Of a stretch of DNA of 64,000 bases, positions 1 through 64,000 are shown piece after piece. The stretch is taken from contig CAZSBG010000006.1 of assembly GCA_964605145.1 (NCBI GenBank), positions 28,788-92,787 of the forward strand, in the 5' to 3' direction. The stretch comes from an uncultured Cytophagia bacterium. GTDB lineage: Bacteria; Zhuqueibacterota; Zhuqueibacteria; Thermofontimicrobiales; Thermofontimicrobiaceae. Positions within the stretch are counted from its first letter, which is position 1; each line of letters starts with the position of its first letter. The position numbers were made by a program, and so were the translations under genes. Under the pieces are notes generated by a model that worked only from the letters and a program-made list of their open reading frames with translations, searched no databases and was not told where the DNA came from.

Positions 1-563
<563 letters not shown>

Positions 564-731
564 TCAATCATCCAACGCAAAAAATTTTCAAGCATTCAAA
601 GGATTTTCTATATAAAAACATCTAATTTATCGTTTTATTCCTGATGCAAGACCAGCCAGCGATGCCGGCAACGCGCGCGGGTTTCAGAAGCATGCCACGT
701 GACTGGTCGGCTTGTCTAGTGCAAACGATTG

Positions 732-1460
732 TCAGGCTGAGGTGTTAAACAGCCCCGCAAACAAGACAAACACCCCGGTGAGCAACAATCCAATCCCTCC
801 CATAACACCATAGATCCGAAGGAGGACCCTGGTTGAGTCAAACCGCCATTTCTGTAAATGACCATAGTAAGCCAGCCCGTCAACACCTGAAAATCCCACT
901 AAGGCGGCAAGGCATGGAATTGGGTTCGTGCTCAAGATGGAAATGTACACTAATGAGCGGCTCGAAATATGGATAGTTGTTGCAAGAACTCGCTCCAATA
1001 CCGACATCCACTGGATTTGCGGGTCGCCCTGAGACGATTCCGTTACATCATTGTAGTGATCCTCCAGATTCGTTCCCTTGAAAGGGTTACCAATAAAGGG
1101 CAAAATCACTGCCTCTACCATTCCCGCCCCTGCTCCAATCCCAATTAGCTCGGCCAAAGTATCAGGTTGCCAGAAGAACCAAAACAACAGCGCCGCAGCA
1201 CCCAACTCAGTGCTTGAAGAAAGTAAACCCTGAAACAAAGATATACTCTTGTAGCTGACTCCTCTTCGGACTGCGGGTTCAACGAAAATGTGGTGGATTG
1301 CAACTTTTAGGAGTACTGCAACTATCCAAGCGAAGGCGCCGTAGCCCACTGTTATTTTTGTGGGCACACCCCACCATGAAGCCAAAACGTAGACGGGGGC
1401 CACCCCGACAAGAACCGAAGCGACAGCAGTTACTTTTTCGACCATTTCAGTTCTTGCCAC
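732..1460 (-). CDS. Hypothetical polytopic integral membrane protein
   Basis: 242-aa ORF with at least six hydrophobic helices and no recognisable catalytic motif. The track start is GTG; an in-frame ATG five codons downstream at 1445 is an alternative. The gene is noticeably more GC-rich than the window average. Confidence 0.5.
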   Translation of the reverse strand: MARTEMVEKVTAVASVLVGVAPVYVLASWWGVPTKITVGYGAFAWIVAVLLKVAIHHIFVEPAVRRGVSYKSISLFQGLLSSSTELGAAALLFWFFWQPDTLAELIGIGAGAGMVEAVILPFIGNPFKGTNLEDHYNDVTESSQGDPQIQWMSVLERVLATTIHISSRSLVYISILSTNPIPCLAALVGFSGVDGLAYYGHLQKWRFDSTRVLLRIYGVMGGIGLLLTGVFVLFAGLFNTSA

Positions 1461-1494
1461 AGATACCGATTACCTTTCAGGCTAAATTTATTCT

Positions 1495-1664
1495 TTAACC
1501 TGAATTATTCACAAATTTCAATCAAAAGATGTTTAAATTAATGTTATTAATCTAATTAATCAGATATATGAAATTTAACAAAGTTAGATATACTGAATTC
1601 GGAATGAAGCACCATTCAGGCTACCTGGATTCCTTAATGCATTACAATGAATAATCTAGGTTAA
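1495..1664 (+). mobile_element. MITE-like element copy A: 162 bp (1499-1660) with ~13-bp imperfect terminal inverted repeats (CCTGAATTATTCA ... TGAATAATCTAGG), flanked by 4-bp direct repeats TTAA
   Basis: About 80% identical over its full length to the reverse complement of 23709-23870. Both copies are exactly 162 bp between the inverted-repeat ends, and both are flanked by a 4-bp direct repeat matching YTAR (TTAA here, CTAA/TTAG at copy B). There is no coding capacity. Confidence 0.7.
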
Positions 1665-2020
1665 AGAGATTGAATTTTTTAAGTACTGAATTGAAATTAT
1701 TAAAGTTCATATTATAACCAATTATTTTGAAAAATGCAAATGTTTTTCATCCTGAAAATCATTTTTTTGACCATTTTTTAGCCAATTCAACCGAAGCGAA
1801 TCTAATTGATAATCAAATAGTTACTTTGTTTTCAACACTTCTCTTGCGCGGTCTGAAAGTGCTCCGTCTTAATTCGTTTGAAGTTTATTGGTTTATACCC
1901 TTCCTTAGCTTAATGTTATATAAAATCCTTTTATTGACTTGATTAATACTTCAATTTTGTGTATATTTTATTCTTTTGAAAAGTCCTCTCTTCTTGTGAG
2001 ATAAATTTTTAGGAGTAAAT

Positions 2021-3436
2021 ATGAAATTAATATCAAAGTACTTCGTCGTCGCTATTCTTTTTTCATTTTTATCTGTCGCAAACCTCTTTGCACTTTCGCC
2101 GGGTGACTCCGATAAAACTCAAATCGAAACCTACAAAACCATTGCCAAAGCAATTGTCGATACCGCCATGATAGACGGCCATGCATATTCCATGCTGACT
2201 GAATTGTGCACGGATATTGGGCCGCGATTGAGCGGCTCGCCACAGGCTGCGGCCGCCGTGGAATGGGCCCGGCAGGTTATGTTAGATTATGGATTTGAAA
2301 ACGTTCATCTCCAGCCTGTGCTGGTTCCCCGCTGGATTCGCGGGGATGTTGAAGAAGCTTCCATAGTGAACTCACCCACAGTGGGTACGGTACCGCTTGC
2401 AATTAGCGCACTTGGCAGCAGTGTGGGCACACCTCAAATGGGAATTGTTGCTGAAGTGATTGAAGTAAAAAGTCTGGAAGAAGTCAAGAAAATAGGGGAG
2501 AAAGCAAAAGGTAAAATCATATTTTACAATCGTCCCATGGATCCCACCACGATGAGAACATTTTCAGGATATGGGGGAGCGGTTGATCAGCGGACGCGGG
2601 GAGCAGCAGAAGCCGGAAAAGTTGGCGCGGTTGCCGTGTTGGTGCGCTCTGTCACCACGCGATTGGACAAAGTGCCGCACACCGGTGTTATGCACTATGA
2701 AGAGAATGTTCCCAAAATTCCCGCTGTTGCGGTCAGCACTGTGGACGCAAATTTGCTCAGCAATGTTTTGAAAGAAGATGGGGCTGTGCGTGTGAGAATT
2801 GCTCTCGACTGCCAGCAGAAACCGGATATAATTTCGTACAATGTCATAGGCGAAATTAAGGGATCTGAAAAACCGGAAGAGGTTATCGCTCTGGGTGGGC
2901 ATCTCGATAGCTGGGATGTTGGGCATGGCGCACATGATGATGGTGCCGGATGCGTCCAGGCAATTGAGGCGCTCAGGCTCATCAAAGCCTTAAATTTAAA
3001 ACCGAAGCGCACGCTCCGGGCCGTGATGTTCATGTGCGAAGAATTTGGACTCCGCGGAGGCCCGGCTTACGCCGACAGCGTTGAAAACAGCGGACCCAAA
3101 CACATCGCTGCCATCGAATCGGACCGTGGTGGATTAACTCCCCGGGGTTTCACCATTGGCGCGGACTCGACAGCATTTGAGAAAATTAAAACTTGGTCGC
3201 CTCTGTTCGAATATATCGGCGCGGACTGGTTCACCAGGGGGGGGGGCGGACCGGATATTTCTCCACTGCGGAAACTGGGGGTCGCGACGATTGGGCTTAT
3301 GGTGGATTATCATCGCTACTTCGACTACCATCATTCTGCCAATGATGTGTTAGAAGCTGTCAACGATCGTGAATTGGAACTGGGAGCCGCGGCTATGGCC
3401 ATACTGGCATATCTTCTGGCCATGGAAGGAGTTTGA
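2021..3436 (+). CDS. Secreted M28-family zinc aminopeptidase with PA domain
   Basis: N-terminal signal peptide; HLDSWDVGHGAHDDGAGC and ESDRGG metal-binding motifs typical of M28 peptidases. 471 aa. Confidence 0.85.
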   Translation: MKLISKYFVVAILFSFLSVANLFALSPGDSDKTQIETYKTIAKAIVDTAMIDGHAYSMLTELCTDIGPRLSGSPQAAAAVEWARQVMLDYGFENVHLQPVLVPRWIRGDVEEASIVNSPTVGTVPLAISALGSSVGTPQMGIVAEVIEVKSLEEVKKIGEKAKGKIIFYNRPMDPTTMRTFSGYGGAVDQRTRGAAEAGKVGAVAVLVRSVTTRLDKVPHTGVMHYEENVPKIPAVAVSTVDANLLSNVLKEDGAVRVRIALDCQQKPDIISYNVIGEIKGSEKPEEVIALGGHLDSWDVGHGAHDDGAGCVQAIEALRLIKALNLKPKRTLRAVMFMCEEFGLRGGPAYADSVENSGPKHIAAIESDRGGLTPRGFTIGADSTAFEKIKTWSPLFEYIGADWFTRGGGGPDISPLRKLGVATIGLMVDYHRYFDYHHSANDVLEAVNDRELELGAAAMAILAYLLAMEGV

Positions 3437-3512
3437 TTATTTCAGCAACGGAAATAAAATTTTTCCAAAACAATGTTTCAGGGAAAAACATATTTCATCA
3501 ATTCAATTTCAA

Positions 3513-4715
3513 CTAAATTCCGTTTTCTGAAGCATTTTCCTCAAATTCCAGCTTTTTGATTTCCGCTTCCCGAACCGCATCGAAAATTAGTTGCTGCCAG
3601 TTTTCGATGCTATTTTCAGCCGCCTGAACTTCAGGCAATTTGGCTTTGGTTTCCGGGTTTTTGGGCACAAGGTAGCTGCAGCAGTCATCGTAAGGTTCTA
3701 TTGATGTTGCAAACGTCTCAATTTTTTTGGCTTCAGCAATGATTGTCTCTTTATCCATTCCAATGAGTGGACGCAAAACCGGCAATGTGACGACATCGTT
3801 GATGGCAATAATATTTTCCAGCGTTTGAGATGCCACCTGACCAACACTCTCCCCGGTCACCAGCGCTTTGGCCTTTTCCTTCTTTGCAATTAACGCAGCA
3901 ATGCGAAACATCATTCGACGATACAGCAGAAGACGAAGTTTGGCCGGCGCCTGCATGATAATAGCTTCCTGAATCTTCACCAGTGGCACAAGGTACAGCC
4001 GCACTGAATGCTGGAACCGGGTCAAATGCCCGGCCAGCTTTATTGCATTGTAATATGATGCTTTGTCCGTAAACGGAAAACTGTGAAAATGCACAAAGAT
4101 GTTTCTGCATCCCCGGGTCATCATTCGGAAAGAAGCGACCGGGGAATCGATGCCGGACGAAAGCAAGCTGACAACCCTGCCGCTGCTTCCCACCGGCAGC
4201 CCGCGAATTCCTTCATGACGATCAAAGTAGTAGAAAATCTGTTTATTGAAAATTTCAATATTGCAAGTTAAATCAGGATTCGTCAAATCGACCGGCTTGT
4301 GAAGATCCAGATGAATCTTTGCGCCAACCTCTCTGTTCACATCCACAGAAGTTAACGGATATTGTTTATCCGATCGCCTGGTGTTGATCCGAAACGTTGA
4401 AAAAAAAACATGTTTCAGCTTTTCGAAAATTTGGTGTTTGAGCACATGCACGTCAGAATCACCCGAATACGCAATGGTGAAATAGGCGATTCCAATGACA
4501 TCTTTCAATCGTTTCACTACAGTGTCAATATCTGAATTATTCGGAAAAGAAAGGATAAACCTCCCATAGTCATTCTTCAACTTTTTCCCGGAAATATCAT
4601 TCAGCGCTTTCAGGATATTGTTTTTCAGCTTCGTTTCAAAATATCCGCGATTCCCTTTTTTCAAACCTATTTCACTGTAGTGAATGAGAATATATTTTTT
4701 TTCTTTGTTTTCCAT
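3513..4715 (-). CDS. thiI: tRNA 4-thiouridine(8) synthase ThiI (THUMP plus PP-loop ATP pyrophosphatase)
   Basis: SGGIDSPVA PP-loop motif and a THUMP-like N-terminus. The track start at 4748 is GTG. The in-frame ATG at 4715 gives MENKEKKYILIHYSEIGLKKGNR, which matches canonical ThiI N-termini. Confidence 0.85.
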   Translation of the reverse strand: MENKEKKYILIHYSEIGLKKGNRGYFETKLKNNILKALNDISGKKLKNDYGRFILSFPNNSDIDTVVKRLKDVIGIAYFTIAYSGDSDVHVLKHQIFEKLKHVFFSTFRINTRRSDKQYPLTSVDVNREVGAKIHLDLHKPVDLTNPDLTCNIEIFNKQIFYYFDRHEGIRGLPVGSSGRVVSLLSSGIDSPVASFRMMTRGCRNIFVHFHSFPFTDKASYYNAIKLAGHLTRFQHSVRLYLVPLVKIQEAIIMQAPAKLRLLLYRRMMFRIAALIAKKEKAKALVTGESVGQVASQTLENIIAINDVVTLPVLRPLIGMDKETIIAEAKKIETFATSIEPYDDCCSYLVPKNPETKAKLPEVQAAENSIENWQQLIFDAVREAEIKKLEFEENASENGI

Positions 4716-4956
4716 GAATTCTCTAAGAAATGATTCACTACCTGACACTTTTCAATCTATGTTCGGTAGTTCTGTCATTCCCGCATGTTTTTTGCGGGAA
4801 TCTCCATATATTTTGTCAAATGGATGCCCGACAGAAGCACAGTCTGTATTTCCTTAAAATACAATGTAACTCTACAGGCATTCGGGCATGACAATTCCAT
4901 CAAAAATGCAATATTACAAAAAGTGCCCGGTAGCGAGAGAAATGATACTTTACCAT

Positions 4957-5115
4957 TTATAATAGATCGAACTCTTCCTTACCGACATAACACATGGGAC
5001 ACACCCAGGTTTCAGGCAAATCTTTGAATGGTTTGCCCGGATCAATATCATTTTCCGGATCCCCTTTTTGCGGATCATAAATATAGCCGCAATTTGTGCA
5101 CACATATTTTTCCAT
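4957..5115 (-). CDS. rub: Rubredoxin (52 aa)
   Basis: Not in the ORF track because it is under 60 aa. Translation is [52 protein letters not shown], with the two CxxCG / CPxCG iron-binding knuckles. It starts 15 nt downstream of the metH stop on the same strand. Confidence 0.9.
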
Positions 5116-5130
5116 ATTCAACCCGATATT

Positions 5131-8100
5131 TTATTCAATCGTAAAATATTTTGCTTGCGGATGATGCACAACAAAAGCGGATGTCGTTTGTTCAGGCACC
5201 ATCTGATCCTCATTGGTGAGCGTCACCTCGATCTGCTCAGGTTTCAGAATTTCGAATATCTTTCGATTTTCGCTTAGATCCGGACATGCAGGATAGCCAA
5301 AAGAATACCGCGCACCGCGATATTTTTGAACGACAAAATCCTGGATATGTTCACCATCCTCAGCTTCCATGCTCAACTCTTTGCGGATTTGCTTATGCCA
5401 GTACTCAGCCAGTGCTTCAGCAGCCTCTACGCTAAGTCCATGAAACAATAAATATTTTTTGTACTGATTTGTTTCAAATAAATATTTCGTCTCTTCCGAG
5501 GCTCTTTTTCCAACGCTTACCACCTGCAATGCAATGACATCTCTTTTCCCCAAATTCAGCGGAAGGAAGAAGTCTGCAATGCAATGAAATGGCGCTTTCT
5601 TCTGGCGGGGAAACGTGAGTCGCTTCCATTCTTTTTGCGTTTCAGGATGGAAAATGATTACCTGGTTATTTTCGCTATTGCATGGATAGTATCCGTAAAC
5701 AACGTCTGCAACCAACAACTTTTCATTTTTACACCGAGTTTTGAATTCATCCAATGCAGGTCGCGCTTCATGTCTGATGATGTTTTCGAATTCATCGCTC
5801 TTAAGTTTTCCACGGCGAAATCCCCAGCGACCGCGGAACAGCACGGTTTCATTCAAATAAGTGAAAACACGACCCAAATCAACGCCACGTACTATCCGTT
5901 CTCCCCAGAACGGCGGTGATGGAATGTTCACATTTCGGTCTATTTTGGGAGGACCGGACCCGGCAGGTTTTTCCTCTTGCTGTTTCGGCTTTTTTTTTGT
6001 ATTCAGCGGTTTTGCAGAAAACTCATTGACCAACGCTCCTGATTTTATCTTTCCCATGGAGGAAAGTCCGGAAAATGCATCGAGACAGTAAACCACCGGC
6101 TGCTTCAGAATCGGCTGGCAGACATCTTCCACATAACTCTTTGTCAACGCCGCGCCGCCGAGAAGAACAGGCACATTCACACTGCGCCGCTTCATTTCCT
6201 CGAGATTTTCTTTCATCACCATGGTAGATTTCACCAGCAGTCCGCTCATCCCAATGGCATCGGCCTGGACTTTCTGGACTTTATTGAGGATTGTCTCAAT
6301 CTCACATTTTATGCCAAGGTTGTAGACTTTATAACCATTATTCGTCAGTATAATGTCCACCAAATTTTTCCCAATGTCATGCACATCGCCCCGAACAGTA
6401 GCCAGAACAATACTCGTTTTTGCATGATCTTCAGTTTTCTCCATAAAGGGTTGCAGCTTGTCCACAGCGAATTTCATGACTTCTGCGGATTGAAGCACAA
6501 AGGGCAACTGCATTTCCCCGGCGCCAAAAAGATCACCGACTTTTTTCATGGCTGGAATAAGCAGTTGATTGACAATTTCCAGTGGTCCGGTTTTCTCAAG
6601 CGCGAGTTTCAGCAATTTTTCCAGGCCGGTGCTGTTGCCATCCACTACCTGACGCATTATTTTTTGTTCAAGCGACAGTTTTTTCTCTTCAATCCGTTCT
6701 CTTTTTATTCCACCAGTTTTTTTGTCGAAATAATGGATAAAGGTGAGTAAATCATTTTCTGGCCCTCTGTTATAGATCAAATTCAAACACTGTTCTCTAT
6801 CCGCTGCATCAATTTGATAAAGTGGTATGATTTTTTTAACATTGACAATGGCCAAATCCAAACCGGCCTTAACCGCTTCAGATAAAAAGACTGAATTGAG
6901 CACCTCACGCGTATGGGGATTAAGCCCAAAAGAAACATTGCTGACGCCAAGAATTGTAAACACGCCGTCCAGCTCGTTCTTGATGCGCTTAATGCCTTCC
7001 AGGGTGTTCGCTGCAGAATCCGACAAACTTTCATCGCCACTGGCCAGGGTGAACGTTAATGCATCAAAGATGATATCCTTGGATCTGAGTCCATGCCTGT
7101 TCACTGCGATTTCATACAATCGTTTGGCAATTTCTACTTTTGTATCTACTTCACGCGCCATGCCGTTTTCATCGATGGTTAAGGCGATGAGGGCTGCGCC
7201 GTATCGCTTCGCCAATTGACAAATTTTATCCACCCGATCCTCGCCGTCCTCCAGATTGATGGAATTGATAACGCAACGACCACCGGCCAATTGCAGCGCT
7301 TTTTCAATCACGTGCGCATCTGTGGAGTCGATAAACAACGGTAAATCCACCTGCTTGACAATTCTGGATACCGCTTCTTTCATGTCGGCAGACTCATTTC
7401 GGCCTGTGAACGCGACACATAAATCCAGACCATGAGCACCGGTTTTCATCTGTTGTCGCGCGACAGAAACGACGCCATCCCAATCATTGTTCAATACATA
7501 TTCACGAAATTTCTTACTGCCATTGGTATTGGTGCGCTCTCCGACAAAAAAGGGCCCGGGGTCCTGCTTCAGAATTCTTTCACTGAACAATGAGGCGATA
7601 GATGGAAATTTTTCCGGCTCTCTTTGCGGTCTGGTTAAAGTAGGAATTTTTTCTGCCATTGCTTTGATAAAATCAGGATTTGTACCGCAACAACCACCAA
7701 CGAACTGAACTCCCTCTTCTGTTATGAAACCCGACATGATGTTAACAAATTCATCGACCGGTAGCGTATAGACCAGAGCACCATCAATGTTTTCCGGCAA
7801 TCCTGCATTTGGCTGACAAATGACAGGGCCATCGAATTGCTGACTGATTCTCTTTATATAAGGATGCATCTGTTCCGGTCCTGTGGCACAATTGATCCCG
7901 AGAACATCGATGTCAAATGGCTCCAGGGCTGCCATAACCGCCCCAATTTCACTGCCGAGAAGCAACGTCCCGGTGGTTTCGACCGTCACGGAGACGATAA
8001 CCGGAAGTTTCACATCCTGTGCTTTCATTTCATCGAATATTGCAAGAAGCGCCGTTTTAATTTGAAGTAAATCCTGGCATGTTTCCATAATAAACAGGTC

Positions 8101-8547
8101 AACGTGACCCTCAATTAATCCCTTTGCCTGAAGGTTATAGGAGCGATACATGGTATCGAAATCAGTCTGGCCCAGAGTTATCAGTTTTGTACCCGGGCCT
8201 ACAGACCCGGCAACGATTTTTTTTTTGTCTGCAGAATATTTATTAACAGCCCGGCGAGCAATGTCAGCAGCAACTTTGTTGATTTCAACCACCCGATCTT
8301 GCAATCCATACTCGGCGAGTACAATTACATTAGCGCCAAACGTGTTGGTTTCAACCACATCAGCGCCTACCTCCAAATATTTTTCATGGATTTTTTGAAT
8401 TTTTTCAGGCGCGGTCAAATTCAATACTTCGCTGCATCCGATTTTGCCATCCCACTCTACCTGTGTTGGATTCATGGCTTGAATTTGGGTGCCCATGGCA
8501 CCATCGAAAAGCACGATTCTTTCTCCGAACAATTCCCGGATTCGCAT
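5131..8547 (-). CDS. metH: Cobalamin-dependent methionine synthase MetH
   Basis: Its four modules are homocysteine S-methyltransferase, pterin-binding, B12-binding (DxHxxG region) and an AdoMet-activation domain. The track start at 8550 is GTG; the adjacent ATG at 8547 is preferred, with a GAGG RBS. Confidence 0.9.
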   Translation of the reverse strand: MRIRELFGERIVLFDGAMGTQIQAMNPTQVEWDGKIGCSEVLNLTAPEKIQKIHEKYLEVGADVVETNTFGANVIVLAEYGLQDRVVEINKVAADIARRAVNKYSADKKKIVAGSVGPGTKLITLGQTDFDTMYRSYNLQAKGLIEGHVDLFIMETCQDLLQIKTALLAIFDEMKAQDVKLPVIVSVTVETTGTLLLGSEIGAVMAALEPFDIDVLGINCATGPEQMHPYIKRISQQFDGPVICQPNAGLPENIDGALVYTLPVDEFVNIMSGFITEEGVQFVGGCCGTNPDFIKAMAEKIPTLTRPQREPEKFPSIASLFSERILKQDPGPFFVGERTNTNGSKKFREYVLNNDWDGVVSVARQQMKTGAHGLDLCVAFTGRNESADMKEAVSRIVKQVDLPLFIDSTDAHVIEKALQLAGGRCVINSINLEDGEDRVDKICQLAKRYGAALIALTIDENGMAREVDTKVEIAKRLYEIAVNRHGLRSKDIIFDALTFTLASGDESLSDSAANTLEGIKRIKNELDGVFTILGVSNVSFGLNPHTREVLNSVFLSEAVKAGLDLAIVNVKKIIPLYQIDAADREQCLNLIYNRGPENDLLTFIHYFDKKTGGIKRERIEEKKLSLEQKIMRQVVDGNSTGLEKLLKLALEKTGPLEIVNQLLIPAMKKVGDLFGAGEMQLPFVLQSAEVMKFAVDKLQPFMEKTEDHAKTSIVLATVRGDVHDIGKNLVDIILTNNGYKVYNLGIKCEIETILNKVQKVQADAIGMSGLLVKSTMVMKENLEEMKRRSVNVPVLLGGAALTKSYVEDVCQPILKQPVVYCLDAFSGLSSMGKIKSGALVNEFSAKPLNTKKKPKQQEEKPAGSGPPKIDRNVNIPSPPFWGERIVRGVDLGRVFTYLNETVLFRGRWGFRRGKLKSDEFENIIRHEARPALDEFKTRCKNEKLLVADVVYGYYPCNSENNQVIIFHPETQKEWKRLTFPRQKKAPFHCIADFFLPLNLGKRDVIALQVVSVGKRASEETKYLFETNQYKKYLLFHGLSVEAAEALAEYWHKQIRKELSMEAEDGEHIQDFVVQKYRGARYSFGYPACPDLSENRKIFEILKPEQIEVTLTNEDQMVPEQTTSAFVVHHPQAKYFTIE

Positions 8548-8785
8548 CACATCCTCACTTTTATTCCATTAAATTTTCACACTTCATCACCTAAATAAAT
8601 GTTATTTTATCAATTCAAAAAAGATCAACAAATAGTGTTTGGTCTTCATCGCTCTGCTACCAGCATTAAGTTGAATCAGCTTTAGCAGATTAAAGCTGAA
8701 CCGAAATATCTCTGAACCTCTGGCCTTTCAGAGATCATTCTGCAAGAGACTGAATAGTTTTCATCTTCAGCGATCTGCGCATTAA

Positions 8786-8820
8786 CAAAAAAAGGAGTTT
8801 GATAAATTTCAACAAACTCC
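8786..8820 (-). terminator. Rho-independent terminator downstream of the STAS gene, ending the long - strand locus
   Basis: In - strand orientation, GGAGTTTG-11 nt loop-CAAACTCC is followed by TTTTTTTG. Confidence 0.6.
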
Positions 8821-8852
8821 TGTTTTATATGAATAAAAATATTTTTCTAATT

Positions 8853-9566
8853 TTAATTCTGTTTAAATGTCTCTCTCTGAAAAAACTCAACCCTCTTTTT
8901 CTTGGAATTTAAGTTCAACTGTTTTAAATATCTAACCACCTGAAACCAGCTTAACTTTAAATTGCCGTACATCGGTGAATTTAACTCGCGCATAATTTTT
9001 ATGCTGCCATTCTCGGGATTTTCAATGACCAACTGTTTTATTTTTTCTTCGACGCTTTTATCCCCGGCATCCGACGAAATCATTTTATTTAAATACGCTT
9101 CTCTCTCGCTTGCATCGTCTTCGGAGTGAGAAGAATGACTCGTTTCTTCTTTATAACTTTCAGTGTCTCGTCTCACCTGACTGACACTTCGTTGTTCACC
9201 ACGCGGTCTGGATTTATCGAAATCAGCCACCGCATCTTCGATCGAATCGAAGGCTTTTAAAATATAATGAAATTCCAACAATTCAAATACTTCATACACG
9301 TCAGGAATCATGCCGATAAGCTTGAGGTCGCCACCTTTCTCCCGAATACCTTTAATCTCACTGATAAAAATACCCCAACCTGCGCTGCTTATGTAATCAA
9401 CATTGGACAAATCGATAATAATGTTGTAATTGTTGGCGTCTAACAAGGTTTCAAGAGAGTGTTCTAATTCTGCGGAAGTAGTCGTGTCAATATACCCACC
9501 CACCTTTATCACAGAAATATTGTTGTCAACACCTGTTTGTTTAACAGACAATTGAATTCCTTCCAT
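8853..9566 (-). CDS. STAS-domain protein (anti-sigma-factor antagonist-like) with a ~130-aa C-terminal extension
   Basis: The N-terminal ~110 aa (IKVGGYIDTTTSAELEHSLETLL ... DLSNVDYISSAGWGIFI) is a SpoIIAA/RsbV-type STAS fold. The C-terminal part is Ser/Glu-rich and then has a predicted helical domain. The track start is TTG at 9611; the ATG at 9566 preceded by GGAG is preferred. Confidence 0.75.
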   Translation of the reverse strand: MEGIQLSVKQTGVDNNISVIKVGGYIDTTTSAELEHSLETLLDANNYNIIIDLSNVDYISSAGWGIFISEIKGIREKGGDLKLIGMIPDVYEVFELLEFHYILKAFDSIEDAVADFDKSRPRGEQRSVSQVRRDTESYKEETSHSSHSEDDASEREAYLNKMISSDAGDKSVEEKIKQLVIENPENGSIKIMRELNSPMYGNLKLSWFQVVRYLKQLNLNSKKKRVEFFQRETFKQN

Positions 9567-9699
9567 CGAATACTCCAAGATGTATGATTCGCAAAATTTT
9601 CTTAAATTCAAATATAATAGAAAAACAAGTAAAAGTCAACAAAAAAATATGATTTACATCTTTCGTTTTTTTAATATACTATCTCATTTCTCTAAAAAT

Positions 9700-12600
9700 T
9701 TACTTACGATTTTTTAGTAATTCTTCAGCTTTGATAATATGATTCGAAATATCGTCTCTGCCGGGATCTAATTCGAGTAATTTTTTCCATTCCCCTATAG
9801 CTTCCTTTAACTTACCGTTATTCGCATAAATAACTCCTGTATTTTCATAAGCATCCGTATCTTTTGGATCCAGTTCTTTGACGCGAAGGTAAGCTGAAAC
9901 AGCCTTTTCGTATTGGTGGGAACGATAATAAGAGTTTCCCAGAATACTGAATGCTTCTTTGAACTCCGGATAAATTTTTGTAACTTGGAGGAATTGCTCA
10001 ACAGCTTGCTCGTAATTATGCTCATTATAAAATTTTAAACCCAGAATAAGGTGTTTCTCGCGAAGTGGGTCCTGTTTCGACAGGAATGAATTTGAATCTT
10101 CAGAATCATTTGTAACCTGGCTATTGGAAAAATTCATAAAATTATTCTCTTCGGATGCTCGTTTCTTTTCAGGATTTTTTGGCTGACCTTCGAGCACAAG
10201 CTCAGCTTCATCGTCCTGCAATTCGCCTTTTTCGAAAAATGAGATGTCCGATTCGATTTCATCCAATAAATCATTGAATGAAAATTCATCGCCCATAATT
10301 TCATCGTCCTCTAAAATATCCTGTTCATTAACTTCCGACACGTCCTGGACATCATCCAATAACTCCATGGTTTCATCTTGCGATTGATTCTCATCCTCTT
10401 CTTCGGAATCTTGAATTTCTTGTTCATCACTCAAGTCCAGTTTTCCATTATCGCCATTTTTATCCGTATCGGTTTGAAAAATTTCATTTTTAAAACTCGT
10501 TTCATCAACCAGTGTTTCGAAACCCAGATCGTCTGAGTTGTCTTCTTCAGAATCTTCGAGTAATTCATCTAAATTTATTGATGGTTTTGGTCTTTCCTGT
10601 TCTTCTTTCGGTTGATCAATTTCGTCAGGCTCGTCTGAAATTTCTTCTTTTGAATCTTCAAAGTCTGACGTTTCATTTAAATCCAAATCGTTTTCTTCAT
10701 CGTGTTCCCCCTGTTCATCCCAAATATCTTTGAAGCTGAAATCGTGCTCCAAGCCGAGATCATCAACGTCCTCAGCTTCTTCCGAAACGTCATCATCATC
10801 AAAATCAATATCGTCTTCCAGGTCAGTTGACTCTTCCTCTTCAAAAAAGATATCTTCCTCTGATTTTTCATCCGATGAATCGAAATCATCTTCACTTTCC
10901 GCAGTTTCTGATTCATCCTCGCGATGAATACTTGATTCATGCAAACCACCCTCTTCTTCATCGTCTTCTTCTTCATCCCGTTCTTTTTTGAGCAGGTCCT
11001 CAATTGGCATGGTCATCAGGCTTTCGAGGTAGAAGTTATCATCCGGATCCTTTGGCATCCTGACTTGCTTTGGCTTCCTGGGTTTATTTTTCTTTTCAAC
11101 GGGTCGTTCATCATCTTCTTCGTGACCGAGTTCTTTTTTCGATTCCTCCGGCGGCGGTGGTAAGGGAGGTTCGTCGTAGCTTCGGTCAAGAATAATCTTC
11201 CCGTCCAATGTTAACATCGGGGTACCCGGGGGTTTCATTCTCTTTTTCTTGCCTGACCGGGCGATATAAGCTTCCCGCAACTGCCGTGTGTTTAATCGAC
11301 TTCGAACGAGTTCATCATAGATTCGGCTTTCATTGATTTCCGTGTAGGTGTATTTTTCTGTGTTGAGTTCTTCGCTAATTCTCTTGGCACCAAATTCCGG
11401 ATGTTTCTTTATAATGTCATATATCTTCGTTTTTTCTTCGATACTCAGATGTTTCGCCTCGACGGCAATGGTTTCGTCAATGGAATAGGCGTCGATCCCT
11501 TCTTCTTCGAATATTTTTTTGTATTTATTATAGTATGCATAGGTTGTGATGCCTGATTCCTCACACGCTTCGCGGATATTTTTTCCGGCTAATATGGCGT
11601 TATGCGCTTTCTGCGCGCGATGCAATTCAATTTTTTCCGGCGAACTTTTTTCTTTGATGGCAACAACAGTGATATCGTCATTTTGGTCAAAGCCTTCTGT
11701 AAAAGAATGTATTTCATCTTTCAATTTATCGATAAATGCCTTGGCACGTAACGTTCCATGCTTACGTATCACATCCTGCAATCGCTCTTCACTGAACAAT
11801 TCACGGCGACCATTCATGGCCTCGGTGATACCATCGGTGTAAATCAATAGGATATCATCTTCGGCTAACTGAATTGTGTCCGATTCGATCGAACGTTTGA
11901 ACAATTCAGGATCCGGCAGTGAAATGCCCACCGGGAATCCCCTGGGATTTAAATAATACGTTTTCTTTGAACCCCGTCTGTAAAGAATCATTGGATTGTG
12001 CCCGGCGCTGGCGTAATTAATTCGTCGCTTTTTGGAATCAATGATGACATAAAACAGGGTCACAAACATTCCCTTTTTCATATCATTGACGACAAACTCG
12101 TTCACACGCGCCAACACCTCTGAAGCTGAACGAATGGAGCGCGCTTCGGTTCTCAGGGCAGTCCGAATCATTGTCATGATAAGTGAACCGGGAACGCCTT
12201 TTCCTGACACATCAGCAACGACAATCCCCAAAGTATCTTTATCCACTTCAACAAAATCGAAATAATCACCGCCAACTTGTTTGGCCGCTTCATAATGCGA
12301 TGCTATCTCGTATCCCTCCAGAACCGGGGTTTCTGCCGGAAGCAATGTCTGCTGTATATCCTGGGCCAGTTGCATTTCCTTTTGAATCCGCTCTTGTTCA
12401 GCGAGATTTTTCTGGGATTGTCGAAATTTATCCGTTATATCGCTAAAGGCTTTGGCAATCTCGCCCACTTCGTCGCCGCTATCGAAATCAATTTCGTCTT
12501 TGACATCTCCGCCATGACCCAGATCACTCACCCAGGTTGAGAGCTTGCGAAATGGATTCATTATTAAATAGATGAGCAATGTCACGCCGAGATAGCTCAG

Positions 12601-13593
12601 CGCCAAAATCATAAATGCTGTCAGAAGATCTCTCGTCCGAACCGAAGCCACCTTGCTGCTGACGACATCTTTTTGAAATTCCAGGTAGACGGTTCCAACC
12701 CTTACCCGAGAAGCATTGTATATATCGCTTACAAAGCTGTAAACTTCCGTTCCACTGTTGTCGTCTTTATATTTGTAGAGATTGGGACGTGGTTCATCGC
12801 GATCTGAGGGAATAACAAATTCCTGCCCCAGCAATGTTTCATCAGTTGAATTAATGATATAATTGGTCGTATCAGTGACTGACAGACGATAAAAATCGTC
12901 TTTTGACTCCTGAAATTCCTTAACTTTGAGCGCCACATAAAATATTTTCAAATCTTCATCTTCATTATCGATGATACTGCGGGCAATACTTTTGCCGGTA
13001 GGTCGCTCGATGGCAACAAATTCATCCAGCACTTCGTTCCCATGCTTGAAAAAATAATAGAAATATCCGATCGTAATAGCAACGAATAATATTAGTGCGG
13101 AAATGATTGAGTAGCGCATTTTCAAACTGACAGATATGGTGGGAGTCTGAATCACTTTTTTCTTGCGAAAAGAACTGACCCTGTATTTCGTCAGCCTGAG
13201 TTCATTGCCTTCTTCGGTATGATGGTATTCAATTTCATCCAGCAGCTTGCGCATGATAAAAATTCCCAGACCACCCTTTTTACCGATATCAACATACCGC
13301 TTCAAATCCGGGTCTGCAACTCGGGACGGATCAAAATATTTTCCCTGGTCGATAAGCACAACACTCATGCTGTTTTTCTTGACGATGACGCGCATTGTAA
13401 TCATGCCCTCCAGATCGCGGTAGGCATGCTTAATGATATTCGTCGCGGCCTCGTCAATGCACAGCTTGAATGCATTTACCACTGTATCCGGGAAGCTATG
13501 TTTGCGCCCTGCTTTGGTGACAAAATTCCGCAGTTCGCCCAGATAATCAATGTGAGCGGGAACTTTTATTTCTTCTTTAATCGCTGCTTTCAA
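9700..13593 (-). CDS. 1,297-aa multidomain transmembrane signalling protein. Domains, N to C: RsbW/SpoIIAB-like HATPase kinase, TM, periplasmic sensor, TM, HAMP, SpoIIE/PP2C phosphatase, HTH-like segment, ~370-aa polyacidic disordered region, TPR repeats.
   Basis: The N-terminus (FKLCIDEAATNIIKHAY ... GGLGIFIMRKL) matches anti-sigma-factor serine-kinase HATPase_c. There are two TM helices (aa ~160-182 and ~326-348). The PP2C motifs are YEIASHYEAAKQVGGDYFDF, VVADVSGKGVPGSLIM and YTDGITEA. The C-terminal TPRs are LILGLKFYNEHNYEQAVEQF.... Confidence 0.75.
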   Translation of the reverse strand: MKAAIKEEIKVPAHIDYLGELRNFVTKAGRKHSFPDTVVNAFKLCIDEAATNIIKHAYRDLEGMITMRVIVKKNSMSVVLIDQGKYFDPSRVADPDLKRYVDIGKKGGLGIFIMRKLLDEIEYHHTEEGNELRLTKYRVSSFRKKKVIQTPTISVSLKMRYSIISALILFVAITIGYFYYFFKHGNEVLDEFVAIERPTGKSIARSIIDNEDEDLKIFYVALKVKEFQESKDDFYRLSVTDTTNYIINSTDETLLGQEFVIPSDRDEPRPNLYKYKDDNSGTEVYSFVSDIYNASRVRVGTVYLEFQKDVVSSKVASVRTRDLLTAFMILALSYLGVTLLIYLIMNPFRKLSTWVSDLGHGGDVKDEIDFDSGDEVGEIAKAFSDITDKFRQSQKNLAEQERIQKEMQLAQDIQQTLLPAETPVLEGYEIASHYEAAKQVGGDYFDFVEVDKDTLGIVVADVSGKGVPGSLIMTMIRTALRTEARSIRSASEVLARVNEFVVNDMKKGMFVTLFYVIIDSKKRRINYASAGHNPMILYRRGSKKTYYLNPRGFPVGISLPDPELFKRSIESDTIQLAEDDILLIYTDGITEAMNGRRELFSEERLQDVIRKHGTLRAKAFIDKLKDEIHSFTEGFDQNDDITVVAIKEKSSPEKIELHRAQKAHNAILAGKNIREACEESGITTYAYYNKYKKIFEEEGIDAYSIDETIAVEAKHLSIEEKTKIYDIIKKHPEFGAKRISEELNTEKYTYTEINESRIYDELVRSRLNTRQLREAYIARSGKKKRMKPPGTPMLTLDGKIILDRSYDEPPLPPPPEESKKELGHEEDDERPVEKKNKPRKPKQVRMPKDPDDNFYLESLMTMPIEDLLKKERDEEEDDEEEGGLHESSIHREDESETAESEDDFDSSDEKSEEDIFFEEEESTDLEDDIDFDDDDVSEEAEDVDDLGLEHDFSFKDIWDEQGEHDEENDLDLNETSDFEDSKEEISDEPDEIDQPKEEQERPKPSINLDELLEDSEEDNSDDLGFETLVDETSFKNEIFQTDTDKNGDNGKLDLSDEQEIQDSEEEDENQSQDETMELLDDVQDVSEVNEQDILEDDEIMGDEFSFNDLLDEIESDISFFEKGELQDDEAELVLEGQPKNPEKKRASEENNFMNFSNSQVTNDSEDSNSFLSKQDPLREKHLILGLKFYNEHNYEQAVEQFLQVTKIYPEFKEAFSILGNSYYRSHQYEKAVSAYLRVKELDPKDTDAYENTGVIYANNGKLKEAIGEWKKLLELDPGRDDISNHIIKAEELLKNRK
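10083..11193 (-). repeat. Polyacidic low-complexity disordered region (D/E-rich, ~370 aa) within the multidomain signalling protein
   Basis: The coding strand is dominated by GAA/GAT/GAG codons. The Ser-rich track ORF on the opposite strand at 10730-10927 is an antisense artefact of this region. Confidence 0.8.
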
Positions 13594-13625
13594 ATTTAAT
13601 TTATCCTCTCTTCCGATAATCCTCT

Positions 13626-15548
13626 CTATTTATTCCGCTGCCGTTGTCTCTCTTTTGCCTGATCGATGGCGTCCAATATTTCCTGGTTATAAGGTTGAAT
13701 TTCTAACAGCTCTTCCCAGGTTTTTATTGCGTCATTATATTTTTCAGCTCTATAGAGATTAATTCCTCGATTATACCGCTTGGTCATTTCCGGGGTCATT
13801 CGCTGTTTTTTCGCATTGGCGCGACGGTCTGCATCTTTATAGAATTTCTTTAGCTGCTCATTATTGGGCCGATGCTTAAGCGCCTCTTCGAATGAATTCA
13901 TCGCATTGATATAATCCTTTGTGATATAATACCGATATCCCTGCTGAAATAACTCATCGAATTGCATTTGCTGCTTGTATCGATTGCTGCGCGTTTCAAT
14001 TGCGTTAATTTGCTTTTGATCCGGATTCAACATACGCACATTGTTCAAAACACTGATGGCTTCCAGGTAGCGGCCCTTCCTGGCAAAATTATCCGCTCGG
14101 TTAATCAGCGAGAGTATTTTCTTTTCATAATCTGTATTTGCTTTGGCAATCCACTCTTTTGCCAGTACATTATTAGGATCGCGATCCAACATTTTCTGCC
14201 ATTCAGCAATGGCTTTTTCGTATTCATCGACTTCGTAGTGCGCCAATCCTGCATCAAATTGCCTGTCCAGGAAAATTTTCAATTCTTCGCGTCGTTTTTC
14301 TTCCTCATTACGGGTTCTGATTTCATCATAGGCTTGCTTAATTTTATCATCGCGTTTCTGAATTGTTGCTTCCGCCAATTTACGCGCTTCTTCGATCACC
14401 GTTGAATTTGGAATTTCATTCTCATAGCTGGTAATGAAATTGAATTCTCTCAACGCCCGGGCATAATCTTCAATTTCAAAATATTGTTTTCCGCGTTCCA
14501 GACTCTCCGCGATTTTTTCGTCCCGTTCCCAAATTCGCTGCTGTTCCACTTTCCGTTGAATTTCCTGCAGCCGCCGCTCTTCTGCTATTTTCACAAGCTC
14601 CTTTTTCGATTTTCCAAATGTCATGCTCAAAGAAATTCGGTGGCTTGCATCGAATTCATTTTCTGAAAATTTTCCATACGAGTAATCTATCTGAAACTTG
14701 TTAACCACTGCGCCAGCGCCAAAGGCAAGCTGATTGTTATTCAGCCCAACGCGCAGCATGGCGAAATTATTGAACACATATTCAGTGCCGGTGTGATATT
14801 TGAACGGCTCATATTCACTTTGCTCAAAATCCATAAAAATCGTGAACTGATTTCCCCATTCATTGGTTAAAATGGGCTTGGCAAATCCCATTCGGAAATT
14901 CAGCGGGTGGACATCTGTTTCGGAAATTAACTTCAGTCTCGGTCCGACAACATTTTGCAGCGCCACTCCAACAGAAAGCCCGCTCAAAAGTGCATTGGTA
15001 AAATTGGGTCGATATAAAAATCCAAGATCGAGTCCAACGCCTGTATCCGATATTTTAAAAATGCTTTGATGCTCAACCTTCAGGTTCACGCCGACACTGA
15101 TATTCCACGGCAACTGTTTTCCGTAGGAAACCAAAAACTGTTGATTGGAGAGTGAATTATCGTCCCCATAATAAACATTATCATTATCTCTTTCAGGAAT
15201 TCCACCGGTTCCAATGCTGATGGCGGCCACACCGAACGAGCCCAACGCCACTGTGGGATGAGCATAACCCACATAAAAATATTGAGTATCCATGACGAGA
15301 TTGGTATAAAACAAGCTCACGTTTTTTCTTTGAATATAATCCAGTCCGGCGGGATTCCAATAAACTGCGGTTGCATCGAACGGCATCGCAACGTAGGCAT
15401 TGCCCAGCGCCAGAGCCCTGGCGCCGACCCCAAGATTGAAATTGCTTTGCGTCCCTGCAAAACCATCATCTCCTTTAGCTATACCGGCAAACATACCAAA
15501 TGCCAGAAAAAAACTGAAAATCCCTATGAATAAATTTGATTTTCGCAT
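13626..15548 (-). CDS. FadL/PorV-like outer-membrane beta-barrel (N-terminal ~310 aa) fused to a ~330-aa TPR/coiled-coil C-terminal domain
   Basis: Signal peptide, then GVGARALALGNAYVAMPFDATAVYWNPAGL, the FadL/PorV-family N-terminal motif. The first half has alternating beta-strand-like segments. The C-terminal half is TPR-like (YEKAIAEWQKMLDRDPNN, YNDAIKTWEELLEIQPYN) and rich in charged coiled-coil. It starts 17 nt after the giant T9SS cargo gene. Confidence 0.65.
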   Translation of the reverse strand: MRKSNLFIGIFSFFLAFGMFAGIAKGDDGFAGTQSNFNLGVGARALALGNAYVAMPFDATAVYWNPAGLDYIQRKNVSLFYTNLVMDTQYFYVGYAHPTVALGSFGVAAISIGTGGIPERDNDNVYYGDDNSLSNQQFLVSYGKQLPWNISVGVNLKVEHQSIFKISDTGVGLDLGFLYRPNFTNALLSGLSVGVALQNVVGPRLKLISETDVHPLNFRMGFAKPILTNEWGNQFTIFMDFEQSEYEPFKYHTGTEYVFNNFAMLRVGLNNNQLAFGAGAVVNKFQIDYSYGKFSENEFDASHRISLSMTFGKSKKELVKIAEERRLQEIQRKVEQQRIWERDEKIAESLERGKQYFEIEDYARALREFNFITSYENEIPNSTVIEEARKLAEATIQKRDDKIKQAYDEIRTRNEEEKRREELKIFLDRQFDAGLAHYEVDEYEKAIAEWQKMLDRDPNNVLAKEWIAKANTDYEKKILSLINRADNFARKGRYLEAISVLNNVRMLNPDQKQINAIETRSNRYKQQMQFDELFQQGYRYYITKDYINAMNSFEEALKHRPNNEQLKKFYKDADRRANAKKQRMTPEMTKRYNRGINLYRAEKYNDAIKTWEELLEIQPYNQEILDAIDQAKERQRQRNK

Positions 15549-15565
15549 AGTACAAATCCTGTTTG

Positions 15566-18500
15566 CTATTTTATCACTGCAATTTTTATGAGTGCTGATT
15601 TTCCATTACCAGTGGATATTCTGGCAACGTAGACGCCGTTTAATACCTTATATCCCTGACCATTTCTGCCATCCCAAATCACATCCGAATCGTGCAAACC
15701 TTTTCGACCCTGAGGCTCGAGTTCAGAATAGGTGCGTGACCAAACCAGCTCGCCGATCAACGTATATATTTGTATTTTCACTTCAGTGTCTTCATCCAGG
15801 TAATAGACGAAATTGGTCACCGGCCTCCCGATTTCTCCGAAAGGATTGGGATAATTGCTGAACGCCTTGTCAAAATCCGCTTCAATTATTACCGATGGCT
15901 CAGATTCAAAATTAAGCGCTTCCAATGTTTGCCCATTGACATTCTTTAATTTCGGCGTTTGCCCGGATTCCTCATCATAAAGATAAAGAGAATTGACCGA
16001 ATCAATCGCTATTTGAAAATCACTAATTTCGGCTGTGGTTGCAATATCCACTTTGAACTGAACCTGGTTTTCAATTTCAGGTTTGAGCGTATCTATTTGT
16101 GAAAATAGAATTTCAATTGGATTTGACGTTGGAATTGCTGTTATCTGTCCAAAAACTTCATTGTTTTGCTGATTATTCACAACACAGACGCGTGAAATAA
16201 CCTGGGCCGGATTTGTAACAGGCACGCCAAATCGATCCTTCAATTTAATTTTAACGCCTGTAAACAGTATATTGTTCGAAAACGCATCGCCGGATGCCAG
16301 CAATTCCAGTCCCATCATGGACACGCCGGTATCCCCCCGGGCAATCGTGTTTTTTGTTGTTGTGGGCAACATACTCACAGTGACGCTTTTTTCTTCAGCA
16401 GAAATTGGAATCGAAACATTTTTCAGCAAGATTGCTTCTGCTGCAACAGGTAGATTTGAGTTTTCATCTTCCGGCCAACTCACGAGGTCAATCGCGATAT
16501 TGCTTGGATCTCTCTCTGATGTCGGTGCGGTGATTGTCCAGAACAGTGAATCATTATACGCAGCCGTCTGGGTTAAATCCTGCGCGATGGAATATCCCTG
16601 GCCTTCCGGCAAAGTTAACGTTGCATTGAAATTTCCCAAAATGTTTGCATCGCCGGTTTTTGAAAGATAAGCGCTCACTACAAAGTTTTGATTCGTTGAA
16701 ACGATACCATCCAGAGCGCTTGCCGGAGATAATATTTTACCTTTCAATTGAATTTCTGCCCGGCGAACCACGTCCACTTCCAGCGAATCCGATGTTCTGG
16801 TGAATGATATTCGACTGTTGGCATCCTGCGCTGTTAATTTCATCCAGATGTGCTGATCGTCGATTGTGCCTCCCGGCGTGGTGATTGTCCAATTCACTGT
16901 TCCCTGGTCGCCAACTCCCACCGGTAATTTTGGATAGGATTCCGGCGTTGTAAATCCTCCTTCCAATTGCAGTTGCACGGAAGGCGCGCCGGTACAGTTA
17001 AACCAGCTCACATCAGCTTCAATTTGAAAGGATTGATGAGTTGACAGAATTTTATCAATCGCCCCGACCGGTGATACAATCCGGAGATTCTCGATCCAGG
17101 CATTTGCCGATTGTTGCGTCTGAACATAGTAATATTTTGATCGGGTCGGCACCATTGCTTTTTCATTTGTATTCACATCTTTGGGTATCGTATTGATGGT
17201 GACAACAATTGGTGCTTTCAGGGTTTCGACTTCAGGAGCCAGCAATCGCCAGGTTACAGGAATATCCGGCTGGAACGGTTTCACTGTATCGTCCTCCGTG
17301 GTGACGCCGGTTGCTCCAAAATCGATGCTCAAATACGCCGCGCCTTCAAGAGGTGCATCCCCAGAATTAATGACAATCGCACTCAAATCGAATTCCTGTC
17401 CCATGGAAAGTGTGCTGTCGGTGGAAGGCCAGGAAATCCATGCCCGATCGATCAACAACGTCGCCCGATTTTCAACTACGACAGAAATACTGTCAGATGC
17501 CGTGACCTCATCGCCTCCAACGGTTCCTGTGACCAGAACTTTTATCCACTTCTCATTGGAATGTGCGTTTTCAGGAGCGATAAGTTCCCAACCGGCCACG
17601 TCTGCGACGTTCGCTTTGATTGAATCTGTGCCAGGCGCAAATCTGTATCCTGCCGGGAGGTTCAATCTGGCGTTTGCGCTGGTGATGTTTTCCGACTTCA
17701 TAATATCTACCTGAACCCAAAAATTCTGAAGTGTGGATAAAGTATCATCCAGCGCCCCTTCAGGCGAACTTATTTCGAATGATTCCACGGCAAGCTCCAG
17801 AGGCACCGTTCTCACCACAAGTGAATCAAACGGGTCCGTATTTTCTATCAAAGCAAATGAGCCGGTATTTTCATCCAAAGGCGGTTTTGAAATCTTCGCG
17901 ACAATCGTATCGTTACTGGACGCATATGAAGGCGGCACGACCTGCCATTCCACTGTTTCATTAATTTCAAACGATGTGGTATCGGATGATTTTTGTTGTT
18001 GGTCGACCACGACAAAATAATTCTGCGGCATGAATAAGGCCAGTTCGCCGCTGGCGTCCACATCTGCTGTTCCGAGATTTTCAATTTGAACCTGAAATGG
18101 CGCGACCTGGCCAATCGAGTAAATCGAATGTTCCTTATTGATGGAAATTTTCAACAGGGCCGGATCGTGCACACGAACCAACGCTGTGGAGTCAGATGCT
18201 CCACCGATTGTAGCCGGAAGGCCGCTGCCGTGTGAAATAGCTGATTCAATTCGCACTGTAAATTTCACCTGTTCAGTGGCCACGGACTGTGCCGCAACAT
18301 TGAAAGTAGCAATGGCCTCTCCTGAAGGTAAAATATTATCGATATTCACAGAGGGTATGATGTACCCAGGCGCTGTTAAACTCACCAGCACATTATCAAC
18401 TTGTTCCCCCCCGGTATTACGGATTTTTGATCTCACGGAAAAAGCCTGGTTTGTGTTCACCTGGCCGATATCGTACTGGTTAATATTTCGACACACCGGT

Positions 18501-21500
18501 TCCGTAAAATCGATGAAAACATCTGCAGACGGACGAACATAAACCGCGCCTGAGTCTGCCACCTGAAAAGTTGTATTTGTATTTAAATAGGTTCCACTCA
18601 AATTTAGTTTTATTTTTGCCATTCCGCCCAAAACACCGGTACTTGTCACGCGGTAAATCAGCGTATCGGCTCCATTCCAGGACAGCGTTAAATTTGGATT
18701 ATTTTCAAATTCGAGTGGCGCCACGATGGTGTAATCATCCTGCTCATTCCCGGTAATTATGATGGATACATCCTCTCTGTTTGGCGGATCCAATTTTATG
18801 AATCCCGCTCCGCTATCTTCAACAGCCACGATAATTTGCCATTCGAAAGGACTCAGCGCTCTGACCGTATCCTGCGATGGCGAAATGGAAACAATTTTGA
18901 ACTTGCCTGGTCGCTGTACAGTGACTGTATCCGTCGAATCGACTGAGGGGCTGATAAAAATTTTATCAGGCTCCGTCGGTGTATTTTCTGCAAATGCGGT
19001 ATCAATTGAGGCGGAGAATACTTCATCCCAAATCCAGTCCGATGACGCCTGTACATTGAACTTTAGCGTATCCGTGCTCGCGCCTTGCACAATTTCAAGG
19101 GAATCCACCGGATTCAAAATAGTTGATGTACTATCACTAATTAACGACATTTTGATATTTTGGGCCGCGTCTTCTCCCTGGTTCTGGACAAGAACGGCTA
19201 TCTGGAAAACCTGATTATTATCCACATACGGCGCATTGGGCGCAATATTCACAGTTTTCAGAATTCGAATATCGGCCGGCATTTCTACCTTAATTGTTGT
19301 GCTATCTTCAGCGGTTTTTTCTTCCTGACTGTTTATCTCCTCGGCAAAAACCGATACATGAATCGTTCGACTGCCTGCAACAGAACCGGTTGTGTCCACT
19401 GAAAAAATCAGGCTGTCCGTAGCGCCGGAAGGCAGCTTGAAAAAGCCGAGTGTTTCAAAACTTATTGGGAAACTGACCACATAATTTGTGTCATCCCCAA
19501 AACTCACAAAGTCATTCAGGTGTGTCGAATCGATTGCAATATCTCCGCCACCGTTATTAGTTAGCGAAATAATAGTCTGCCAGGGCATTGATTGATTTAC
19601 TGTTACTTCTGGTTGGGATGTTCGAATATAATCTATAACAAGCTCACCCGGCGCCTGCACCGTTACCCCGGTCACTTTGCTTTTGATGATTTGACCGCTG
19701 ATCATATCATTCAAATAAACTGTTCCTCCAATGGTAACTGAACCGATTGTTGTGCCGGTTTCATCAACCGTTACTATCAGCGTATCGGTCAATCCGGCAT
19801 CGAGCAAACTATCACCACTTGTCTTGAATGTGTCAGGATATAACATCTGGTACTCGCTCGAAATATCTGAACCGCCATAGGTAAAATTTACCCGAGCGCT
19901 ATCCAGCCGCAACGGCGCTCCCCCATTATTGCGAATTACCATGTTCAGAAACCAGTTCTCAGCCTGACCGCTGGTGACCGTTCTCTGACTGGGATAAAAA
20001 TCGACTATTTCCAAATCAGATGCTTGTTTGACATACCATTGATCGGTTGTGTCTGCGTTCAAATCCGAATAGGGTAGTTCTGAGTTTTCATCGCTTGCAT
20101 AGACTTTTCCATCGATTGTTATGCTGTCGAGTGTGGCATTTGTGCCTACCGTTACGGTAAAGAACAGACTATCCAGGCTGTGCCCTGCGATTGAGGTTGG
20201 ATTCGTCGGATAAGGCACGAGCGCATATTCGTCACTCACATCTAAAATTGGTGGCGTTAAATTTGAATAAGAGAATCTCACTGAATCCACAATCGCCGTT
20301 GCATCCCCATTATTCTGAATCCTTGCGGAGATAATTGTATTTGTCCCCTGGGTAACGGTATCTGCATCAGCTTTCACTCTCAAAAATTGTAGTGAAGGAG
20401 GCGTTTGAACCAGCCATTTATCCGTTTCATTGGCTGCCACATCGCTTACAGAACTGCCATTTACCCTGCAATTAATGAAACCATCGATCTGGATTGAATC
20501 TGTCAATGCGTTTGACTTCACATTCACTAAAAAACTTAGGGTCTTATTTCCATTTCCTGGTAACACTGAAATCGTATCATTACGACTCACAATATAATCG
20601 CCTGAACGATTTGAATAACCGGGTGCAGGGCCGGTAAATTCTAATCCAGCGCCATCAGAAATTATCGTGGCATTTGAAGCGCCATGATTTTTCACGGCCA
20701 TCAGAACCGTTATATTTTGTTGATTGCGGCTCACTTTATCAAAATCTGAACTAACAGACAGAATCTCCAACCCGGAAATAATTATGCTGGTATCCCCAAC
20801 TGCACTTCCCCTGACAACACTATTCGCCTGAACGAGAGCCGTTCCACCTGTTACACCTGCATTGACAACGAATGAAATTTGGCCTGCTGTGTCTGATACA
20901 ACCTGTGTGCCTCCGATACCCGGATTTTCATCAGGTGTTGTAATGGTACCCAATGTTGTTGACACGGTGAAATATTCGCCGCTGGAAATTGGATTGTTAT
21001 CGCTGTCACGAATTGTATCCGACGTAACCACAGAAAACGAATCAGGATCGGCCGGTATTATTTCAGGAACAGGATGAAGTACAATTTCGCCTATCGGTAC
21101 GCCGGGATTTACAGTAATGAGTCCAGTCGTATCATTTTCTGCTGTAGCATGCACGGCCAGAATTTTTCCGTGCGCCGGCGCTGTTGATGGCGAGAAATCA
21201 AGCGTTGAACCGGTCCACAATACAGCCGGCGCTAATGTACTGTCACTGGACCAATCTACAACCGCCGGCCCGAGATAAACATTTCCTTCGTCATAAGCAG
21301 CCGCATACAGTGTCAATGTTTCATCGGCTGAAATGGTACGCGTCGTCACCACATTGCCGGCGCCATTATCTGCATCGCGAATGAGCACGTGGTGAATGGC
21401 TCCCACAGTAAATGTACCTGTCGAATCGGCTCCCACACTCACACTGTCAGCATAAATTCGTCCACTCGTATAGGGCGTAGCCGGACTGAACATTGTGCTC

Positions 21501-23656
21501 GTTCCCTGCAATGGAGTTGGCGTATCCAGATCTCCGGTGGTTCCCCAGTCTGCAACCACTTCTCGAATGTAATTATCATACTGGTCGTATCCTGCAGCGT
21601 AAAGGGATATTTGATCATCCAGATTCAACATATAATCACCAACCTCGGAGCCCAAACCACCCGGATTATCCCGAATGACAATGTGATTCAATCCATCTGG
21701 TTTCACATTGAAATTATTCGAAACACCACTCTCGCCGGAGCCGGCTGCAGTGATTTTATTATCCGTATATTTTTTTGTGATTGTTAAATTTCCTGACCAG
21801 GTGCCTGCACTGAAATTTCCTGTGGAACCGGGGCTCAAAGAACCGGACTCATCCGTCAAACTGACCGCATTTGTAAATCCGGTCACTATATTTTCGTATG
21901 CATCGTTTGCTTCAATAGTCACCGAGAAAGGTGTTCCAGCAGTCTGCGGGCTGGAAATATCTGAAATTGAAAAATGATCCAGTGATGCCGGGTTCACATT
22001 AAAGCTGTTTGACGTTCCGTTTTTATCGCTGCCATTGACAATGATTTTATTACTGGAACCAGTTTTCGTGACAATCACATTACCATTCCAGCTCCCTCCA
22101 CTGAAACTGCCTGAAACCTGGGGAGTGAGTGTGCCTGTTAAATCACTCATCGCCACAGGACCGGCGTACGTTGGTATTGTATTCCCTTCTCTATCCTCTG
22201 CCGTTACAGTTATCGAAAAAGAATTACCGGCTGTTTGTGGTGTTGAAATAGCGTCAATAGTAAAATGATCTAACGCTCCCACTTGTACATCAAAAGCATT
22301 TGATGTCCCGGTTTCGCCTCCGCCGGATCGCTGAACGCTGATCTGATCATTGGTAAAATCGGCTGTAATCTTCACCTGACCGTTCCATTCTCCGCCGCTG
22401 AAATTGTCACTCTGATTGGGCGAGACTGTCCCGCTATTATCCGAAATATCTACTTTTCCGGTAAAACTTGTTACGGTGTTATCATAATTGTCCTGGGCAG
22501 TAACTGAAATGGAAAAATATTCGCCCGCAGTTTTGGGAGAAGAAATCGGCCCGATGTAAAATTTTGCCAAACTTCCGGGATTCACATTGAATAAATTCGA
22601 TGTGCCAACTTTGGAACTCCCGGATGCTGTAATGTAATTATCGCTCTGGCTTTCCGTGATTGTTACGCTTTGCGTTAATGAACCTGAGCTAAAAATATTT
22701 GATGTTTCGTTGAGCGAACCGGTAAGATCGGTCAACAATACAGTGCCAGTAAAACTTTCCACAAGATTCTCATACTGATCCCTCGCAGTAACTGTAATGC
22801 TGAATGACGTCCCGGCCGTTTTTGGACTGGTGATTGTGTTAAATGTAAAATGATCCAGGCCGGCAGGCAAAACATCAAATTCAGATGACATGCCGGATAT
22901 ATCATTATACGTGGCTGTAATTTTATTATTCGACCTGCTTTTAGTAAACGTCACCGTACTATTCCAGACACCTGCTGTGATGCTGCCGGTAGATGTTGGG
23001 CTAATAGTATCGGTTAAATCTGTCAGCGCAACAGAAGATGTATGCGACGTGACCGTATTGTCGTATGCATCCTGTGCGGTAATTGTGACAGAAAAATTTG
23101 AACCAGCCGTTGCATCGCCACTTGTACTGACATCAAAATGATCCAGCGCTCCGGCAGCAATTGAAAAATTTGGTGTATTCCCGTCATCGATATGGGTGTA
23201 TCCCTGGGTCATGGTAATAATTTTTACGCTATAATTATCCGCATCCGGGTTATTCCCCACAGTTCCGATACTGATTTCCACCTCGGTTGATGCCGGAACT
23301 TTTGTTCCGGTGCCATCACGTTCGATCATGACCGAGTCACCATTAACATATTGTATGGAAACACCGCCATTGATACTGCCATCCTCCGAATCGGCAATTT
23401 GAACGCCCGTGAGATCGAATCCCGACGGAAAAATTAATTTAATTTTGCCATCCACCGGGATGCCGTCATCAGCATTATTCCCTGTCGCTGAAGTTGTGAA
23501 AGTAAAAGTATAAATCGCGGACTCCCCGGCAACATTATCACTCAAACTTGTACTCATATTTGCTAGATCACCTTGCGCAAATACTATAGTTGCATTCCCT
23601 GAAAAAATGAGAATTATTACTATTACGATCCCTGCTCTCAGATGTCTTATCCTCAT
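15566..23656 (-). CDS. Giant (~2,696-aa) cell-surface protein with tandem Ig-like repeats and a C-terminal type-A T9SS sorting domain
   Basis: Signal peptide MRIRHLRAGIVIVIILIFSGNATIVFA (ATG at 23656; the track start at 23671 is TTG). At least five ~95-aa tandem repeats share the motif LDHF..ISSPQTAG..FS.TVTA.D.Y.N...F.G.V.L. The last ~90 aa (NYPNPFGE...VYVARISTGNGKSALIKIAVIK) match the Por_Secre_tail / TIGR04183-type CTD. Confidence 0.85.
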   Translation of the reverse strand: MRIRHLRAGIVIVIILIFSGNATIVFAQGDLANMSTSLSDNVAGESAIYTFTFTTSATGNNADDGIPVDGKIKLIFPSGFDLTGVQIADSEDGSINGGVSIQYVNGDSVMIERDGTGTKVPASTEVEISIGTVGNNPDADNYSVKIITMTQGYTHIDDGNTPNFSIAAGALDHFDVSTSGDATAGSNFSVTITAQDAYDNTVTSHTSSVALTDLTDTISPTSTGSITAGVWNSTVTFTKSRSNNKITATYNDISGMSSEFDVLPAGLDHFTFNTITSPKTAGTSFSITVTARDQYENLVESFTGTVLLTDLTGSLNETSNIFSSGSLTQSVTITESQSDNYITASGSSKVGTSNLFNVNPGSLAKFYIGPISSPKTAGEYFSISVTAQDNYDNTVTSFTGKVDISDNSGTVSPNQSDNFSGGEWNGQVKITADFTNDQISVQRSGGGETGTSNAFDVQVGALDHFTIDAISTPQTAGNSFSITVTAEDREGNTIPTYAGPVAMSDLTGTLTPQVSGSFSGGSWNGNVIVTKTGSSNKIIVNGSDKNGTSNSFNVNPASLDHFSISDISSPQTAGTPFSVTIEANDAYENIVTGFTNAVSLTDESGSLSPGSTGNFSAGTWSGNLTITKKYTDNKITAAGSGESGVSNNFNVKPDGLNHIVIRDNPGGLGSEVGDYMLNLDDQISLYAAGYDQYDNYIREVVADWGTTGDLDTPTPLQGTSTMFSPATPYTSGRIYADSVSVGADSTGTFTVGAIHHVLIRDADNGAGNVVTTRTISADETLTLYAAAYDEGNVYLGPAVVDWSSDSTLAPAVLWTGSTLDFSPSTAPAHGKILAVHATAENDTTGLITVNPGVPIGEIVLHPVPEIIPADPDSFSVVTSDTIRDSDNNPISSGEYFTVSTTLGTITTPDENPGIGGTQVVSDTAGQISFVVNAGVTGGTALVQANSVVRGSAVGDTSIIISGLEILSVSSDFDKVSRNQQNITVLMAVKNHGASNATIISDGAGLEFTGPAPGYSNRSGDYIVSRNDTISVLPGNGNKTLSFLVNVKSNALTDSIQIDGFINCRVNGSSVSDVAANETDKWLVQTPPSLQFLRVKADADTVTQGTNTIISARIQNNGDATAIVDSVRFSYSNLTPPILDVSDEYALVPYPTNPTSIAGHSLDSLFFTVTVGTNATLDSITIDGKVYASDENSELPYSDLNADTTDQWYVKQASDLEIVDFYPSQRTVTSGQAENWFLNMVIRNNGGAPLRLDSARVNFTYGGSDISSEYQMLYPDTFKTSGDSLLDAGLTDTLIVTVDETGTTIGSVTIGGTVYLNDMISGQIIKSKVTGVTVQAPGELVIDYIRTSQPEVTVNQSMPWQTIISLTNNGGGDIAIDSTHLNDFVSFGDDTNYVVSFPISFETLGFFKLPSGATDSLIFSVDTTGSVAGSRTIHVSVFAEEINSQEEKTAEDSTTIKVEMPADIRILKTVNIAPNAPYVDNNQVFQIAVLVQNQGEDAAQNIKMSLISDSTSTILNPVDSLEIVQGASTDTLKFNVQASSDWIWDEVFSASIDTAFAENTPTEPDKIFISPSVDSTDTVTVQRPGKFKIVSISPSQDTVRALSPFEWQIIVAVEDSGAGFIKLDPPNREDVSIIITGNEQDDYTIVAPLEFENNPNLTLSWNGADTLIYRVTSTGVLGGMAKIKLNLSGTYLNTNTTFQVADSGAVYVRPSADVFIDFTEPVCRNINQYDIGQVNTNQAFSVRSKIRNTGGEQVDNVLVSLTAPGYIIPSVNIDNILPSGEAIATFNVAAQSVATEQVKFTVRIESAISHGSGLPATIGGASDSTALVRVHDPALLKISINKEHSIYSIGQVAPFQVQIENLGTADVDASGELALFMPQNYFVVVDQQQKSSDTTSFEINETVEWQVVPPSYASSNDTIVAKISKPPLDENTGSFALIENTDPFDSLVVRTVPLELAVESFEISSPEGALDDTLSTLQNFWVQVDIMKSENITSANARLNLPAGYRFAPGTDSIKANVADVAGWELIAPENAHSNEKWIKVLVTGTVGGDEVTASDSISVVVENRATLLIDRAWISWPSTDSTLSMGQEFDLSAIVINSGDAPLEGAAYLSIDFGATGVTTEDDTVKPFQPDIPVTWRLLAPEVETLKAPIVVTINTIPKDVNTNEKAMVPTRSKYYYVQTQQSANAWIENLRIVSPVGAIDKILSTHQSFQIEADVSWFNCTGAPSVQLQLEGGFTTPESYPKLPVGVGDQGTVNWTITTPGGTIDDQHIWMKLTAQDANSRISFTRTSDSLEVDVVRRAEIQLKGKILSPASALDGIVSTNQNFVVSAYLSKTGDANILGNFNATLTLPEGQGYSIAQDLTQTAAYNDSLFWTITAPTSERDPSNIAIDLVSWPEDENSNLPVAAEAILLKNVSIPISAEEKSVTVSMLPTTTKNTIARGDTGVSMMGLELLASGDAFSNNILFTGVKIKLKDRFGVPVTNPAQVISRVCVVNNQQNNEVFGQITAIPTSNPIEILFSQIDTLKPEIENQVQFKVDIATTAEISDFQIAIDSVNSLYLYDEESGQTPKLKNVNGQTLEALNFESEPSVIIEADFDKAFSNYPNPFGEIGRPVTNFVYYLDEDTEVKIQIYTLIGELVWSRTYSELEPQGRKGLHDSDVIWDGRNGQGYKVLNGVYVARISTGNGKSALIKIAVIK
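15569..15850 (-). other. Type-A T9SS C-terminal sorting domain of the giant surface protein
   Basis: YPNPF ... IWDGRNGQGYKVLNGVYVARI ... K terminal pattern. Confidence 0.75.
21750..23160 (-). repeat. In-frame tandem coding repeats (~285 nt units, about five copies) encoding Ig-like domains near the 5' end of the giant gene
   Basis: Recurrent nucleotide and protein-level units (...LDHF.ISDISSPQTAG.PFSVT..A.DAYEN.VT.FT..V.LTD.SG.L.P...G.FS.G.W.GN..ITK...NKI...GS...G.SN.FNVNP..L). Confidence 0.7.
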
Positions 23657-23704
23657 TTGATGCTCTTCCAAAGTTTTTGTTCGTCAATTCTTTTTCATCT
23701 GTCT

Positions 23705-23874
23705 CTAACCTGGATTATTCATTGTAATTCATTAAGGAATCCAGATAGCCTAAATGCTGCTTAATTCAGAATTCGTTATATCAAACTCTGTTAAATTTCA
23801 TACACCTCGTTAATCTTTTTAATAACATTTATTTATATATGTTTAGGTTGAAATCTGTGAATAATTCAGGCTAA
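23705..23874 (-). mobile_element. MITE-like element copy B: 162 bp (23709-23870), inverted relative to copy A, flanked by CTAA direct repeats
   Basis: The reverse complement aligns end to end with 1499-1660. Its terminal inverted repeats are CCTGGATTATTCA ... TGAATAATTCAGG, with 4-bp CTAA at 23705-23708 and 23871-23874. Its end nearest the giant surface-protein gene lies about 50 nt upstream of that gene's ATG. Confidence 0.7.
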
Positions 23875-23889
23875 AAATCAGACTGCATG

Positions 23890-24399
23890 TTATTCTTTTT
23901 CGGGCAGAATTCTGTGTATTTTTTCCTGCTTTAAAACTGATCTTTCATCTTCTATTATTTCCACTGTTATTCTATAGTTATCGGCAGGTTTTAAAGGATT
24001 TTTTACAATCGCGAACTTGACATCCACTTTTTCATTCGGTTTTATTTCTCTTCCAAGCCCGGATCTTTTCAGCGTCAATATCTGGTCATTGACCTCAACG
24101 TCAAATCCACCATTCATTGTTGTTGAGCTGGCTATCATCAATTCTGATAAATCAAACTCCGCTGGAAAAGTGACATTCAATTTTGCCGTCGGCGAAATCG
24201 GTTTTTCGATTCTAAATTCAATTTTGTAAATCGATTTTGCACTTGATTCAGGATGTCTGGCAATCACATTGACAGTATCGGCAGGTGCAGCGCTCGCCAC
24301 ACTGGTGAAAAAATAAATTATTGTAATAAAAAATAGTATTGGGATGAATCTGGTCTTCCCTGTCTCAAACCTATGATATGTTTCAGAAAGATACATCAT
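23890..24399 (-). CDS. Small secreted protein (169 aa), paralogous to the N-terminal domain of the giant surface protein
   Basis: Signal peptide, then SIYKIEFRIE...KLNVTFPAEFDLSEL...NGGFDVEVND...RSGLGREI...VKNPLKPADNYRITVEII. This aligns with the giant protein's AIYTFTFTT...KIKLIFPSGFDLTGV...NGGVSIQYVN...RDGTGTKV...GNNPDADNYSVKIIT. There is no T9SS CTD. Confidence 0.7.
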   Translation of the reverse strand: MMYLSETYHRFETGKTRFIPILFFITIIYFFTSVASAAPADTVNVIARHPESSAKSIYKIEFRIEKPISPTAKLNVTFPAEFDLSELMIASSTTMNGGFDVEVNDQILTLKRSGLGREIKPNEKVDVKFAIVKNPLKPADNYRITVEIIEDERSVLKQEKIHRILPEKE

Positions 24400-24716
24400 T
24401 GTATATTCTCCATGTTAGATTGAAAAACATGATTCGCTCTAAAAAACTTGGTTATATAATTATATTGGATTATTTCCAGTGCGTGGGTGATTTTCATCAA
24501 AAAATTAAATAATACTATCCAAAAAAATTTTCTAAGTTCAGAAAAAATATAAAAAACATATTATTTAAATTTCTGAATTGCAAAAATTATACCGATGTTC
24601 ATAAAAGGTACTCATTCAATGAGGAAATATAAGAAGGTGAAAATGCAGACTTATTCCATCATACATTCATGTGATTTGCTTGCCATGAAAAGGAATAAGT
24701 CCTGCAATTTAATAAA

Positions 24717-25847
24717 TTATTTCAAAATTGCCCGAAGAAGTATTAAAAATCCTTTACCATCGTTCTCTGCTAATTTTAAATTCTTCTCAGCTTTTTTGAA
24801 ATCAGGATTAATTTTCAATGCCTGACGGAATTCTTCAAGCGCATTTAAGAACAGATTTCGACACTGAATCAAATAGACAATTCCCAGACTATTCCGCAAA
24901 TCTGCATAGTCAGGATTTTTCTGAATGACATCTTTCAGTTGTTTTGTATATTGCATGATGAATTCATCATCTTTACCTTTGCCGCCAAACATAAATTTCA
25001 GATAAAACTCATTCTCAAAATCGTAGCCCACAATATCTGATCGGTCGGACTCGGCAATTTCCAGTGCGTTCACTGCTTCATCTATATTTTCGTCATCCAG
25101 ATGTTTGAGAATAGTGTCAATATTTTCCGGTTTGAAAAACTGCTTTTTCTCTTTTATTTCTGTCAACAGTGATTTAATCTTTTCAAGACGAATCACTTTA
25201 TTGGGAAGATTTTCGTTCTCTTCAATGCCTTCAACAATTGTCTTCAAAAAAACCAGACAAAGATTGAACATGGCGACTACGTAATCCGAATTCAGTTCAA
25301 TCGCTTTTTGCAATTCAGAAATTGCTTCGGAATATTTTTCCTTATTTAAATATGCGTATCCTAAATTATTATGAATATCCGCATAGTCAGAATTGTATTC
25401 AATTCCTGTATTAAAAACGTCGATAGCCTCCTGATACAATTTCTCTTTTAAATACGCTCTGCCGAGATTATTATAAGCTTCTACCATTTCAGGATCGATT
25501 TCCAGAGCCCGCTTAAATTCGGAAATCGCCTCATCCACCATATTTTTGCTCAGGAAAACCATCCCAAGTTTGTTGTTGGAAACAGCGTGCTCTATCATTT
25601 TCACTTTATCTGAAATATAGAACAGCAATTCAATGTCAGAAATCATACTTTGGTGGAGCTTGTTCACTTCGAGCTTTATGTCCGAAATACCGATTTCATT
25701 GGATAGCTCTACACCTTTTGACACTGTTACTTTTCCATCATCAAATACGCTTGATACAACCTTTTCATTGGGTTCCAGGTATTGTGTTTGAATATGGAAT
25801 TTTTTACCGCCCGCCAGAATCTCGCTATTCAATCCAATATTTTCCAT
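24717..25847 (-). CDS. TPR-repeat protein
   Basis: Multiple canonical TPR units (AYNNLGRAYLKEKLYQEAIDVF, IHNNLGYAYLNKEKYSEAISELQKAIELN, LRNSLGIVYL...) with a short N-terminal beta-rich domain. Confidence 0.7.
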   Translation of the reverse strand: MENIGLNSEILAGGKKFHIQTQYLEPNEKVVSSVFDDGKVTVSKGVELSNEIGISDIKLEVNKLHQSMISDIELLFYISDKVKMIEHAVSNNKLGMVFLSKNMVDEAISEFKRALEIDPEMVEAYNNLGRAYLKEKLYQEAIDVFNTGIEYNSDYADIHNNLGYAYLNKEKYSEAISELQKAIELNSDYVVAMFNLCLVFLKTIVEGIEENENLPNKVIRLEKIKSLLTEIKEKKQFFKPENIDTILKHLDDENIDEAVNALEIAESDRSDIVGYDFENEFYLKFMFGGKGKDDEFIMQYTKQLKDVIQKNPDYADLRNSLGIVYLIQCRNLFLNALEEFRQALKINPDFKKAEKNLKLAENDGKGFLILLRAILK

Positions 25848-25934
25848 TCTACATCCTCAAAACGATTTACACTTTTATAACACTTAAGTTATCGGATAAT
25901 TATATTTGCACTTTAATGATAAATATCAAAACAT

Positions 25935-26417
25935 TTATTTGTTTTTAAACTTATCTTTGAGCCGAGTGTTCACCTCAGGGGTCACAAAACAACTTACATC
26001 TCCCTGAAAACTGGCAACCTCTTTTACGATGGTTGAATTTAAATAGGTGAATCTTTCATGAGGCATCAGAAACACCGTAACCAGTTCATCGGAAAGCTTG
26101 CGATTTACCAGCGCCATTTGAAATTCAAATTCAAAATCTGATGTAGCCCTGAGGCCGCGAATGATCGCTGTGGCTCCTTTTTTCAACGCATAATTCACCA
26201 GCAAATCATCAAAACTTTCGACGGTTACCTTTTCCAGCTTTGGAATGGACTTCTGAATCATGGTAATACGTTCATCAATGTTGAACAAGGGTGATTTAGA
26301 AGGATTGGTTGTCACTGCCACGACGACCTCATCAAAAAGCATGACTGCCCGTTTAATGATATCTATGTGACCATTCGTCACCGGATCGAACGTGCCAGGG
26401 TAAATTCCGATTCTCAC
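25935..26417 (-). CDS. coaD: Phosphopantetheine adenylyltransferase
   Basis: IGIYPGTFDPVTNGHIDII signature (T/HxGH nucleotidyltransferase); 160 aa. Confidence 0.9.
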   Translation of the reverse strand: MRIGIYPGTFDPVTNGHIDIIKRAVMLFDEVVVAVTTNPSKSPLFNIDERITMIQKSIPKLEKVTVESFDDLLVNYALKKGATAIIRGLRATSDFEFEFQMALVNRKLSDELVTVFLMPHERFTYLNSTIVKEVASFQGDVSCFVTPEVNTRLKDKFKNK

Positions 26418-26422
26418 TACGG

Positions 26423-26977
26423 CTACCTTTCTTGTAATAAAAATGTGACTGTTGTGTCACCAAAATTTTTCTCGTTTTTCTTTGATAATCTATTCGATAG
26501 TGATGAAATATTTCTCTTTGAGCTATGTTCTAAAATGAATAATCCACCTTTTTTTAGCAGTTCATTTTCTTCGATAAGCGTTATCATTTTCTCATAAACC
26601 CTGCTAAAATAGGGTGGATCAGCAAAAATTATGTCAAACTTTTCTTTATTCGTAATATTGTTTTTGAGATATTGAATGACATCTTTTTTAATAATTTGAC
26701 ATTTCTCCGAAAGCCCCACCAAATTTATATTCCGATGTATCAAATCAAGAGCTTGCCTTGAATTGTCGACTAAAACACTATACCGAGCCCCCCGGCTCAA
26801 TGCCTCGATGGATAAATTTCCTGTACCACTGAATAAATCACAAATTACAGATCCTTGAATATCGTCTCCAATATAATTGAATATTGACTCTTTAATTCTA
26901 TCAGAAGTCGGGCGAATTGAATTTCCTTTTGGACTAAAAAGAATCCTGCCCTTGTGTTTTCCGGCTATCACCCGCAT
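26423..26977 (-). CDS. rsmD: 16S rRNA (guanine966-N2)-methyltransferase RsmD
   Basis: VIAGKHKGR...LDLFSGTGNLSIEALSRGA...IFADPPY motifs. Confidence 0.85.
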   Translation of the reverse strand: MRVIAGKHKGRILFSPKGNSIRPTSDRIKESIFNYIGDDIQGSVICDLFSGTGNLSIEALSRGARYSVLVDNSRQALDLIHRNINLVGLSEKCQIIKKDVIQYLKNNITNKEKFDIIFADPPYFSRVYEKMITLIEENELLKKGGLFILEHSSKRNISSLSNRLSKKNEKNFGDTTVTFLLQER

Positions 26978-26993
26978 TCAAAGCTTTACCCCA

Positions 26994-27983
26994 TTAGATC
27001 ATTTGATAGAGTTCAATATTCAGAACAAGTGAAATATTGGAATCACTTAAATCGACATCATTAGCGATGAGCGAAATTTTCGTGAAGTTGATATTCACAT
27101 TTTCATCTATCACTTGTTGAAGAAAATTCAAAATATTGCTCTTTTTTCCAACTGCTCTGAATTTTATCGGTACAATTTCAAAATCGCCTTCGATTTTATT
27201 TTTCCCAGAGTCAAATTGCTTTAATGCCAGACCCGATTGTCCGCATAAACGCGATAACTGATTCTTCAAATCATTCGCATTTAAATATTTTGGTTCCTGA
27301 ATCGTACCAAATTCTCCCGCACCATCACCAACATTTACATTTCCATTCATCAATGCCTGGCGATATGGTCTTCCCATAATATTTCGCCTGTTACGCGACA
27401 ATATTTTCATTTCAGAATCATAAAGCTTCTGCTTCAAATTGCTGTTTACATCATTAATCGCTTTGTCATTATTGGCCAGGAACTCAACTAAAAATTTCCC
27501 ATCATTGTACGTGATCATGGTAAAATTTACATTTTCAGGAACTGTCGTGATAATATTACTTACAGTATTCACGCCTGTTTGAGATTTTCTCAATTTCTCC
27601 CGAACCGCAGGTGAAACGGTAGACATTGTTGCGGTTTCATTTTCAAGGCTCGATGTTTCTACTGTATCGTCAGCAGCAGGTTGCTCAGTTAAATAAGGGG
27701 AGGTTTCCGGTTCTTTATCCTTGCCTGAAAAAATCAGAAAATATCCCACGATGAATAGCAAAATAACACATCCAGCGATCAAAATATAAACAATTTTTTT
27801 AGATCCACCTCGGTTCATGTAGTTGGAGTATTCCGAACCATCTATCCCGCCATCGCTCATGTAATTCCCGCTCTCATGCTCCCCGACATCAGACTCAAAA
27901 CTGTCTTGGAAGTCTTTGTCTTTGTCGTTTTCTTCACCATCAAATTGATCCTGGTCATCTCCGATTAGATTAATATCTACCAT
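26994..27983 (-). CDS. Bitopic membrane protein, possibly PilN/PilO-like pilus assembly component
   Basis: Acidic cytoplasmic N-terminus, a single TM (IVYILIAGCVILLFIVGYFLIF), and a ~240-aa periplasmic domain. It sits directly downstream of a PilM-like gene. Only topology and context support the assignment. Confidence 0.3.
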   Translation of the reverse strand: MVDINLIGDDQDQFDGEENDKDKDFQDSFESDVGEHESGNYMSDGGIDGSEYSNYMNRGGSKKIVYILIAGCVILLFIVGYFLIFSGKDKEPETSPYLTEQPAADDTVETSSLENETATMSTVSPAVREKLRKSQTGVNTVSNIITTVPENVNFTMITYNDGKFLVEFLANNDKAINDVNSNLKQKLYDSEMKILSRNRRNIMGRPYRQALMNGNVNVGDGAGEFGTIQEPKYLNANDLKNQLSRLCGQSGLALKQFDSGKNKIEGDFEIVPIKFRAVGKKSNILNFLQQVIDENVNINFTKISLIANDVDLSDSNISLVLNIELYQMI

Positions 27984-28101
27984 GACCCCTCCTATTTAAA
28001 ATTAGTATACGTTTCTCTTAGAACCATCGAGAAAGCAGGTGAATCCTGCACCAAAAATATTCCTGTTGCCTTATTAATCATGCAGGAATAATTATCTATG
28101 T

Positions 28102-29073
28102 TTAACGTAATGCGGAACCTACACAGACGGTAAATGTTTCGGGACGTGACCATATATTTTCGTCAACACTGACATTTGGAGCAAATAGCAACCTTCTAAA
28201 CGGATTTACGCGGTCTATTCTTACATTATAATTATTTTGAAGATTTTCGAGTATATTGTCTTTAACCATATCGCCATATAAAAATATTCGATTTAAATTT
28301 TCGATATTTTCGCCCAATTTATTATCCAGTATTATTCTCCGCAGCTCCTTTGAAATAAATTTTGCGACTTCTTCTTCATCTGAAGATTCCAATGACTCTA
28401 TGTCAAGTCCTAACTTGGTTAAAGACACTTCCTGAGAATAAAAGAATTCTTTTTCCTCTATTATTGTGAACAATAGTCCGGTAGGATTAACTTCTATCAA
28501 TGCGATTATCTCACCTTCCCGTAAGTCGTAATTCACTTCTATCGCGCGCATTGCTGCAAAGACATCCAGATCAATGACCTTGACCTGAATTCTTCCATTT
28601 GCAAAAAGTTTTTTCAATTTGGAGATAAGCTTTTCTCGGACAGAAACGACCACCATTTCAGGCACAGAGCGTTTACCAGAAGGGGATAGTTTATGAAAAT
28701 CTACTATATATTCATCTTCAGGAGAATACGAAAATTCTTTCACTTCCCAATCCACCTGATTGATAATATCTTCCTCGGACAGGTCTCTGTCATAGGGCAT
28801 TTTTTTTATGAGCGTCATCAAACTTTCCAATGAAAATACGACATGTCGAGAATTTATATTGTTATCAATTATTATCTCAGATAATTCATTTCCTATTCTC
28901 GCAATTTTGTTTTCATCGCCCAGCGCTTCAATTGTCAATGGGGATTCAATTTTTGTCTGAACAATCTTATTAATTCGATATTGCTGATTGGTCGCACTAA
29001 CAACTTCAATCAGTTTAAGATTGTTCTTTCTCAAATGGATTCCTGTAATATTGCCATTTTGTTGTTCATTCAT
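28102..29073 (-). CDS. PilM-like actin-fold pilus assembly protein (divergent)
   Basis: Colinear with PilM: ITGIHL..LKLIEV at the N-terminus, VIDLDVFAAMRAIEVNY, ALIEVNPTGLLFTII, IFLYGDM, FTVCVGSALR at the C-terminus. The glycine-rich phosphate-binding motifs are substituted (IHLR for IDIG, EVNP for DIGA, YGDM for AGGG). Confidence 0.5.
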   Translation of the reverse strand: MNEQQNGNITGIHLRKNNLKLIEVVSATNQQYRINKIVQTKIESPLTIEALGDENKIARIGNELSEIIIDNNINSRHVVFSLESLMTLIKKMPYDRDLSEEDIINQVDWEVKEFSYSPEDEYIVDFHKLSPSGKRSVPEMVVVSVREKLISKLKKLFANGRIQVKVIDLDVFAAMRAIEVNYDLREGEIIALIEVNPTGLLFTIIEEKEFFYSQEVSLTKLGLDIESLESSDEEEVAKFISKELRRIILDNKLGENIENLNRIFLYGDMVKDNILENLQNNYNVRIDRVNPFRRLLFAPNVSVDENIWSRPETFTVCVGSALR

Positions 29074-29210
29074 TCTTTATCCCCACCTGACATCTATCCG
29101 AAATGTACAATCAAATTTAAAAGGAAAGAGAGAAATATTTAAATTATAACACCGATGGATGTTTTTGCCTCCAAAAGCACCCATCGGTAAATGCTAAATT
29201 ACTATCTAAA

Positions 29211-30107
29211 TTATTTGGACCAACTACGTTCTGTCTGCTCAATTTTGCCATGGTTTGCGATTCTTCGATGACCGAAATAATATTTGACAAAATCGGATTT
29301 ATTTTGCTCAATATCTGTCGAATCTATTGGGCACTCAATATTAACGAATTTTATCGCAGATGTATCAATAACTGTGAGTTTGTATTCACGGTTCACCGTG
29401 GGACAATAAGTAAAATTATCCATCGTATAGAAGACAGCGCTGTCAATTTTTTCCGCCCAACTTTCGTTCAGGGAATAGAGAGAGTCTAATAACGAACCCG
29501 TGGGGACTTCCGGCATCATTCTGTGAAATACCAGTTTCAACGAGTCATCGTCCATCATTGGTTCGTAGATATCGATACCTGCGTATTCTTTATCCAATTG
29601 TTTTAGAATTACAACATCACTGCTATCGGTTGCTCTTTTTGCTGCGATAGAATCAGCCAATGGAGAAAACTCCAAACGGTTGAGCATAACTCGGGCCAGG
29701 TTTGAATCGTATTTTACGGCTTCAACAATGGCAAACATCAACGTGTCGGCAAACAAATTTCTAACGACCAAATCCGCAGCCTCGTCTTTATCTCTCAGAA
29801 ATTTAACCATTGTTTCCGCAAGTGTTGTATCTGCTCTAAAATAATCACGTACTGATTTTTTGGTTGTATCCTCTTTGAAAAATGAAACCAATCCCTGAAT
29901 GCTATCTGTATATGTATTATTATTATAACTCTGGTATACCAACTCTGCCTTTAAAAGTCTGTCCATATTATTACGGCAGGCTTTTGTTTGATTTTCTGTC
30001 TCCCTCCATATTTTTTTTGGATATAATATTGTTGCAATTAATGCGACAATCAGAATAACAATGAGTATTTCCAGGATAATAGAACCTTTTGCCTTTGCCT
30101 TTGCCAT
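29211..30107 (-). CDS. Type IV pilin-like protein (prepilin-type N-terminus), 298 aa
   Basis: The N-terminus MAKAKAKG|SIILEILIVILIVALIATI has a Gly cleavage site, Glu at +5 and a hydrophobic helix, which is the class III signal peptide pattern. It is followed by an amphipathic alpha1 extension. Confidence 0.55.
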   Translation of the reverse strand: MAKAKAKGSIILEILIVILIVALIATILYPKKIWRETENQTKACRNNMDRLLKAELVYQSYNNNTYTDSIQGLVSFFKEDTTKKSVRDYFRADTTLAETMVKFLRDKDEAADLVVRNLFADTLMFAIVEAVKYDSNLARVMLNRLEFSPLADSIAAKRATDSSDVVILKQLDKEYAGIDIYEPMMDDDSLKLVFHRMMPEVPTGSLLDSLYSLNESWAEKIDSAVFYTMDNFTYCPTVNREYKLTVIDTSAIKFVNIECPIDSTDIEQNKSDFVKYYFGHRRIANHGKIEQTERSWSK

Positions 30108-30153
30108 TTTCCCTCCTTAAGCCTACTATTTATTAATGATTTAATAACCAAAC

Positions 30154-30642
30154 TTAATTTTGTTTGGAACTTATAAAAATATATGGTTTGATTGAATTTA
30201 ATTTTTTTATTCCGATCCCCTTGACTTCACGAATTTCATCCAGCGTCCTGAATTGACCATATTCACTTCGATAATCTATAATCCGTTGTGCCAATACTGG
30301 GCCGATGTAGGGAAGCCTGATTAAATCTTCTAATTGTGCCGTATTAATATTGATCGATGCTTTCGCTAACCGATTTTCTTTTGGTTTATCCGACTTTGAA
30401 TTACCTGAATTTGCCTTTTTTGATGTGATTTCATTTTTCACATCATTGGTCAAAAGCGAATCTATAAGAGCTGCTTTTTCCGCGATCTTATCTCCAGTTT
30501 GTTCTAATTTTTCTCTATTTGAGTTTACTTCGGCACTTGATCCATAATAAACTCGATAAATTTTCGCCCCGGTTCCGAAAAGGATTCCACCCAATAAGAA
30601 AATTATGAAAAGTTTTTCCTGTTTTGTAAAAAAATCTTTCAT
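30154..30642 (-). CDS. comEA: ComEA-like helix-hairpin-helix DNA-binding competence protein
   Basis: N-terminal TM, C-terminal tandem HhH ([29 protein letters not shown]...[25 protein letters not shown]). Confidence 0.8.
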
Positions 30643-31778
30643 TCAAAAAGGGCTTCTTTTACCTTTCTAAAAAAACTTTTATCTTCAGCCGGTGGTTTAA
30701 TGGCTTCACTTTCAGCTAACTCAGCGAACATTTTCTTTTCTTTGTCAGATAATTTTATAGGCGTCCACACCATAACCCTGACCAACTGATCGCCCCGGCC
30801 ATTATGATTCAGATGCTGAATGCCTTTCCCTTTCATTCTTAAAATTTTTCCTGACTGAGTCCCGGGAACAATATGAAGTTTCGCCTTGCCATTCAAGGTT
30901 GGAACTTCAACCTGATCCCCAAGGGCAACCTGACTGAAGCTCAGATATAAGTCGTACAAGATATCATCACCATGACGCTCAAAAAACTCATGTTCGGCTT
31001 CATCGATTAATATAATTGCGTTCCCAGCCGGACCACCCCGTGGACCGCTGTGTCCTTCACCTCTTAATGTGATATAATTCCCTGAAGAAACCCCGGCAGG
31101 AATATTCACTGAAATTGTCGCATTGGTTTTCACTCTTCCTTCGCCAGAACACTCGGGACAGGGATCTTTTATTATTCTCCCCTCTCCGCCACATTGAGAG
31201 CATGTTGTTACGTTGATGAATTGACCAAAAATAGTTTTCGATACCTGCCGAACCTCGCCGGTGCCATGACATATCGGGCATTCCGTTGGCGAGCTTCCCC
31301 TTTTTACGCCAGAACCTTCACAGATTTCACAGCTTGTGTATCGTTTAAGTTTTATCTTCTTGGTCGTTCCTGATGCAATTTCTTCGTAGGTTAATTTCAG
31401 ATTAATTTGAAGATCCGGGCCTTTTGTTCGCGTCCTGCGTGAACGCCCCTGACCTGCATTTCCAAAGAAATCTCCGAACCCAAATCCTTCTGACATGAAT
31501 GTTTTCAGTGCATCTGCCAGATCAAATTCAAAACCGCCAAAACTGCTGAAGTCTCCCTTTAATCCTGAATGCCCAAATTGATCATATCGTCGACGCTTTT
31601 CAGGGTCTTTTAAGACTTCATATGCCTCTGAAACTTCTTTAAATTTTTCTTCTGATTTTGTATCTCCCTGATTTTTATCAGGGTGATACTGCATGGCCAA
31701 TTTACGATACGCTTTTTTTATGTCGTTTGGATCTGCACTTCGTGAAATACCCAATACTTCGTAATAATCACTCGCCAT
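30639..31778 (-). CDS. dnaJ: Molecular chaperone DnaJ
   Basis: J-domain with HPD (YHPDKN), G/F region, four CxxCxGxG zinc-finger repeats. Confidence 0.95.
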
Positions 31779-31822
31779 AACTACACACTCGTTCCCTTAC
31801 CATTTATCTTGCATTGAAGTAT

Positions 31823-32398
31823 TCATTTATTGACTATAACCTTGGAATATCTGAGGACTTTATCTTTCAATAAGTAGCCTTTTTCCGCCTCGTTTAGCAC
31901 ACAATTCGATGGTTGATCTTTATCTTCCATCTGCATTAAGGCTTCGTGATATTCAGGATTGAATGGCTTTCCGACTGCCTCGATTGGCTCCACTCCCTGA
32001 CTTTTTAACGTTGACATTAATTTTTGATAGATGAGTTCAATGCCCTCTTTAAAGGAAGTATAGTTTTTTTTCTTTGTATCCGATTCTGAATTTAATGATC
32101 GCTCCAAATCATCCAGAACCGGAAGTAACCCAAGACAGAACTCTTTATTTGCACTTTGGATAATATTGCCAATATCTCGTTCAGATCTCTTTTTGTAATT
32201 ATCGAACTCTGCGACAAGTCTTACATATTTATCTTTTAGCTCATTCAATTCCGTCTTTAACTTTTCATTTTCCTTCTTTAACGCATCTGACTGAGTCGGT
32301 TTTTTTGTTGATTTCTTTGTCGCCGTTTTTGAACGCGATGTTTTTTTTGACTTGGTTTCTTTCTTTTTTCCTTTTTGACTCTTTTCTTCTTCCGCCAT
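31823..32398 (-). CDS. grpE: Nucleotide exchange factor GrpE
   Basis: LKDKYVRLVAEFDNYKKRSERD core motif, lysine-rich N-terminus. Confidence 0.9.
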   Translation of the reverse strand: MAEEEKSQKGKKKETKSKKTSRSKTATKKSTKKPTQSDALKKENEKLKTELNELKDKYVRLVAEFDNYKKRSERDIGNIIQSANKEFCLGLLPVLDDLERSLNSESDTKKKNYTSFKEGIELIYQKLMSTLKSQGVEPIEAVGKPFNPEYHEALMQMEDKDQPSNCVLNEAEKGYLLKDKVLRYSKVIVNK

Positions 32399-32434
32399 TG
32401 ACTACACAACTCTCCTTAGAAATTTTTCGCTATA

Positions 32435-33466
32435 TCATGAGAATAGATTCCCCAGAGTCTTTGTCAGATAATCGACAAGACTGGTTACCTTTTCGTACTT
32501 CATTCGTGTTGGGCCAATTATACCCAATGTGCCGGTGACATCGCCAATTTTATAGTCTGCAGTGATCAAACTACATTTATTGACAATTTTTTCTTTGTTC
32601 TCATTTCCTATCGTAATTGAAATATTTTCATCCTGAATTTTCGTATTGTTTATAATGTGAATTAAAACTTTTTGATTATCAATCAGTTCCAAAATTCTGC
32701 CGATTCTTTCCTGATCTGAAAATTCAGGTTGAGATAAAATATTTTGCGTCCCTCTAAAGTGGACATGATCATTTTGTACTGAAAAAATTTTATCGGCTGA
32801 CTCAGCAAGTTGAAAAATCAGTTCCTCGTCACCATACGTGACATCTTTCATTCTTTTCTTGATGGATTCTCGAATTTGCCGAAGGGACAATCCGGATAAT
32901 CGTTCATTCAAAACCAAAGCTGTCTGCTCGAGCTTGTTCCTGGGAATAGTTGAATTAATTTCCATCATTACTGTTTTCACCAGGCCTGAAGATATGGAAA
33001 TTATCACAAGTAATTTGGTTTCGCTCAAACTGATCAGTTCTAACTTTTTGAATTTTCCCTGGTAAAACCTTGGTGTGAGAATTATTCCAAACTGGTTTGA
33101 AATTTTTGACAAAACTTCACAGGATTTTTCGAGTATTGCTTCGACATCTTCATTATTAACAGGATTTAGACCATAATCTATTTCTTTTCTTTCTTCCCGA
33201 GTTAGAGATTCTATCATCATCAAATCATCGACATAATACCTGTAACCTAAATCCGTTGGTATTCTGCCTGCTGATGTATGCGGTTGAGAAACCAAACCTT
33301 TGTCTTCCAAATCTATCATAACATTGCGAATAGTGGCAGCGCTGATTTGATTATTGTGAATTTTGGACAGGTATCTCGATCCAACAGGAGCAGCACTATC
33401 CACAAAAGTCGTTATTAACGACTTCAAAATCATGCTTTCACGAGTTGTCAGTACCGGTTCCTTCAT
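32435..33466 (-). CDS. hrcA: Heat-inducible transcription repressor HrcA
   Basis: LTTRESMILKSLITTFVDSAAPVGSRYLSK N-terminal winged HTH. The operon order hrcA-grpE-dnaJ is preserved. Confidence 0.9.
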   Translation of the reverse strand: MKEPVLTTRESMILKSLITTFVDSAAPVGSRYLSKIHNNQISAATIRNVMIDLEDKGLVSQPHTSAGRIPTDLGYRYYVDDLMMIESLTREERKEIDYGLNPVNNEDVEAILEKSCEVLSKISNQFGIILTPRFYQGKFKKLELISLSETKLLVIISISSGLVKTVMMEINSTIPRNKLEQTALVLNERLSGLSLRQIRESIKKRMKDVTYGDEELIFQLAESADKIFSVQNDHVHFRGTQNILSQPEFSDQERIGRILELIDNQKVLIHIINNTKIQDENISITIGNENKEKIVNKCSLITADYKIGDVTGTLGIIGPTRMKYEKVTSLVDYLTKTLGNLFS

Positions 33467-33539
33467 TTCAATTCAACCTAACCAATAATTACCAGATTAT
33501 TCGTTTTTTTTATCTCTAACAAGATGTTATTTTGATGCA

Positions 33540-33575
33540 ATTTGAAGATAATAATTTTTAACTCTTTTGTCAAGT
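33540..33575 (-). promoter_or_regulatory. Candidate sigma-70-type promoter for hrcA (TTGACA -35 with an AT-rich -10 region)
   Basis: - strand TTGACAaaagagttaaaaattatTATCTT, about 100 nt upstream of the hrcA ATG. No CIRCE inverted repeat (TTAGCACTC-N9-GAGTGCTAA) was found. Confidence 0.3.
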
Positions 33576-33689
33576 AAAATTTCCTGCCGAAAAAAATCAG
33601 ACGACACCGAATCTTTACCTCAATACTTTGAAAGATTTCAGAATATTATAATGATTTTATAGATCAATTTTTTTTATTAGACGAAACAG

Positions 33690-34550
33690 TTAATATTTCA
33701 TAAATTTTCTCAGAGCAAACTTACTGCCAATCAGACCCCACAACAAGCCAACAATTATCAAAATAGGATAGTTTTTTTGATCAATCAATATCAGGCCGGG
33801 TATTTCAAAATCAATGAGACGGAAAATTAAATAGAAAAACAATGCAGCCAGGGCACCGCCGATAATTCCCTGGATTACTCCCTCAATAATAAAGGGGCGA
33901 CGAATAAATCGTCCCGTTGCTCCCACCAGCTTCATAATTTCGATGATTGTTTTTCTCGAAAAAATAATTAATTTTATGGTATTTGAAACAAGAAAAATTG
34001 AACCAATTCCAAGTAAAACTCCCATAGCAAAAATGATTATAATGAACAAACGAATATATTTCTCCAAGAGTATAATCAAATCGCGCCGATACAAAGCTTC
34101 ATCTACCCCTTCGAGCTCGGAAATTTTTTCAAATATGAATTGCGCTTTTTCCGCCGATCGAAATTGCGGTTTCAATTTTATTTGAAAAGACGCAGGCAAA
34201 GGATTTTCTTCCAGAATTTCAAACACATCCTGTCCAAATTGTTCTTCAAAAATCTTCGCTGCTTCCTGGTTGGAAATGTACAGTACGCTTTCCACGCCTT
34301 CAATCTGAAATATTTCCTGCCTCAGTGCATCAATTTTTTCGAGTGTGTAGGAATTGTCGATAAACACTTCTAATTCTACTCTGGATTGAATTTGTTGAAT
34401 CAGCCTCTGAATATTAAAAATGAAAATGATAAAAATTCCGATAAGAACCAGAGACAGAAAGATGGTTGAAATTGAAACGAATGCAGAAAATTTGGCTCTC
34501 CGCAGTCCCCGAAATCCCTCGGCTATTGAATATAGATATCCTCTGTACAC
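33690..34550 (-). CDS. ftsX: Cell division permease FtsX
   Basis: Four TM segments with a large periplasmic loop; adjacent to ftsE. Confidence 0.85.
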   Translation of the reverse strand: MYRGYLYSIAEGFRGLRRAKFSAFVSISTIFLSLVLIGIFIIFIFNIQRLIQQIQSRVELEVFIDNSYTLEKIDALRQEIFQIEGVESVLYISNQEAAKIFEEQFGQDVFEILEENPLPASFQIKLKPQFRSAEKAQFIFEKISELEGVDEALYRRDLIILLEKYIRLFIIIIFAMGVLLGIGSIFLVSNTIKLIIFSRKTIIEIMKLVGATGRFIRRPFIIEGVIQGIIGGALAALFFYLIFRLIDFEIPGLILIDQKNYPILIIVGLLWGLIGSKFALRKFMKY

Positions 34551-35198
34551 TTATTTGGTTCTTCCCTTTTCAATTTTAATCACTTTTCTTCTTGAACTGG
34601 CAACCAGCCGATAATCGTGAGTGGCCATTAACACTGCCGTTCCTTTAGAATTGATTTTTTCCAATAGTTCCATTATATCGTGAGAAGCCTCAGGATCCAG
34701 ATTCCCGGTGGGTTCATCTGCCAATAAAACAATGGGTTCATTCACTAATGCTCTGGCAATTGCCACTCGTTGCTGTTCGCCGCCGGATAATTGCAGCGGT
34801 AATTTTTCGCGTTTATGACTCAGTCCAACCTCGGCCAGCACTCTCAACACCTTCTTTTTTATATCCCGTTTTCTCGTATTGGTCACATAAAGAGAAAAAG
34901 CAACATTGTCGAAAACAGTTCTATCGGTGAGTAATTTGAAGTCCTGAAAAATAATACCTATCTTTCTCCTTAAATATGGAATGTGCTTTTTCTTCATGTT
35001 CAGAGAATTATAGCTGTTTACCCGGACAAAACCGGATTCAGGAAAAATGTCCATGTAAATGACTTTTAAAACACTGCTTTTTCCAGCGCCGCTCGAACCA
35101 ACCAAATAGACAAATTCTCCAGGCTCGACTGAAAAATTCACCAATTCCAAACCATCTCCGCCCGGGTACATGGCGACAACATTGGATAACTGAATCAT
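34551..35198 (-). CDS. ftsE: Cell division ATP-binding protein FtsE
   Basis: Walker [13 protein letters not shown] signature [15 protein letters not shown], Walker [12 protein letters not shown]. Confidence 0.9.
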
Positions 35199-35201
35199 AA
35201 T

Positions 35202-35972
35202 TTATTCTTTTTTTAAGACGAAGTGAATTCTGTACGATTTTTCGCTTCCCTGTCGAAATGAAAATCCATCATAAAATCCAGCAAGACTGAAATTTGAATC
35301 TTCTATCAAACTCAAAATCTCATTTATTGCATAGATCTTCTGCTTATGCATCTCGATGTACTTTTTATCTTCTGAATCGAAAATTATTTCGAATCGATTG
35401 CAGTGTATCTTTTTCTTTTTGTTATAGGTACTATGACGGGTATACGAATAATTCTTTCCACCGATTTGTTCAAAATAATTCAAAAAATAATCAATTGAAT
35501 TTCTCGCAGTGCATATATCAAATATGAAAATTCCCTGATCTGATAAATTCTGCCACACAACATTGAACAGATTAGCAATTTCTTCAGGCTTGTGTAAATA
35601 GTTGATGCTGTCATAAATACAAATGACCACATCTGCGCTTTGTTTCAATTGAAATGACTGCATGTTGCTCTGCCAAACATCTATGATGGCAGATTTATTT
35701 TCGATTTTCTCCTTTGCATTCTTTATCATTTCAAATGAAAGATCAAATCCGAAAAGGCGATAATTATATCTTTTTAAATTGAATAAGATACTCCCGGTTC
35801 CACAGGAAATATCCACAACTTTGTGAGCAGCCGAATTCCACCTTTTAATGATTTTGTTAATATACTCTGCCCAATGTTTATAATCAACATGGGACATGAC
35901 TTCATCATAGATTTCAGCTAATCTGGAGTAGGGCTCAACAATTTTTTCTTTTTTGGGCAAGGTGCTTGCCAA
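35202..35972 (-). CDS. Class I SAM-dependent methyltransferase
   Basis: VVDISCGTGS motif I with surrounding Rossmann-fold pattern. It overlaps pdxA by 38 nt. Confidence 0.7.
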   Translation of the reverse strand: MASTLPKKEKIVEPYSRLAEIYDEVMSHVDYKHWAEYINKIIKRWNSAAHKVVDISCGTGSILFNLKRYNYRLFGFDLSFEMIKNAKEKIENKSAIIDVWQSNMQSFQLKQSADVVICIYDSINYLHKPEEIANLFNVVWQNLSDQGIFIFDICTARNSIDYFLNYFEQIGGKNYSYTRHSTYNKKKKIHCNRFEIIFDSEDKKYIEMHKQKIYAINEILSLIEDSNFSLAGFYDGFSFRQGSEKSYRIHFVLKKE

Positions 35973-36948
35973 GTTTTATTGCCTCCAACATACTATCTGA
36001 TTTTGCGATAAATTTACCTGCAATATCAAAAGCAGTTCCATGATCCGGTGATGTTCGGATAATCGGTAATCCTGCGGTGAAATTTACTCCTCGACCCGCA
36101 GATTGCATTTTTAAAGGTATCAATCCCTGGTCATGATACATCGCCAGATAACCATCATATTTTTCCATTTCGAATCTTGAAAAAAGCGTGTCTGCCGGAA
36201 AAGGTCCCCGAACATTCAGTCCGGCTAACTGCGCATCCTTGATGGCCGGGACGATATATTTCTCTTCCTCAAATCCAAATGCGCCTCCATCACTAGCGTG
36301 AGGATTCAGGGCTGTAACCGCTATTAACGGTTCTCCAATTCCAAAATCTTTACAAAGGCTTTCTTCCAATATTTTTATTTTGAAAAGGACTCTGTCAGAA
36401 GTCAATTTATCGGATACCTCTGAAATCGCGCAATGGGTCGTCACAAGCGAAACCCTGAAATCATCCACCAGCAGCATCATCAAAAATTTTTCTGATCGGG
36501 TTAATTTCGCCAGCATTTCGGTTTGCCCTGGAAAATGGTATCCTGCCATCATCAGCGCTTCCTTTGATATTGGCGAAGTCACCATACAGTCTATTTTACC
36601 GTCGATCGCCAGTTGCACTGCTTTCTCGATGCATTTTCCGGCACACAGGCCTGCATGCTTTGAAAGCGCTCCGAATTCAACTCGGATATCTTCATTTTTA
36701 AAAATATCAAACAAATAAATGTTATTCGGCTGAATTATATGTTCATCAATACGGTCGATTAGGTCGTAAACGACAGTTGAATTGATTATTCCATTTACTT
36801 GATCAAAAACCTGCTGCGCACCGATGAGTATCACAGCAGAATTCTCGTTTGAAAATTCCCCAAGCGATTTAAGAACGATTTCAGGCCCAATACCATTGTA
36901 ATCCCCCATTGTGATTCCGATTACAATATGATCTTTTACATCACGCAT
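35935..36948 (-). CDS. pdxA: 4-hydroxythreonine-4-phosphate dehydrogenase PdxA
   Basis: IGITMGDYNGIGPEI, VTSPISKEAL, ALNPHASDGGAFG motifs. Confidence 0.9.
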   Translation of the reverse strand: MRDVKDHIVIGITMGDYNGIGPEIVLKSLGEFSNENSAVILIGAQQVFDQVNGIINSTVVYDLIDRIDEHIIQPNNIYLFDIFKNEDIRVEFGALSKHAGLCAGKCIEKAVQLAIDGKIDCMVTSPISKEALMMAGYHFPGQTEMLAKLTRSEKFLMMLLVDDFRVSLVTTHCAISEVSDKLTSDRVLFKIKILEESLCKDFGIGEPLIAVTALNPHASDGGAFGFEEEKYIVPAIKDAQLAGLNVRGPFPADTLFSRFEMEKYDGYLAMYHDQGLIPLKMQSAGRGVNFTAGLPIIRTSPDHGTAFDIAGKFIAKSDSMLEAIKLGKHLAQKRKNC

Positions 36949-38128
36949 AACTAATTGTTCCTAATATCGCGGGTCTTTTTGCTCCGGTAACTGATGACAC
37001 ATTAGCGGGATTTCCTGAAATCGTTTCATTCGCCAACACAGCAAAACAAATTGCTTCCTTTGCATCAGAAGAAATTCCAAAATCGTCGGTTGATAGTATT
37101 TTGCTGTGATTAAATTTTTCTTTGAGAGAAGCCATAATGACTTTGTTGTGAACGCCGCCACCACTGACAATTAATTCATCAACATCGCTGATATCCAAGG
37201 AAGAATATTTCAACGCATCAGCGATGGACCATGAGGTCAGTTCTGTGACTGTTGCGATGATATCCTCTTTCGTCAGCCGAAGTTTGCCCGCCTTTTTTAA
37301 AATTTCACTGACGAAGACGTCACCGAATTTCTCTCTTCCGGTGGATTTGGGAATTGATTTTTCAAAATAGGGATGTTTCTTCAAATTTTCTAATAACTGA
37401 TTCGAAACCTTTCCACTCAAAGCAATTTTCCCTGATTCATCAAACTCTTTATCAAACAGATTTTTCATAAGTGAATTGATGACCATATTGCCGGGCCCGG
37501 TATCATACGCAATTACTGAATTCCGACTGCAATTTCTTTTTAACACCGTAAAATTTGAAATACCGCCAATATTTAATATCACCCGGTTTTTTTGATTTGA
37601 TTGAAAAACCAAATAATCAAAATAGGGAATCAATGGCGCGCCCTGACCGCCTACTGCCATGTCAGCGCTGCGAAAATTAGCAACGGTTAAAATTCCGGTA
37701 CGATTCGCAATGACGGCTGGCTCTCCTATCTGAAGCGTTGAACCAATGAACTTATTGTACACTTTTGTTCTATTTGGTAAGTGATGAATCGTTTGCCCGT
37801 GCGATCCAATGAGGTCTAGATTTGCAGGATCGATGTCCCCCTGTCTGCAAATTTCCAGTGCAGCGTCTGAAAAGTATTCGCCGACGACAAAATTCAACGT
37901 GCATATTTGTTCAACAGAACCAGCTCCGACCTGAGAAATTTGTAATAATTTGTCCCGTAAATCTGCCGGATACTCGTAAGTCATGAAATGCAGCAAATCA
38001 ACGTTCGTTTTCTCACCATTCCCTCGAAGTCGAACCAGAGCTGCGTCAATGCCATCCATGGACGTGCCTGACATCAGTCCAATAGTTAATATTTCTTTTT
38101 TATGGAGAATCTGAGCAAATTTGGACAC
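36941..38128 (-). CDS. anmK: Anhydro-N-acetylmuramic acid kinase
   Basis: IGLMSGTSMDGIDAALV N-terminal motif, ~395 aa, actin-like ATPase fold pattern. Confidence 0.9.
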   Translation of the reverse strand: MSKFAQILHKKEILTIGLMSGTSMDGIDAALVRLRGNGEKTNVDLLHFMTYEYPADLRDKLLQISQVGAGSVEQICTLNFVVGEYFSDAALEICRQGDIDPANLDLIGSHGQTIHHLPNRTKVYNKFIGSTLQIGEPAVIANRTGILTVANFRSADMAVGGQGAPLIPYFDYLVFQSNQKNRVILNIGGISNFTVLKRNCSRNSVIAYDTGPGNMVINSLMKNLFDKEFDESGKIALSGKVSNQLLENLKKHPYFEKSIPKSTGREKFGDVFVSEILKKAGKLRLTKEDIIATVTELTSWSIADALKYSSLDISDVDELIVSGGGVHNKVIMASLKEKFNHSKILSTDDFGISSDAKEAICFAVLANETISGNPANVSSVTGAKRPAILGTISYA

Positions 38129-38140
38129 AGGACTTTCCGA

Positions 38141-39124
38141 TTATCTTTGAATAGAATTTTCTAAATTGTCTAATAATTGTTCATTTATTTCAACGCCACT
38201 TTTCTGCAGGGCCATTAATGCGGCGCCAAATTCCGGATTAAAAAGGGGATCTGAAATTTCAACATTCCACGAAATTTCATACAACTCTTTAGAAATATCA
38301 TTCATCAACATTTCTTTTTGTTTAAAAATGCTACCGATGAGAGCCACCCGAATTTCTTCATTTGAAAAATTCAATTTTTCAGCCACAGCTTTTGCCAGTT
38401 TTCCAAGTTCTCTTCCTGTCTGCCGAATAATTTCTTCCGAAACAGTATCGCCTTTATTTGCATAATCAAAAACAATTGGTGCTAATTGGGCAATGCCGAT
38501 TCGATCAATTTTGTTTTGATAAATCTGGGGAATGATTAATTCGATAGACTGCAAATTGAAATGCTTTTCTAATGCCGTCCGCAAATCTGTTTTATCTCCG
38601 CGTCCATCGAAATGCTTCAGTGCTGACATGATGGCTTTTCTTCCGATATAATATCCGCTTCCTTCATCACCTAACAGATATCCCCATCCACCGGAGCGCA
38701 CGACTTTTCCCTCATCGTTTTTTCCGAAACAAATTGCTCCGGTTCCGGAAATAATGATAATCCCCGGCGCGGTGCCAAAAGCGCCTGATAACGCCACTAT
38801 GGCATCGCTGTCCACAGTAATTTTCCCTTGAAATTCTGTATCATCAAACAGCGCTTTAATTTCTTTTCGATCACTTTCTCTGCCAGCGCCGGCCAGTCCC
38901 AAAAATATGTGATCAATTTTTTGATCGGTGACGTTCGTTGTTTTCATCAGTTCAGAGAAACCAGTGAGTAAATTCTCTTTCAGTTTTTCGCCTCCGATTG
39001 CCTGGTAATTCGAACTCCCCACTTTGGCTCTTCCGATGTAATTCCCCAACATATCTATTAGCACCAATTCCGACTTGGTGCCGCCACCATCTACTCCAAT
39101 TACGAAATGACTCATTACCTGCAT
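38141..39124 (-). CDS. BadF/BadG/BcrA/BcrD-type ATPase, likely N-acetylglucosamine/N-acetylmuramic acid kinase (MurK-like)
   Basis: VIGVDGGGTKSELVL N-terminus and ISGTGAI motif. It is adjacent to anmK, which suggests a role in peptidoglycan recycling. Confidence 0.7.
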   Translation of the reverse strand: MQVMSHFVIGVDGGGTKSELVLIDMLGNYIGRAKVGSSNYQAIGGEKLKENLLTGFSELMKTTNVTDQKIDHIFLGLAGAGRESDRKEIKALFDDTEFQGKITVDSDAIVALSGAFGTAPGIIIISGTGAICFGKNDEGKVVRSGGWGYLLGDEGSGYYIGRKAIMSALKHFDGRGDKTDLRTALEKHFNLQSIELIIPQIYQNKIDRIGIAQLAPIVFDYANKGDTVSEEIIRQTGRELGKLAKAVAEKLNFSNEEIRVALIGSIFKQKEMLMNDISKELYEISWNVEISDPLFNPEFGAALMALQKSGVEINEQLLDNLENSIQR

Positions 39125-39172
39125 CCTTCCTTAAATATGTAAGCATTTATTTAAATATTAGCTTAATTACGT

Positions 39173-39784
39173 TTAGTACATTGAATTGTCGAATAATCTG
39201 ATGTGTTTCAACTTCATTGTAAGCAAACCTGCCAGTAAAACTTTGATCAAATCCAGGGGAATGAAAACGAAAAATGCTGTTTTCAACGCATTGCCCCAAT
39301 TTAACGATGAGGTCATTTCTTCAACCCGGAGATACAGTCCAAATTTAATATTGAAATACAAATAACTCAGTCCACAAATAAAAATTACAAAAATGCCGAT
39401 AATATCTGAAATAATGATCCCGACAAAATACTTAGTTCTCGATATGTGAAATGAAATTTTTGAGTCGATTTTTTTGATGAGTAAACCAATGAAAAACGCA
39501 CAGAGCGGGTATCCCAAAAGATAACCAAAAGACGGTTGAAAAATGTAAGCCGGTCCGCCGCCGTAAGCAAAAATTGGTATTCCCACAAGCCCCAACATCA
39601 CATATAAAAGTTGACTTATTGATCCAAATTTATAGCCGAGTAAATTACCGGCCATTAAAACAATAAATGTCTGCAAAGTGATGGGAACATGTGGTAAAGG
39701 TATTTTCATAAATGCGCCAACTGCTGTCAACGCAGTGAAAAAACTGACCAAAATAATTTTCTGATTTTTGGAAGCAATGCCCAT
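39173..39784 (-). CDS. bioY: Biotin transporter BioY
   Basis: Six-TM ~200-aa protein with the BioY-family N-terminus (ALTAVGAFMKIPLP.VPITLQTF.VLMAG.LLG). Confidence 0.85.
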   Translation of the reverse strand: MGIASKNQKIILVSFFTALTAVGAFMKIPLPHVPITLQTFIVLMAGNLLGYKFGSISQLLYVMLGLVGIPIFAYGGGPAYIFQPSFGYLLGYPLCAFFIGLLIKKIDSKISFHISRTKYFVGIIISDIIGIFVIFICGLSYLYFNIKFGLYLRVEEMTSSLNWGNALKTAFFVFIPLDLIKVLLAGLLTMKLKHIRLFDNSMY

Positions 39785-39943
39785 ATTTTCATCGTATTAA
39801 ATTGAAATTACTACAAATATACTAAATAAAATTATCAAAGTCAATTCCATTTTTATAACCTCAACATATTTTGAACTTTATTGCATTTTTTTACGTTTAA
39901 TTTTGGTAACCAAATACATGTGTATAGTTGACAATTCAGCGAT

Positions 39944-42601
39944 ATGAAACGAACAATTTATCTCATATTATTTCTTTCTTTTCTTCTTTTTATTTTTGTA
40001 ACAGAAAATTATGGAAAATCGGTCCGGGTAGACACCCTTCGTCTGAAATATAAGGGACAGGACAAACCTCCTTATTGTTTTGTTGCTCATAAAAAAATCG
40101 GTCGGCCTAAAATTGGTCTGGCTTTAAGTGGGGGCGGTGCACGAGGATTCGCGCAAATTGGAGTGCTTCAGGTCCTTGAAGAAAATGCCATTCCCATTGA
40201 TGTTATTGTGGGAACCAGTATGGGAAGCATTGTTGGAGGATTGTATGCTTCCGGGTATTCTCCTGATCAAATCGAATACCTGGCCAAATCAATCGACTGG
40301 AGCAAAATTATGGTGGACACACCTCCACGGTCAAGCCTTTTCATTGGCCAAAAACAGGAGCGAAGCCGAACCATTCTTCAAATCAGATTTAGAGGATTGC
40401 GTCCATCGATCCCTCAGGCAATAACACCCGGACAGAAATTAACTTCAATTTTGACCAATCTCTATCTTAAAGCGGACTACCAAACAAGTTCTGATTTCGA
40501 TAAGTTAAAAATTCCATTTCAAGCTCTGGCCTGCGACCTGATCTCCGGCCAAAAAGTCGTATTAAGGAATGGAAATCTTGCCGAAGCCATGAAGGCCTCC
40601 TCTGCCGTTCCATTATTGTTTTCTCCTGTGCCGCACGACTCTATGCTTCTTGTCGATGGTGGACTCCTCAATAATATTCCTGTTGATGATGTTCGCAAGG
40701 CCGGCGCAAATATCGTACTGGCATTGGATACCGCTTCGAAATTGCGCCAAAAGAATCAATTATCTGCACCATGGGAAATCGCTGACCAGGTGACGACGAT
40801 CATGCAACGTGAAAAACTGGAGGAACAAAGAAACAAAGCTGATGTACTCATTAAAGTTGATTTAGATGATTACAAATCAGATAGCTTTCAAAAAGTCGAC
40901 CAGATAATTGAGGCAGGCAGGGAAGAAACAATAAAAAAAATCTATCCCATTAAAAAATTAATTCTGGAATCAAATAACGATACATATTCCAAATTTCCAT
41001 ACCATATAAAAAAAGTGGAAGTTACCGGCGTACAAGATACTTTAAAAAACCTGATCCTGGATATTCTGAATATTCAATTGAACGAAAAGGCTTCGTATGC
41101 TGATATTCATTCCATTTTAACATCCATTTATGAAACCGGTTATTTCGAGCATGTTGAAGCAGAATGTATTCTTGACAATTTGGAACTTTCTGTGAAATTT
41201 CTCCTGTCACCCAATCCACAATTTTGTGATGTAGTTTTCAAGGGAAATACAGTTTTCCCTGATTCAATTCTCAGCGCCCAGATTGCATGTAAAAAGAACA
41301 TGCCGGTAAATTATAAACAATCCAAGCATGATATTGCTAATATTATTCGTTTGTATAAAAGCAACGGCTATGCTATTGTTTCAATAAATGAAATCCAAAT
41401 ACATAATGATTCGTTATTTATTAATATTAACGAAGGCCTAATTTCTTCCATAAAAATTGATGGAAATGTTCGGACAAAAGATTTTGTGATATTAAGGGAA
41501 TTTCCCTTGAAAGATGGTGATATTTTTAATCTCAACAAAGCAGACGATGGCATAAATAATATACACAGCACCAATTTATTCGAAACCGTATCTCTTGAAG
41601 TAAATCGAATTGATCGATCAGCGGAGCTTGTCATAAAAATAAGAGAAAGAGCTTTCAGTATTATCAAGCTCAGTTATAATTACAATTTGAAAAAACGAAA
41701 CAAAGTGCTCTTTGAAATTGCTGATGAAAACTTATTTGGAACTGGAAATCAGCTGATGCTGCATACAATTTATGGTCCAAGGGAACAGCAATTCAATTTA
41801 AATTTTCGTGCAGATAGAATTTTTAAGTCCTTCGCCACAAGCGACTTTAATGCCTTTCACATTCGAGAAAAAAATTATGTTTACGAAAATGGAAAGCGTT
41901 CTGGTGAATATCAACAACAGGATTATGGTTTTTCGTTCTCCCTGGGGCAGCAGATTAAACGGCTCGGCGTAATTTCAGCGATCGCCTCTTTTAATGACAT
42001 TCGTCTGTCTTCCTTAAGCGGCTATGGCTTTCCGACTGGTAATTACGAATTGAAAACTATTGCACTACAGTCGATTGTAGATACTCAGGATACATATCCC
42101 TATCCACGAAAGGGAAAGTATTACAAATTCTTTTACAAAATGTCTTCCGCTACTTTCTTGAATAGCGAAATCTCATTTATCAAGCTATTCAATTCACTTG
42201 AATTGTATCATACATTTTTAAGAAGAAACACGCTTCATCCCAGGATATTTTGGGGCACATCAGATCTCACAACGCCATTTTTTGAGCAATATCGTTTGGG
42301 TGGCCAAAAATCTTTTTATGGATTATATGAAGACGAAATGATTGGCAGACATATTGTTGTGGGGAGTCTCGAATACCGTTACTTTTTTCCTTTTGCTTTT
42401 CCAGTCGATGTATATTGGACCATAAGATACGATATCGGCGCTACATGGGAAAATAGCGTGGATATCAATCCAAAAGATTTCAATGTTGGAATTGGAACTT
42501 CACTTGATATAAATACACCGGTTGGACCTTTCAGTATCGCGCTCGGTAAGTTATGGGAAGGTAAAAAAGTTCTGTATTTTTCGGCAGGCTTCACCTTTTA
42601 A
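39944..42601 (+). CDS. Patatin-like phospholipase fused to POTRA plus Omp85/BamA-like beta-barrel (PlpD-like, type Vd)
   Basis: Signal peptide. Patatin motifs GLALSGGGARGFAQIG (oxyanion), GTSMGS (GxSxG) and a DGG active-site Asp region. The C-terminal ~350 aa have surface-antigen-type barrel features. Confidence 0.85.
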   Translation: MKRTIYLILFLSFLLFIFVTENYGKSVRVDTLRLKYKGQDKPPYCFVAHKKIGRPKIGLALSGGGARGFAQIGVLQVLEENAIPIDVIVGTSMGSIVGGLYASGYSPDQIEYLAKSIDWSKIMVDTPPRSSLFIGQKQERSRTILQIRFRGLRPSIPQAITPGQKLTSILTNLYLKADYQTSSDFDKLKIPFQALACDLISGQKVVLRNGNLAEAMKASSAVPLLFSPVPHDSMLLVDGGLLNNIPVDDVRKAGANIVLALDTASKLRQKNQLSAPWEIADQVTTIMQREKLEEQRNKADVLIKVDLDDYKSDSFQKVDQIIEAGREETIKKIYPIKKLILESNNDTYSKFPYHIKKVEVTGVQDTLKNLILDILNIQLNEKASYADIHSILTSIYETGYFEHVEAECILDNLELSVKFLLSPNPQFCDVVFKGNTVFPDSILSAQIACKKNMPVNYKQSKHDIANIIRLYKSNGYAIVSINEIQIHNDSLFININEGLISSIKIDGNVRTKDFVILREFPLKDGDIFNLNKADDGINNIHSTNLFETVSLEVNRIDRSAELVIKIRERAFSIIKLSYNYNLKKRNKVLFEIADENLFGTGNQLMLHTIYGPREQQFNLNFRADRIFKSFATSDFNAFHIREKNYVYENGKRSGEYQQQDYGFSFSLGQQIKRLGVISAIASFNDIRLSSLSGYGFPTGNYELKTIALQSIVDTQDTYPYPRKGKYYKFFYKMSSATFLNSEISFIKLFNSLELYHTFLRRNTLHPRIFWGTSDLTTPFFEQYRLGGQKSFYGLYEDEMIGRHIVVGSLEYRYFFPFAFPVDVYWTIRYDIGATWENSVDINPKDFNVGIGTSLDINTPVGPFSIALGKLWEGKKVLYFSAGFTF

Positions 42602-42602
42602 A

Positions 42603-42649
42603 CAAAAACGCTCACTACAATCTTCACATGCAATGAGCGTTTTTCTTTC
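42603..42649. terminator. Bidirectional intrinsic terminator between the convergent PlpD-like and FecR-like genes
   Basis: AACGCTCA-19 nt loop-TGAGCGTT is followed by TTTTTCTTT on the + strand and preceded by AAAAACAAA. The latter reads as a U-tract for the - strand. Confidence 0.65.
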
Positions 42650-42666
42650 AAAATATTTTAATTCGA

Positions 42667-43497
42667 TTATTTCATTTTATCTCGCATTAGATTCCATTTC
42701 ACCCAATCTGTTTTCTCATCCTGGTCTGTATGTTCAAATTCTCCCACTTCCTTCACTTTACCTTTATTGTCAATCACTATTTTCTGCATATTTCGGACGA
42801 TATAAATCCATTCATCCAGAGATACCTCACGTGGTCCTGGAATTTCATAGGGGCCTGGAACCTCATGCACTTTTATCGACTTTGGAGTCAAATTTGTTTT
42901 TTCCGGTGCATTGGTAATTCGAACTTCTCCATTATACACCTTCAATTCAGTTGTTGAATCGGATTGCACGCCCATCCTCAAAACCGTCCCTGTTATTGCT
43001 GCAACCGCAACCGGCGCCGAAATATTAAATTTTACATTTTCATTCTTTTTCTTTACCTTGGCCCAAATATCTCCTTTTTCAACCGTCAGCGTTGTTTCTT
43101 TCACCTTTTGCTTTGTTTCTTCGTAAAGTTTAACAACATCAATAATGGTCTCCGGGGCCATCCGTACGACATCGAGTTCCAGTAATTCAAGTTCTGCTCT
43201 GGATCTCTGATAGGTTCTCACTCTGTCTCCGGAAAGCACATCGGAATTTTTCGTTGCATTCATCCATTCTTCGTTGCTCAACGCTCTTTTTTTGACGCGA
43301 CCATCAGTATATGTTATCAATCCTTTTTTAGCATCCTGCTCCAAAGCAAAGCCAATTGAAAATAAAAATATCATTCCAAGAAGAACTATTACGATTCCCC
43401 TTAAAATTTTAGATGAAGAAAATTTCGTGTTTTGCATGATTATCCTCATTTGTTTTTTAATGTTTTTTGGGAAAGTAACGATTGAAAACCAAATCAC
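42667..43497 (-). CDS. FecR-domain membrane protein
   Basis: N-terminal TM followed by a FecR-like beta-domain (LSGDRVRTYQRSRAELELLELDVVRMAPETII ... GDIWAKV ... ITGTVLRMGV). The start site is ambiguous among several in-frame Met codons. Confidence 0.55.
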   Translation of the reverse strand: MIWFSIVTFPKNIKKQMRIIMQNTKFSSSKILRGIVIVLLGMIFLFSIGFALEQDAKKGLITYTDGRVKKRALSNEEWMNATKNSDVLSGDRVRTYQRSRAELELLELDVVRMAPETIIDVVKLYEETKQKVKETTLTVEKGDIWAKVKKKNENVKFNISAPVAVAAITGTVLRMGVQSDSTTELKVYNGEVRITNAPEKTNLTPKSIKVHEVPGPYEIPGPREVSLDEWIYIVRNMQKIVIDNKGKVKEVGEFEHTDQDEKTDWVKWNLMRDKMK

Positions 43498-44788
43498 CTA
43501 ATCGTAATGCTTCTTTTGAAAACGGTTGAACTGCTCTGCTCATCAGTTCTTTATCTATTACTCTTTTGGCTTTTTTCCAACTGCTTATTTTTTCTAATTT
43601 TTTAATGAACTCAGTATAAGCAAAATCGTCATTTTTAAAAATTCTCTTTATGATGAATTTTTTACTTTTTTCATCAATCAAAAATTCAAGTGAATTTAAA
43701 GGGCCGGAAGGCTGCGCTTCGATTTTGCTGCGCGTAATTACCATGTCCATTGGATCTTTCCAGACATTGGTAATAATCGGATGTTTATTTTTATTATTTC
43801 CATTACCATTAACAGATGTTTCAGGAATTCCTTCAGATGCTATATCTCCATTTTCCAGCCCATCTACCTGACCAGTCTCTTGCCCGAAACTTTGTTTTAT
43901 TTCAGATTCATACAATCGAGATTTTTCGTCTATATCCTGCAACTTGACTTCATCTACCGGAGACATAATAAATTTTTCTATTTCATCTTCATCATGTCCC
44001 GGTGTTTTGTTCAGTGCATCCTTATCACGGTTATTGGTTTTGAAAAGAGAAGGTATGTGGGAAATTTCTATTGTGTCTTCTTTATAATCGTTAAATAACG
44101 ACTCATATTCATTATGGTTTCTTTCGCTCATGAGTAATTTGAGCAGGTCAAGACTCATTCTATCTGCTTTCCGGCCATGAATATAACCGAGAAATTCCGC
44201 AAACGCTGATACATCCGAAAGAAACGCTGATACAAAATTTGCTTCATACACTTCTTTTTCAGTTTTGTGAAGCAAGTTTTTGAAATCTACTTCTACGATA
44301 TGATACTGATCGAATTCCCTTATATTTGTAATTAATGTTTGAATGAATATCCTACAATCATCAAGACCTTCGAGTATTTGAAGAAGATCATTCTGAACGC
44401 GGTCTGATTTATTTCTGTAGAAAATTTTTAACAGCGTCGTCCCGGGTTTAACCAGAAGATCGAATTGAAGTCTGACAGTTCGATTGATGATCTCGCCCAA
44501 TTCATCCCTGGAGAAAACTGTTGCTTGTTCGTATGCCCTGATTATAGATGATTTTAATTGATTTATTTTTTCATCTTCTAAATCAAACCGTTTCGAATTT
44601 TTGAATTGAACTGGTTCCTCTGTATGAACAAATTTTTGGACGCTATTCTGTAAATAATTTTTTAAAAATATCGGTATTTTATTCTCTAATAATTCCTTAT
44701 ATAATATAATATTTCTTTGTCCGATCAATCTTTCTCGAACTGTTGCTGCCAATAACCGCTTCTCATTTTCTCCAGCTGTCGCTTCCAT
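43457..44788 (-). CDS. Hypothetical protein (443 aa), no recognisable domain
   Basis: Long ORF immediately downstream of gyrA, overlapping the FecR-like gene by ~40 nt. The central region is rich in charged residues. Confidence 0.5.
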   Translation of the reverse strand: MEATAGENEKRLLAATVRERLIGQRNIILYKELLENKIPIFLKNYLQNSVQKFVHTEEPVQFKNSKRFDLEDEKINQLKSSIIRAYEQATVFSRDELGEIINRTVRLQFDLLVKPGTTLLKIFYRNKSDRVQNDLLQILEGLDDCRIFIQTLITNIREFDQYHIVEVDFKNLLHKTEKEVYEANFVSAFLSDVSAFAEFLGYIHGRKADRMSLDLLKLLMSERNHNEYESLFNDYKEDTIEISHIPSLFKTNNRDKDALNKTPGHDEDEIEKFIMSPVDEVKLQDIDEKSRLYESEIKQSFGQETGQVDGLENGDIASEGIPETSVNGNGNNKNKHPIITNVWKDPMDMVITRSKIEAQPSGPLNSLEFLIDEKSKKFIIKRIFKNDDFAYTEFIKKLEKISSWKKAKRVIDKELMSRAVQPFSKEALRLGDLVFNRYFPKKH

Positions 44789-44861
44789 GTTGGCCCTTTC
44801 CGAGTGTCGGCTCGATTCTTTTTAATTTGTAATTCTTTTGGATTAATGAGTGTGATTTTCA

Positions 44862-47294
44862 TCACTGATTATTTTCTTTTACAATTCTTGCAACATCGGC
44901 AATCTTGTCATCTTTTCCCAGCTTAATGAGGCGTATTCCTTGTGTTGCTCTCCCCATTTTTCGAAGGGCGTTAATTGGTTGACGAATTACCTTTCCTTTT
45001 GTTGTAATGATCATCAGATCATCATCGTCAAATACTTCCTTGATAGTGACCATTTTTCCAACTTTATTAGTTGTATTCACGGTAACAATCCCCTTGCCCC
45101 CGCGTTTCGTCACTCGATACTCTGTGATAGCGGTTCGCTTGCCATATCCATTCTCAGTTACGACTAATAACGTCGAATCCTGGCGAACGGTGACCATTCC
45201 AACAACCCGATCTCCCTTTGCAAGGTTGATTCCACTGACCCCGCTAGCCTGTCTTCCCATATCACGCACATCTGATTCAAAAAAGTGAATTGCTTTGCCG
45301 AATCTCGTTCCCAAAACAATTTCCTGAGAGCCATCCGTCAGCCGTGCCTCTATTAAGTCATCACCATCCCTGATTGTTGCTGCATTTATGCCACCTCTGC
45401 GGGGATTGCTAAAAGCTGACAATACAGTTTTTTTCACCAATCCCTTCCGAGTGGCCATGATAACAAAGTGCTCATCATCGAAATCTTTTACGTTTACGAT
45501 GGATGCGATACTTTCATCTCGCTGAATATCAATCAAATTAACAATTGCTCGACCTTTCGATCCCTTTCCTGCCTGCGGAATTGAATATACTTTTAACCAA
45601 TAACATCTTCCTTTGTCTGTGAAAATCAGCATGTAATGATGTGTTGATGCAATGAAAATATGTTCAATAAAATCTTCCACATTGGTGCTGGCGCCGGAAT
45701 GACCGGTTCCTCCCCGAATTTGTCTCCTGTAACCGGACACCGGAAATCTTTTGATAAATCCGGAATGAGAAATTGTGATGACCATATCTTCTTCTGCGAT
45801 CATATCTTCTACAGAAAATTCTTCTGTTTTGATGATGATTTCAGTGCGCCGTTCATCACCGAATTTCTCTTTCAAGCCAATTAATTCTTCCTTAATAATA
45901 TTCATTCGCATTGGCTTGCTATCTAAAATCGCTCTTAATTTGTTGATTAATTTAATTGTCTCTAAATATTCTTCTTCAATTTTCTTTCTCTCCAGCCCGG
46001 TCAGTCTTTGCAGCCTCATATCCAATATTGCCTGTGCCTGAATTTCTGACAATTTGAATCGTTTCATCAATCCCTGTTTCGCAGTTTCAGGATTTTTCGA
46101 TTTTTTAATCAGAGCGATTATTTCATCGATATTATCCAGCGCAATTTTCAACCCTTCTAAAATATGGGCGCGCTTTTCAGCTTTATCCAATTGATATCTG
46201 GTTCGCCTGACAACGACTTCATGACGAAAATCGATGAAGTGCTGCAAAATTTCTTTCAAATTCAGGACCAGGGGAACACCGTCCACCAGAGCGAGCATTA
46301 TGACGCCAAAGGTTACCTGCATTTGCGTGTGACGATATAACTGATTGAGTATTACATGCGCGTGCACATCTTTGCGCAATTCGATGACAATTCGTAATCC
46401 ATCTTTATCCGATTCATCACGTATTTCTGTGATTCCCTCAATTTTACGATCATTCACAAGTGCGGCAATTTTCTCGATTAAATTTGCCTTGTTGACCATG
46501 TAAGGAATTTCACTGATCACAATCTGAAATTTTATGCCCCGAACGGATTCAACATTGGCCCTAGCACGAACTATAATTCTCCCTCTCCCGGTTGTATAGG
46601 CTTCCTTAATACCTTCTACACCATAAATGATCGCCCCGGTTGGAAAATCAGGTCCTTTGATGAATTGCATCAGGTCGTTAATCTGAATTTCAGGAGTCTC
46701 AATTTGGGCAATCAAGGCATCCACAACCTCTGTTAAATTATGCGGAGGAACATTCGTAGCCATGCCAACAGCAATACCGGATGAACCATTGACAAGCAAA
46801 TTCGGCAATAATGTGGGAAGCACCAAAGGTTCTTTCAGAGATTCATCAAAATTTGGGGTGAAATTGACTGTATCTTTATCAAGATCTTTCAGGAATTCTT
46901 CAGCAATACTTGCCAACTTTGCTTCGGTGTACCTCATCGCTGCCGGAGAATCGCCATCTATCGATCCGAAATTACCCTGGCCATTCACCAGCGGATACCG
47001 TAAAGAAAATTTTTGAACCATTCGAACCATTGAAAAATAAACTGCTGAATCGCCATGCGGATGATATTTACCCAAGACCTCACCAACAATTCTTGCACTT
47101 TTTTTGTACGACGAGTTAGGTCGCAATCCCAATTCGTGCATTCCAAAAAGCACTCTTCGGTGCACCGGTTTCAAACCATCACGAACATCAGGAAGCGCAC
47201 GCGATACAATAACCGACATCGAATAATCGATGTAGGAATCTTTCATTTCCTCTTCAATGTATATGGGAAGAATTCTCTCTCTATTGATTTCCAT
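44862..47294 (-). CDS. gyrA: DNA gyrase subunit A
   Basis: [16 protein letters not shown], the active-site Tyr region, and C-terminal beta-pinwheel repeats. 810 aa. Confidence 0.95.
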
Positions 47295-47316
47295 GTTCTT
47301 TTCTCACAATGCTATG

Positions 47317-49263
<1,947 letters not shown>

Positions 49264-49352
49264 TTATTTTTATCCCGTGAAATTAGGATGGAAAAACGTG
49301 GGGAATTTTTTGCTGTTCAGCAGATCCCCTGTAAATTTCGAAGACGAAAATC

Positions 49353-49640
49353 TTAGTACAATCTTATATCCTTAATAATATCTTTGCCCACTTTTTTATT
49401 CAATCTCTCAATGATGTTTTTTTTGAGAAAGAGAAGTTCATTTCTCCAGCTATCATTCAACACCCTAACGAATAACACGTGATGTTCAATTTTTTTCGCC
49501 TCACTCACGTCAGCTATCCTTTTTCCCACTACAATTGGCCAGAGATTTAACACCTGGTTCACCTGAACCTGTTCTTCTATGCCTAAATTTTTAATTAAAT
49601 TTTTTAATGCTTGTTCGAGGGTTTTCATCATAGCCACCAA
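49353..49640 (-). CDS. DUF721 (DciA-like) protein
   Basis: ~95-aa protein in the conserved slot between recF and gyrB. Confidence 0.6.
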   Translation of the reverse strand: MVAMMKTLEQALKNLIKNLGIEEQVQVNQVLNLWPIVVGKRIADVSEAKKIEHHVLFVRVLNDSWRNELLFLKKNIIERLNKKVGKDIIKDIRLY

Positions 49641-50765
49641 TCAACTATCTGATTTTTTCCCTTCTGCAACAGTTCCCCTGGAAATGAAGAAATATTTATC
49701 TTCATCATTTTTTTCTGATTTATTATGAACGCTCGTTGAAGTAATAAATATTTGTCCTTTATCATTTAATACATCCAGAATTCTGCTTTCCCTGCTCACA
49801 TCCAATTCTGAATAGAGATCGTCAATCAAAATAATTGGTTTTTCTTGCTTCTGATTTTCAATCAAATCAGCTTCAGCAATGACAAGCGATATTAAAGTTG
49901 TTTTGTGTTGCCCTCTCGATCCGAATTTTTTAATATCCTGATCATTAATTTTAAATATAAAATCGTCACGATGCGGACCTGTCAAACTGGTTCCACGTTT
50001 AATTTCCTTTTGTCTTTTTCTATTGAGTTTCTCTTTAAAAACTTCCTGTATATTTTCTCCTACTTTAAAACCAATATTCGGCTTATAAGCAAATGATAAA
50101 ATTTCATTATTGGTTACAAAATTCGAATAAATACCAGAGATGATTTCCGAAAAAGTTTTAGAAAATTTCATCCGATGTTCAATGAGGGCACTTCCCACCT
50201 GAATTAATTTTTCATCCCAGGGATCTAATATTGCAGGTGATTTAAAGCCGGATACTTTCCAGTCCAATAATATTGAATTTCTTTGCTGAACAATTCGATG
50301 ATATTCTTGTAAAAAACGAAAATACCTTTTATAAATTTGTGATAAAAGAATATCAACAAATTTTCTTCGTTCCGGCGGTGGTCCGAGCGTCAGATTATAT
50401 TCTTCAGGAGATGAAATTACAACAGGGAAATTTCCAATCAACTCGGATATTTTACTCAACCTTTTGCGGTTGATTGAAATTTGTTTTCCCTGATTTATGG
50501 AACAGTTAAAGACGATTTTTTGGACAGTACTATTATCAAGAACAATCTCCCCCTTTATCAGGAACTCTTTGGCTGCAAACTGAATTGCCTCTTTTTCATG
50601 TTTTGTCCTGAAACTTTTCGAAAGGCACAACAGGTAAATCGCTTCTAATAAATTTGTTTTTCCCTGAGCATTATCTCCAATAAAAAAATTCTTACGGGGA
50701 CTAAAATCTATCACCTCATGCTGATAATTTCTAAAGTCAGCTAATTCGATCGATTTGAGAATCAT
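49641..50765 (-). CDS. recF: DNA replication and repair protein RecF
   Basis: Walker A GDNAQGKTNLLEAI, SMC-like signature and Walker B (IILIDDLYSELD). Confidence 0.9.
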   Translation of the reverse strand: MILKSIELADFRNYQHEVIDFSPRKNFFIGDNAQGKTNLLEAIYLLCLSKSFRTKHEKEAIQFAAKEFLIKGEIVLDNSTVQKIVFNCSINQGKQISINRKRLSKISELIGNFPVVISSPEEYNLTLGPPPERRKFVDILLSQIYKRYFRFLQEYHRIVQQRNSILLDWKVSGFKSPAILDPWDEKLIQVGSALIEHRMKFSKTFSEIISGIYSNFVTNNEILSFAYKPNIGFKVGENIQEVFKEKLNRKRQKEIKRGTSLTGPHRDDFIFKINDQDIKKFGSRGQHKTTLISLVIAEADLIENQKQEKPIILIDDLYSELDVSRESRILDVLNDKGQIFITSTSVHNKSEKNDEDKYFFISRGTVAEGKKSDS

Positions 50766-50774
50766 GGATAGAAA

Positions 50775-51902
50775 TTATCCTTCATTTAACCGAATTGGCA
50801 TTATCAACATCATCAAATCCTCACCATCTTTCTGACTGGTCGGCGTTACGATAGCCGCGCTCACTGAATCTTTTATAAGAAAATTGACTTCTTCTGTATC
50901 GATGTTTTTTATGATATCCAAAATATAGATGCCGTTATATCCTACTTCAATGTTGTCAAAATCGTATTTAATGGCAACTTCCTCTTTTCCTTCACCACCA
51001 AATTCAATATCTTCAGAACTCACTCGCATCACATCATTGTCAATATCAAACTTGATTTGATGCGTAAACGAATTAGAGAAAATAGCCACTCGCTTGACTG
51101 CAGCCGCCAATTCATTTTTATCCACAGTCAGTTTTTTATCATTATCTATGGGGATTACATTTTCATATTTGGGATATTGTCCTTCGATAATTTTCGAGTA
51201 AACAAATGTTTCATCCAACTTAAAGACAACATGATTTTCTCCCATAGAAATATTGATATTTTTTTGCTCTTCCAATGCTTCAATATTTCTCAGAATGAGA
51301 GCCAGCGCCTTAGTTGGAACGATCACATTTTTTTGAAATTCAGGCGATTTTATATTCAAATTTTTAATACGCACCAATCGATGACCATCGGTAGCCACGC
51401 ATCGAAATTCTTCCTGCATCAATTGAAAATAGACGCCCATTAAAGTTGTTCTCAATTCATCCGTGGAAACTGCGAAAATTGTTTTATTGATCATTCTAAG
51501 CAATGTATCGCTATCAATATCGATCTGGCCTTCGGAGTCTTCCAGCACAATACTTGGAAATTCTTCTTTTGGCTGACTGCTCAGTTTATACAAACCATTT
51601 TTGGTACGAAGTGAAATTTTTCCCTGATCTTCAACCTGCAGTTCCAGCGGTATTTCAGGAAGTTCTCTTAAAATTTCGTTCATCGATCTAGCTGGCACTG
51701 CACACGATCCATCCATACTTCCGTTTACATCAATCTCGGTAGAAATGCAAATTTCCAGATCTGTACCGGTTATTTGAAGTCTATTGCCTTGAAGTTCCAG
51801 TAACATATTTTCTAAAATTGGAATCGTGGTTTTGCTCGGTATTACGCCGACGACTTTTTGCAATCCTTTTTGAAGTACACCTTTGGATACTGTAAAGTGC
51901 AT
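50775..51902 (-). CDS. dnaN: DNA polymerase III beta sliding clamp
   Basis: Three-domain ~375-aa clamp pattern; position between dnaA and recF. Confidence 0.9.
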   Translation of the reverse strand: MHFTVSKGVLQKGLQKVVGVIPSKTTIPILENMLLELQGNRLQITGTDLEICISTEIDVNGSMDGSCAVPARSMNEILRELPEIPLELQVEDQGKISLRTKNGLYKLSSQPKEEFPSIVLEDSEGQIDIDSDTLLRMINKTIFAVSTDELRTTLMGVYFQLMQEEFRCVATDGHRLVRIKNLNIKSPEFQKNVIVPTKALALILRNIEALEEQKNINISMGENHVVFKLDETFVYSKIIEGQYPKYENVIPIDNDKKLTVDKNELAAAVKRVAIFSNSFTHQIKFDIDNDVMRVSSEDIEFGGEGKEEVAIKYDFDNIEVGYNGIYILDIIKNIDTEEVNFLIKDSVSAAIVTPTSQKDGEDLMMLIMPIRLNEG

Positions 51903-52450
51903 TTTAGACTCCTTTATCGTTCAATTTATTTTATCGAAAATAATATTGTATAATATAAAGAATAAAAATAAAATTATCAATACTTTTTTCTATCCATAAA
52001 AGTTAATCAGTTTTGTGTGATTTCAATTTGGATACAGAACAAAATGTGACGCTTGTAATATAAAATATATATAATAAATATTAAAGAATAGTTATTATAG
52101 TATAGATGTTGATAACTGACTTCTATGAAAAATTTATTTGTTATTTTCAATAAAAATAAAGGAATTAAAGAGAAGGAGTGTTGTGAATAACTTTGGAATG
52201 AATGTTGAGAAATTGTTAATATGGTTACGGGTTATTCACGTGTATTTAAAATTTTTGAAACTGGCTATGTTTTGGCTAAATTATTCACATCGATTGATAT
52301 CGTTCATGTGTTCGTCTGGGGATAAATTGTGAATAATAAAAAATGATATAATAAATTGGTTGTACATGAATTAAACACATTTTTACTGAAATTTGCAAAA
52401 TGGAAATGTTGATAACCAGTATATTTTCATTTTGGAATAAGTTCAAGAAT
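51903..52450. promoter_or_regulatory. Candidate oriC: AT-rich dnaA-dnaN intergenic region with four DnaA boxes
   Basis: TTATTCACA (matching TTATNCACA) at 52281-52289, and its reverse complement TGTGAATAA at 52182-52190 and 52328-52336. TTATTCACG at 52232-52240. Weaker TTATCAACA-type sites nearby. Classical position downstream of dnaA. Confidence 0.6.
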
Positions 52451-53818
52451 TTATATACTGGCGATCTCGATTTTTCTCTCCAAAACAGATAAATCTTCTT
52501 TCACCGCTTTGTCATGTTTTCTGAGTTGATCGATAGTTTGAATTGCATGAACGACAGTGGAATGGTCTCTGCCTCCAAAATGTAAGCCAATTGTCTTCAG
52601 GGAATGATGTGTCATTCGTTTTGCCAGATACATGGATACTTGTCTTGCCAGAGCAATTTCTTTTTTACGGTTTTTTGCTCGGATGAGATCTTCCGGGATG
52701 GAATAATGTTCGCAGACAATTCGTTGAATTTCCTCAATACTCAAATTTCGCTTGGATCCCAGACTGAGATCTTTTAATACGCTTTTTGCCAGGTCTGTGG
52801 TGATATCTTTTCCCTGGAGCGAGGAAATTGCAAATAATCTGATCAGAGAACCTTCGAGTTCGCGAATATTTGATGTGATATTTGTTGCAAACAAATGGAT
52901 AATTTCCTGCGGAAGCCTGAGGTTGTTTTCTTCAGCTTTTTTCTGAAGAATTGCAATTCGGGTTTCAAGATCAGGAGGTTGAATATCCACAACTAATCCC
53001 CATTGGAAGCGGGATGTGAGTCTTTCTTCCATTCCTTTGAGTTCTTTAGGGGGACGATCTGAAGTGAGAACAATCTGTTTTCCTTTTTGATGCAAAGAGT
53101 TGAATGTATGAAAAAACTCTTCTTGGGTTCGCTCTTTGTTAGTAAAAAATTGAATATCGTCGACCAGAAGAATATCTACATTTCTATAATTGTTGCTGAA
53201 TTCAGTTGTCTTGTTATTTTGGATGGAGTCGATAAATTCGATTGTGAATTTCTCACTAGATACGTATAAAACCCGTTTGGCCAATCCTTCAATTTTGGTA
53301 TAGTTGCCAATTGCCTGAATGAGGTGTGTTTTTCCCAATCCAACTCCGCCGTAAATGACAAGCGGATTGAATGTGGTTTTACCCGGGGATTGCGATACAG
53401 CAAGGGAAGCAGCTCGGGCAAATTGATTATTGGCGCCTTCAACAAAATTTTCGAAAGTGTATCGTTCGTTGAGCTGACTTTCGAAATCGACATTATTGTA
53501 AATAGGTTTTTCCTGAACAGGAATCTTGATTGAATCGGAAGAACCGTTGATGACCTCAGGCTTGTCATTCACTACGATCGAGTAGAGCAATTCCGCATCA
53601 TCGCCAATCGTACGCTGCAATGCTCGATTAATTAATTCTTTGTAATGCGTCTCCAGAAATTCATAGAAGAACTGGCTCGGGATTTGAACTGTCAATTTGT
53701 TTTTATCTAAATTGACTGGCGTAATGGGCTTGAACCAGGTTATGAAAGTTTGATCGTTTAAATTCTCTTTTATGTTAGATAAGAATTTTGACCAGATGTC
53801 TACGCAATTGGGTGTCAT
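52451..53818 (-). CDS. dnaA: Chromosomal replication initiator DnaA
   Basis: AAA+ Walker A GGVGLGKTHL, sensor motifs, C-terminal DNA-binding domain (IGLHFGGRDHSTVVHA). Confidence 0.95.
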   Translation of the reverse strand: MTPNCVDIWSKFLSNIKENLNDQTFITWFKPITPVNLDKNKLTVQIPSQFFYEFLETHYKELINRALQRTIGDDAELLYSIVVNDKPEVINGSSDSIKIPVQEKPIYNNVDFESQLNERYTFENFVEGANNQFARAASLAVSQSPGKTTFNPLVIYGGVGLGKTHLIQAIGNYTKIEGLAKRVLYVSSEKFTIEFIDSIQNNKTTEFSNNYRNVDILLVDDIQFFTNKERTQEEFFHTFNSLHQKGKQIVLTSDRPPKELKGMEERLTSRFQWGLVVDIQPPDLETRIAILQKKAEENNLRLPQEIIHLFATNITSNIRELEGSLIRLFAISSLQGKDITTDLAKSVLKDLSLGSKRNLSIEEIQRIVCEHYSIPEDLIRAKNRKKEIALARQVSMYLAKRMTHHSLKTIGLHFGGRDHSTVVHAIQTIDQLRKHDKAVKEDLSVLERKIEIASI

Positions 53819-54429
53819 TGGGTATGCCTTTTTTGATTAGGGTGAAAAGTTGTCAACAAATTATTAACAATATTTCAGGGATGCTAATAATTTTAAAGTC
53901 CAATATTCTAAAAATACATAAATTAGAAATAAGCGTATATTTAATGTTATAATAATAAATATATTGTTTTAAATAAATAAAAATAAATAAGATAGAAAAC
54001 TTCAATAATTCAGGATGAAATATGAATACTATGATAAGTAAAAATGAGGATGGATTGGAAGTAATTTATAAAATATCAACATTGATAAATTGTCAACATT
54101 TTATAAATACATGCGCCCGATATCCCTTGCTTTAAATTTAGAAATTTTATTGCAAATGTCAAATAAAAAATTAAAAATGTAAAAATTTGTGACCGGAAAG
54201 AAATAATTACGATTATAATTATATAACGTTCATGTTTTTTAATGTGATAATGCCAAATATGATTAAAAACAGGAGGAAATCTTGATTACTTATCATACAA
54301 TTTTGGAGATGTCTCTTTTTGAATGGCACAAAAATAGCTTGACTTTTATTTAAAATTTTAATACTTTTATGAGATAATTTTTTGAAAGATCAGGTATTTT
54401 TTGGAATAAAAAATTGTGAGGATTTTGTA
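53819..54429. other. Very AT-rich divergent dnaA / rpmH intergenic region (promoters; possible DNA-unwinding element)
   Basis: ~610 bp of roughly 80% A+T with repeated TTGTCAACA and TGATAA motifs and no ORF. Confidence 0.4.
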
Positions 54430-54573
54430 ATGAAAAGAACATTTCAACCCAGCAGAAAAAAAAGAGCAAATAAACACGGTTTCAGAGAAAGAATGAGCAC
54501 GAAAAACGGCCGTATAATATTGAAAAGAAGAAGAGCTAAAGGCAGAAAAAAATTATCTGTTAGTGATGAATAA
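54430..54573 (+). CDS. rpmH: 50S ribosomal protein L34
   Basis: [44 protein letters not shown]. The track ORF includes 16 spurious upstream codons. Confidence 0.95.
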
Positions 54574-54590
54574 AGTTGTTCGGTCTTTTT

Positions 54591-54941
54591 ATGGCTTTTC
54601 ACAAATTTAAAAGAAATGCCTTGCCGAAGAAGATAATTCTTCGCGGTAAAGAAAAATTTGATTTCATTTTTAAAAATGGCTCATCTTTGAAAGGCAGAAA
54701 TATAACAATTTTATTTGTCGAAAGTCAGACAGAAAAAGTTGGTTTTGTCGTATCTAAGAGAATAAAGGGAGCTGTTCAACGCAATTATTATAAAAGAATA
54801 CTGAGGGAAATTTATCGACAAAATAAAGAAAAGTTTCCAATTCAAAAAGAATTAATACTAATTGCCAAGGGAAGAGAAAAAAACGTTGCAATACTTAGGG
54901 GCGAAATTTTAAATTTATTGAAAAAAGAGTTCAATATATAG
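54591..54941 (+). CDS. rnpA: Ribonuclease P protein component
   Basis: Basic ~115-aa protein immediately after rpmH (RNR-like motif region KRIKGAVQRNYYKRILREIYR). The track start is TTG at 54576; the ATG at 54591 is preferred. Confidence 0.85.
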   Translation: MAFHKFKRNALPKKIILRGKEKFDFIFKNGSSLKGRNITILFVESQTEKVGFVVSKRIKGAVQRNYYKRILREIYRQNKEKFPIQKELILIAKGREKNVAILRGEILNLLKKEFNI

Positions 54942-54981
54942 TACGCTTTTAAAGGATTTGTCAATATATAGTATTTGATAT

Positions 54982-55191
54982 ATGAAATATGTACTAATGG
55001 CAGTCATAAAGTTTTACCAAAAGGCGATTTCGCCTTTTTTTTTACCATCATGTCGATTTGTACCAACTTGCTCAGAATATTCATATCAGGCATTAAAGAA
55101 ATATGGCTTCTTCAAAGGTACTGCTCTGGCTGTTTGGCGAATTTTACGATGCAATCCCTTCAATAAAGGCGGATACGATCCCTTGGTATAA
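54982..55191 (+). CDS. yidD: Membrane protein insertion efficiency factor YidD
   Basis: YQK.ISP..LP.SCRF.PTCSEYS..AL.KYG motif. Confidence 0.9.
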
Positions 55192-55220
55192 TTCAATTTT
55201 AATCGATATAGGATAATGTA

Positions 55221-57080
55221 ATGGATAAAAGAACTATTCTCGCGTTTGTTCTTATTGGTATTGTACTTCTGATTATGAGAACAGATTTTTATCGCGATCT
55301 CGTAATGCCGGAACAAAAAACGATTGTTTCAGAGTCTCTGCAGGATTCCACGTACAATGATAAAGAAACTTCATTGGCAGCTAAAACTGAAAAAGAAATA
55401 CCAGCAACGCAAGAAAATATTTCTCCAATAGCTTCTGAAGTAATGGACGAAAAAGAGAAAAATGACAAAACTTTTTTATTTTCAAATATTAATAACGATG
55501 TAATATACGATGAAGTTATTGTTGAAACTGAATTATATAAAGCCAGAATAAATCCAAAAGGTGCGGTGATATCAAGTTGGATTCTCAAAAATTATGAGTA
55601 CAAAGAGAATGAAAATGTTCAATTAATTAAAGACGCCGGTGTTGGAAATTTAGGACTATTTTTTATTATTGATGGGGATACGGTTTATACTTATGATTCC
55701 GTTTTCAAACCAAATAAAAAGAACGTTCTTTTCAGAAATAATCAAACCAGTGAAACTATAAAATTCACGCTGGATTTGAATGATAGACGTCAAATTATTA
55801 AAACATTTACATTTTTCAGAGATGAGTATATTGTTGATTTAAATATCGAAATGAAAGAAATTCCACTTCAATTTGATAATCATCAGTATTTTCTCGCATG
55901 GAATTCCGGATTGAAATATGCCGAACTGGATTATAATGGTTATGTTGACAAAGAAGATGTGAATAGTGCCAAAGCCTATATTTATCAGGGTGGAAGCAAA
56001 GAAGATTTATCCCTTCCAAATAAGCCCTATGAACATAAATCACGAGATGATTTCAGTGGAATTGTAGACTGGGCGGCAGTGCGGACGAAGTATTTTGCAA
56101 TGATTATTATTCCAGATAAAGAATATGATATTGAGCCCACCCTCAAAGGAAAAACGTCTCCACTTTACAAGAATCCAAATTTAAAAGACAGGGTTGAAAA
56201 AGATTATACGGTAATACTTAAATCGAATATTCCACCGACGAATCTCAATAATGTAAATCAAAATTTCAGAGTATACATCGGTCCATTGGATTATTCTATC
56301 ATTAAAAACTATCACCCAACTCTTGGCAAATTGATGGATTTTGGAATGTCCATTATTCGTCCGTTCGCTAAACTGGTATTAAAAAGTTTTGTCTTCTTAC
56401 ATGAATTCATTCCAAATTATGGTGTCGTCCTTATAGTTTTTTCAATTCTAATAAAAATATTAGTTTTTCCTCTGACCCGAAAAAGCTATGTTTCCATGCA
56501 AAAAATGCAAACGCTGCAACCAAAAATGAATGAGTTAAAAGAAAAGTATTCAAAAGATCCGCAGCGAATGAATAAGGAAACGATGAAATTATACAAAGAA
56601 GAAGGAGTGAATCCATTAAGCGGCTGTTTGCCAACATTGCTGCAATTGCCATTATTATGGGCGGTGTTTATTATTTTCAGAAATACAATTGAATTGAGGG
56701 GAGCAGAATTTGTATGGTGGATCAAAAATCTTTCAGCGCCGGATACCATATTTCAGTTACCGTTCTCAATTCCATTTTATGGTGATTTAGTCAATGTGCT
56801 GCCCATTGTGATGGGCGTATCCATGTTGATACAACAAAAAATGACCATGAAAGACCCAAAGCAAAAGGCGATGGTGTATTTCATGCCAATATTTTTTACA
56901 CTGCTTTTTAATTCATTTCCATCCGGCTTGAATTTGTATTATACCTTATTTAACTTTTTTACAATACTTCAACAAAAGTTTACTCACGAGAAAAAAGCTG
57001 AAGATGAACCTGAAGAGGTTCAAAAACCTGCAAAAAACGCAGGAAGAAAATTACAAAGTAATAAAAGGAAAAATAAGTAG
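55221..57080 (+). CDS. yidC: Membrane protein insertase YidC
   Basis: N-terminal TM, large periplasmic domain, conserved C-terminal 5-TM core (GCLPTLLQLPLLWAVF). Confidence 0.9.
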   Translation: MDKRTILAFVLIGIVLLIMRTDFYRDLVMPEQKTIVSESLQDSTYNDKETSLAAKTEKEIPATQENISPIASEVMDEKEKNDKTFLFSNINNDVIYDEVIVETELYKARINPKGAVISSWILKNYEYKENENVQLIKDAGVGNLGLFFIIDGDTVYTYDSVFKPNKKNVLFRNNQTSETIKFTLDLNDRRQIIKTFTFFRDEYIVDLNIEMKEIPLQFDNHQYFLAWNSGLKYAELDYNGYVDKEDVNSAKAYIYQGGSKEDLSLPNKPYEHKSRDDFSGIVDWAAVRTKYFAMIIIPDKEYDIEPTLKGKTSPLYKNPNLKDRVEKDYTVILKSNIPPTNLNNVNQNFRVYIGPLDYSIIKNYHPTLGKLMDFGMSIIRPFAKLVLKSFVFLHEFIPNYGVVLIVFSILIKILVFPLTRKSYVSMQKMQTLQPKMNELKEKYSKDPQRMNKETMKLYKEEGVNPLSGCLPTLLQLPLLWAVFIIFRNTIELRGAEFVWWIKNLSAPDTIFQLPFSIPFYGDLVNVLPIVMGVSMLIQQKMTMKDPKQKAMVYFMPIFFTLLFNSFPSGLNLYYTLFNFFTILQQKFTHEKKAEDEPEEVQKPAKNAGRKLQSNKRKNK

Positions 57081-57106
57081 TAAATAAGGAAGAAAATTAG
57101 AATATT

Positions 57107-57145
57107 ATCAAAAAGCCCTATCGTAATCTCTGGTGGGGCTTTTTA
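57107..57145 (+). terminator. Rho-independent terminator after yidC
   Basis: AAAAGCCC-17 nt loop-GGGCTTTT followed by T-rich sequence. Confidence 0.6.
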
Positions 57146-57157
57146 GGTGATAACTTA

Positions 57158-58543
57158 ATGATTTCATTTGATGAGCACACAATCGCTGCTATTTCAACGC
57201 CGCCTGGACATGGTGGAATCGCTATTGTAAGAATGAGCGGTCATGAAGCCATACCGATTGCTGATAAAGTTTTCAGGGGAAAAAGCAGTGTTCATGAAAT
57301 AGAACCCTGGAAAGCCATGCTTGGGAAAATTCATGATGGTGACGTTGTACTGGATGAGGTTGTATTAATTGTCTATAAAGCTCCATTTTCATACACGAAA
57401 GAAGATGTCGTTGAAATAAGTTGTCACGGCGGCGTGTATGTTTCACAACGAATTTTAGAATTATTACTTCATCATGGGGCCAGAATTGCAAATCCTGGCG
57501 AATTTTCTTTTCGGGCATTTATGAATGGTCGTCTCGATCTATCTCAGGTCGAGGCTGTTGGTACTTTAATTCAGTCAAAGACCGAATCCAGCATGCAGGC
57601 TTCACTGAGGCAGCTTGAAGGTTCCTTATCCTCAATGATTCATGAAATTCGAAATGAATTGATGGATTCATGTTCGTTGCTTGAACTGGAACTTGATTTC
57701 CCTGAAGAAGATGTTGAATTTGTAAATCGACAGGGTTTCATTGAACTGATTTTGAAAAGAGAACAGAAAATACAATATCTGATTCACACGTATAAATATG
57801 GAAGAATCGCCCGAGAAGGCGTGAAAGTTGTTATCGTTGGCAAACCAAATGTGGGAAAATCCAGTCTGTTGAACAGACTACTGAAAGAGGACAGGGCAAT
57901 CGTAACGGAATTGCCTGGGACTACACGGGACGTCCTTGAAGTGCAACTCGATTTAAATGGAATATTGTTTCGAATATTTGATACGGCCGGAATTGCTGCG
58001 ACGAAAAATTTAGTCGAGATGGAAGGAATATCTCGTGCCAAAAAAGTACTCGAATCAGCAGATATAGTTTTGCATGTTTGTGATGGATCGAATGATCTTG
58101 ATGAAGAAGATTTTGAAATTGTAGACCATTTGAATAATTTGACCGAAAAAAAAATCATTCGGATATTTAATAAATATGATTTGGTAGAAAAAAATGATTA
58201 TGAAGAATTGAACGACGACTCAATTTCCAAAGTCAAAATATCTGCAAAAACCGGGTTTGGAATCGATGCTTTGGAAAGAGAACTGAGTGATTCAGTGATA
58301 TTCGATAAAGAGAATATGTTGAATGAGGAAATAATCATCACGGAAGTTCGACATTTGGAACAATTGAAAGCAACTTTAGCGAGCTTGCAGAAAGCGAAAG
58401 AGCAGGCACAAAAAAACGTTTCATCTGAATTTATTGCTCTTTACCTCAGGGAAGCGCTCGATCATTTAGGTGAAATTATTGGCGTGGTATCAAGTGAAGA
58501 TATATTGAATAATATTTTTTCTAAATTTTGTATTGGTAAATGA
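57158..58543 (+). CDS. mnmE: tRNA modification GTPase MnmE
   Basis: TIAAISTPPGHGGIAIVRMSG N-terminus, G-domain GKPNVGKSSLLN, C-terminal CIGK. Confidence 0.95.
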   Translation: MISFDEHTIAAISTPPGHGGIAIVRMSGHEAIPIADKVFRGKSSVHEIEPWKAMLGKIHDGDVVLDEVVLIVYKAPFSYTKEDVVEISCHGGVYVSQRILELLLHHGARIANPGEFSFRAFMNGRLDLSQVEAVGTLIQSKTESSMQASLRQLEGSLSSMIHEIRNELMDSCSLLELELDFPEEDVEFVNRQGFIELILKREQKIQYLIHTYKYGRIAREGVKVVIVGKPNVGKSSLLNRLLKEDRAIVTELPGTTRDVLEVQLDLNGILFRIFDTAGIAATKNLVEMEGISRAKKVLESADIVLHVCDGSNDLDEEDFEIVDHLNNLTEKKIIRIFNKYDLVEKNDYEELNDDSISKVKISAKTGFGIDALERELSDSVIFDKENMLNEEIIITEVRHLEQLKATLASLQKAKEQAQKNVSSEFIALYLREALDHLGEIIGVVSSEDILNNIFSKFCIGK

Positions 58544-58565
58544 AATTGTTTCACGTGGAACAATT
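58541..58565. repeat. 25-nt motif TGAAATTGTTTCACGTGGAACAATT containing a near-perfect palindrome, copy 1, beginning at the mnmE stop codon
   Basis: Identical 25-mer at 60455-60479. Arms AATTGTT/AACAATT flank a CACGTG core. Confidence 0.8.
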
Positions 58566-58579
58566 GTCGAGATTTTGGT

Positions 58580-60457
58580 ATGGTACGTAATCAAGATAAA
58601 TATGATGTCATCATTGTAGGGGCGGGACACGCGGGCTGTGAAGCTGCGCTGGTTGCCGCGCGTATGGGAGCAAAGACCCTGCTCATTACGATGAATATAT
58701 CCACAGTGGCGCAGATGTCCTGTAATCCTGCCATTGGCGGCTTGGCAAAAGGACATCTGGTGCGGGAGTTGGATGCGCTTGGCGGTGAAATGGGAAAGGT
58801 GACCGATGCAACCGGAATTCAATTTCGAATGCTGAATAAATCCAAAGGCCCGGCTGTATGGTCTTTGAGGGCGCAGGCGGACAGACAGGAATATTCCGCT
58901 AAAATGCGGGAAGTATTGGAAAACCAGGAAAATCTGGATTTGCTGCAAAGCGAGGTTGTTGCTTTGCTCATAGATGCGAATAAGTGTGTCGGTGTAAAAA
59001 CATTCACCGGTTCTGAAATTTCGTCAAAATCGGTCATTCTTACGGCCGGAACTTTTTTGAATGGTTTGATTCATATTGGCATGTTTAGTTACGATGCTGG
59101 AAGATCAGGTGAGTTTGCTGCAAAAGGGTTGACAGAGAATTTGATGCAATTGGGATTTGTCGCAGGTCGTCTAAAAACCGGTACGCCGCCTCGAATCGAT
59201 GGAAAGTCTTTGGATTTTGAAAGCATGACAATTCAGCACGGTGATGAAAATCCCGTTCCCTTTTCATTTCATACCAAAGAATTAAAAGTCGATCAATTAC
59301 CTTGTTATTTAACAACGACAAATGAAAAAACTCATAAAATTATCAACTTTGGATTGGATCGTTCGCCATTATTTAGCGGAAAGATTATTGGTATTGGACC
59401 GAGATATTGTCCATCTATTGAAACAAAATTGGTGCAGTTTCCCGATAAAATTTCTCATCAATTGTATCTGGAGCCGGAGGGACGAAATACCACCGAGTAT
59501 TATTTGAACGGATTTTCAACAAGCTTGCCCGAGGATATTCAGATCAATGCATTGCAAACAATTCCTGGATTGGAGCGCGCAAAAGTGACGCGGTTAGGGT
59601 ATGCCATCGAATATGATTATTTTCCCTCGAATCAATTATACGCTTCGCTTGAAACAAAAATTATGGAAAATCTATATTTTGCCGGACAATTAAACGGAAC
59701 ATCAGGATATGAGGAAGCGGCTGTTCAGGGATTTATGGCTGCTGTGAATGCGGTTCGGAAAAATAACAATGAAAAGCCGATTGTATTGAATAGGTCTCAG
59801 GCATACATCGGCGTTTTAATCGATGATTTGATCACCAGAGACGTAAATGAACCATACAGGATGTTTACATCACTGGCAGAATACAGGCTATTATTGAGGC
59901 AGGATAATGCGGATTTGCGGTTGGGTGAAATAGGTTATAAATTGGGATTGAATTCATCAGAATATTATTCGAGGATTCAAAAAAAACAGAAATTGATAGA
60001 ACAATACATCTGCGAATTTAAAAATATAAGAGTATCGCCCGAGAAAGTCAATTCAATTCTTAAAAATAAAAAAACCTCTCCAATATCAGAAAAGGAGAGT
60101 GTGTATCAGTTGTTGAAAAGACCGGAAATGAAAATTCAGGATTTTGAAAAAAATTATAAAACGTCAATTTCTGATGCTGTTGAAAATGGACTGATGGATG
60201 AGGTGTTAGAGCAGGTTGAGATAGAAATAAAATATGAAGGTTACCTAAAGCGGCAAAATGAGCAAATCATTCGATATGAAAAAATGGAAAATAAATCCAT
60301 TCCAAATAATTTTAATTATAATCAAATTGGCTCGCTTTCAAATGAAGCAAGGGAAAAATTGAAAAGAGTGAAGCCTGCATCCATTGGCCAGGCATCGAGA
60401 ATTGCCGGGGTTTCGCCAGCAGATATTTCTATTTTATTGCTTCATCTTAAAAATTGA
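58580..60457 (+). CDS. mnmG: tRNA uridine 5-carboxymethylaminomethyl modification enzyme MnmG (GidA)
   Basis: FAD-binding YDVIIVGAGHAGCEAA N-terminus; 625 aa. Confidence 0.95.
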   Translation: MVRNQDKYDVIIVGAGHAGCEAALVAARMGAKTLLITMNISTVAQMSCNPAIGGLAKGHLVRELDALGGEMGKVTDATGIQFRMLNKSKGPAVWSLRAQADRQEYSAKMREVLENQENLDLLQSEVVALLIDANKCVGVKTFTGSEISSKSVILTAGTFLNGLIHIGMFSYDAGRSGEFAAKGLTENLMQLGFVAGRLKTGTPPRIDGKSLDFESMTIQHGDENPVPFSFHTKELKVDQLPCYLTTTNEKTHKIINFGLDRSPLFSGKIIGIGPRYCPSIETKLVQFPDKISHQLYLEPEGRNTTEYYLNGFSTSLPEDIQINALQTIPGLERAKVTRLGYAIEYDYFPSNQLYASLETKIMENLYFAGQLNGTSGYEEAAVQGFMAAVNAVRKNNNEKPIVLNRSQAYIGVLIDDLITRDVNEPYRMFTSLAEYRLLLRQDNADLRLGEIGYKLGLNSSEYYSRIQKKQKLIEQYICEFKNIRVSPEKVNSILKNKKTSPISEKESVYQLLKRPEMKIQDFEKNYKTSISDAVENGLMDEVLEQVEIEIKYEGYLKRQNEQIIRYEKMENKSIPNNFNYNQIGSLSNEAREKLKRVKPASIGQASRIAGVSPADISILLLHLKN

Positions 60458-60479
60458 AATTGTTTCACGTGGAACAATT
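60455..60479. repeat. 25-nt palindromic motif copy 2, beginning at the mnmG stop codon
   Basis: Exact repeat of 58541-58565. Confidence 0.8.
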
Positions 60480-60498
60480 TCCAGAATGATCAATCAAT

Positions 60499-61170
60499 AT
60501 GAAAGAATTAGATTTAGTTGAAGATTTTTTTCAGGATATCGGTAGAGCGTTCTCACCTGAAATTAAAAAACAACTTATTCAATATTTGGACCTGTTGTGT
60601 GCGTGGAACTCAAAAATAAACCTGGTATCCCGATTTGACAAATCCAATTTAATTAAACGGCATGTTTTAGAGTCACTTTTAATTTTGGAAGCAATCGATT
60701 TTCCAGACGGATCAAAAATTGTGGATGTCGGGAGCGGTGGAGGTTTTCCTGGTATACCGCTTTCAATATGCTGCAGCAAATCCCATTTTTCATTAGTTGA
60801 GTCGAAAAGAAAAAAAACATTATTTTTGAAAGAGGTCGTGTCTCAATTGGACTTGAAAAATGTGGATGTACATAATGACAGGCTCGAAAAGTTTGTTGAA
60901 GTGACGCAATGGCAGCAATATTTTGATTTCGGATTAAGTCGTGCAGTAGCTGACTTAGATGTGGTTTTTCGGTCGGTAAAAAATCTTTTAAAACCACAGG
61001 GTGTGTATGTTGCCTGGAAAGGTGGGAATATTCAATCAGAGATAGAAAATATCAAATCTGAATTTTCTAATATATTTATAAAAACAATTCAAATGAATGA
61101 ACGATATGTTAATAAAAATCTAAATAGGTGTTTTGTAGCTGTTTTCAGGAAGCAAAATGGAGGAATATAA
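60499..61170 (+). CDS. rsmG: 16S rRNA (guanine527-N7)-methyltransferase RsmG (GidB)
   Basis: IVDVGSGGGFPGIPL SAM-binding motif. Confidence 0.9.
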   Translation: MKELDLVEDFFQDIGRAFSPEIKKQLIQYLDLLCAWNSKINLVSRFDKSNLIKRHVLESLLILEAIDFPDGSKIVDVGSGGGFPGIPLSICCSKSHFSLVESKRKKTLFLKEVVSQLDLKNVDVHNDRLEKFVEVTQWQQYFDFGLSRAVADLDVVFRSVKNLLKPQGVYVAWKGGNIQSEIENIKSEFSNIFIKTIQMNERYVNKNLNRCFVAVFRKQNGGI

Positions 61171-62083
61171 ATTGGCCCAAAATTTATTTGATGAACTGAA
61201 AAATCTTGTTACAGAGAAAGTCAATCCAGAAACACGCGATATCGATTCCAAAAATATTGAAGAGATTCTCAGGATAATTAATAATGAGGATAAAAAAATT
61301 CCCCATATTGTCGAAAAGGAGATTCCTTATATTGAAAAGGCTGTGGAAATAGTGGTATCAGCATTTAAACAAGGTGGGCGATTAATTTATGTTGGCGCAG
61401 GGACAAGTGGCAGACTCGGGGTGTTGGATGCTTCTGAATGTCCGCCAACTTTTGGTACGAATCCTGAAATGGTGCAGGGTATCATTGCCGGCGGTTTTGC
61501 TGCGTTGGTAAGTGCCCAGGAAGGCGCTGAAGATAAAAAAGAAGTTGGCGCTGAGGATTTGATGGCTTTAAATTTCAATAAAAATGATGTGGCATGTGGT
61601 ATAGCCGCCAGCCGAAGAACACCGTATGTTATCGGTGCCATCGAAAAGGCACGGGAAATTGGGGCGAAAACAATTTATGTAACGTGCACTCCCAGGGAAG
61701 AAATGAATTTAAATGTAGATGTGTCTATTTGTCCGGTCGTCGGACCTGAGGTGATAATGGGTTCCACACGCATGAAGTCAGGCACTGCGCAGAAGTTGGT
61801 ATTGAATATGATTACCACATCATCCATGATTCGGTTGGGAAAAGTATATGGAAATATGATGGTCGATCTGCAGATGACTTCTAAAAAACTGGAAGAACGA
61901 TCGAAAAGAACTGTAATGTTGGTGACTGGTGTTGATTATGAAAAAGCAGCGGAAGTTTTAAACGAAGCAGGCGGTCATGTAAAAACAGCGTTGGTCATGA
62001 TATTAAAAGAAGTGAATAAAGAGACCGCACAGGAACACTTAAAACTGGCGAATGGGTTCGTTCGCGGCGCTCTGAAAATATAA
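61157..62083 (+). CDS. murQ: N-acetylmuramic acid 6-phosphate etherase MurQ
   Basis: SIS domain; GRLIYVGAGTSGRLGVLDASECPPTFG and GSTRMKSGTAQKLVLNMITT motifs. Confidence 0.9.
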   Translation: MEEYKLAQNLFDELKNLVTEKVNPETRDIDSKNIEEILRIINNEDKKIPHIVEKEIPYIEKAVEIVVSAFKQGGRLIYVGAGTSGRLGVLDASECPPTFGTNPEMVQGIIAGGFAALVSAQEGAEDKKEVGAEDLMALNFNKNDVACGIAASRRTPYVIGAIEKAREIGAKTIYVTCTPREEMNLNVDVSICPVVGPEVIMGSTRMKSGTAQKLVLNMITTSSMIRLGKVYGNMMVDLQMTSKKLEERSKRTVMLVTGVDYEKAAEVLNEAGGHVKTALVMILKEVNKETAQEHLKLANGFVRGALKI

Positions 62084-62093
62084 AGATTAAGAT

Positions 62094-64000
62094 ATGATTT
62101 TGGAAGACATAAAAAGTATCATATTAGAATCTCCCGGTTTAAAAAAAGTATTTGCTCAAGTTAAAACTGAATATCAAATTCAAATAAAAGGGCTTGCAGG
62201 GTCTCTCAAAGCCCTTTTTTTAGTTTTGCTGCATGAGAAAATCAAGAGACCTGTGATTTATATTTCAAGTGACAGTGAGCAAGAGGAAATTGTACGGGAT
62301 GATCTTGAAGTGATGATGGAAAATAACGGCGTGATTTATGTACCAAAAATGTCCGATGCCTCATTTCGAGGTTTGGATTTGGATGCTGCCAAGAAAGGAC
62401 AGTTATTATCATCACTTGAGCAATTGGTAGAAGGCATACCCAATATTGTCATTATTCCATCTAAAAATTTATATCACAAAATTCCATCTGCAAAGTGGAT
62501 TAAACAGCAAAGCCTTAAATTTGAGATCGGGAAAGAATATCATTTTGATGAGATAAAAGAGAATTTAGTTGATATGGGATTTAATCGCGAATCTATTGTT
62601 GAGGAGTGGGGAGAGATGAGTATCCGTGGCGGGATTATTGATGTTTATCCTTTTTCCAGCGATTATCCCTATCGCATTGAATTTTTTGGCAATATTATTG
62701 AATCGATACGTGTTTTTGATCCAAAAAATCAGCTTTCTATTGACAGAGTAGGTGAACTCACTATTTATCCACAAATATCTGACGAACAGAATAATTTTAA
62801 TGAAATACCATTCGAATCGCTGCTTAATTTTTTTCAACATGACAGCATCATATTTTTTGACGAACCAGAGTTGATTAAAAAAGAATATGAGGAGTATTAC
62901 AATTTCCTTCACAAACAGGAATTTCTAAATGATGATTCTGAATCAGAAATTGATGAATCAGAAAGATTGGTTCTTTGGGAAGATTTATTGAATAAAACAG
63001 AAAAATTTCAAACCATTTCACACAATAGTTTCTCTGGTTCGAAGAATGAAAAGCAGATCGATTTTTCATCACAACCCCAGGAATCACTTAAAGGAAATAT
63101 CAAATTACTTAAAAAGAAAATCGATTTATTCATCCGTTCGAAAGGGGAATCAGACCAAAAAATATTTTTTCTCTGTGGGAGTTCAGACCAGGTAGAGCGA
63201 ATAACAGACATTTTTGAAGAAGAAAAAATCGATCTTAATAGTTTAATTATTAAAGATTTGGCTCTTAATCAAGGATTTGTTTTTTCTGATGTTGGATTGG
63301 CTATTTTTACAGATAATCAATTTTATGGCCGTTCAATGAGATGGCGCAAAAGAAAAAAACTTCCTAAGGGATTGACAATAAATGAATTAAGCTCGCTAAA
63401 AAGTGGGGACTTTGTCGTTCATGTCGATCATGGAATTGGTCAATATCAGGGCTTGAAAAAAATTACTGTTCAGAAAAATGAGAGGGAATGCTTCAGTGTT
63501 AGTTATAGAGATGGTGATATGTTATATGTACCGTTGGAAAGAATGAATCGTATACAAAAATATTCAGCCAAAGAAGGTATGGTTCCTTCTCTTTCAAAAC
63601 TTGGAAGCAAGGAATGGGATAAGCTAAAAAAGAGGACAAAAAAGCATATTAAGGAGATTGCAAACGATTTAATAGCCCTTTACGCTAATCGAAAAGCGCA
63701 ATATGGATTCACATTTTCAAAAGATACTTTATGGCAAAAAGAATTAGAAGCATCATTTGAGTTTGAAGACACACCTGACCAGAAAAAAGCAACCGAAGAA
63801 ATAAAAGTTGATATGGAAAGTCGCTCTCCGATGGATCGACTGGTGTGCGGGGATGTTGGTTATGGAAAAACTGAAGTCGCGCTGCGAGCCGCATTCAAAG
63901 CAGTTGAAAATGGAAAGCAGGTTGCAGTGTTGGTGCCCACAACGATTCTTGCCCTACAGCATTACTCTTCATTTAAATCGAGACTGAAAAACTACCCGAT
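62094..64000 (+). CDS. mfd: Transcription-repair coupling factor Mfd, N-terminal ~635 aa; the gene continues beyond the window
   Basis: UvrB-homology N-terminal domain, RNAP-interacting region (GDFVVHVDHGIGQYQGL), start of helicase Walker A (GDVGYGKTEVALRAAF). Absent from the ORF track because there is no stop codon in the window. Confidence 0.85.
   Translation, partial: MILEDIKSIILESPGLKKVFAQVKTEYQIQIKGLAGSLKALFLVLLHEKIKRPVIYISSDSEQEEIVRDDLEVMMENNGVIYVPKMSDASFRGLDLDAAKKGQLLSSLEQLVEGIPNIVIIPSKNLYHKIPSAKWIKQQSLKFEIGKEYHFDEIKENLVDMGFNRESIVEEWGEMSIRGGIIDVYPFSSDYPYRIEFFGNIIESIRVFDPKNQLSIDRVGELTIYPQISDEQNNFNEIPFESLLNFFQHDSIIFFDEPELIKKEYEEYYNFLHKQEFLNDDSESEIDESERLVLWEDLLNKTEKFQTISHNSFSGSKNEKQIDFSSQPQESLKGNIKLLKKKIDLFIRSKGESDQKIFFLCGSSDQVERITDIFEEEKIDLNSLIIKDLALNQGFVFSDVGLAIFTDNQFYGRSMRWRKRKKLPKGLTINELSSLKSGDFVVHVDHGIGQYQGLKKITVQKNERECFSVSYRDGDMLYVPLERMNRIQKYSAKEGMVPSLSKLGSKEWDKLKKRTKKHIKEIANDLIALYANRKAQYGFTFSKDTLWQKELEASFEFEDTPDQKKATEEIKVDMESRSPMDRLVCGDVGYGKTEVALRAAFKAVENGKQVAVLVPTTILALQHYSSFKSRLKNYP

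Follow-up and report, generated by a model that had tools for sequence, protein, structure and literature searches.

Giant surface proteins with a type IX secretion system (T9SS) tail are common across Bacteroidota-related phyla, and both their periplasmic handling and the sensing of their production are poorly understood. T9SS cargoes with a linked, dedicated outer-membrane shuttle or anchor have been described, such as SprB with SprF and proteins with a type-B C-terminal sorting domain (CTD) with PorP-like proteins, in Flavobacterium and Porphyromonas (PMC9143113; PMC12618676). The partner-switch formed by SypE and SypA, encoded at the syp locus, controls biofilm formation in Vibrio fischeri (PMC3610818), and in Porphyromonas gingivalis PorA was proposed as a ligand of the PorXY regulatory system (PMC12152298). 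Among these, a T9SS cargo encoded together with its own outer-membrane shuttle or anchor is the closest described arrangement to the locus analyzed here.

The locus lies in a stretch of 64,000 nucleotides, referred to below as the window. A small ORF of 169 aa stands there immediately upstream of the gene of a giant protein of 2,696 aa, and an earlier note had read its product as a secreted, free-standing copy of the N-terminal domain of the giant. At the level of sequence, our comparisons showed that the small protein and the first (N-terminal) domain of the giant encoded directly downstream are paralogues of ancient origin.

The small protein and its homology to the giant protein

The small ORF (23890..24399, reverse strand) encodes a protein of 169 aa, or of 168 aa from the second ATG at 24396, which is the likely start because the orthologues begin with MYLxET. 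The product comprises a signal peptide followed by one β-sandwich domain. By inspection, a Sec/SPase I signal peptide was predicted at residues 1-37 (24289..24399, reverse strand), with a charged n-region, a hydrophobic core of about 20 residues (residues 18-36) and the cleavage site A-S-A|A-P, and the alignment of the orthologues kept the small-x-A pattern preceding xPADT. The signal-peptide region contained no lipobox Cys, so that the protein does not class as a bacterial lipoprotein, and 16 of the 17 mature sequences of the family were free of Cys altogether. A C-terminal sorting domain, either of type A (TIGR04183) or of type B, was also absent from the small protein, which therefore does not class as a T9SS cargo. 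There was no room for a sorting tail of 70-90 aa, because the mature part is one domain of 132 aa (23893..24288, reverse strand), matched from one end to the other by the giant's N-terminal domain. The description in the earlier note of a 169-aa protein with a signal peptide and without a CTD was thus borne out, while the word “secreted” can only be taken as predicted export across the inner membrane, with no sign of passage through the outer membrane.

Searches of Pfam and NCBIfam with the small protein returned nothing significant. In the AF2 model (mean pLDDT 80), the N-terminal signal helix was followed by a β-sandwich of nine strands. A protein search found 52 clusters of homologues of 139-204 aa, matched over essentially their full length with 45-100% identity, and candidate division KSB1 was the organism wherever the source of a cluster named one. 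The dN/dS ratio among the orthologues of the small gene was 0.12-0.24 (Nei-Gojobori), with 0.15 for the least saturated pair. These results showed that the small ORF is a functional gene under purifying selection, with a predicted product that is a Sec-exported single-domain β-sandwich protein; together with the full-length conservation, the dN/dS values ruled out the pseudogene remnant that had been named as a possible refutation.

Pairwise and profile comparisons both supported the homology of the small protein and the giant. With the signal peptides included, BLASTP of the small protein against the first 266 residues of the giant gave an E-value of 3e-10 with 27% identity over 142 aa. When the mature small protein was compared with the entire giant of 2,696 aa, a single significant HSP was obtained (E 4e-9, 32% identity), at residues 70-146 of the giant. 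Alignment of the two orthologue families without their signal peptides using hhalign gave a probability of 99.7% and an E-value of 2.6e-25 over 113 columns, which ruled out a chance similarity. The motifs FPxxFDL, NGG, RxGxG and NP..DNY were all found in the alignments of the small and giant proteins. The similarity to residues ~45-160 of the giant and the motifs listed in the earlier note were accordingly confirmed, with the homologous region now placed at about residues 31-166 (23159..23566, reverse strand), and the alignments that it had suggested as a check proved significant by both methods. With the profiles of both families, hmmsearch detected the domain just once in the giant, at these residues, and no further copies; the same was true of every orthologue, the distant ones included.

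The two paralogues differed in sequence features of their own. Three motifs were invariant in the small family and absent from the domain of the giant, namely RSGLGR, NEKVDVKFA.VKNP and, at the N-terminus of the mature protein, xPADT. About 30% of the residues of the small protein were K, R, D or E, with a pI of ~5-9, whereas the N-terminal domain of the giant had a pI of 4.1-4.6 and few K or R residues in most loci, the exceptions being the high-GC loci L020 and L021. The acidic, Lys/Arg-poor composition of the giant's domain is as would be expected for a predicted extracellular domain.

Conservation of the gene pair and age of the duplication

The gene context was read in 29 loci, and both the small gene and the giant were visible in 22 distinct ones. 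In all 22, the small gene was located directly upstream of a giant bearing exactly one N-terminal copy of the domain, and this pairing held down to ~30% identity and in the high-GC relatives (L015, L019-L021, L024-L026). Neither gene was found alone in any of the loci read, except where the contig ended. Wherever the contig was long enough, the order of the genes was a TPR protein of ~376 aa, the small protein, the giant of 2,077-3,297 aa, a PorV/PorQ-TPR protein of ~640 aa and a HATPase_c_2/HAMP/SpoIIE/TPR protein of ~1,300 aa; the STAS gene after the last of these was seen in the 64-kb window. The position of the small paralogue immediately upstream of the giant, as stated in the earlier note, is thus a conserved arrangement, and orthologous loci do keep the pair.

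In a joint alignment, cognate small and giant pairs were 24.4% identical and non-cognate pairs 25.6%, and the cognate partner ranked 3rd to 15th of 15. Since cognate pairs were no more alike than non-cognate ones, the duplication must predate the clade and concerted evolution has not occurred. The same lack of raised similarity argues against domain swapping, and the idea that the small gene could serve as a template for it found no sign of gene conversion in its favor. Among closer relatives, the small protein was somewhat better conserved than the domain of the giant, for example 55-62% against 40-50%.

The spacer between the small gene and the giant was usually 12-90 bp, reaching ~290 bp in L013; this spacing and the conserved sigma-54 motif upstream of the small gene only (see below) make co-transcription of the two genes plausible. 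No intrinsic terminator was found on the coding strand between them. The spacer of 233 bp in the window resulted from the insertion of a MITE-like element of 170 bp (23706..23875) with terminal inverted repeats of 16 bp, of which 14 of the 16 bases were complementary. Sequence comparison within the window revealed a second copy at 1494..1663, inverted and 84% identical. The element had the hallmarks of a MITE, as it was short and non-coding, carried terminal inverted repeats, occurred in two copies and had an empty site in L028 and L029. These two loci are the closest relatives, with small proteins 83% and 76% identical and spacers of 70 bp and 66 bp, respectively, without the element; in the more distant loci the spacers were 12-290 bp. 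Because the spacers of the closest relatives lack the element, its insertion is recent and lineage-specific, and the arrangement of the genes is far older. The earlier note was therefore right that a MITE intervenes, but not that it may have shaped the arrangement.

The putative promoter and the 5' region

A sigma-54-type -24/-12 motif, GGTATAATTTTTGCA (24579..24593, reverse strand), was located ~185 nt upstream of the small gene. The motif was judged by the presence of GG-N10-GC, flanks resembling TGGCAC-N5-TTGCW and a conserved position. No other place in the 64-kb window matched GGYAYR-N4-TTGCW, and the motif fitted the GG-N10-GC consensus, while the pattern with a leading T had no match because the locus in the window has a C at that place. 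A slightly relaxed motif was found upstream of the small gene in 19 of the 22 loci, usually as the sole match on that strand per 20 kb. In one clade it stood at about -175 to -200, whereas its position in the others was about -70 to -120. No gene for an enhancer-binding protein (activator) was found in the 64-kb window. Since the conserved motif lies upstream of the small gene only, the small gene appears to be the first gene of a putative sigma-54-type operon that continues with the giant, the PorV/PorQ-TPR protein, the sensor and the STAS protein. The TPR protein of 376 aa (24717..25847, reverse strand), which has no signal peptide, was conserved immediately upstream of this putative promoter.

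Within the presumed 5' UTR, a block with the sequence TGATGAAAATCACCCAyTAGTyGAAAATAAACCAGTA (24462-24499, reverse strand) was conserved ~65-100 nt before the start codon in the clade formed by the window (W), L001, L004-L008 and L028, and it could be a protein-binding site. A search of Rfam with positions 23500-24900 gave no matches, and RNAalifold on the 5' UTR of nine loci gave no supported structure (-2.55 kcal/mol), the only feature being an invariant hairpin of 6 bp over the start codon without covariation. The first codons of the small gene (MYLxET; 24378-24396, reverse strand) were conserved at the DNA level, including the synonymous positions, as ATGTATCTnnnTGAAACAT. This sequence forms an imperfect palindrome or a hairpin (AUGUaUC...GAaACAU), within which the start codon would lie. 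Covariation was absent from this hairpin because the sequence is invariant. The high-GC relatives keep M-D-E-T at the start of the small protein.

The giant protein and the neighboring genes

The giant (15566..23656, reverse strand) most likely starts at the ATG at 23656 (MRIRHL...), in a region conserved in L028 and L029. A signal peptide was recognized in it by inspection, and the gene of the PorV/PorQ-family protein is adjacent. The tail of the giant (residues 2602-2692; 15581..15853, reverse strand) resembled a T9SS sorting domain of type A, with borderline scores of 21.5 bits against a cut-off of 23 for TIGR04183 (E 1.7e-4) and of 16.6 bits against a cut-off of 27 for FlgD_ig. The label “adhesin” for this repeat-rich protein with a borderline type-A tail is an assumption. 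T9SS core genes (SprA/Sov, PorK/L/M/N, PorU) were found neither in the 64-kb window nor in the 20-kb loci, which were the only DNA covered. In the window (23560-23656, reverse strand) and in the orthologues, the signal peptides of the giants nearly all ended with A|Q (FAQG, YAQG, LAQG), placing a Gln at +1. A Gln at +1 after the signal peptide is known as the “Q-rule” of Bacteroidota. The small proteins of the clade of the window have A|xPADT, and those of the more distant loci have A|Q again.

The gene downstream of the giant (13626..15548, reverse strand), syntenic in all loci that were long enough, encodes a protein of 640 aa with an outer-membrane barrel of the PorV/PorQ family (NF033709, residues 38-311, 136.2 bits against a cut-off of 90) and C-terminal TPR repeats spanning ~300 residues. 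It can be placed in the PorV/PorQ family but is orthologous to none of its named members, because the equivalog models of PorV, PorQ and PorV2 scored far below their cut-offs. The next gene, also syntenic (9700..13593, reverse strand), encodes a transmembrane sensor of 1,297 aa, in which Pfam matches and hydrophobic segments gave the order of a cytoplasmic RsbW-like kinase (HATPase_c_2), a transmembrane segment at residues 153-171, a periplasmic segment of ~150 aa, a second transmembrane segment at residues 327-345, HAMP, a PP2C phosphatase (SpoIIE) and TPR repeats. It is followed by a STAS-domain protein of 252 aa (8853..9611, reverse strand), which is presumed to be the substrate of the kinase and phosphatase of the sensor. 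These neighbors contained the domains of an RsbW/RsbU/RsbV-type partner-switch (PF13581, 5.6e-27; PF07228, 8.5e-51; PF01740, E 7.7e-18). The C-terminal ~120 residues of the STAS protein carried no annotation.

The rest of the window consists of housekeeping genes near the replication origin. A few genes upstream of the cassette, past rsmD and coaD, a trio on the reverse strand (26994-30107) comprised a pseudopilin-like gene with a weak GspG match and an N-terminal hydrophobic helix, a PilM_2 gene and a gene with a single transmembrane segment, which is PilO-like in relatives; its synteny was kept across the same loci. An 885-aa protein (39944-42601, forward strand) was a patatin-like phospholipase fused to POTRA repeats and an Omp85 barrel. 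The origin-proximal set (44862-58543) included gyrA, gyrB, recF, dnaN and dnaA on the reverse strand and then yidC, mnmE, mnmG and rsmG on the forward strand, and oriC may lie in the gap at about 53.8-55.2 kb.

The β-sandwich module in other proteins

A profile search of 1.84 billion representative proteins (E up to 1e-3) found 663 matches to the domain, which has no matching family in Pfam or NCBIfam. The best 150 of these 663 matches comprised 88 stand-alone proteins of 98-250 aa and 62 large proteins, many of them with multiple copies, and the highest number among the best 150 was 29 matched stretches in P0054 (5,426 aa). The distant stand-alone members that were examined were all in the same small/giant cassette. 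Tandem arrays of 5-29 copies occurred in other large proteins; P0057 had 10 stretches followed by three SLH domains, and a head-to-tail array of the module was visible in P0073. The module is, judging from these architectures, a widespread and uncatalogued building block of predicted cell-surface proteins, one that would naturally pack against copies of itself. In locus L027, which encodes P0053, a protein of 4,357 aa with 16 copies of the module adjoins a GAF-GAF-SpoIIE phosphatase and other very large proteins; this independent case is the second in which the module is associated with a PP2C phosphatase.

Sequence-profile comparison with the PDB found nothing (best E 0.58). The β-sandwiches of cohesin modules and of YcnI (DUF1775) shared 9-16% identity with the small protein, a likeness of fold only. 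Neither assignment was accepted, as cohesin (PF00963) gave no Pfam match and had no dockerin partner, and YcnI/DUF1775 (PF07987) reached an E-value of only 0.23 in Pfam. The YcnI family has a copper-binding N-terminal His.

Proposed role of the small protein

The reading that we favor, tentatively and with a probability of roughly 0.35, is that the small protein is a dedicated periplasmic partner (a cap or holdase) that would bind the N-terminal domain of the giant. The mature protein would stay in the periplasm, which is its most likely residence because it has neither a sorting domain nor a lipid anchor and is rich in charged residues, in contrast to the acidic domain of the giant with its few Lys and Arg residues. 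It would bind this domain through the domain-to-domain packing seen in the tandem arrays elsewhere, and would cap or hold that end of the 2,696-residue cargo which emerges first, up to its export and anchoring; its exact role could be that of a holdase, a cap, or a control of retention or release. Direct binding is the most economical mechanism, since the module packs against itself in arrays and the giant always offers exactly one N-terminal copy. The lack of raised similarity in cognate pairs speaks neither for nor against binding. Several points weigh against a partner of the giant. The tandem arrays retain the motifs common to both paralogues, which may therefore be purely structural, the T9SS tail of the giant is just under the curated cut-off (21.5 against 23 bits), and the conserved linkage would fit equally well if the small protein acted on the sensor or on the TPR domain of the PorV/PorQ-like protein.

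If the small protein acted toward the sensor, it could imitate the N-terminal domain of the giant and bind the periplasmic segment of ~150 residues, alone or in competition with the giant, so that the STAS partner-switch would be informed when the giant is exported or accumulates. We regard this as unlikely. The sensor is always in the same cassette and does expose a periplasmic segment between its transmembrane segments at 153-171 and 327-345, followed by HAMP, but this segment has no recognizable domain. By analogy, the small T9SS-related protein PorA, proposed as a ligand of PorXY (PMC12152298), would be a precedent, and control of a surface or biofilm trait through a kinase and a phosphatase acting on a STAS protein is known for SypE/SypA (PMC3610818). 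Coupling of giant export in this way to a transmembrane kinase/phosphatase and its STAS partner is a notion that we hold to be more doubtful still; if true, it would give a T9SS-type surface protein of a little-studied candidate phylum a secretion checkpoint made from the cargo's own paralogue. A role toward the PorV/PorQ-TPR protein, in which the small protein would be an adaptor for its periplasmic TPR domain, or an otherwise independent envelope protein that shares with the giant's domain its ancestry and not a contact, has a low probability as well. The TPR domain fused to the barrel is likely a periplasmic protein-binding module, and the invariant motifs RSGLGR, NEKVDVKFA and xPADT are particular to the small family and absent from the domain of the giant; the strict single homologous N-terminal copy in the neighboring giant, however, is difficult to account for unless the paralogues are functionally linked.

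A location at the cell surface is likewise improbable. The small protein would in that case hitch-hike across the outer membrane on the giant and then extend, cap or polymerize on its distal N-terminal domain, in the manner of minor or tip subunits of pili or of CsgB and CsgA in curli. It has no sorting domain and no lipobox, its charge-rich composition is unlike that of the extracellular domains of the giant, and its fold is complete in the model, with no missing or donor strand evident; we know of no description of hitch-hiking through the T9SS. Chance similarity, a pseudogene remnant or a cassette donating sequence to the giant by domain swapping or gene conversion would be suggested only by the adjacency of the genes and the nearby MITE, and is hardly credible in view of the profile-profile E-value of 2.6e-25, the dN/dS of 0.12-0.24 with full-length conservation in more than 50 clusters, the identities of 24.4% for cognate and 25.6% for non-cognate pairs, and the absence of the MITE in close relatives.

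Whichever role applies, the five-gene, apparently sigma-54-driven cassette kept across KSB1-type bacteria offers a concrete and testable system for cargo-specific accessory factors, in which the cargo is in every case accompanied by a separate copy of its first domain, by its dedicated PorV/PorQ-TPR protein and by a partner-switching sensor in the membrane. In addition, a β-sandwich module missing from Pfam is now defined in 663 representative proteins, where it stands alone or is repeated up to 29 times. In practical terms these results carry moderate weight, and the organisms are known here from metagenome assemblies only.

Comparison with known systems

Like the minor, tip and anchor subunits of sortase-assembled, chaperone-usher and type V pili, the small protein shares its fold with part of a large surface structure and is encoded beside it. 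Unlike them, it has no sortase motif, lipobox, or missing or donor strand, and it lacks an usher or any other means of export across the outer membrane. PorA, a small secretion-linked protein, has been proposed to signal to an inner-membrane sensor, as the small protein might; PorA differs in having a C-terminal sorting domain and being itself a cargo, whereas the small protein has no such domain, and the two have no sequence relationship.

The likeness to SypE and SypA concerns the neighbors, not the small protein. In both systems, an RsbW-like serine kinase at the N-terminus and a PP2C phosphatase at the C-terminus are parts of a single protein, which is encoded with a STAS protein in a surface-structure locus. 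The syp locus of Vibrio fischeri has sigma-54-dependent promoters, and a sigma-54-type promoter motif is also present in the cassette. In the sensor, the central receiver domain of SypE is replaced by two transmembrane segments, a periplasmic segment and HAMP, and TPR repeats are added; the product of the cassette is a giant protein and not a polysaccharide.

Our literature searches found no paper joining KSB1 with type IX secretion, or type IX secretion with sigma-54 and a giant protein, nothing useful on PorV2, and no description of a free-standing paralogue of the N-terminal domain of a T9SS cargo. To our knowledge, no described T9SS system has such a paralogue. As in SprB/SprF, the gene of a surface protein of very great length, rich in repeats and ending in a sorting domain (here a putative one), stands beside that of its own β-barrel of the T9SS-shuttle type, with accessory genes in the operon. 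The barrel here, however, is of the PorV/PorQ family and not of PorP/SprF, and it is fused to TPR repeats; the tail of the giant is type-A-like and borderline, and the organisms are KSB1-type and not Bacteroidota. The cassette also differs from SprB/SprF in its sigma-54-type promoter motif and its linked SypE-like transmembrane sensor and, above all, in its free-standing paralogue of the cargo's N-terminal domain.

Follow-up and report, generated by a model that had tools for sequence, protein, structure and literature searches.

Genes and palindromes at the locus

The window (the whole 64-kb stretch of DNA analysed) carries a minus-strand group, gyrA, gyrB, recF, dnaN and dnaA, and after it rnpA, yidC, mnmE, mnmG and rsmG on the plus strand. 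A cluster of DnaA-box-like 9-mers in the dnaN-dnaA spacer is likely to be oriC, and the GC skew changes sign at approximately 52 kb. Two copies of a 25-nt block lie on either side of mnmG, and each encloses a 16-bp palindromic core, named here parS-1 and parS-2 as predicted partition sites. The features are given below; L001 and L125 denote a locus from a related genome and an independent assembly, respectively, both described later.

52107-52415, no strand assigned: six DnaA-box-like 9-mers in the dnaN-dnaA spacer, at 52107, 52182, 52281, 52317, 52328 and 52407
52451-53818, minus strand: dnaA (TIGR00362, E = 1.6e-166), an origin-region marker
57158-58543, plus strand: mnmE (TIGR00450, E = 1.5e-120), with predicted parS-1 adjoining its stop codon
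58541-58565, plus strand: copy 1 of the 25-nt block, composed of the mnmE TGA stop (58541-58543) and the 22-bp extended palindrome AATTGTTTCACGTGGAACAATT (58544-58565)
58547-58562, no strand assigned: predicted parS-1, the 16-bp core TGTTTCACGTGGAACA (plus strand) or TGTTCCACGTGAAACA (minus strand) in the mnmE-mnmG spacer; L001 ortholog at 6596-6611
58580-60457, plus strand: mnmG/gidA (TIGR00136, E = 1.3e-264), with one predicted parS on each side
60455-60479, plus strand: copy 2 of the 25-nt block, composed of the mnmG TGA stop (60455-60457) and the extended palindrome AATTGTTTCACGTGGAACAATT (60458-60479)
60461-60476, no strand assigned: predicted parS-2, the same 16-bp core in the mnmG-rsmG spacer; L001 ortholog at 8514-8529, also present in L125
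60499-61170, plus strand: rsmG/gidB (TIGR00138, E = 8.2e-47), downstream of predicted parS-2

Both plus-strand copies of the 25-nt block, TGAAATTGTTTCACGTGGAACAATT, are exact and lie 1914 bp apart. The mnmE and mnmG ORFs end at 58543 and 60457, and each copy opens with the TGA of its gene, which bears out the preliminary description of an identical palindrome beginning at both stop codons. The identity runs 9 nt past the 16-bp core, and the bases directly outside the block differ between the two copies. No match to the 25-mer is expected by chance (0 in 100 dinucleotide-preserving shuffles), and a search allowing up to 3 mismatches identified no further copy in the 64-kb window. An independent short-read assembly (L125, a 2.7-kb contig from Logan SRR7048225) is identical to positions 59831-62546 of the window, a span that covers copy 2 of the block at the end of mnmG; thus, at least this copy is not an assembly artefact.

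Identity with chromosomal parS

On the minus strand (TGTTCCACGTGAAACA), both 16-bp cores match the chromosomal parS consensus TGTTNCACGTGAAACA with 0 mismatches. This sequence is the parS consensus of Bacillus subtilis, Corynebacterium and Burkholderia chromosome I in PMC7022226 (Table 1 and section 2), which also gives close variants of it as parS in many further phyla and places parS sites mostly in the ori domain. The number of exact matches to TGTTNCACGTGNAACA expected by chance is 0.00, and no other site within 2 mismatches of it occurs in the 64-kb window. The location agrees as well: the DnaA-box cluster is about 6.1 kb from parS-1 and about 8.0 kb from parS-2, and dnaA and the GC-skew switch, too, are found 6 to 8 kb from the sites.

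Like chromosomal parS, the sites sit among the origin genes rnpA, yidC, mnmE, mnmG and rsmG. As in the Spo0J/ParB system of B. subtilis, whose parS (TGTTNCACGTGAAACA) is the identical 16-bp palindrome, they are few in number (two in the window), and neither dnaA nor the likely oriC is more than about 8 kb away. Two differences from known chromosomal systems were noted. Both sites adjoin stop codons, a positional detail that is absent from L001, and rsmG is followed by murQ and an mfd-like gene, whereas in many bacteria parA and parB stand at this place. A motif search identified no ParA or ParB gene in the 64-kb window, and neither did tblastn at E <= 1, for which five ParB queries confirmed by Pfam and two of ParA were used. 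Large ORFs were also considered as SMC candidates and rejected, the 1139-aa ORF being MetH.

Conservation in a relative

A Ca. Zhuqueibacterota MAG locus of 18.5 kb (L001) encodes proteins 49-88% identical to those of the window (DnaA 88%, MnmG 76%, MnmE 62%). It contains exact parS cores at the same two junctions, mnmE-mnmG and mnmG-rsmG, and nowhere else in the 18.5 kb. The comparison of orthologous intergenic regions that the preliminary description had proposed as a check therefore finds the motif conserved at both junctions. Over the four sites (two in the window and two in L001), the 18-bp block TTGTTTCACGTG[G/A]AACAA is invariant, while the two genomes differ in the adjacent spacer bases and outer flanks, in the stop codon (TGA in the window, TAG in L001) and in the distance from stop codon to core. 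The sites are thus kept while their non-coding surroundings diverge, and the overlap with the stop codon was rejected as a conserved feature because stop codon and spacing both differ. Retention of both positions between genomes whose proteins are 49-88% identical indicates that they are of old standing and have been kept by selection. The copy number is two in the 64-kb window and two in the 18.5 kb of L001, all of them orthologous and origin-proximal; parA and parB were not found within the 18.5 kb of L001.

Occurrence in metagenome contigs

The exact 22-mer AATTGTTTCACGTGGAACAATT is present in more than 120 metagenome contigs. Among 120 examined (median 5.4 kb), all chosen for carrying the 22-mer and therefore showing associations rather than providing an unbiased survey of genomes, 73 encode an origin or partition marker, including MnmG (46), ParA (23), ParB (21) and RsmG (18). 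ParB_N and HTH_ParB Pfam domains were identified in all eight ParB candidates tested, and ParA/MinD-type ATPase domains in both ParA candidates tested. The association with parA and parB is thus found in other bacteria. The placement of the 22-mer varies: some copies precede genes, some lie within parB itself, and both orientations are found. In some genomes it adjoins parAB and dnaA with no mnm gene present, and in L007 and L030, two distant metagenome lineages (MnmG approximately 53% identical), parS flanks mnmG on both sides.

At other parS cores, again in contigs selected for the 22-mer, the flanks are enriched in A at position -2 (0.71-0.80), A or T at -1 (0.90) and A at -3 (0.46-0.58), compared with 0.28 in the background. 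A general preference for A/T around parS cores accounts for the AAT...ATT extension in both copies. The 25-nt identity is therefore explained by the 16-bp core, these generally preferred flanks and the TGA, and requires no added function.

Sequence identity with parS, the position near the origin, conservation at orthologous junctions and association with parAB and origin genes elsewhere were all observed. On this sequence evidence, both palindromes are almost certainly chromosomal parS, that is, predicted ParB binding sites near the replication origin. The palindrome is thus a well-known, ordinary sequence rather than a novel element acting in RNA or in regulation.

Alternative explanations

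The parS sites stand tightly against the ends of mnmE and mnmG in the window, in the Zhuqueibacterota relative, and in L007 and L030, and selection for some further role might lie behind this placement. ParB clamps within the mnmE-mnmG-rsmG unit, or a hairpin in its mRNA, would then modulate read-through and tie the expression of tRNA/rRNA-modification genes to origin segregation, in a lineage in which parAB is unlinked from the gid genes. We consider such a role very unlikely and mention it as a speculation. Since a palindrome can form a fold in RNA too, the sites may have some secondary function in the transcript.

That a transcribed hairpin at the mnmE and mnmG 3' ends is itself the primary element, whether for processing, for stabilising the 3' end or for termination without a U-tract, is very unlikely. 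Both copies do lie on the sense strand directly after stop codons, and folding predicts a hairpin of 9-11 pairs, one of them U-G, capped by an ACGU loop, much as the preliminary description had drawn it. The fold at the mnmG site has -10.9 kcal/mol (z = -2.04), but that at the mnmE site (-7.9 kcal/mol, z = -0.23) is no stabler than shuffled sequence, and the orthologous hairpins of L001 are weak (-7.9 and -5.6 kcal/mol, z = -0.74 and -0.55). Across the window and L001 sites, the exact parS sequence is kept including the loop bases, and the stem shows no covariation. Occurrence elsewhere upstream of genes, within parB and in either orientation fits a DNA site, not a strand-specific RNA.

An intrinsic terminator combines a G+C-rich stem-loop with a U-tract; the stems here are A/T-rich (-7.9 and -10.9 kcal/mol), no U-tract follows, and a terminator scan called no terminator-like site at 58541-58565 or 60455-60479, in agreement with the earlier judgement that this is no simple intrinsic terminator. 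A search of Rfam 15 gave no match at the gathering score anywhere in the window and none overlapping either site at E <= 10. With weak folds, no terminator call and no Rfam match, an RNA hairpin or terminator was rejected as the primary explanation, and the proposal of an RNA processing or stability element is not supported. REP/BIME palindromes and intrinsic terminators resemble the sites of the window in being short palindromes placed right after stop codons, but the window sites have a weak A/T-rich stem, no U-tract or terminator call, and only two copies in the 64 kb, both origin-proximal.

The preliminary description had also offered a palindrome bound by a dimeric protein, with CACGTG at its centre, and, as a possible function, an operator that coordinates tRNA-modification genes. 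The first of these proposals was right in kind. The second is not supported: the 16-bp core is exactly the parS consensus, dnaA and the likely oriC are 6-8 kb away, and elsewhere the sequence is associated with parA/parB and origin genes. A dyad-symmetric site in both spacers of the mnmE-mnmG-rsmG string would suit a dedicated transcription factor co-regulating the three genes, and ParB-type complexes dampen the transcription of nearby genes in some systems, so some by-product effect on expression is possible. However, the sites lie downstream of stop codons instead of covering promoter elements, and no promoter-like match that stands out overlaps them; such matches number 37 in the region against 34.0 expected, which is chance level. 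Other genomes, moreover, have the sequence beside parAB and dnaA without mnm genes. A dedicated operator is accordingly hardly credible; gene order, which is conserved near the origins of bacteria, explains the linkage to mnmE and mnmG, and a function in tRNA modification does not.

A generic REP- or MITE-like interspersed palindrome, or a recent functionless local duplication, might be suggested by two copies 1914 bp apart that are identical for 9 nt beyond the core, but it is extremely improbable: searches of the 64-kb window with up to 3 mismatches gave only these two copies (none else within 2-3 mismatches), which speaks against a REP-like repeat, both positions are kept in L001 despite proteins only 49-88% identical, and the parS flank preference together with the stop codon accounts for the identity beyond the core.

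Proposed ParB-parS mechanism

For the two predicted parS sites, the mode of action may be drawn from characterised ParABS systems. ParB (Spo0J) dimers would bind the double-stranded sites near the origin, as established knowledge of such sites suggests, with each ParB subunit presumably contacting one half of the palindrome through its helix-turn-helix domain. Binding to parS would trigger CTP-dependent closure of the dimer into a sliding clamp, a loading mechanism described for characterised systems (PMC7053999, PMC8494293, PMC9449133). The clamp would then spread over several neighbouring kilobases, here taking in oriC and dnaA, and the resulting partition complex would be moved by ParA and would recruit SMC condensin. 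Through ParA movement and SMC, the new origins would be separated and the chromosome arms organised. The sites are most likely ParB loading sites, and by analogy ParB binding, spreading and SMC loading would take place in this organism too.

Other sites recognised by ParB-family proteins are distinguishable from those of the window. Noc, a ParB paralog, is to our knowledge restricted to Firmicutes; its binding sites (NBS; consensus ATTTCCCGGGAAAT) have a CCCGGG centre in place of the CACGTG of parS and are spread over the chromosome except the terminus. Like the window sites, they are palindromes of about 14-16 bp read by a helix-turn-helix protein of the ParB family, but the window sites match parS exactly and do not match NBS. 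The plasmid and phage centromeres P1 parS and F sopC are likewise cis-acting sites that nucleate a ParB-type partition complex; these have plasmid-specific sequences and architectures (PMC7022226, section 2), whereas the window sites carry the sequence universal to chromosomes, in the setting of a chromosomal origin.

Significance

Taken by themselves, the parS sites mark a centromere-like region and matter little beyond annotation. A practical lesson is that an exact CACGTG-centred palindrome beside gidA/mnmG should be compared with parS first, and only then considered for a role as an RNA element or an operator. We found no description of the partition systems of Ca. Zhuqueibacterota in the literature, and the supplements of the paper on the phylum hold no parB or K03497 entries. 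In combination with the GC-skew switch, the cluster of DnaA boxes and dnaA itself, the parS sites fix the position of the origin in a genome of this uncultured, recently named phylum. These observations suggest that, in the Ca. Zhuqueibacterota lineage, the segregation of origins and the loading of SMC follow the standard ParB-parS route.

The origin region and its repeated palindrome

The window has the layout of a textbook replication origin. Minus-strand genes (gyrA, gyrB, recF, dnaN and dnaA) are followed on the plus strand by rnpA, yidC, mnmE, mnmG, rsmG, murQ and a long ORF resembling mfd, and GC skew shifts from about -0.17 to about +0.16 near 52 kb. The likely oriC lies between dnaA and dnaN rather than upstream of dnaA.

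Features of the origin region (window positions)
44862-47294, minus strand, gyrA
47317-49263, minus strand, gyrB
52107-52415, dnaN-dnaA spacer, six DnaA-box-like 9-mers with one mismatch to TTATCCACA; likely oriC
52451-53818, minus strand, dnaA
ORF end 58543, plus strand, mnmE (TIGR00450, E = 1.5e-120)
58541-58565, first copy of the 25-mer; 16-bp centre (parS-1) at 58547-58562
ORF end 60457, plus strand, mnmG (TIGR00136, E = 1.3e-264)
60455-60479, second copy of the 25-mer; 16-bp centre (parS-2) at 60461-60476
61157-62083, plus strand, murQ, after rsmG
62094 to past the window end, plus strand, mfd-like ORF with the motif GDVGYGKTEVA

The 25-mer TGAAATTGTTTCACGTGGAACAATT occurs in two exact copies, with 0 matches expected from dinucleotide-preserving shuffles of the window. 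The ORF ends of MnmE and MnmG mean that each copy starts with its gene's TGA, confirming the placement at both stop codons made in the preliminary description. Directly beyond the 25 nt the two copies are unlike each other. An independent assembly (L125, a 2716-bp Logan contig from SRR7048225) is identical to window positions 59831-62546, which include the copy at the mnmG stop.

Probable identity as parS

Both copies have the same 16-bp centre, TGTTTCACGTGGAACA (plus strand) or TGTTCCACGTGAAACA (minus strand), and the minus-strand 16-mer shows no mismatch to TGTTNCACGTGAAACA at either site. Exact matches to TGTTNCACGTGNAACA expected by chance number 0.00, and no further site within two mismatches of it was found in the 64 kb. 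The same string appears in passages of PMC7022226 as the consensus for chromosomal parS, a centromere-like site to which ParB/Spo0J binds. The paper gives it for Bacillus subtilis (10 sites, 8 of which fall within the ori domain), Corynebacterium glutamicum and Burkholderia chromosome I, and almost identical variants for Caulobacter, Hyphomonas, Myxococcus and Pseudomonas. Both copies are very probably canonical parS centromere sites, and predicted ParB sites, near the replication origin of a Zhuqueibacterota-like genome. The distance to the likely oriC is about 6.1 kb for parS-1 and 8.0 kb for parS-2; the sites are 1914 bp apart and flank mnmG. The finding is real but ordinary, parS being already known.

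parS in metagenome contigs

More than 120 metagenome contigs contain an exact copy of the 22-bp extended palindrome AATTGTTTCACGTGGAACAATT. Among 120 fetched stretches (median 5.4 kb), 73 carry one or more markers of an origin or of partition (MnmG 46, ParA 23, ParB 21, RsmG 18, MnmE 8, DnaA 3); all were chosen for carrying the 22-mer, so these counts describe its associations and are not an unbiased survey. Pfam searches placed ParB_N and HTH_ParB domains in all eight ParB candidates tested (E = 1e-29 to 1e-37) and ParA/MinD-type ATPase domains in both ParA candidates tested. In some contigs (for example, L011) parS lies inside the parB gene; B. subtilis likewise has a parS site within spo0J. 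At 30 loci with full-length mnmG, parS lies within 120 nt downstream in 10 and within 120 nt upstream in 10, and two loci (L007 and L030; MnmG about 53% identical) carry it at both sides of mnmG, as the window does.

Some contigs contain dense arrays of exact parS cores, far exceeding the few scattered sites that are usual. At L042:4008-6592, adjoining dnaA (7197-8549) and dnaN, there are 19 copies spaced about 100-200 bp from one another; L093:8035-9250, L117:3764-4917, L027:5167-6245 and L068:4495-5566 have 7-12 copies each.

The identity of 25 rather than 16 bases was examined in parS cores other than those used for fetching loci (L005-L124), a biased sample in that each locus was chosen for one 22-mer copy. 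Across 133 unique cores, A reaches 0.80 at -2 and 0.58 at -3 (background 0.28) and A/T 0.90 at -1, the opposite flank being the mirror image; without repeat arrays and with one core per locus (57 loci), the values are A 0.71 at -2, A/T 0.91 at -1 and A 0.46 at -3 and -4. The extended consensus in this biased sample is roughly aAW-TGTTNCACGTGNAACA-WTt. Thus, the AAT...ATT extension is a common property of parS, the TGA stop supplies the other three shared bases, and the 25-nt identity needs no added explanation.

Conservation and alternative explanations

Among the genomes found, the closest is L001, a Candidatus Zhuqueibacterota MAG (FCB group) that shares the window's gene order and has protein identities of 88% for DnaA, 86% for MurQ, 76% for MnmG, 71% for YidC, 62% for MnmE and 49% for RsmG. 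Comparison of the orthologous intergenic regions showed that the 18.5 kb of L001 contain parS cores at just two places, after mnmE (6596-6611) and after mnmG (8514-8529), the same junctions as in the window. Across all four sites TTGTTTCACGTG[G/A]AACAA is invariant, whereas the outer flanks, the stop codon (TAG versus TGA) and the stop-to-core distance (3 or 6 extra bases) are not conserved. What is under selection, then, is the parS sequence and roughly where it lies, rather than its overlap with the stop codon.

The preliminary description had also offered a protein-binding palindrome, which was right in kind; its proposed role as an operator for the tRNA-modification genes is unlikely, because other genomes carry the identical sequence next to parAB or dnaA in the absence of mnm genes, and promoter-like matches around the sites are at chance level. 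An RNA element, the other function proposed there, is not supported: the sites do fold as A/U-rich hairpins of -7.9 kcal/mol (z = -0.23) and -10.9 kcal/mol (z = -2.04), but those at the orthologous L001 sites are less stable (z = -0.74 and -0.55). An Rfam search of the whole window returned no family at its threshold, and at E <= 10 no match overlapped the sites. A terminator scan found no terminator-like site at either copy, in agreement with the earlier remark that the motif is not a simple intrinsic terminator. A REP-like repeat is unlikely, as the 64 kb hold just two copies, each at a conserved position near the origin.

Other genes in the window

A 2701-aa ORF on the minus strand (15566-23671), without an NCBIfam hit at E <= 1e-10, adjoins a PorV/PorQ-family gene (13626-15548); it may encode a type IX secretion cargo protein. 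In a 1297-aa ORF on the minus strand (9700-13593), an RsbW-like anti-sigma kinase domain is joined to phosphatase- and response-regulator-like regions. The ORF adjoins an anti-sigma-factor antagonist gene (8853-9611), and together (8853-13593) they look like a partner-switching module.

Partition genes and proposed mechanism

In bacteria parAB is often found downstream of rsmG. Here rsmG is followed by murQ and the mfd-like ORF in place of parA/parB, in an order identical to that of L001, and no ParA or ParB gene was found in the 64-kb window or in the 18.5 kb of L001.

As outlined in passages of PMC7053999, PMC8494293, PMC8299390, PMC9449133 and PMC7022226, ParB dimers in characterised systems recognise the 16-bp parS duplex, which catalyses their CTP-dependent closure into a sliding clamp that diffuses to flanking DNA; the ParB-parS complex also engages ParA and brings SMC onto the DNA close to the origin. 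By analogy, the window's two parS sites, separated by 1.9 kb and lying 6-8 kb from oriC, would seed a single partition complex across the origin region.
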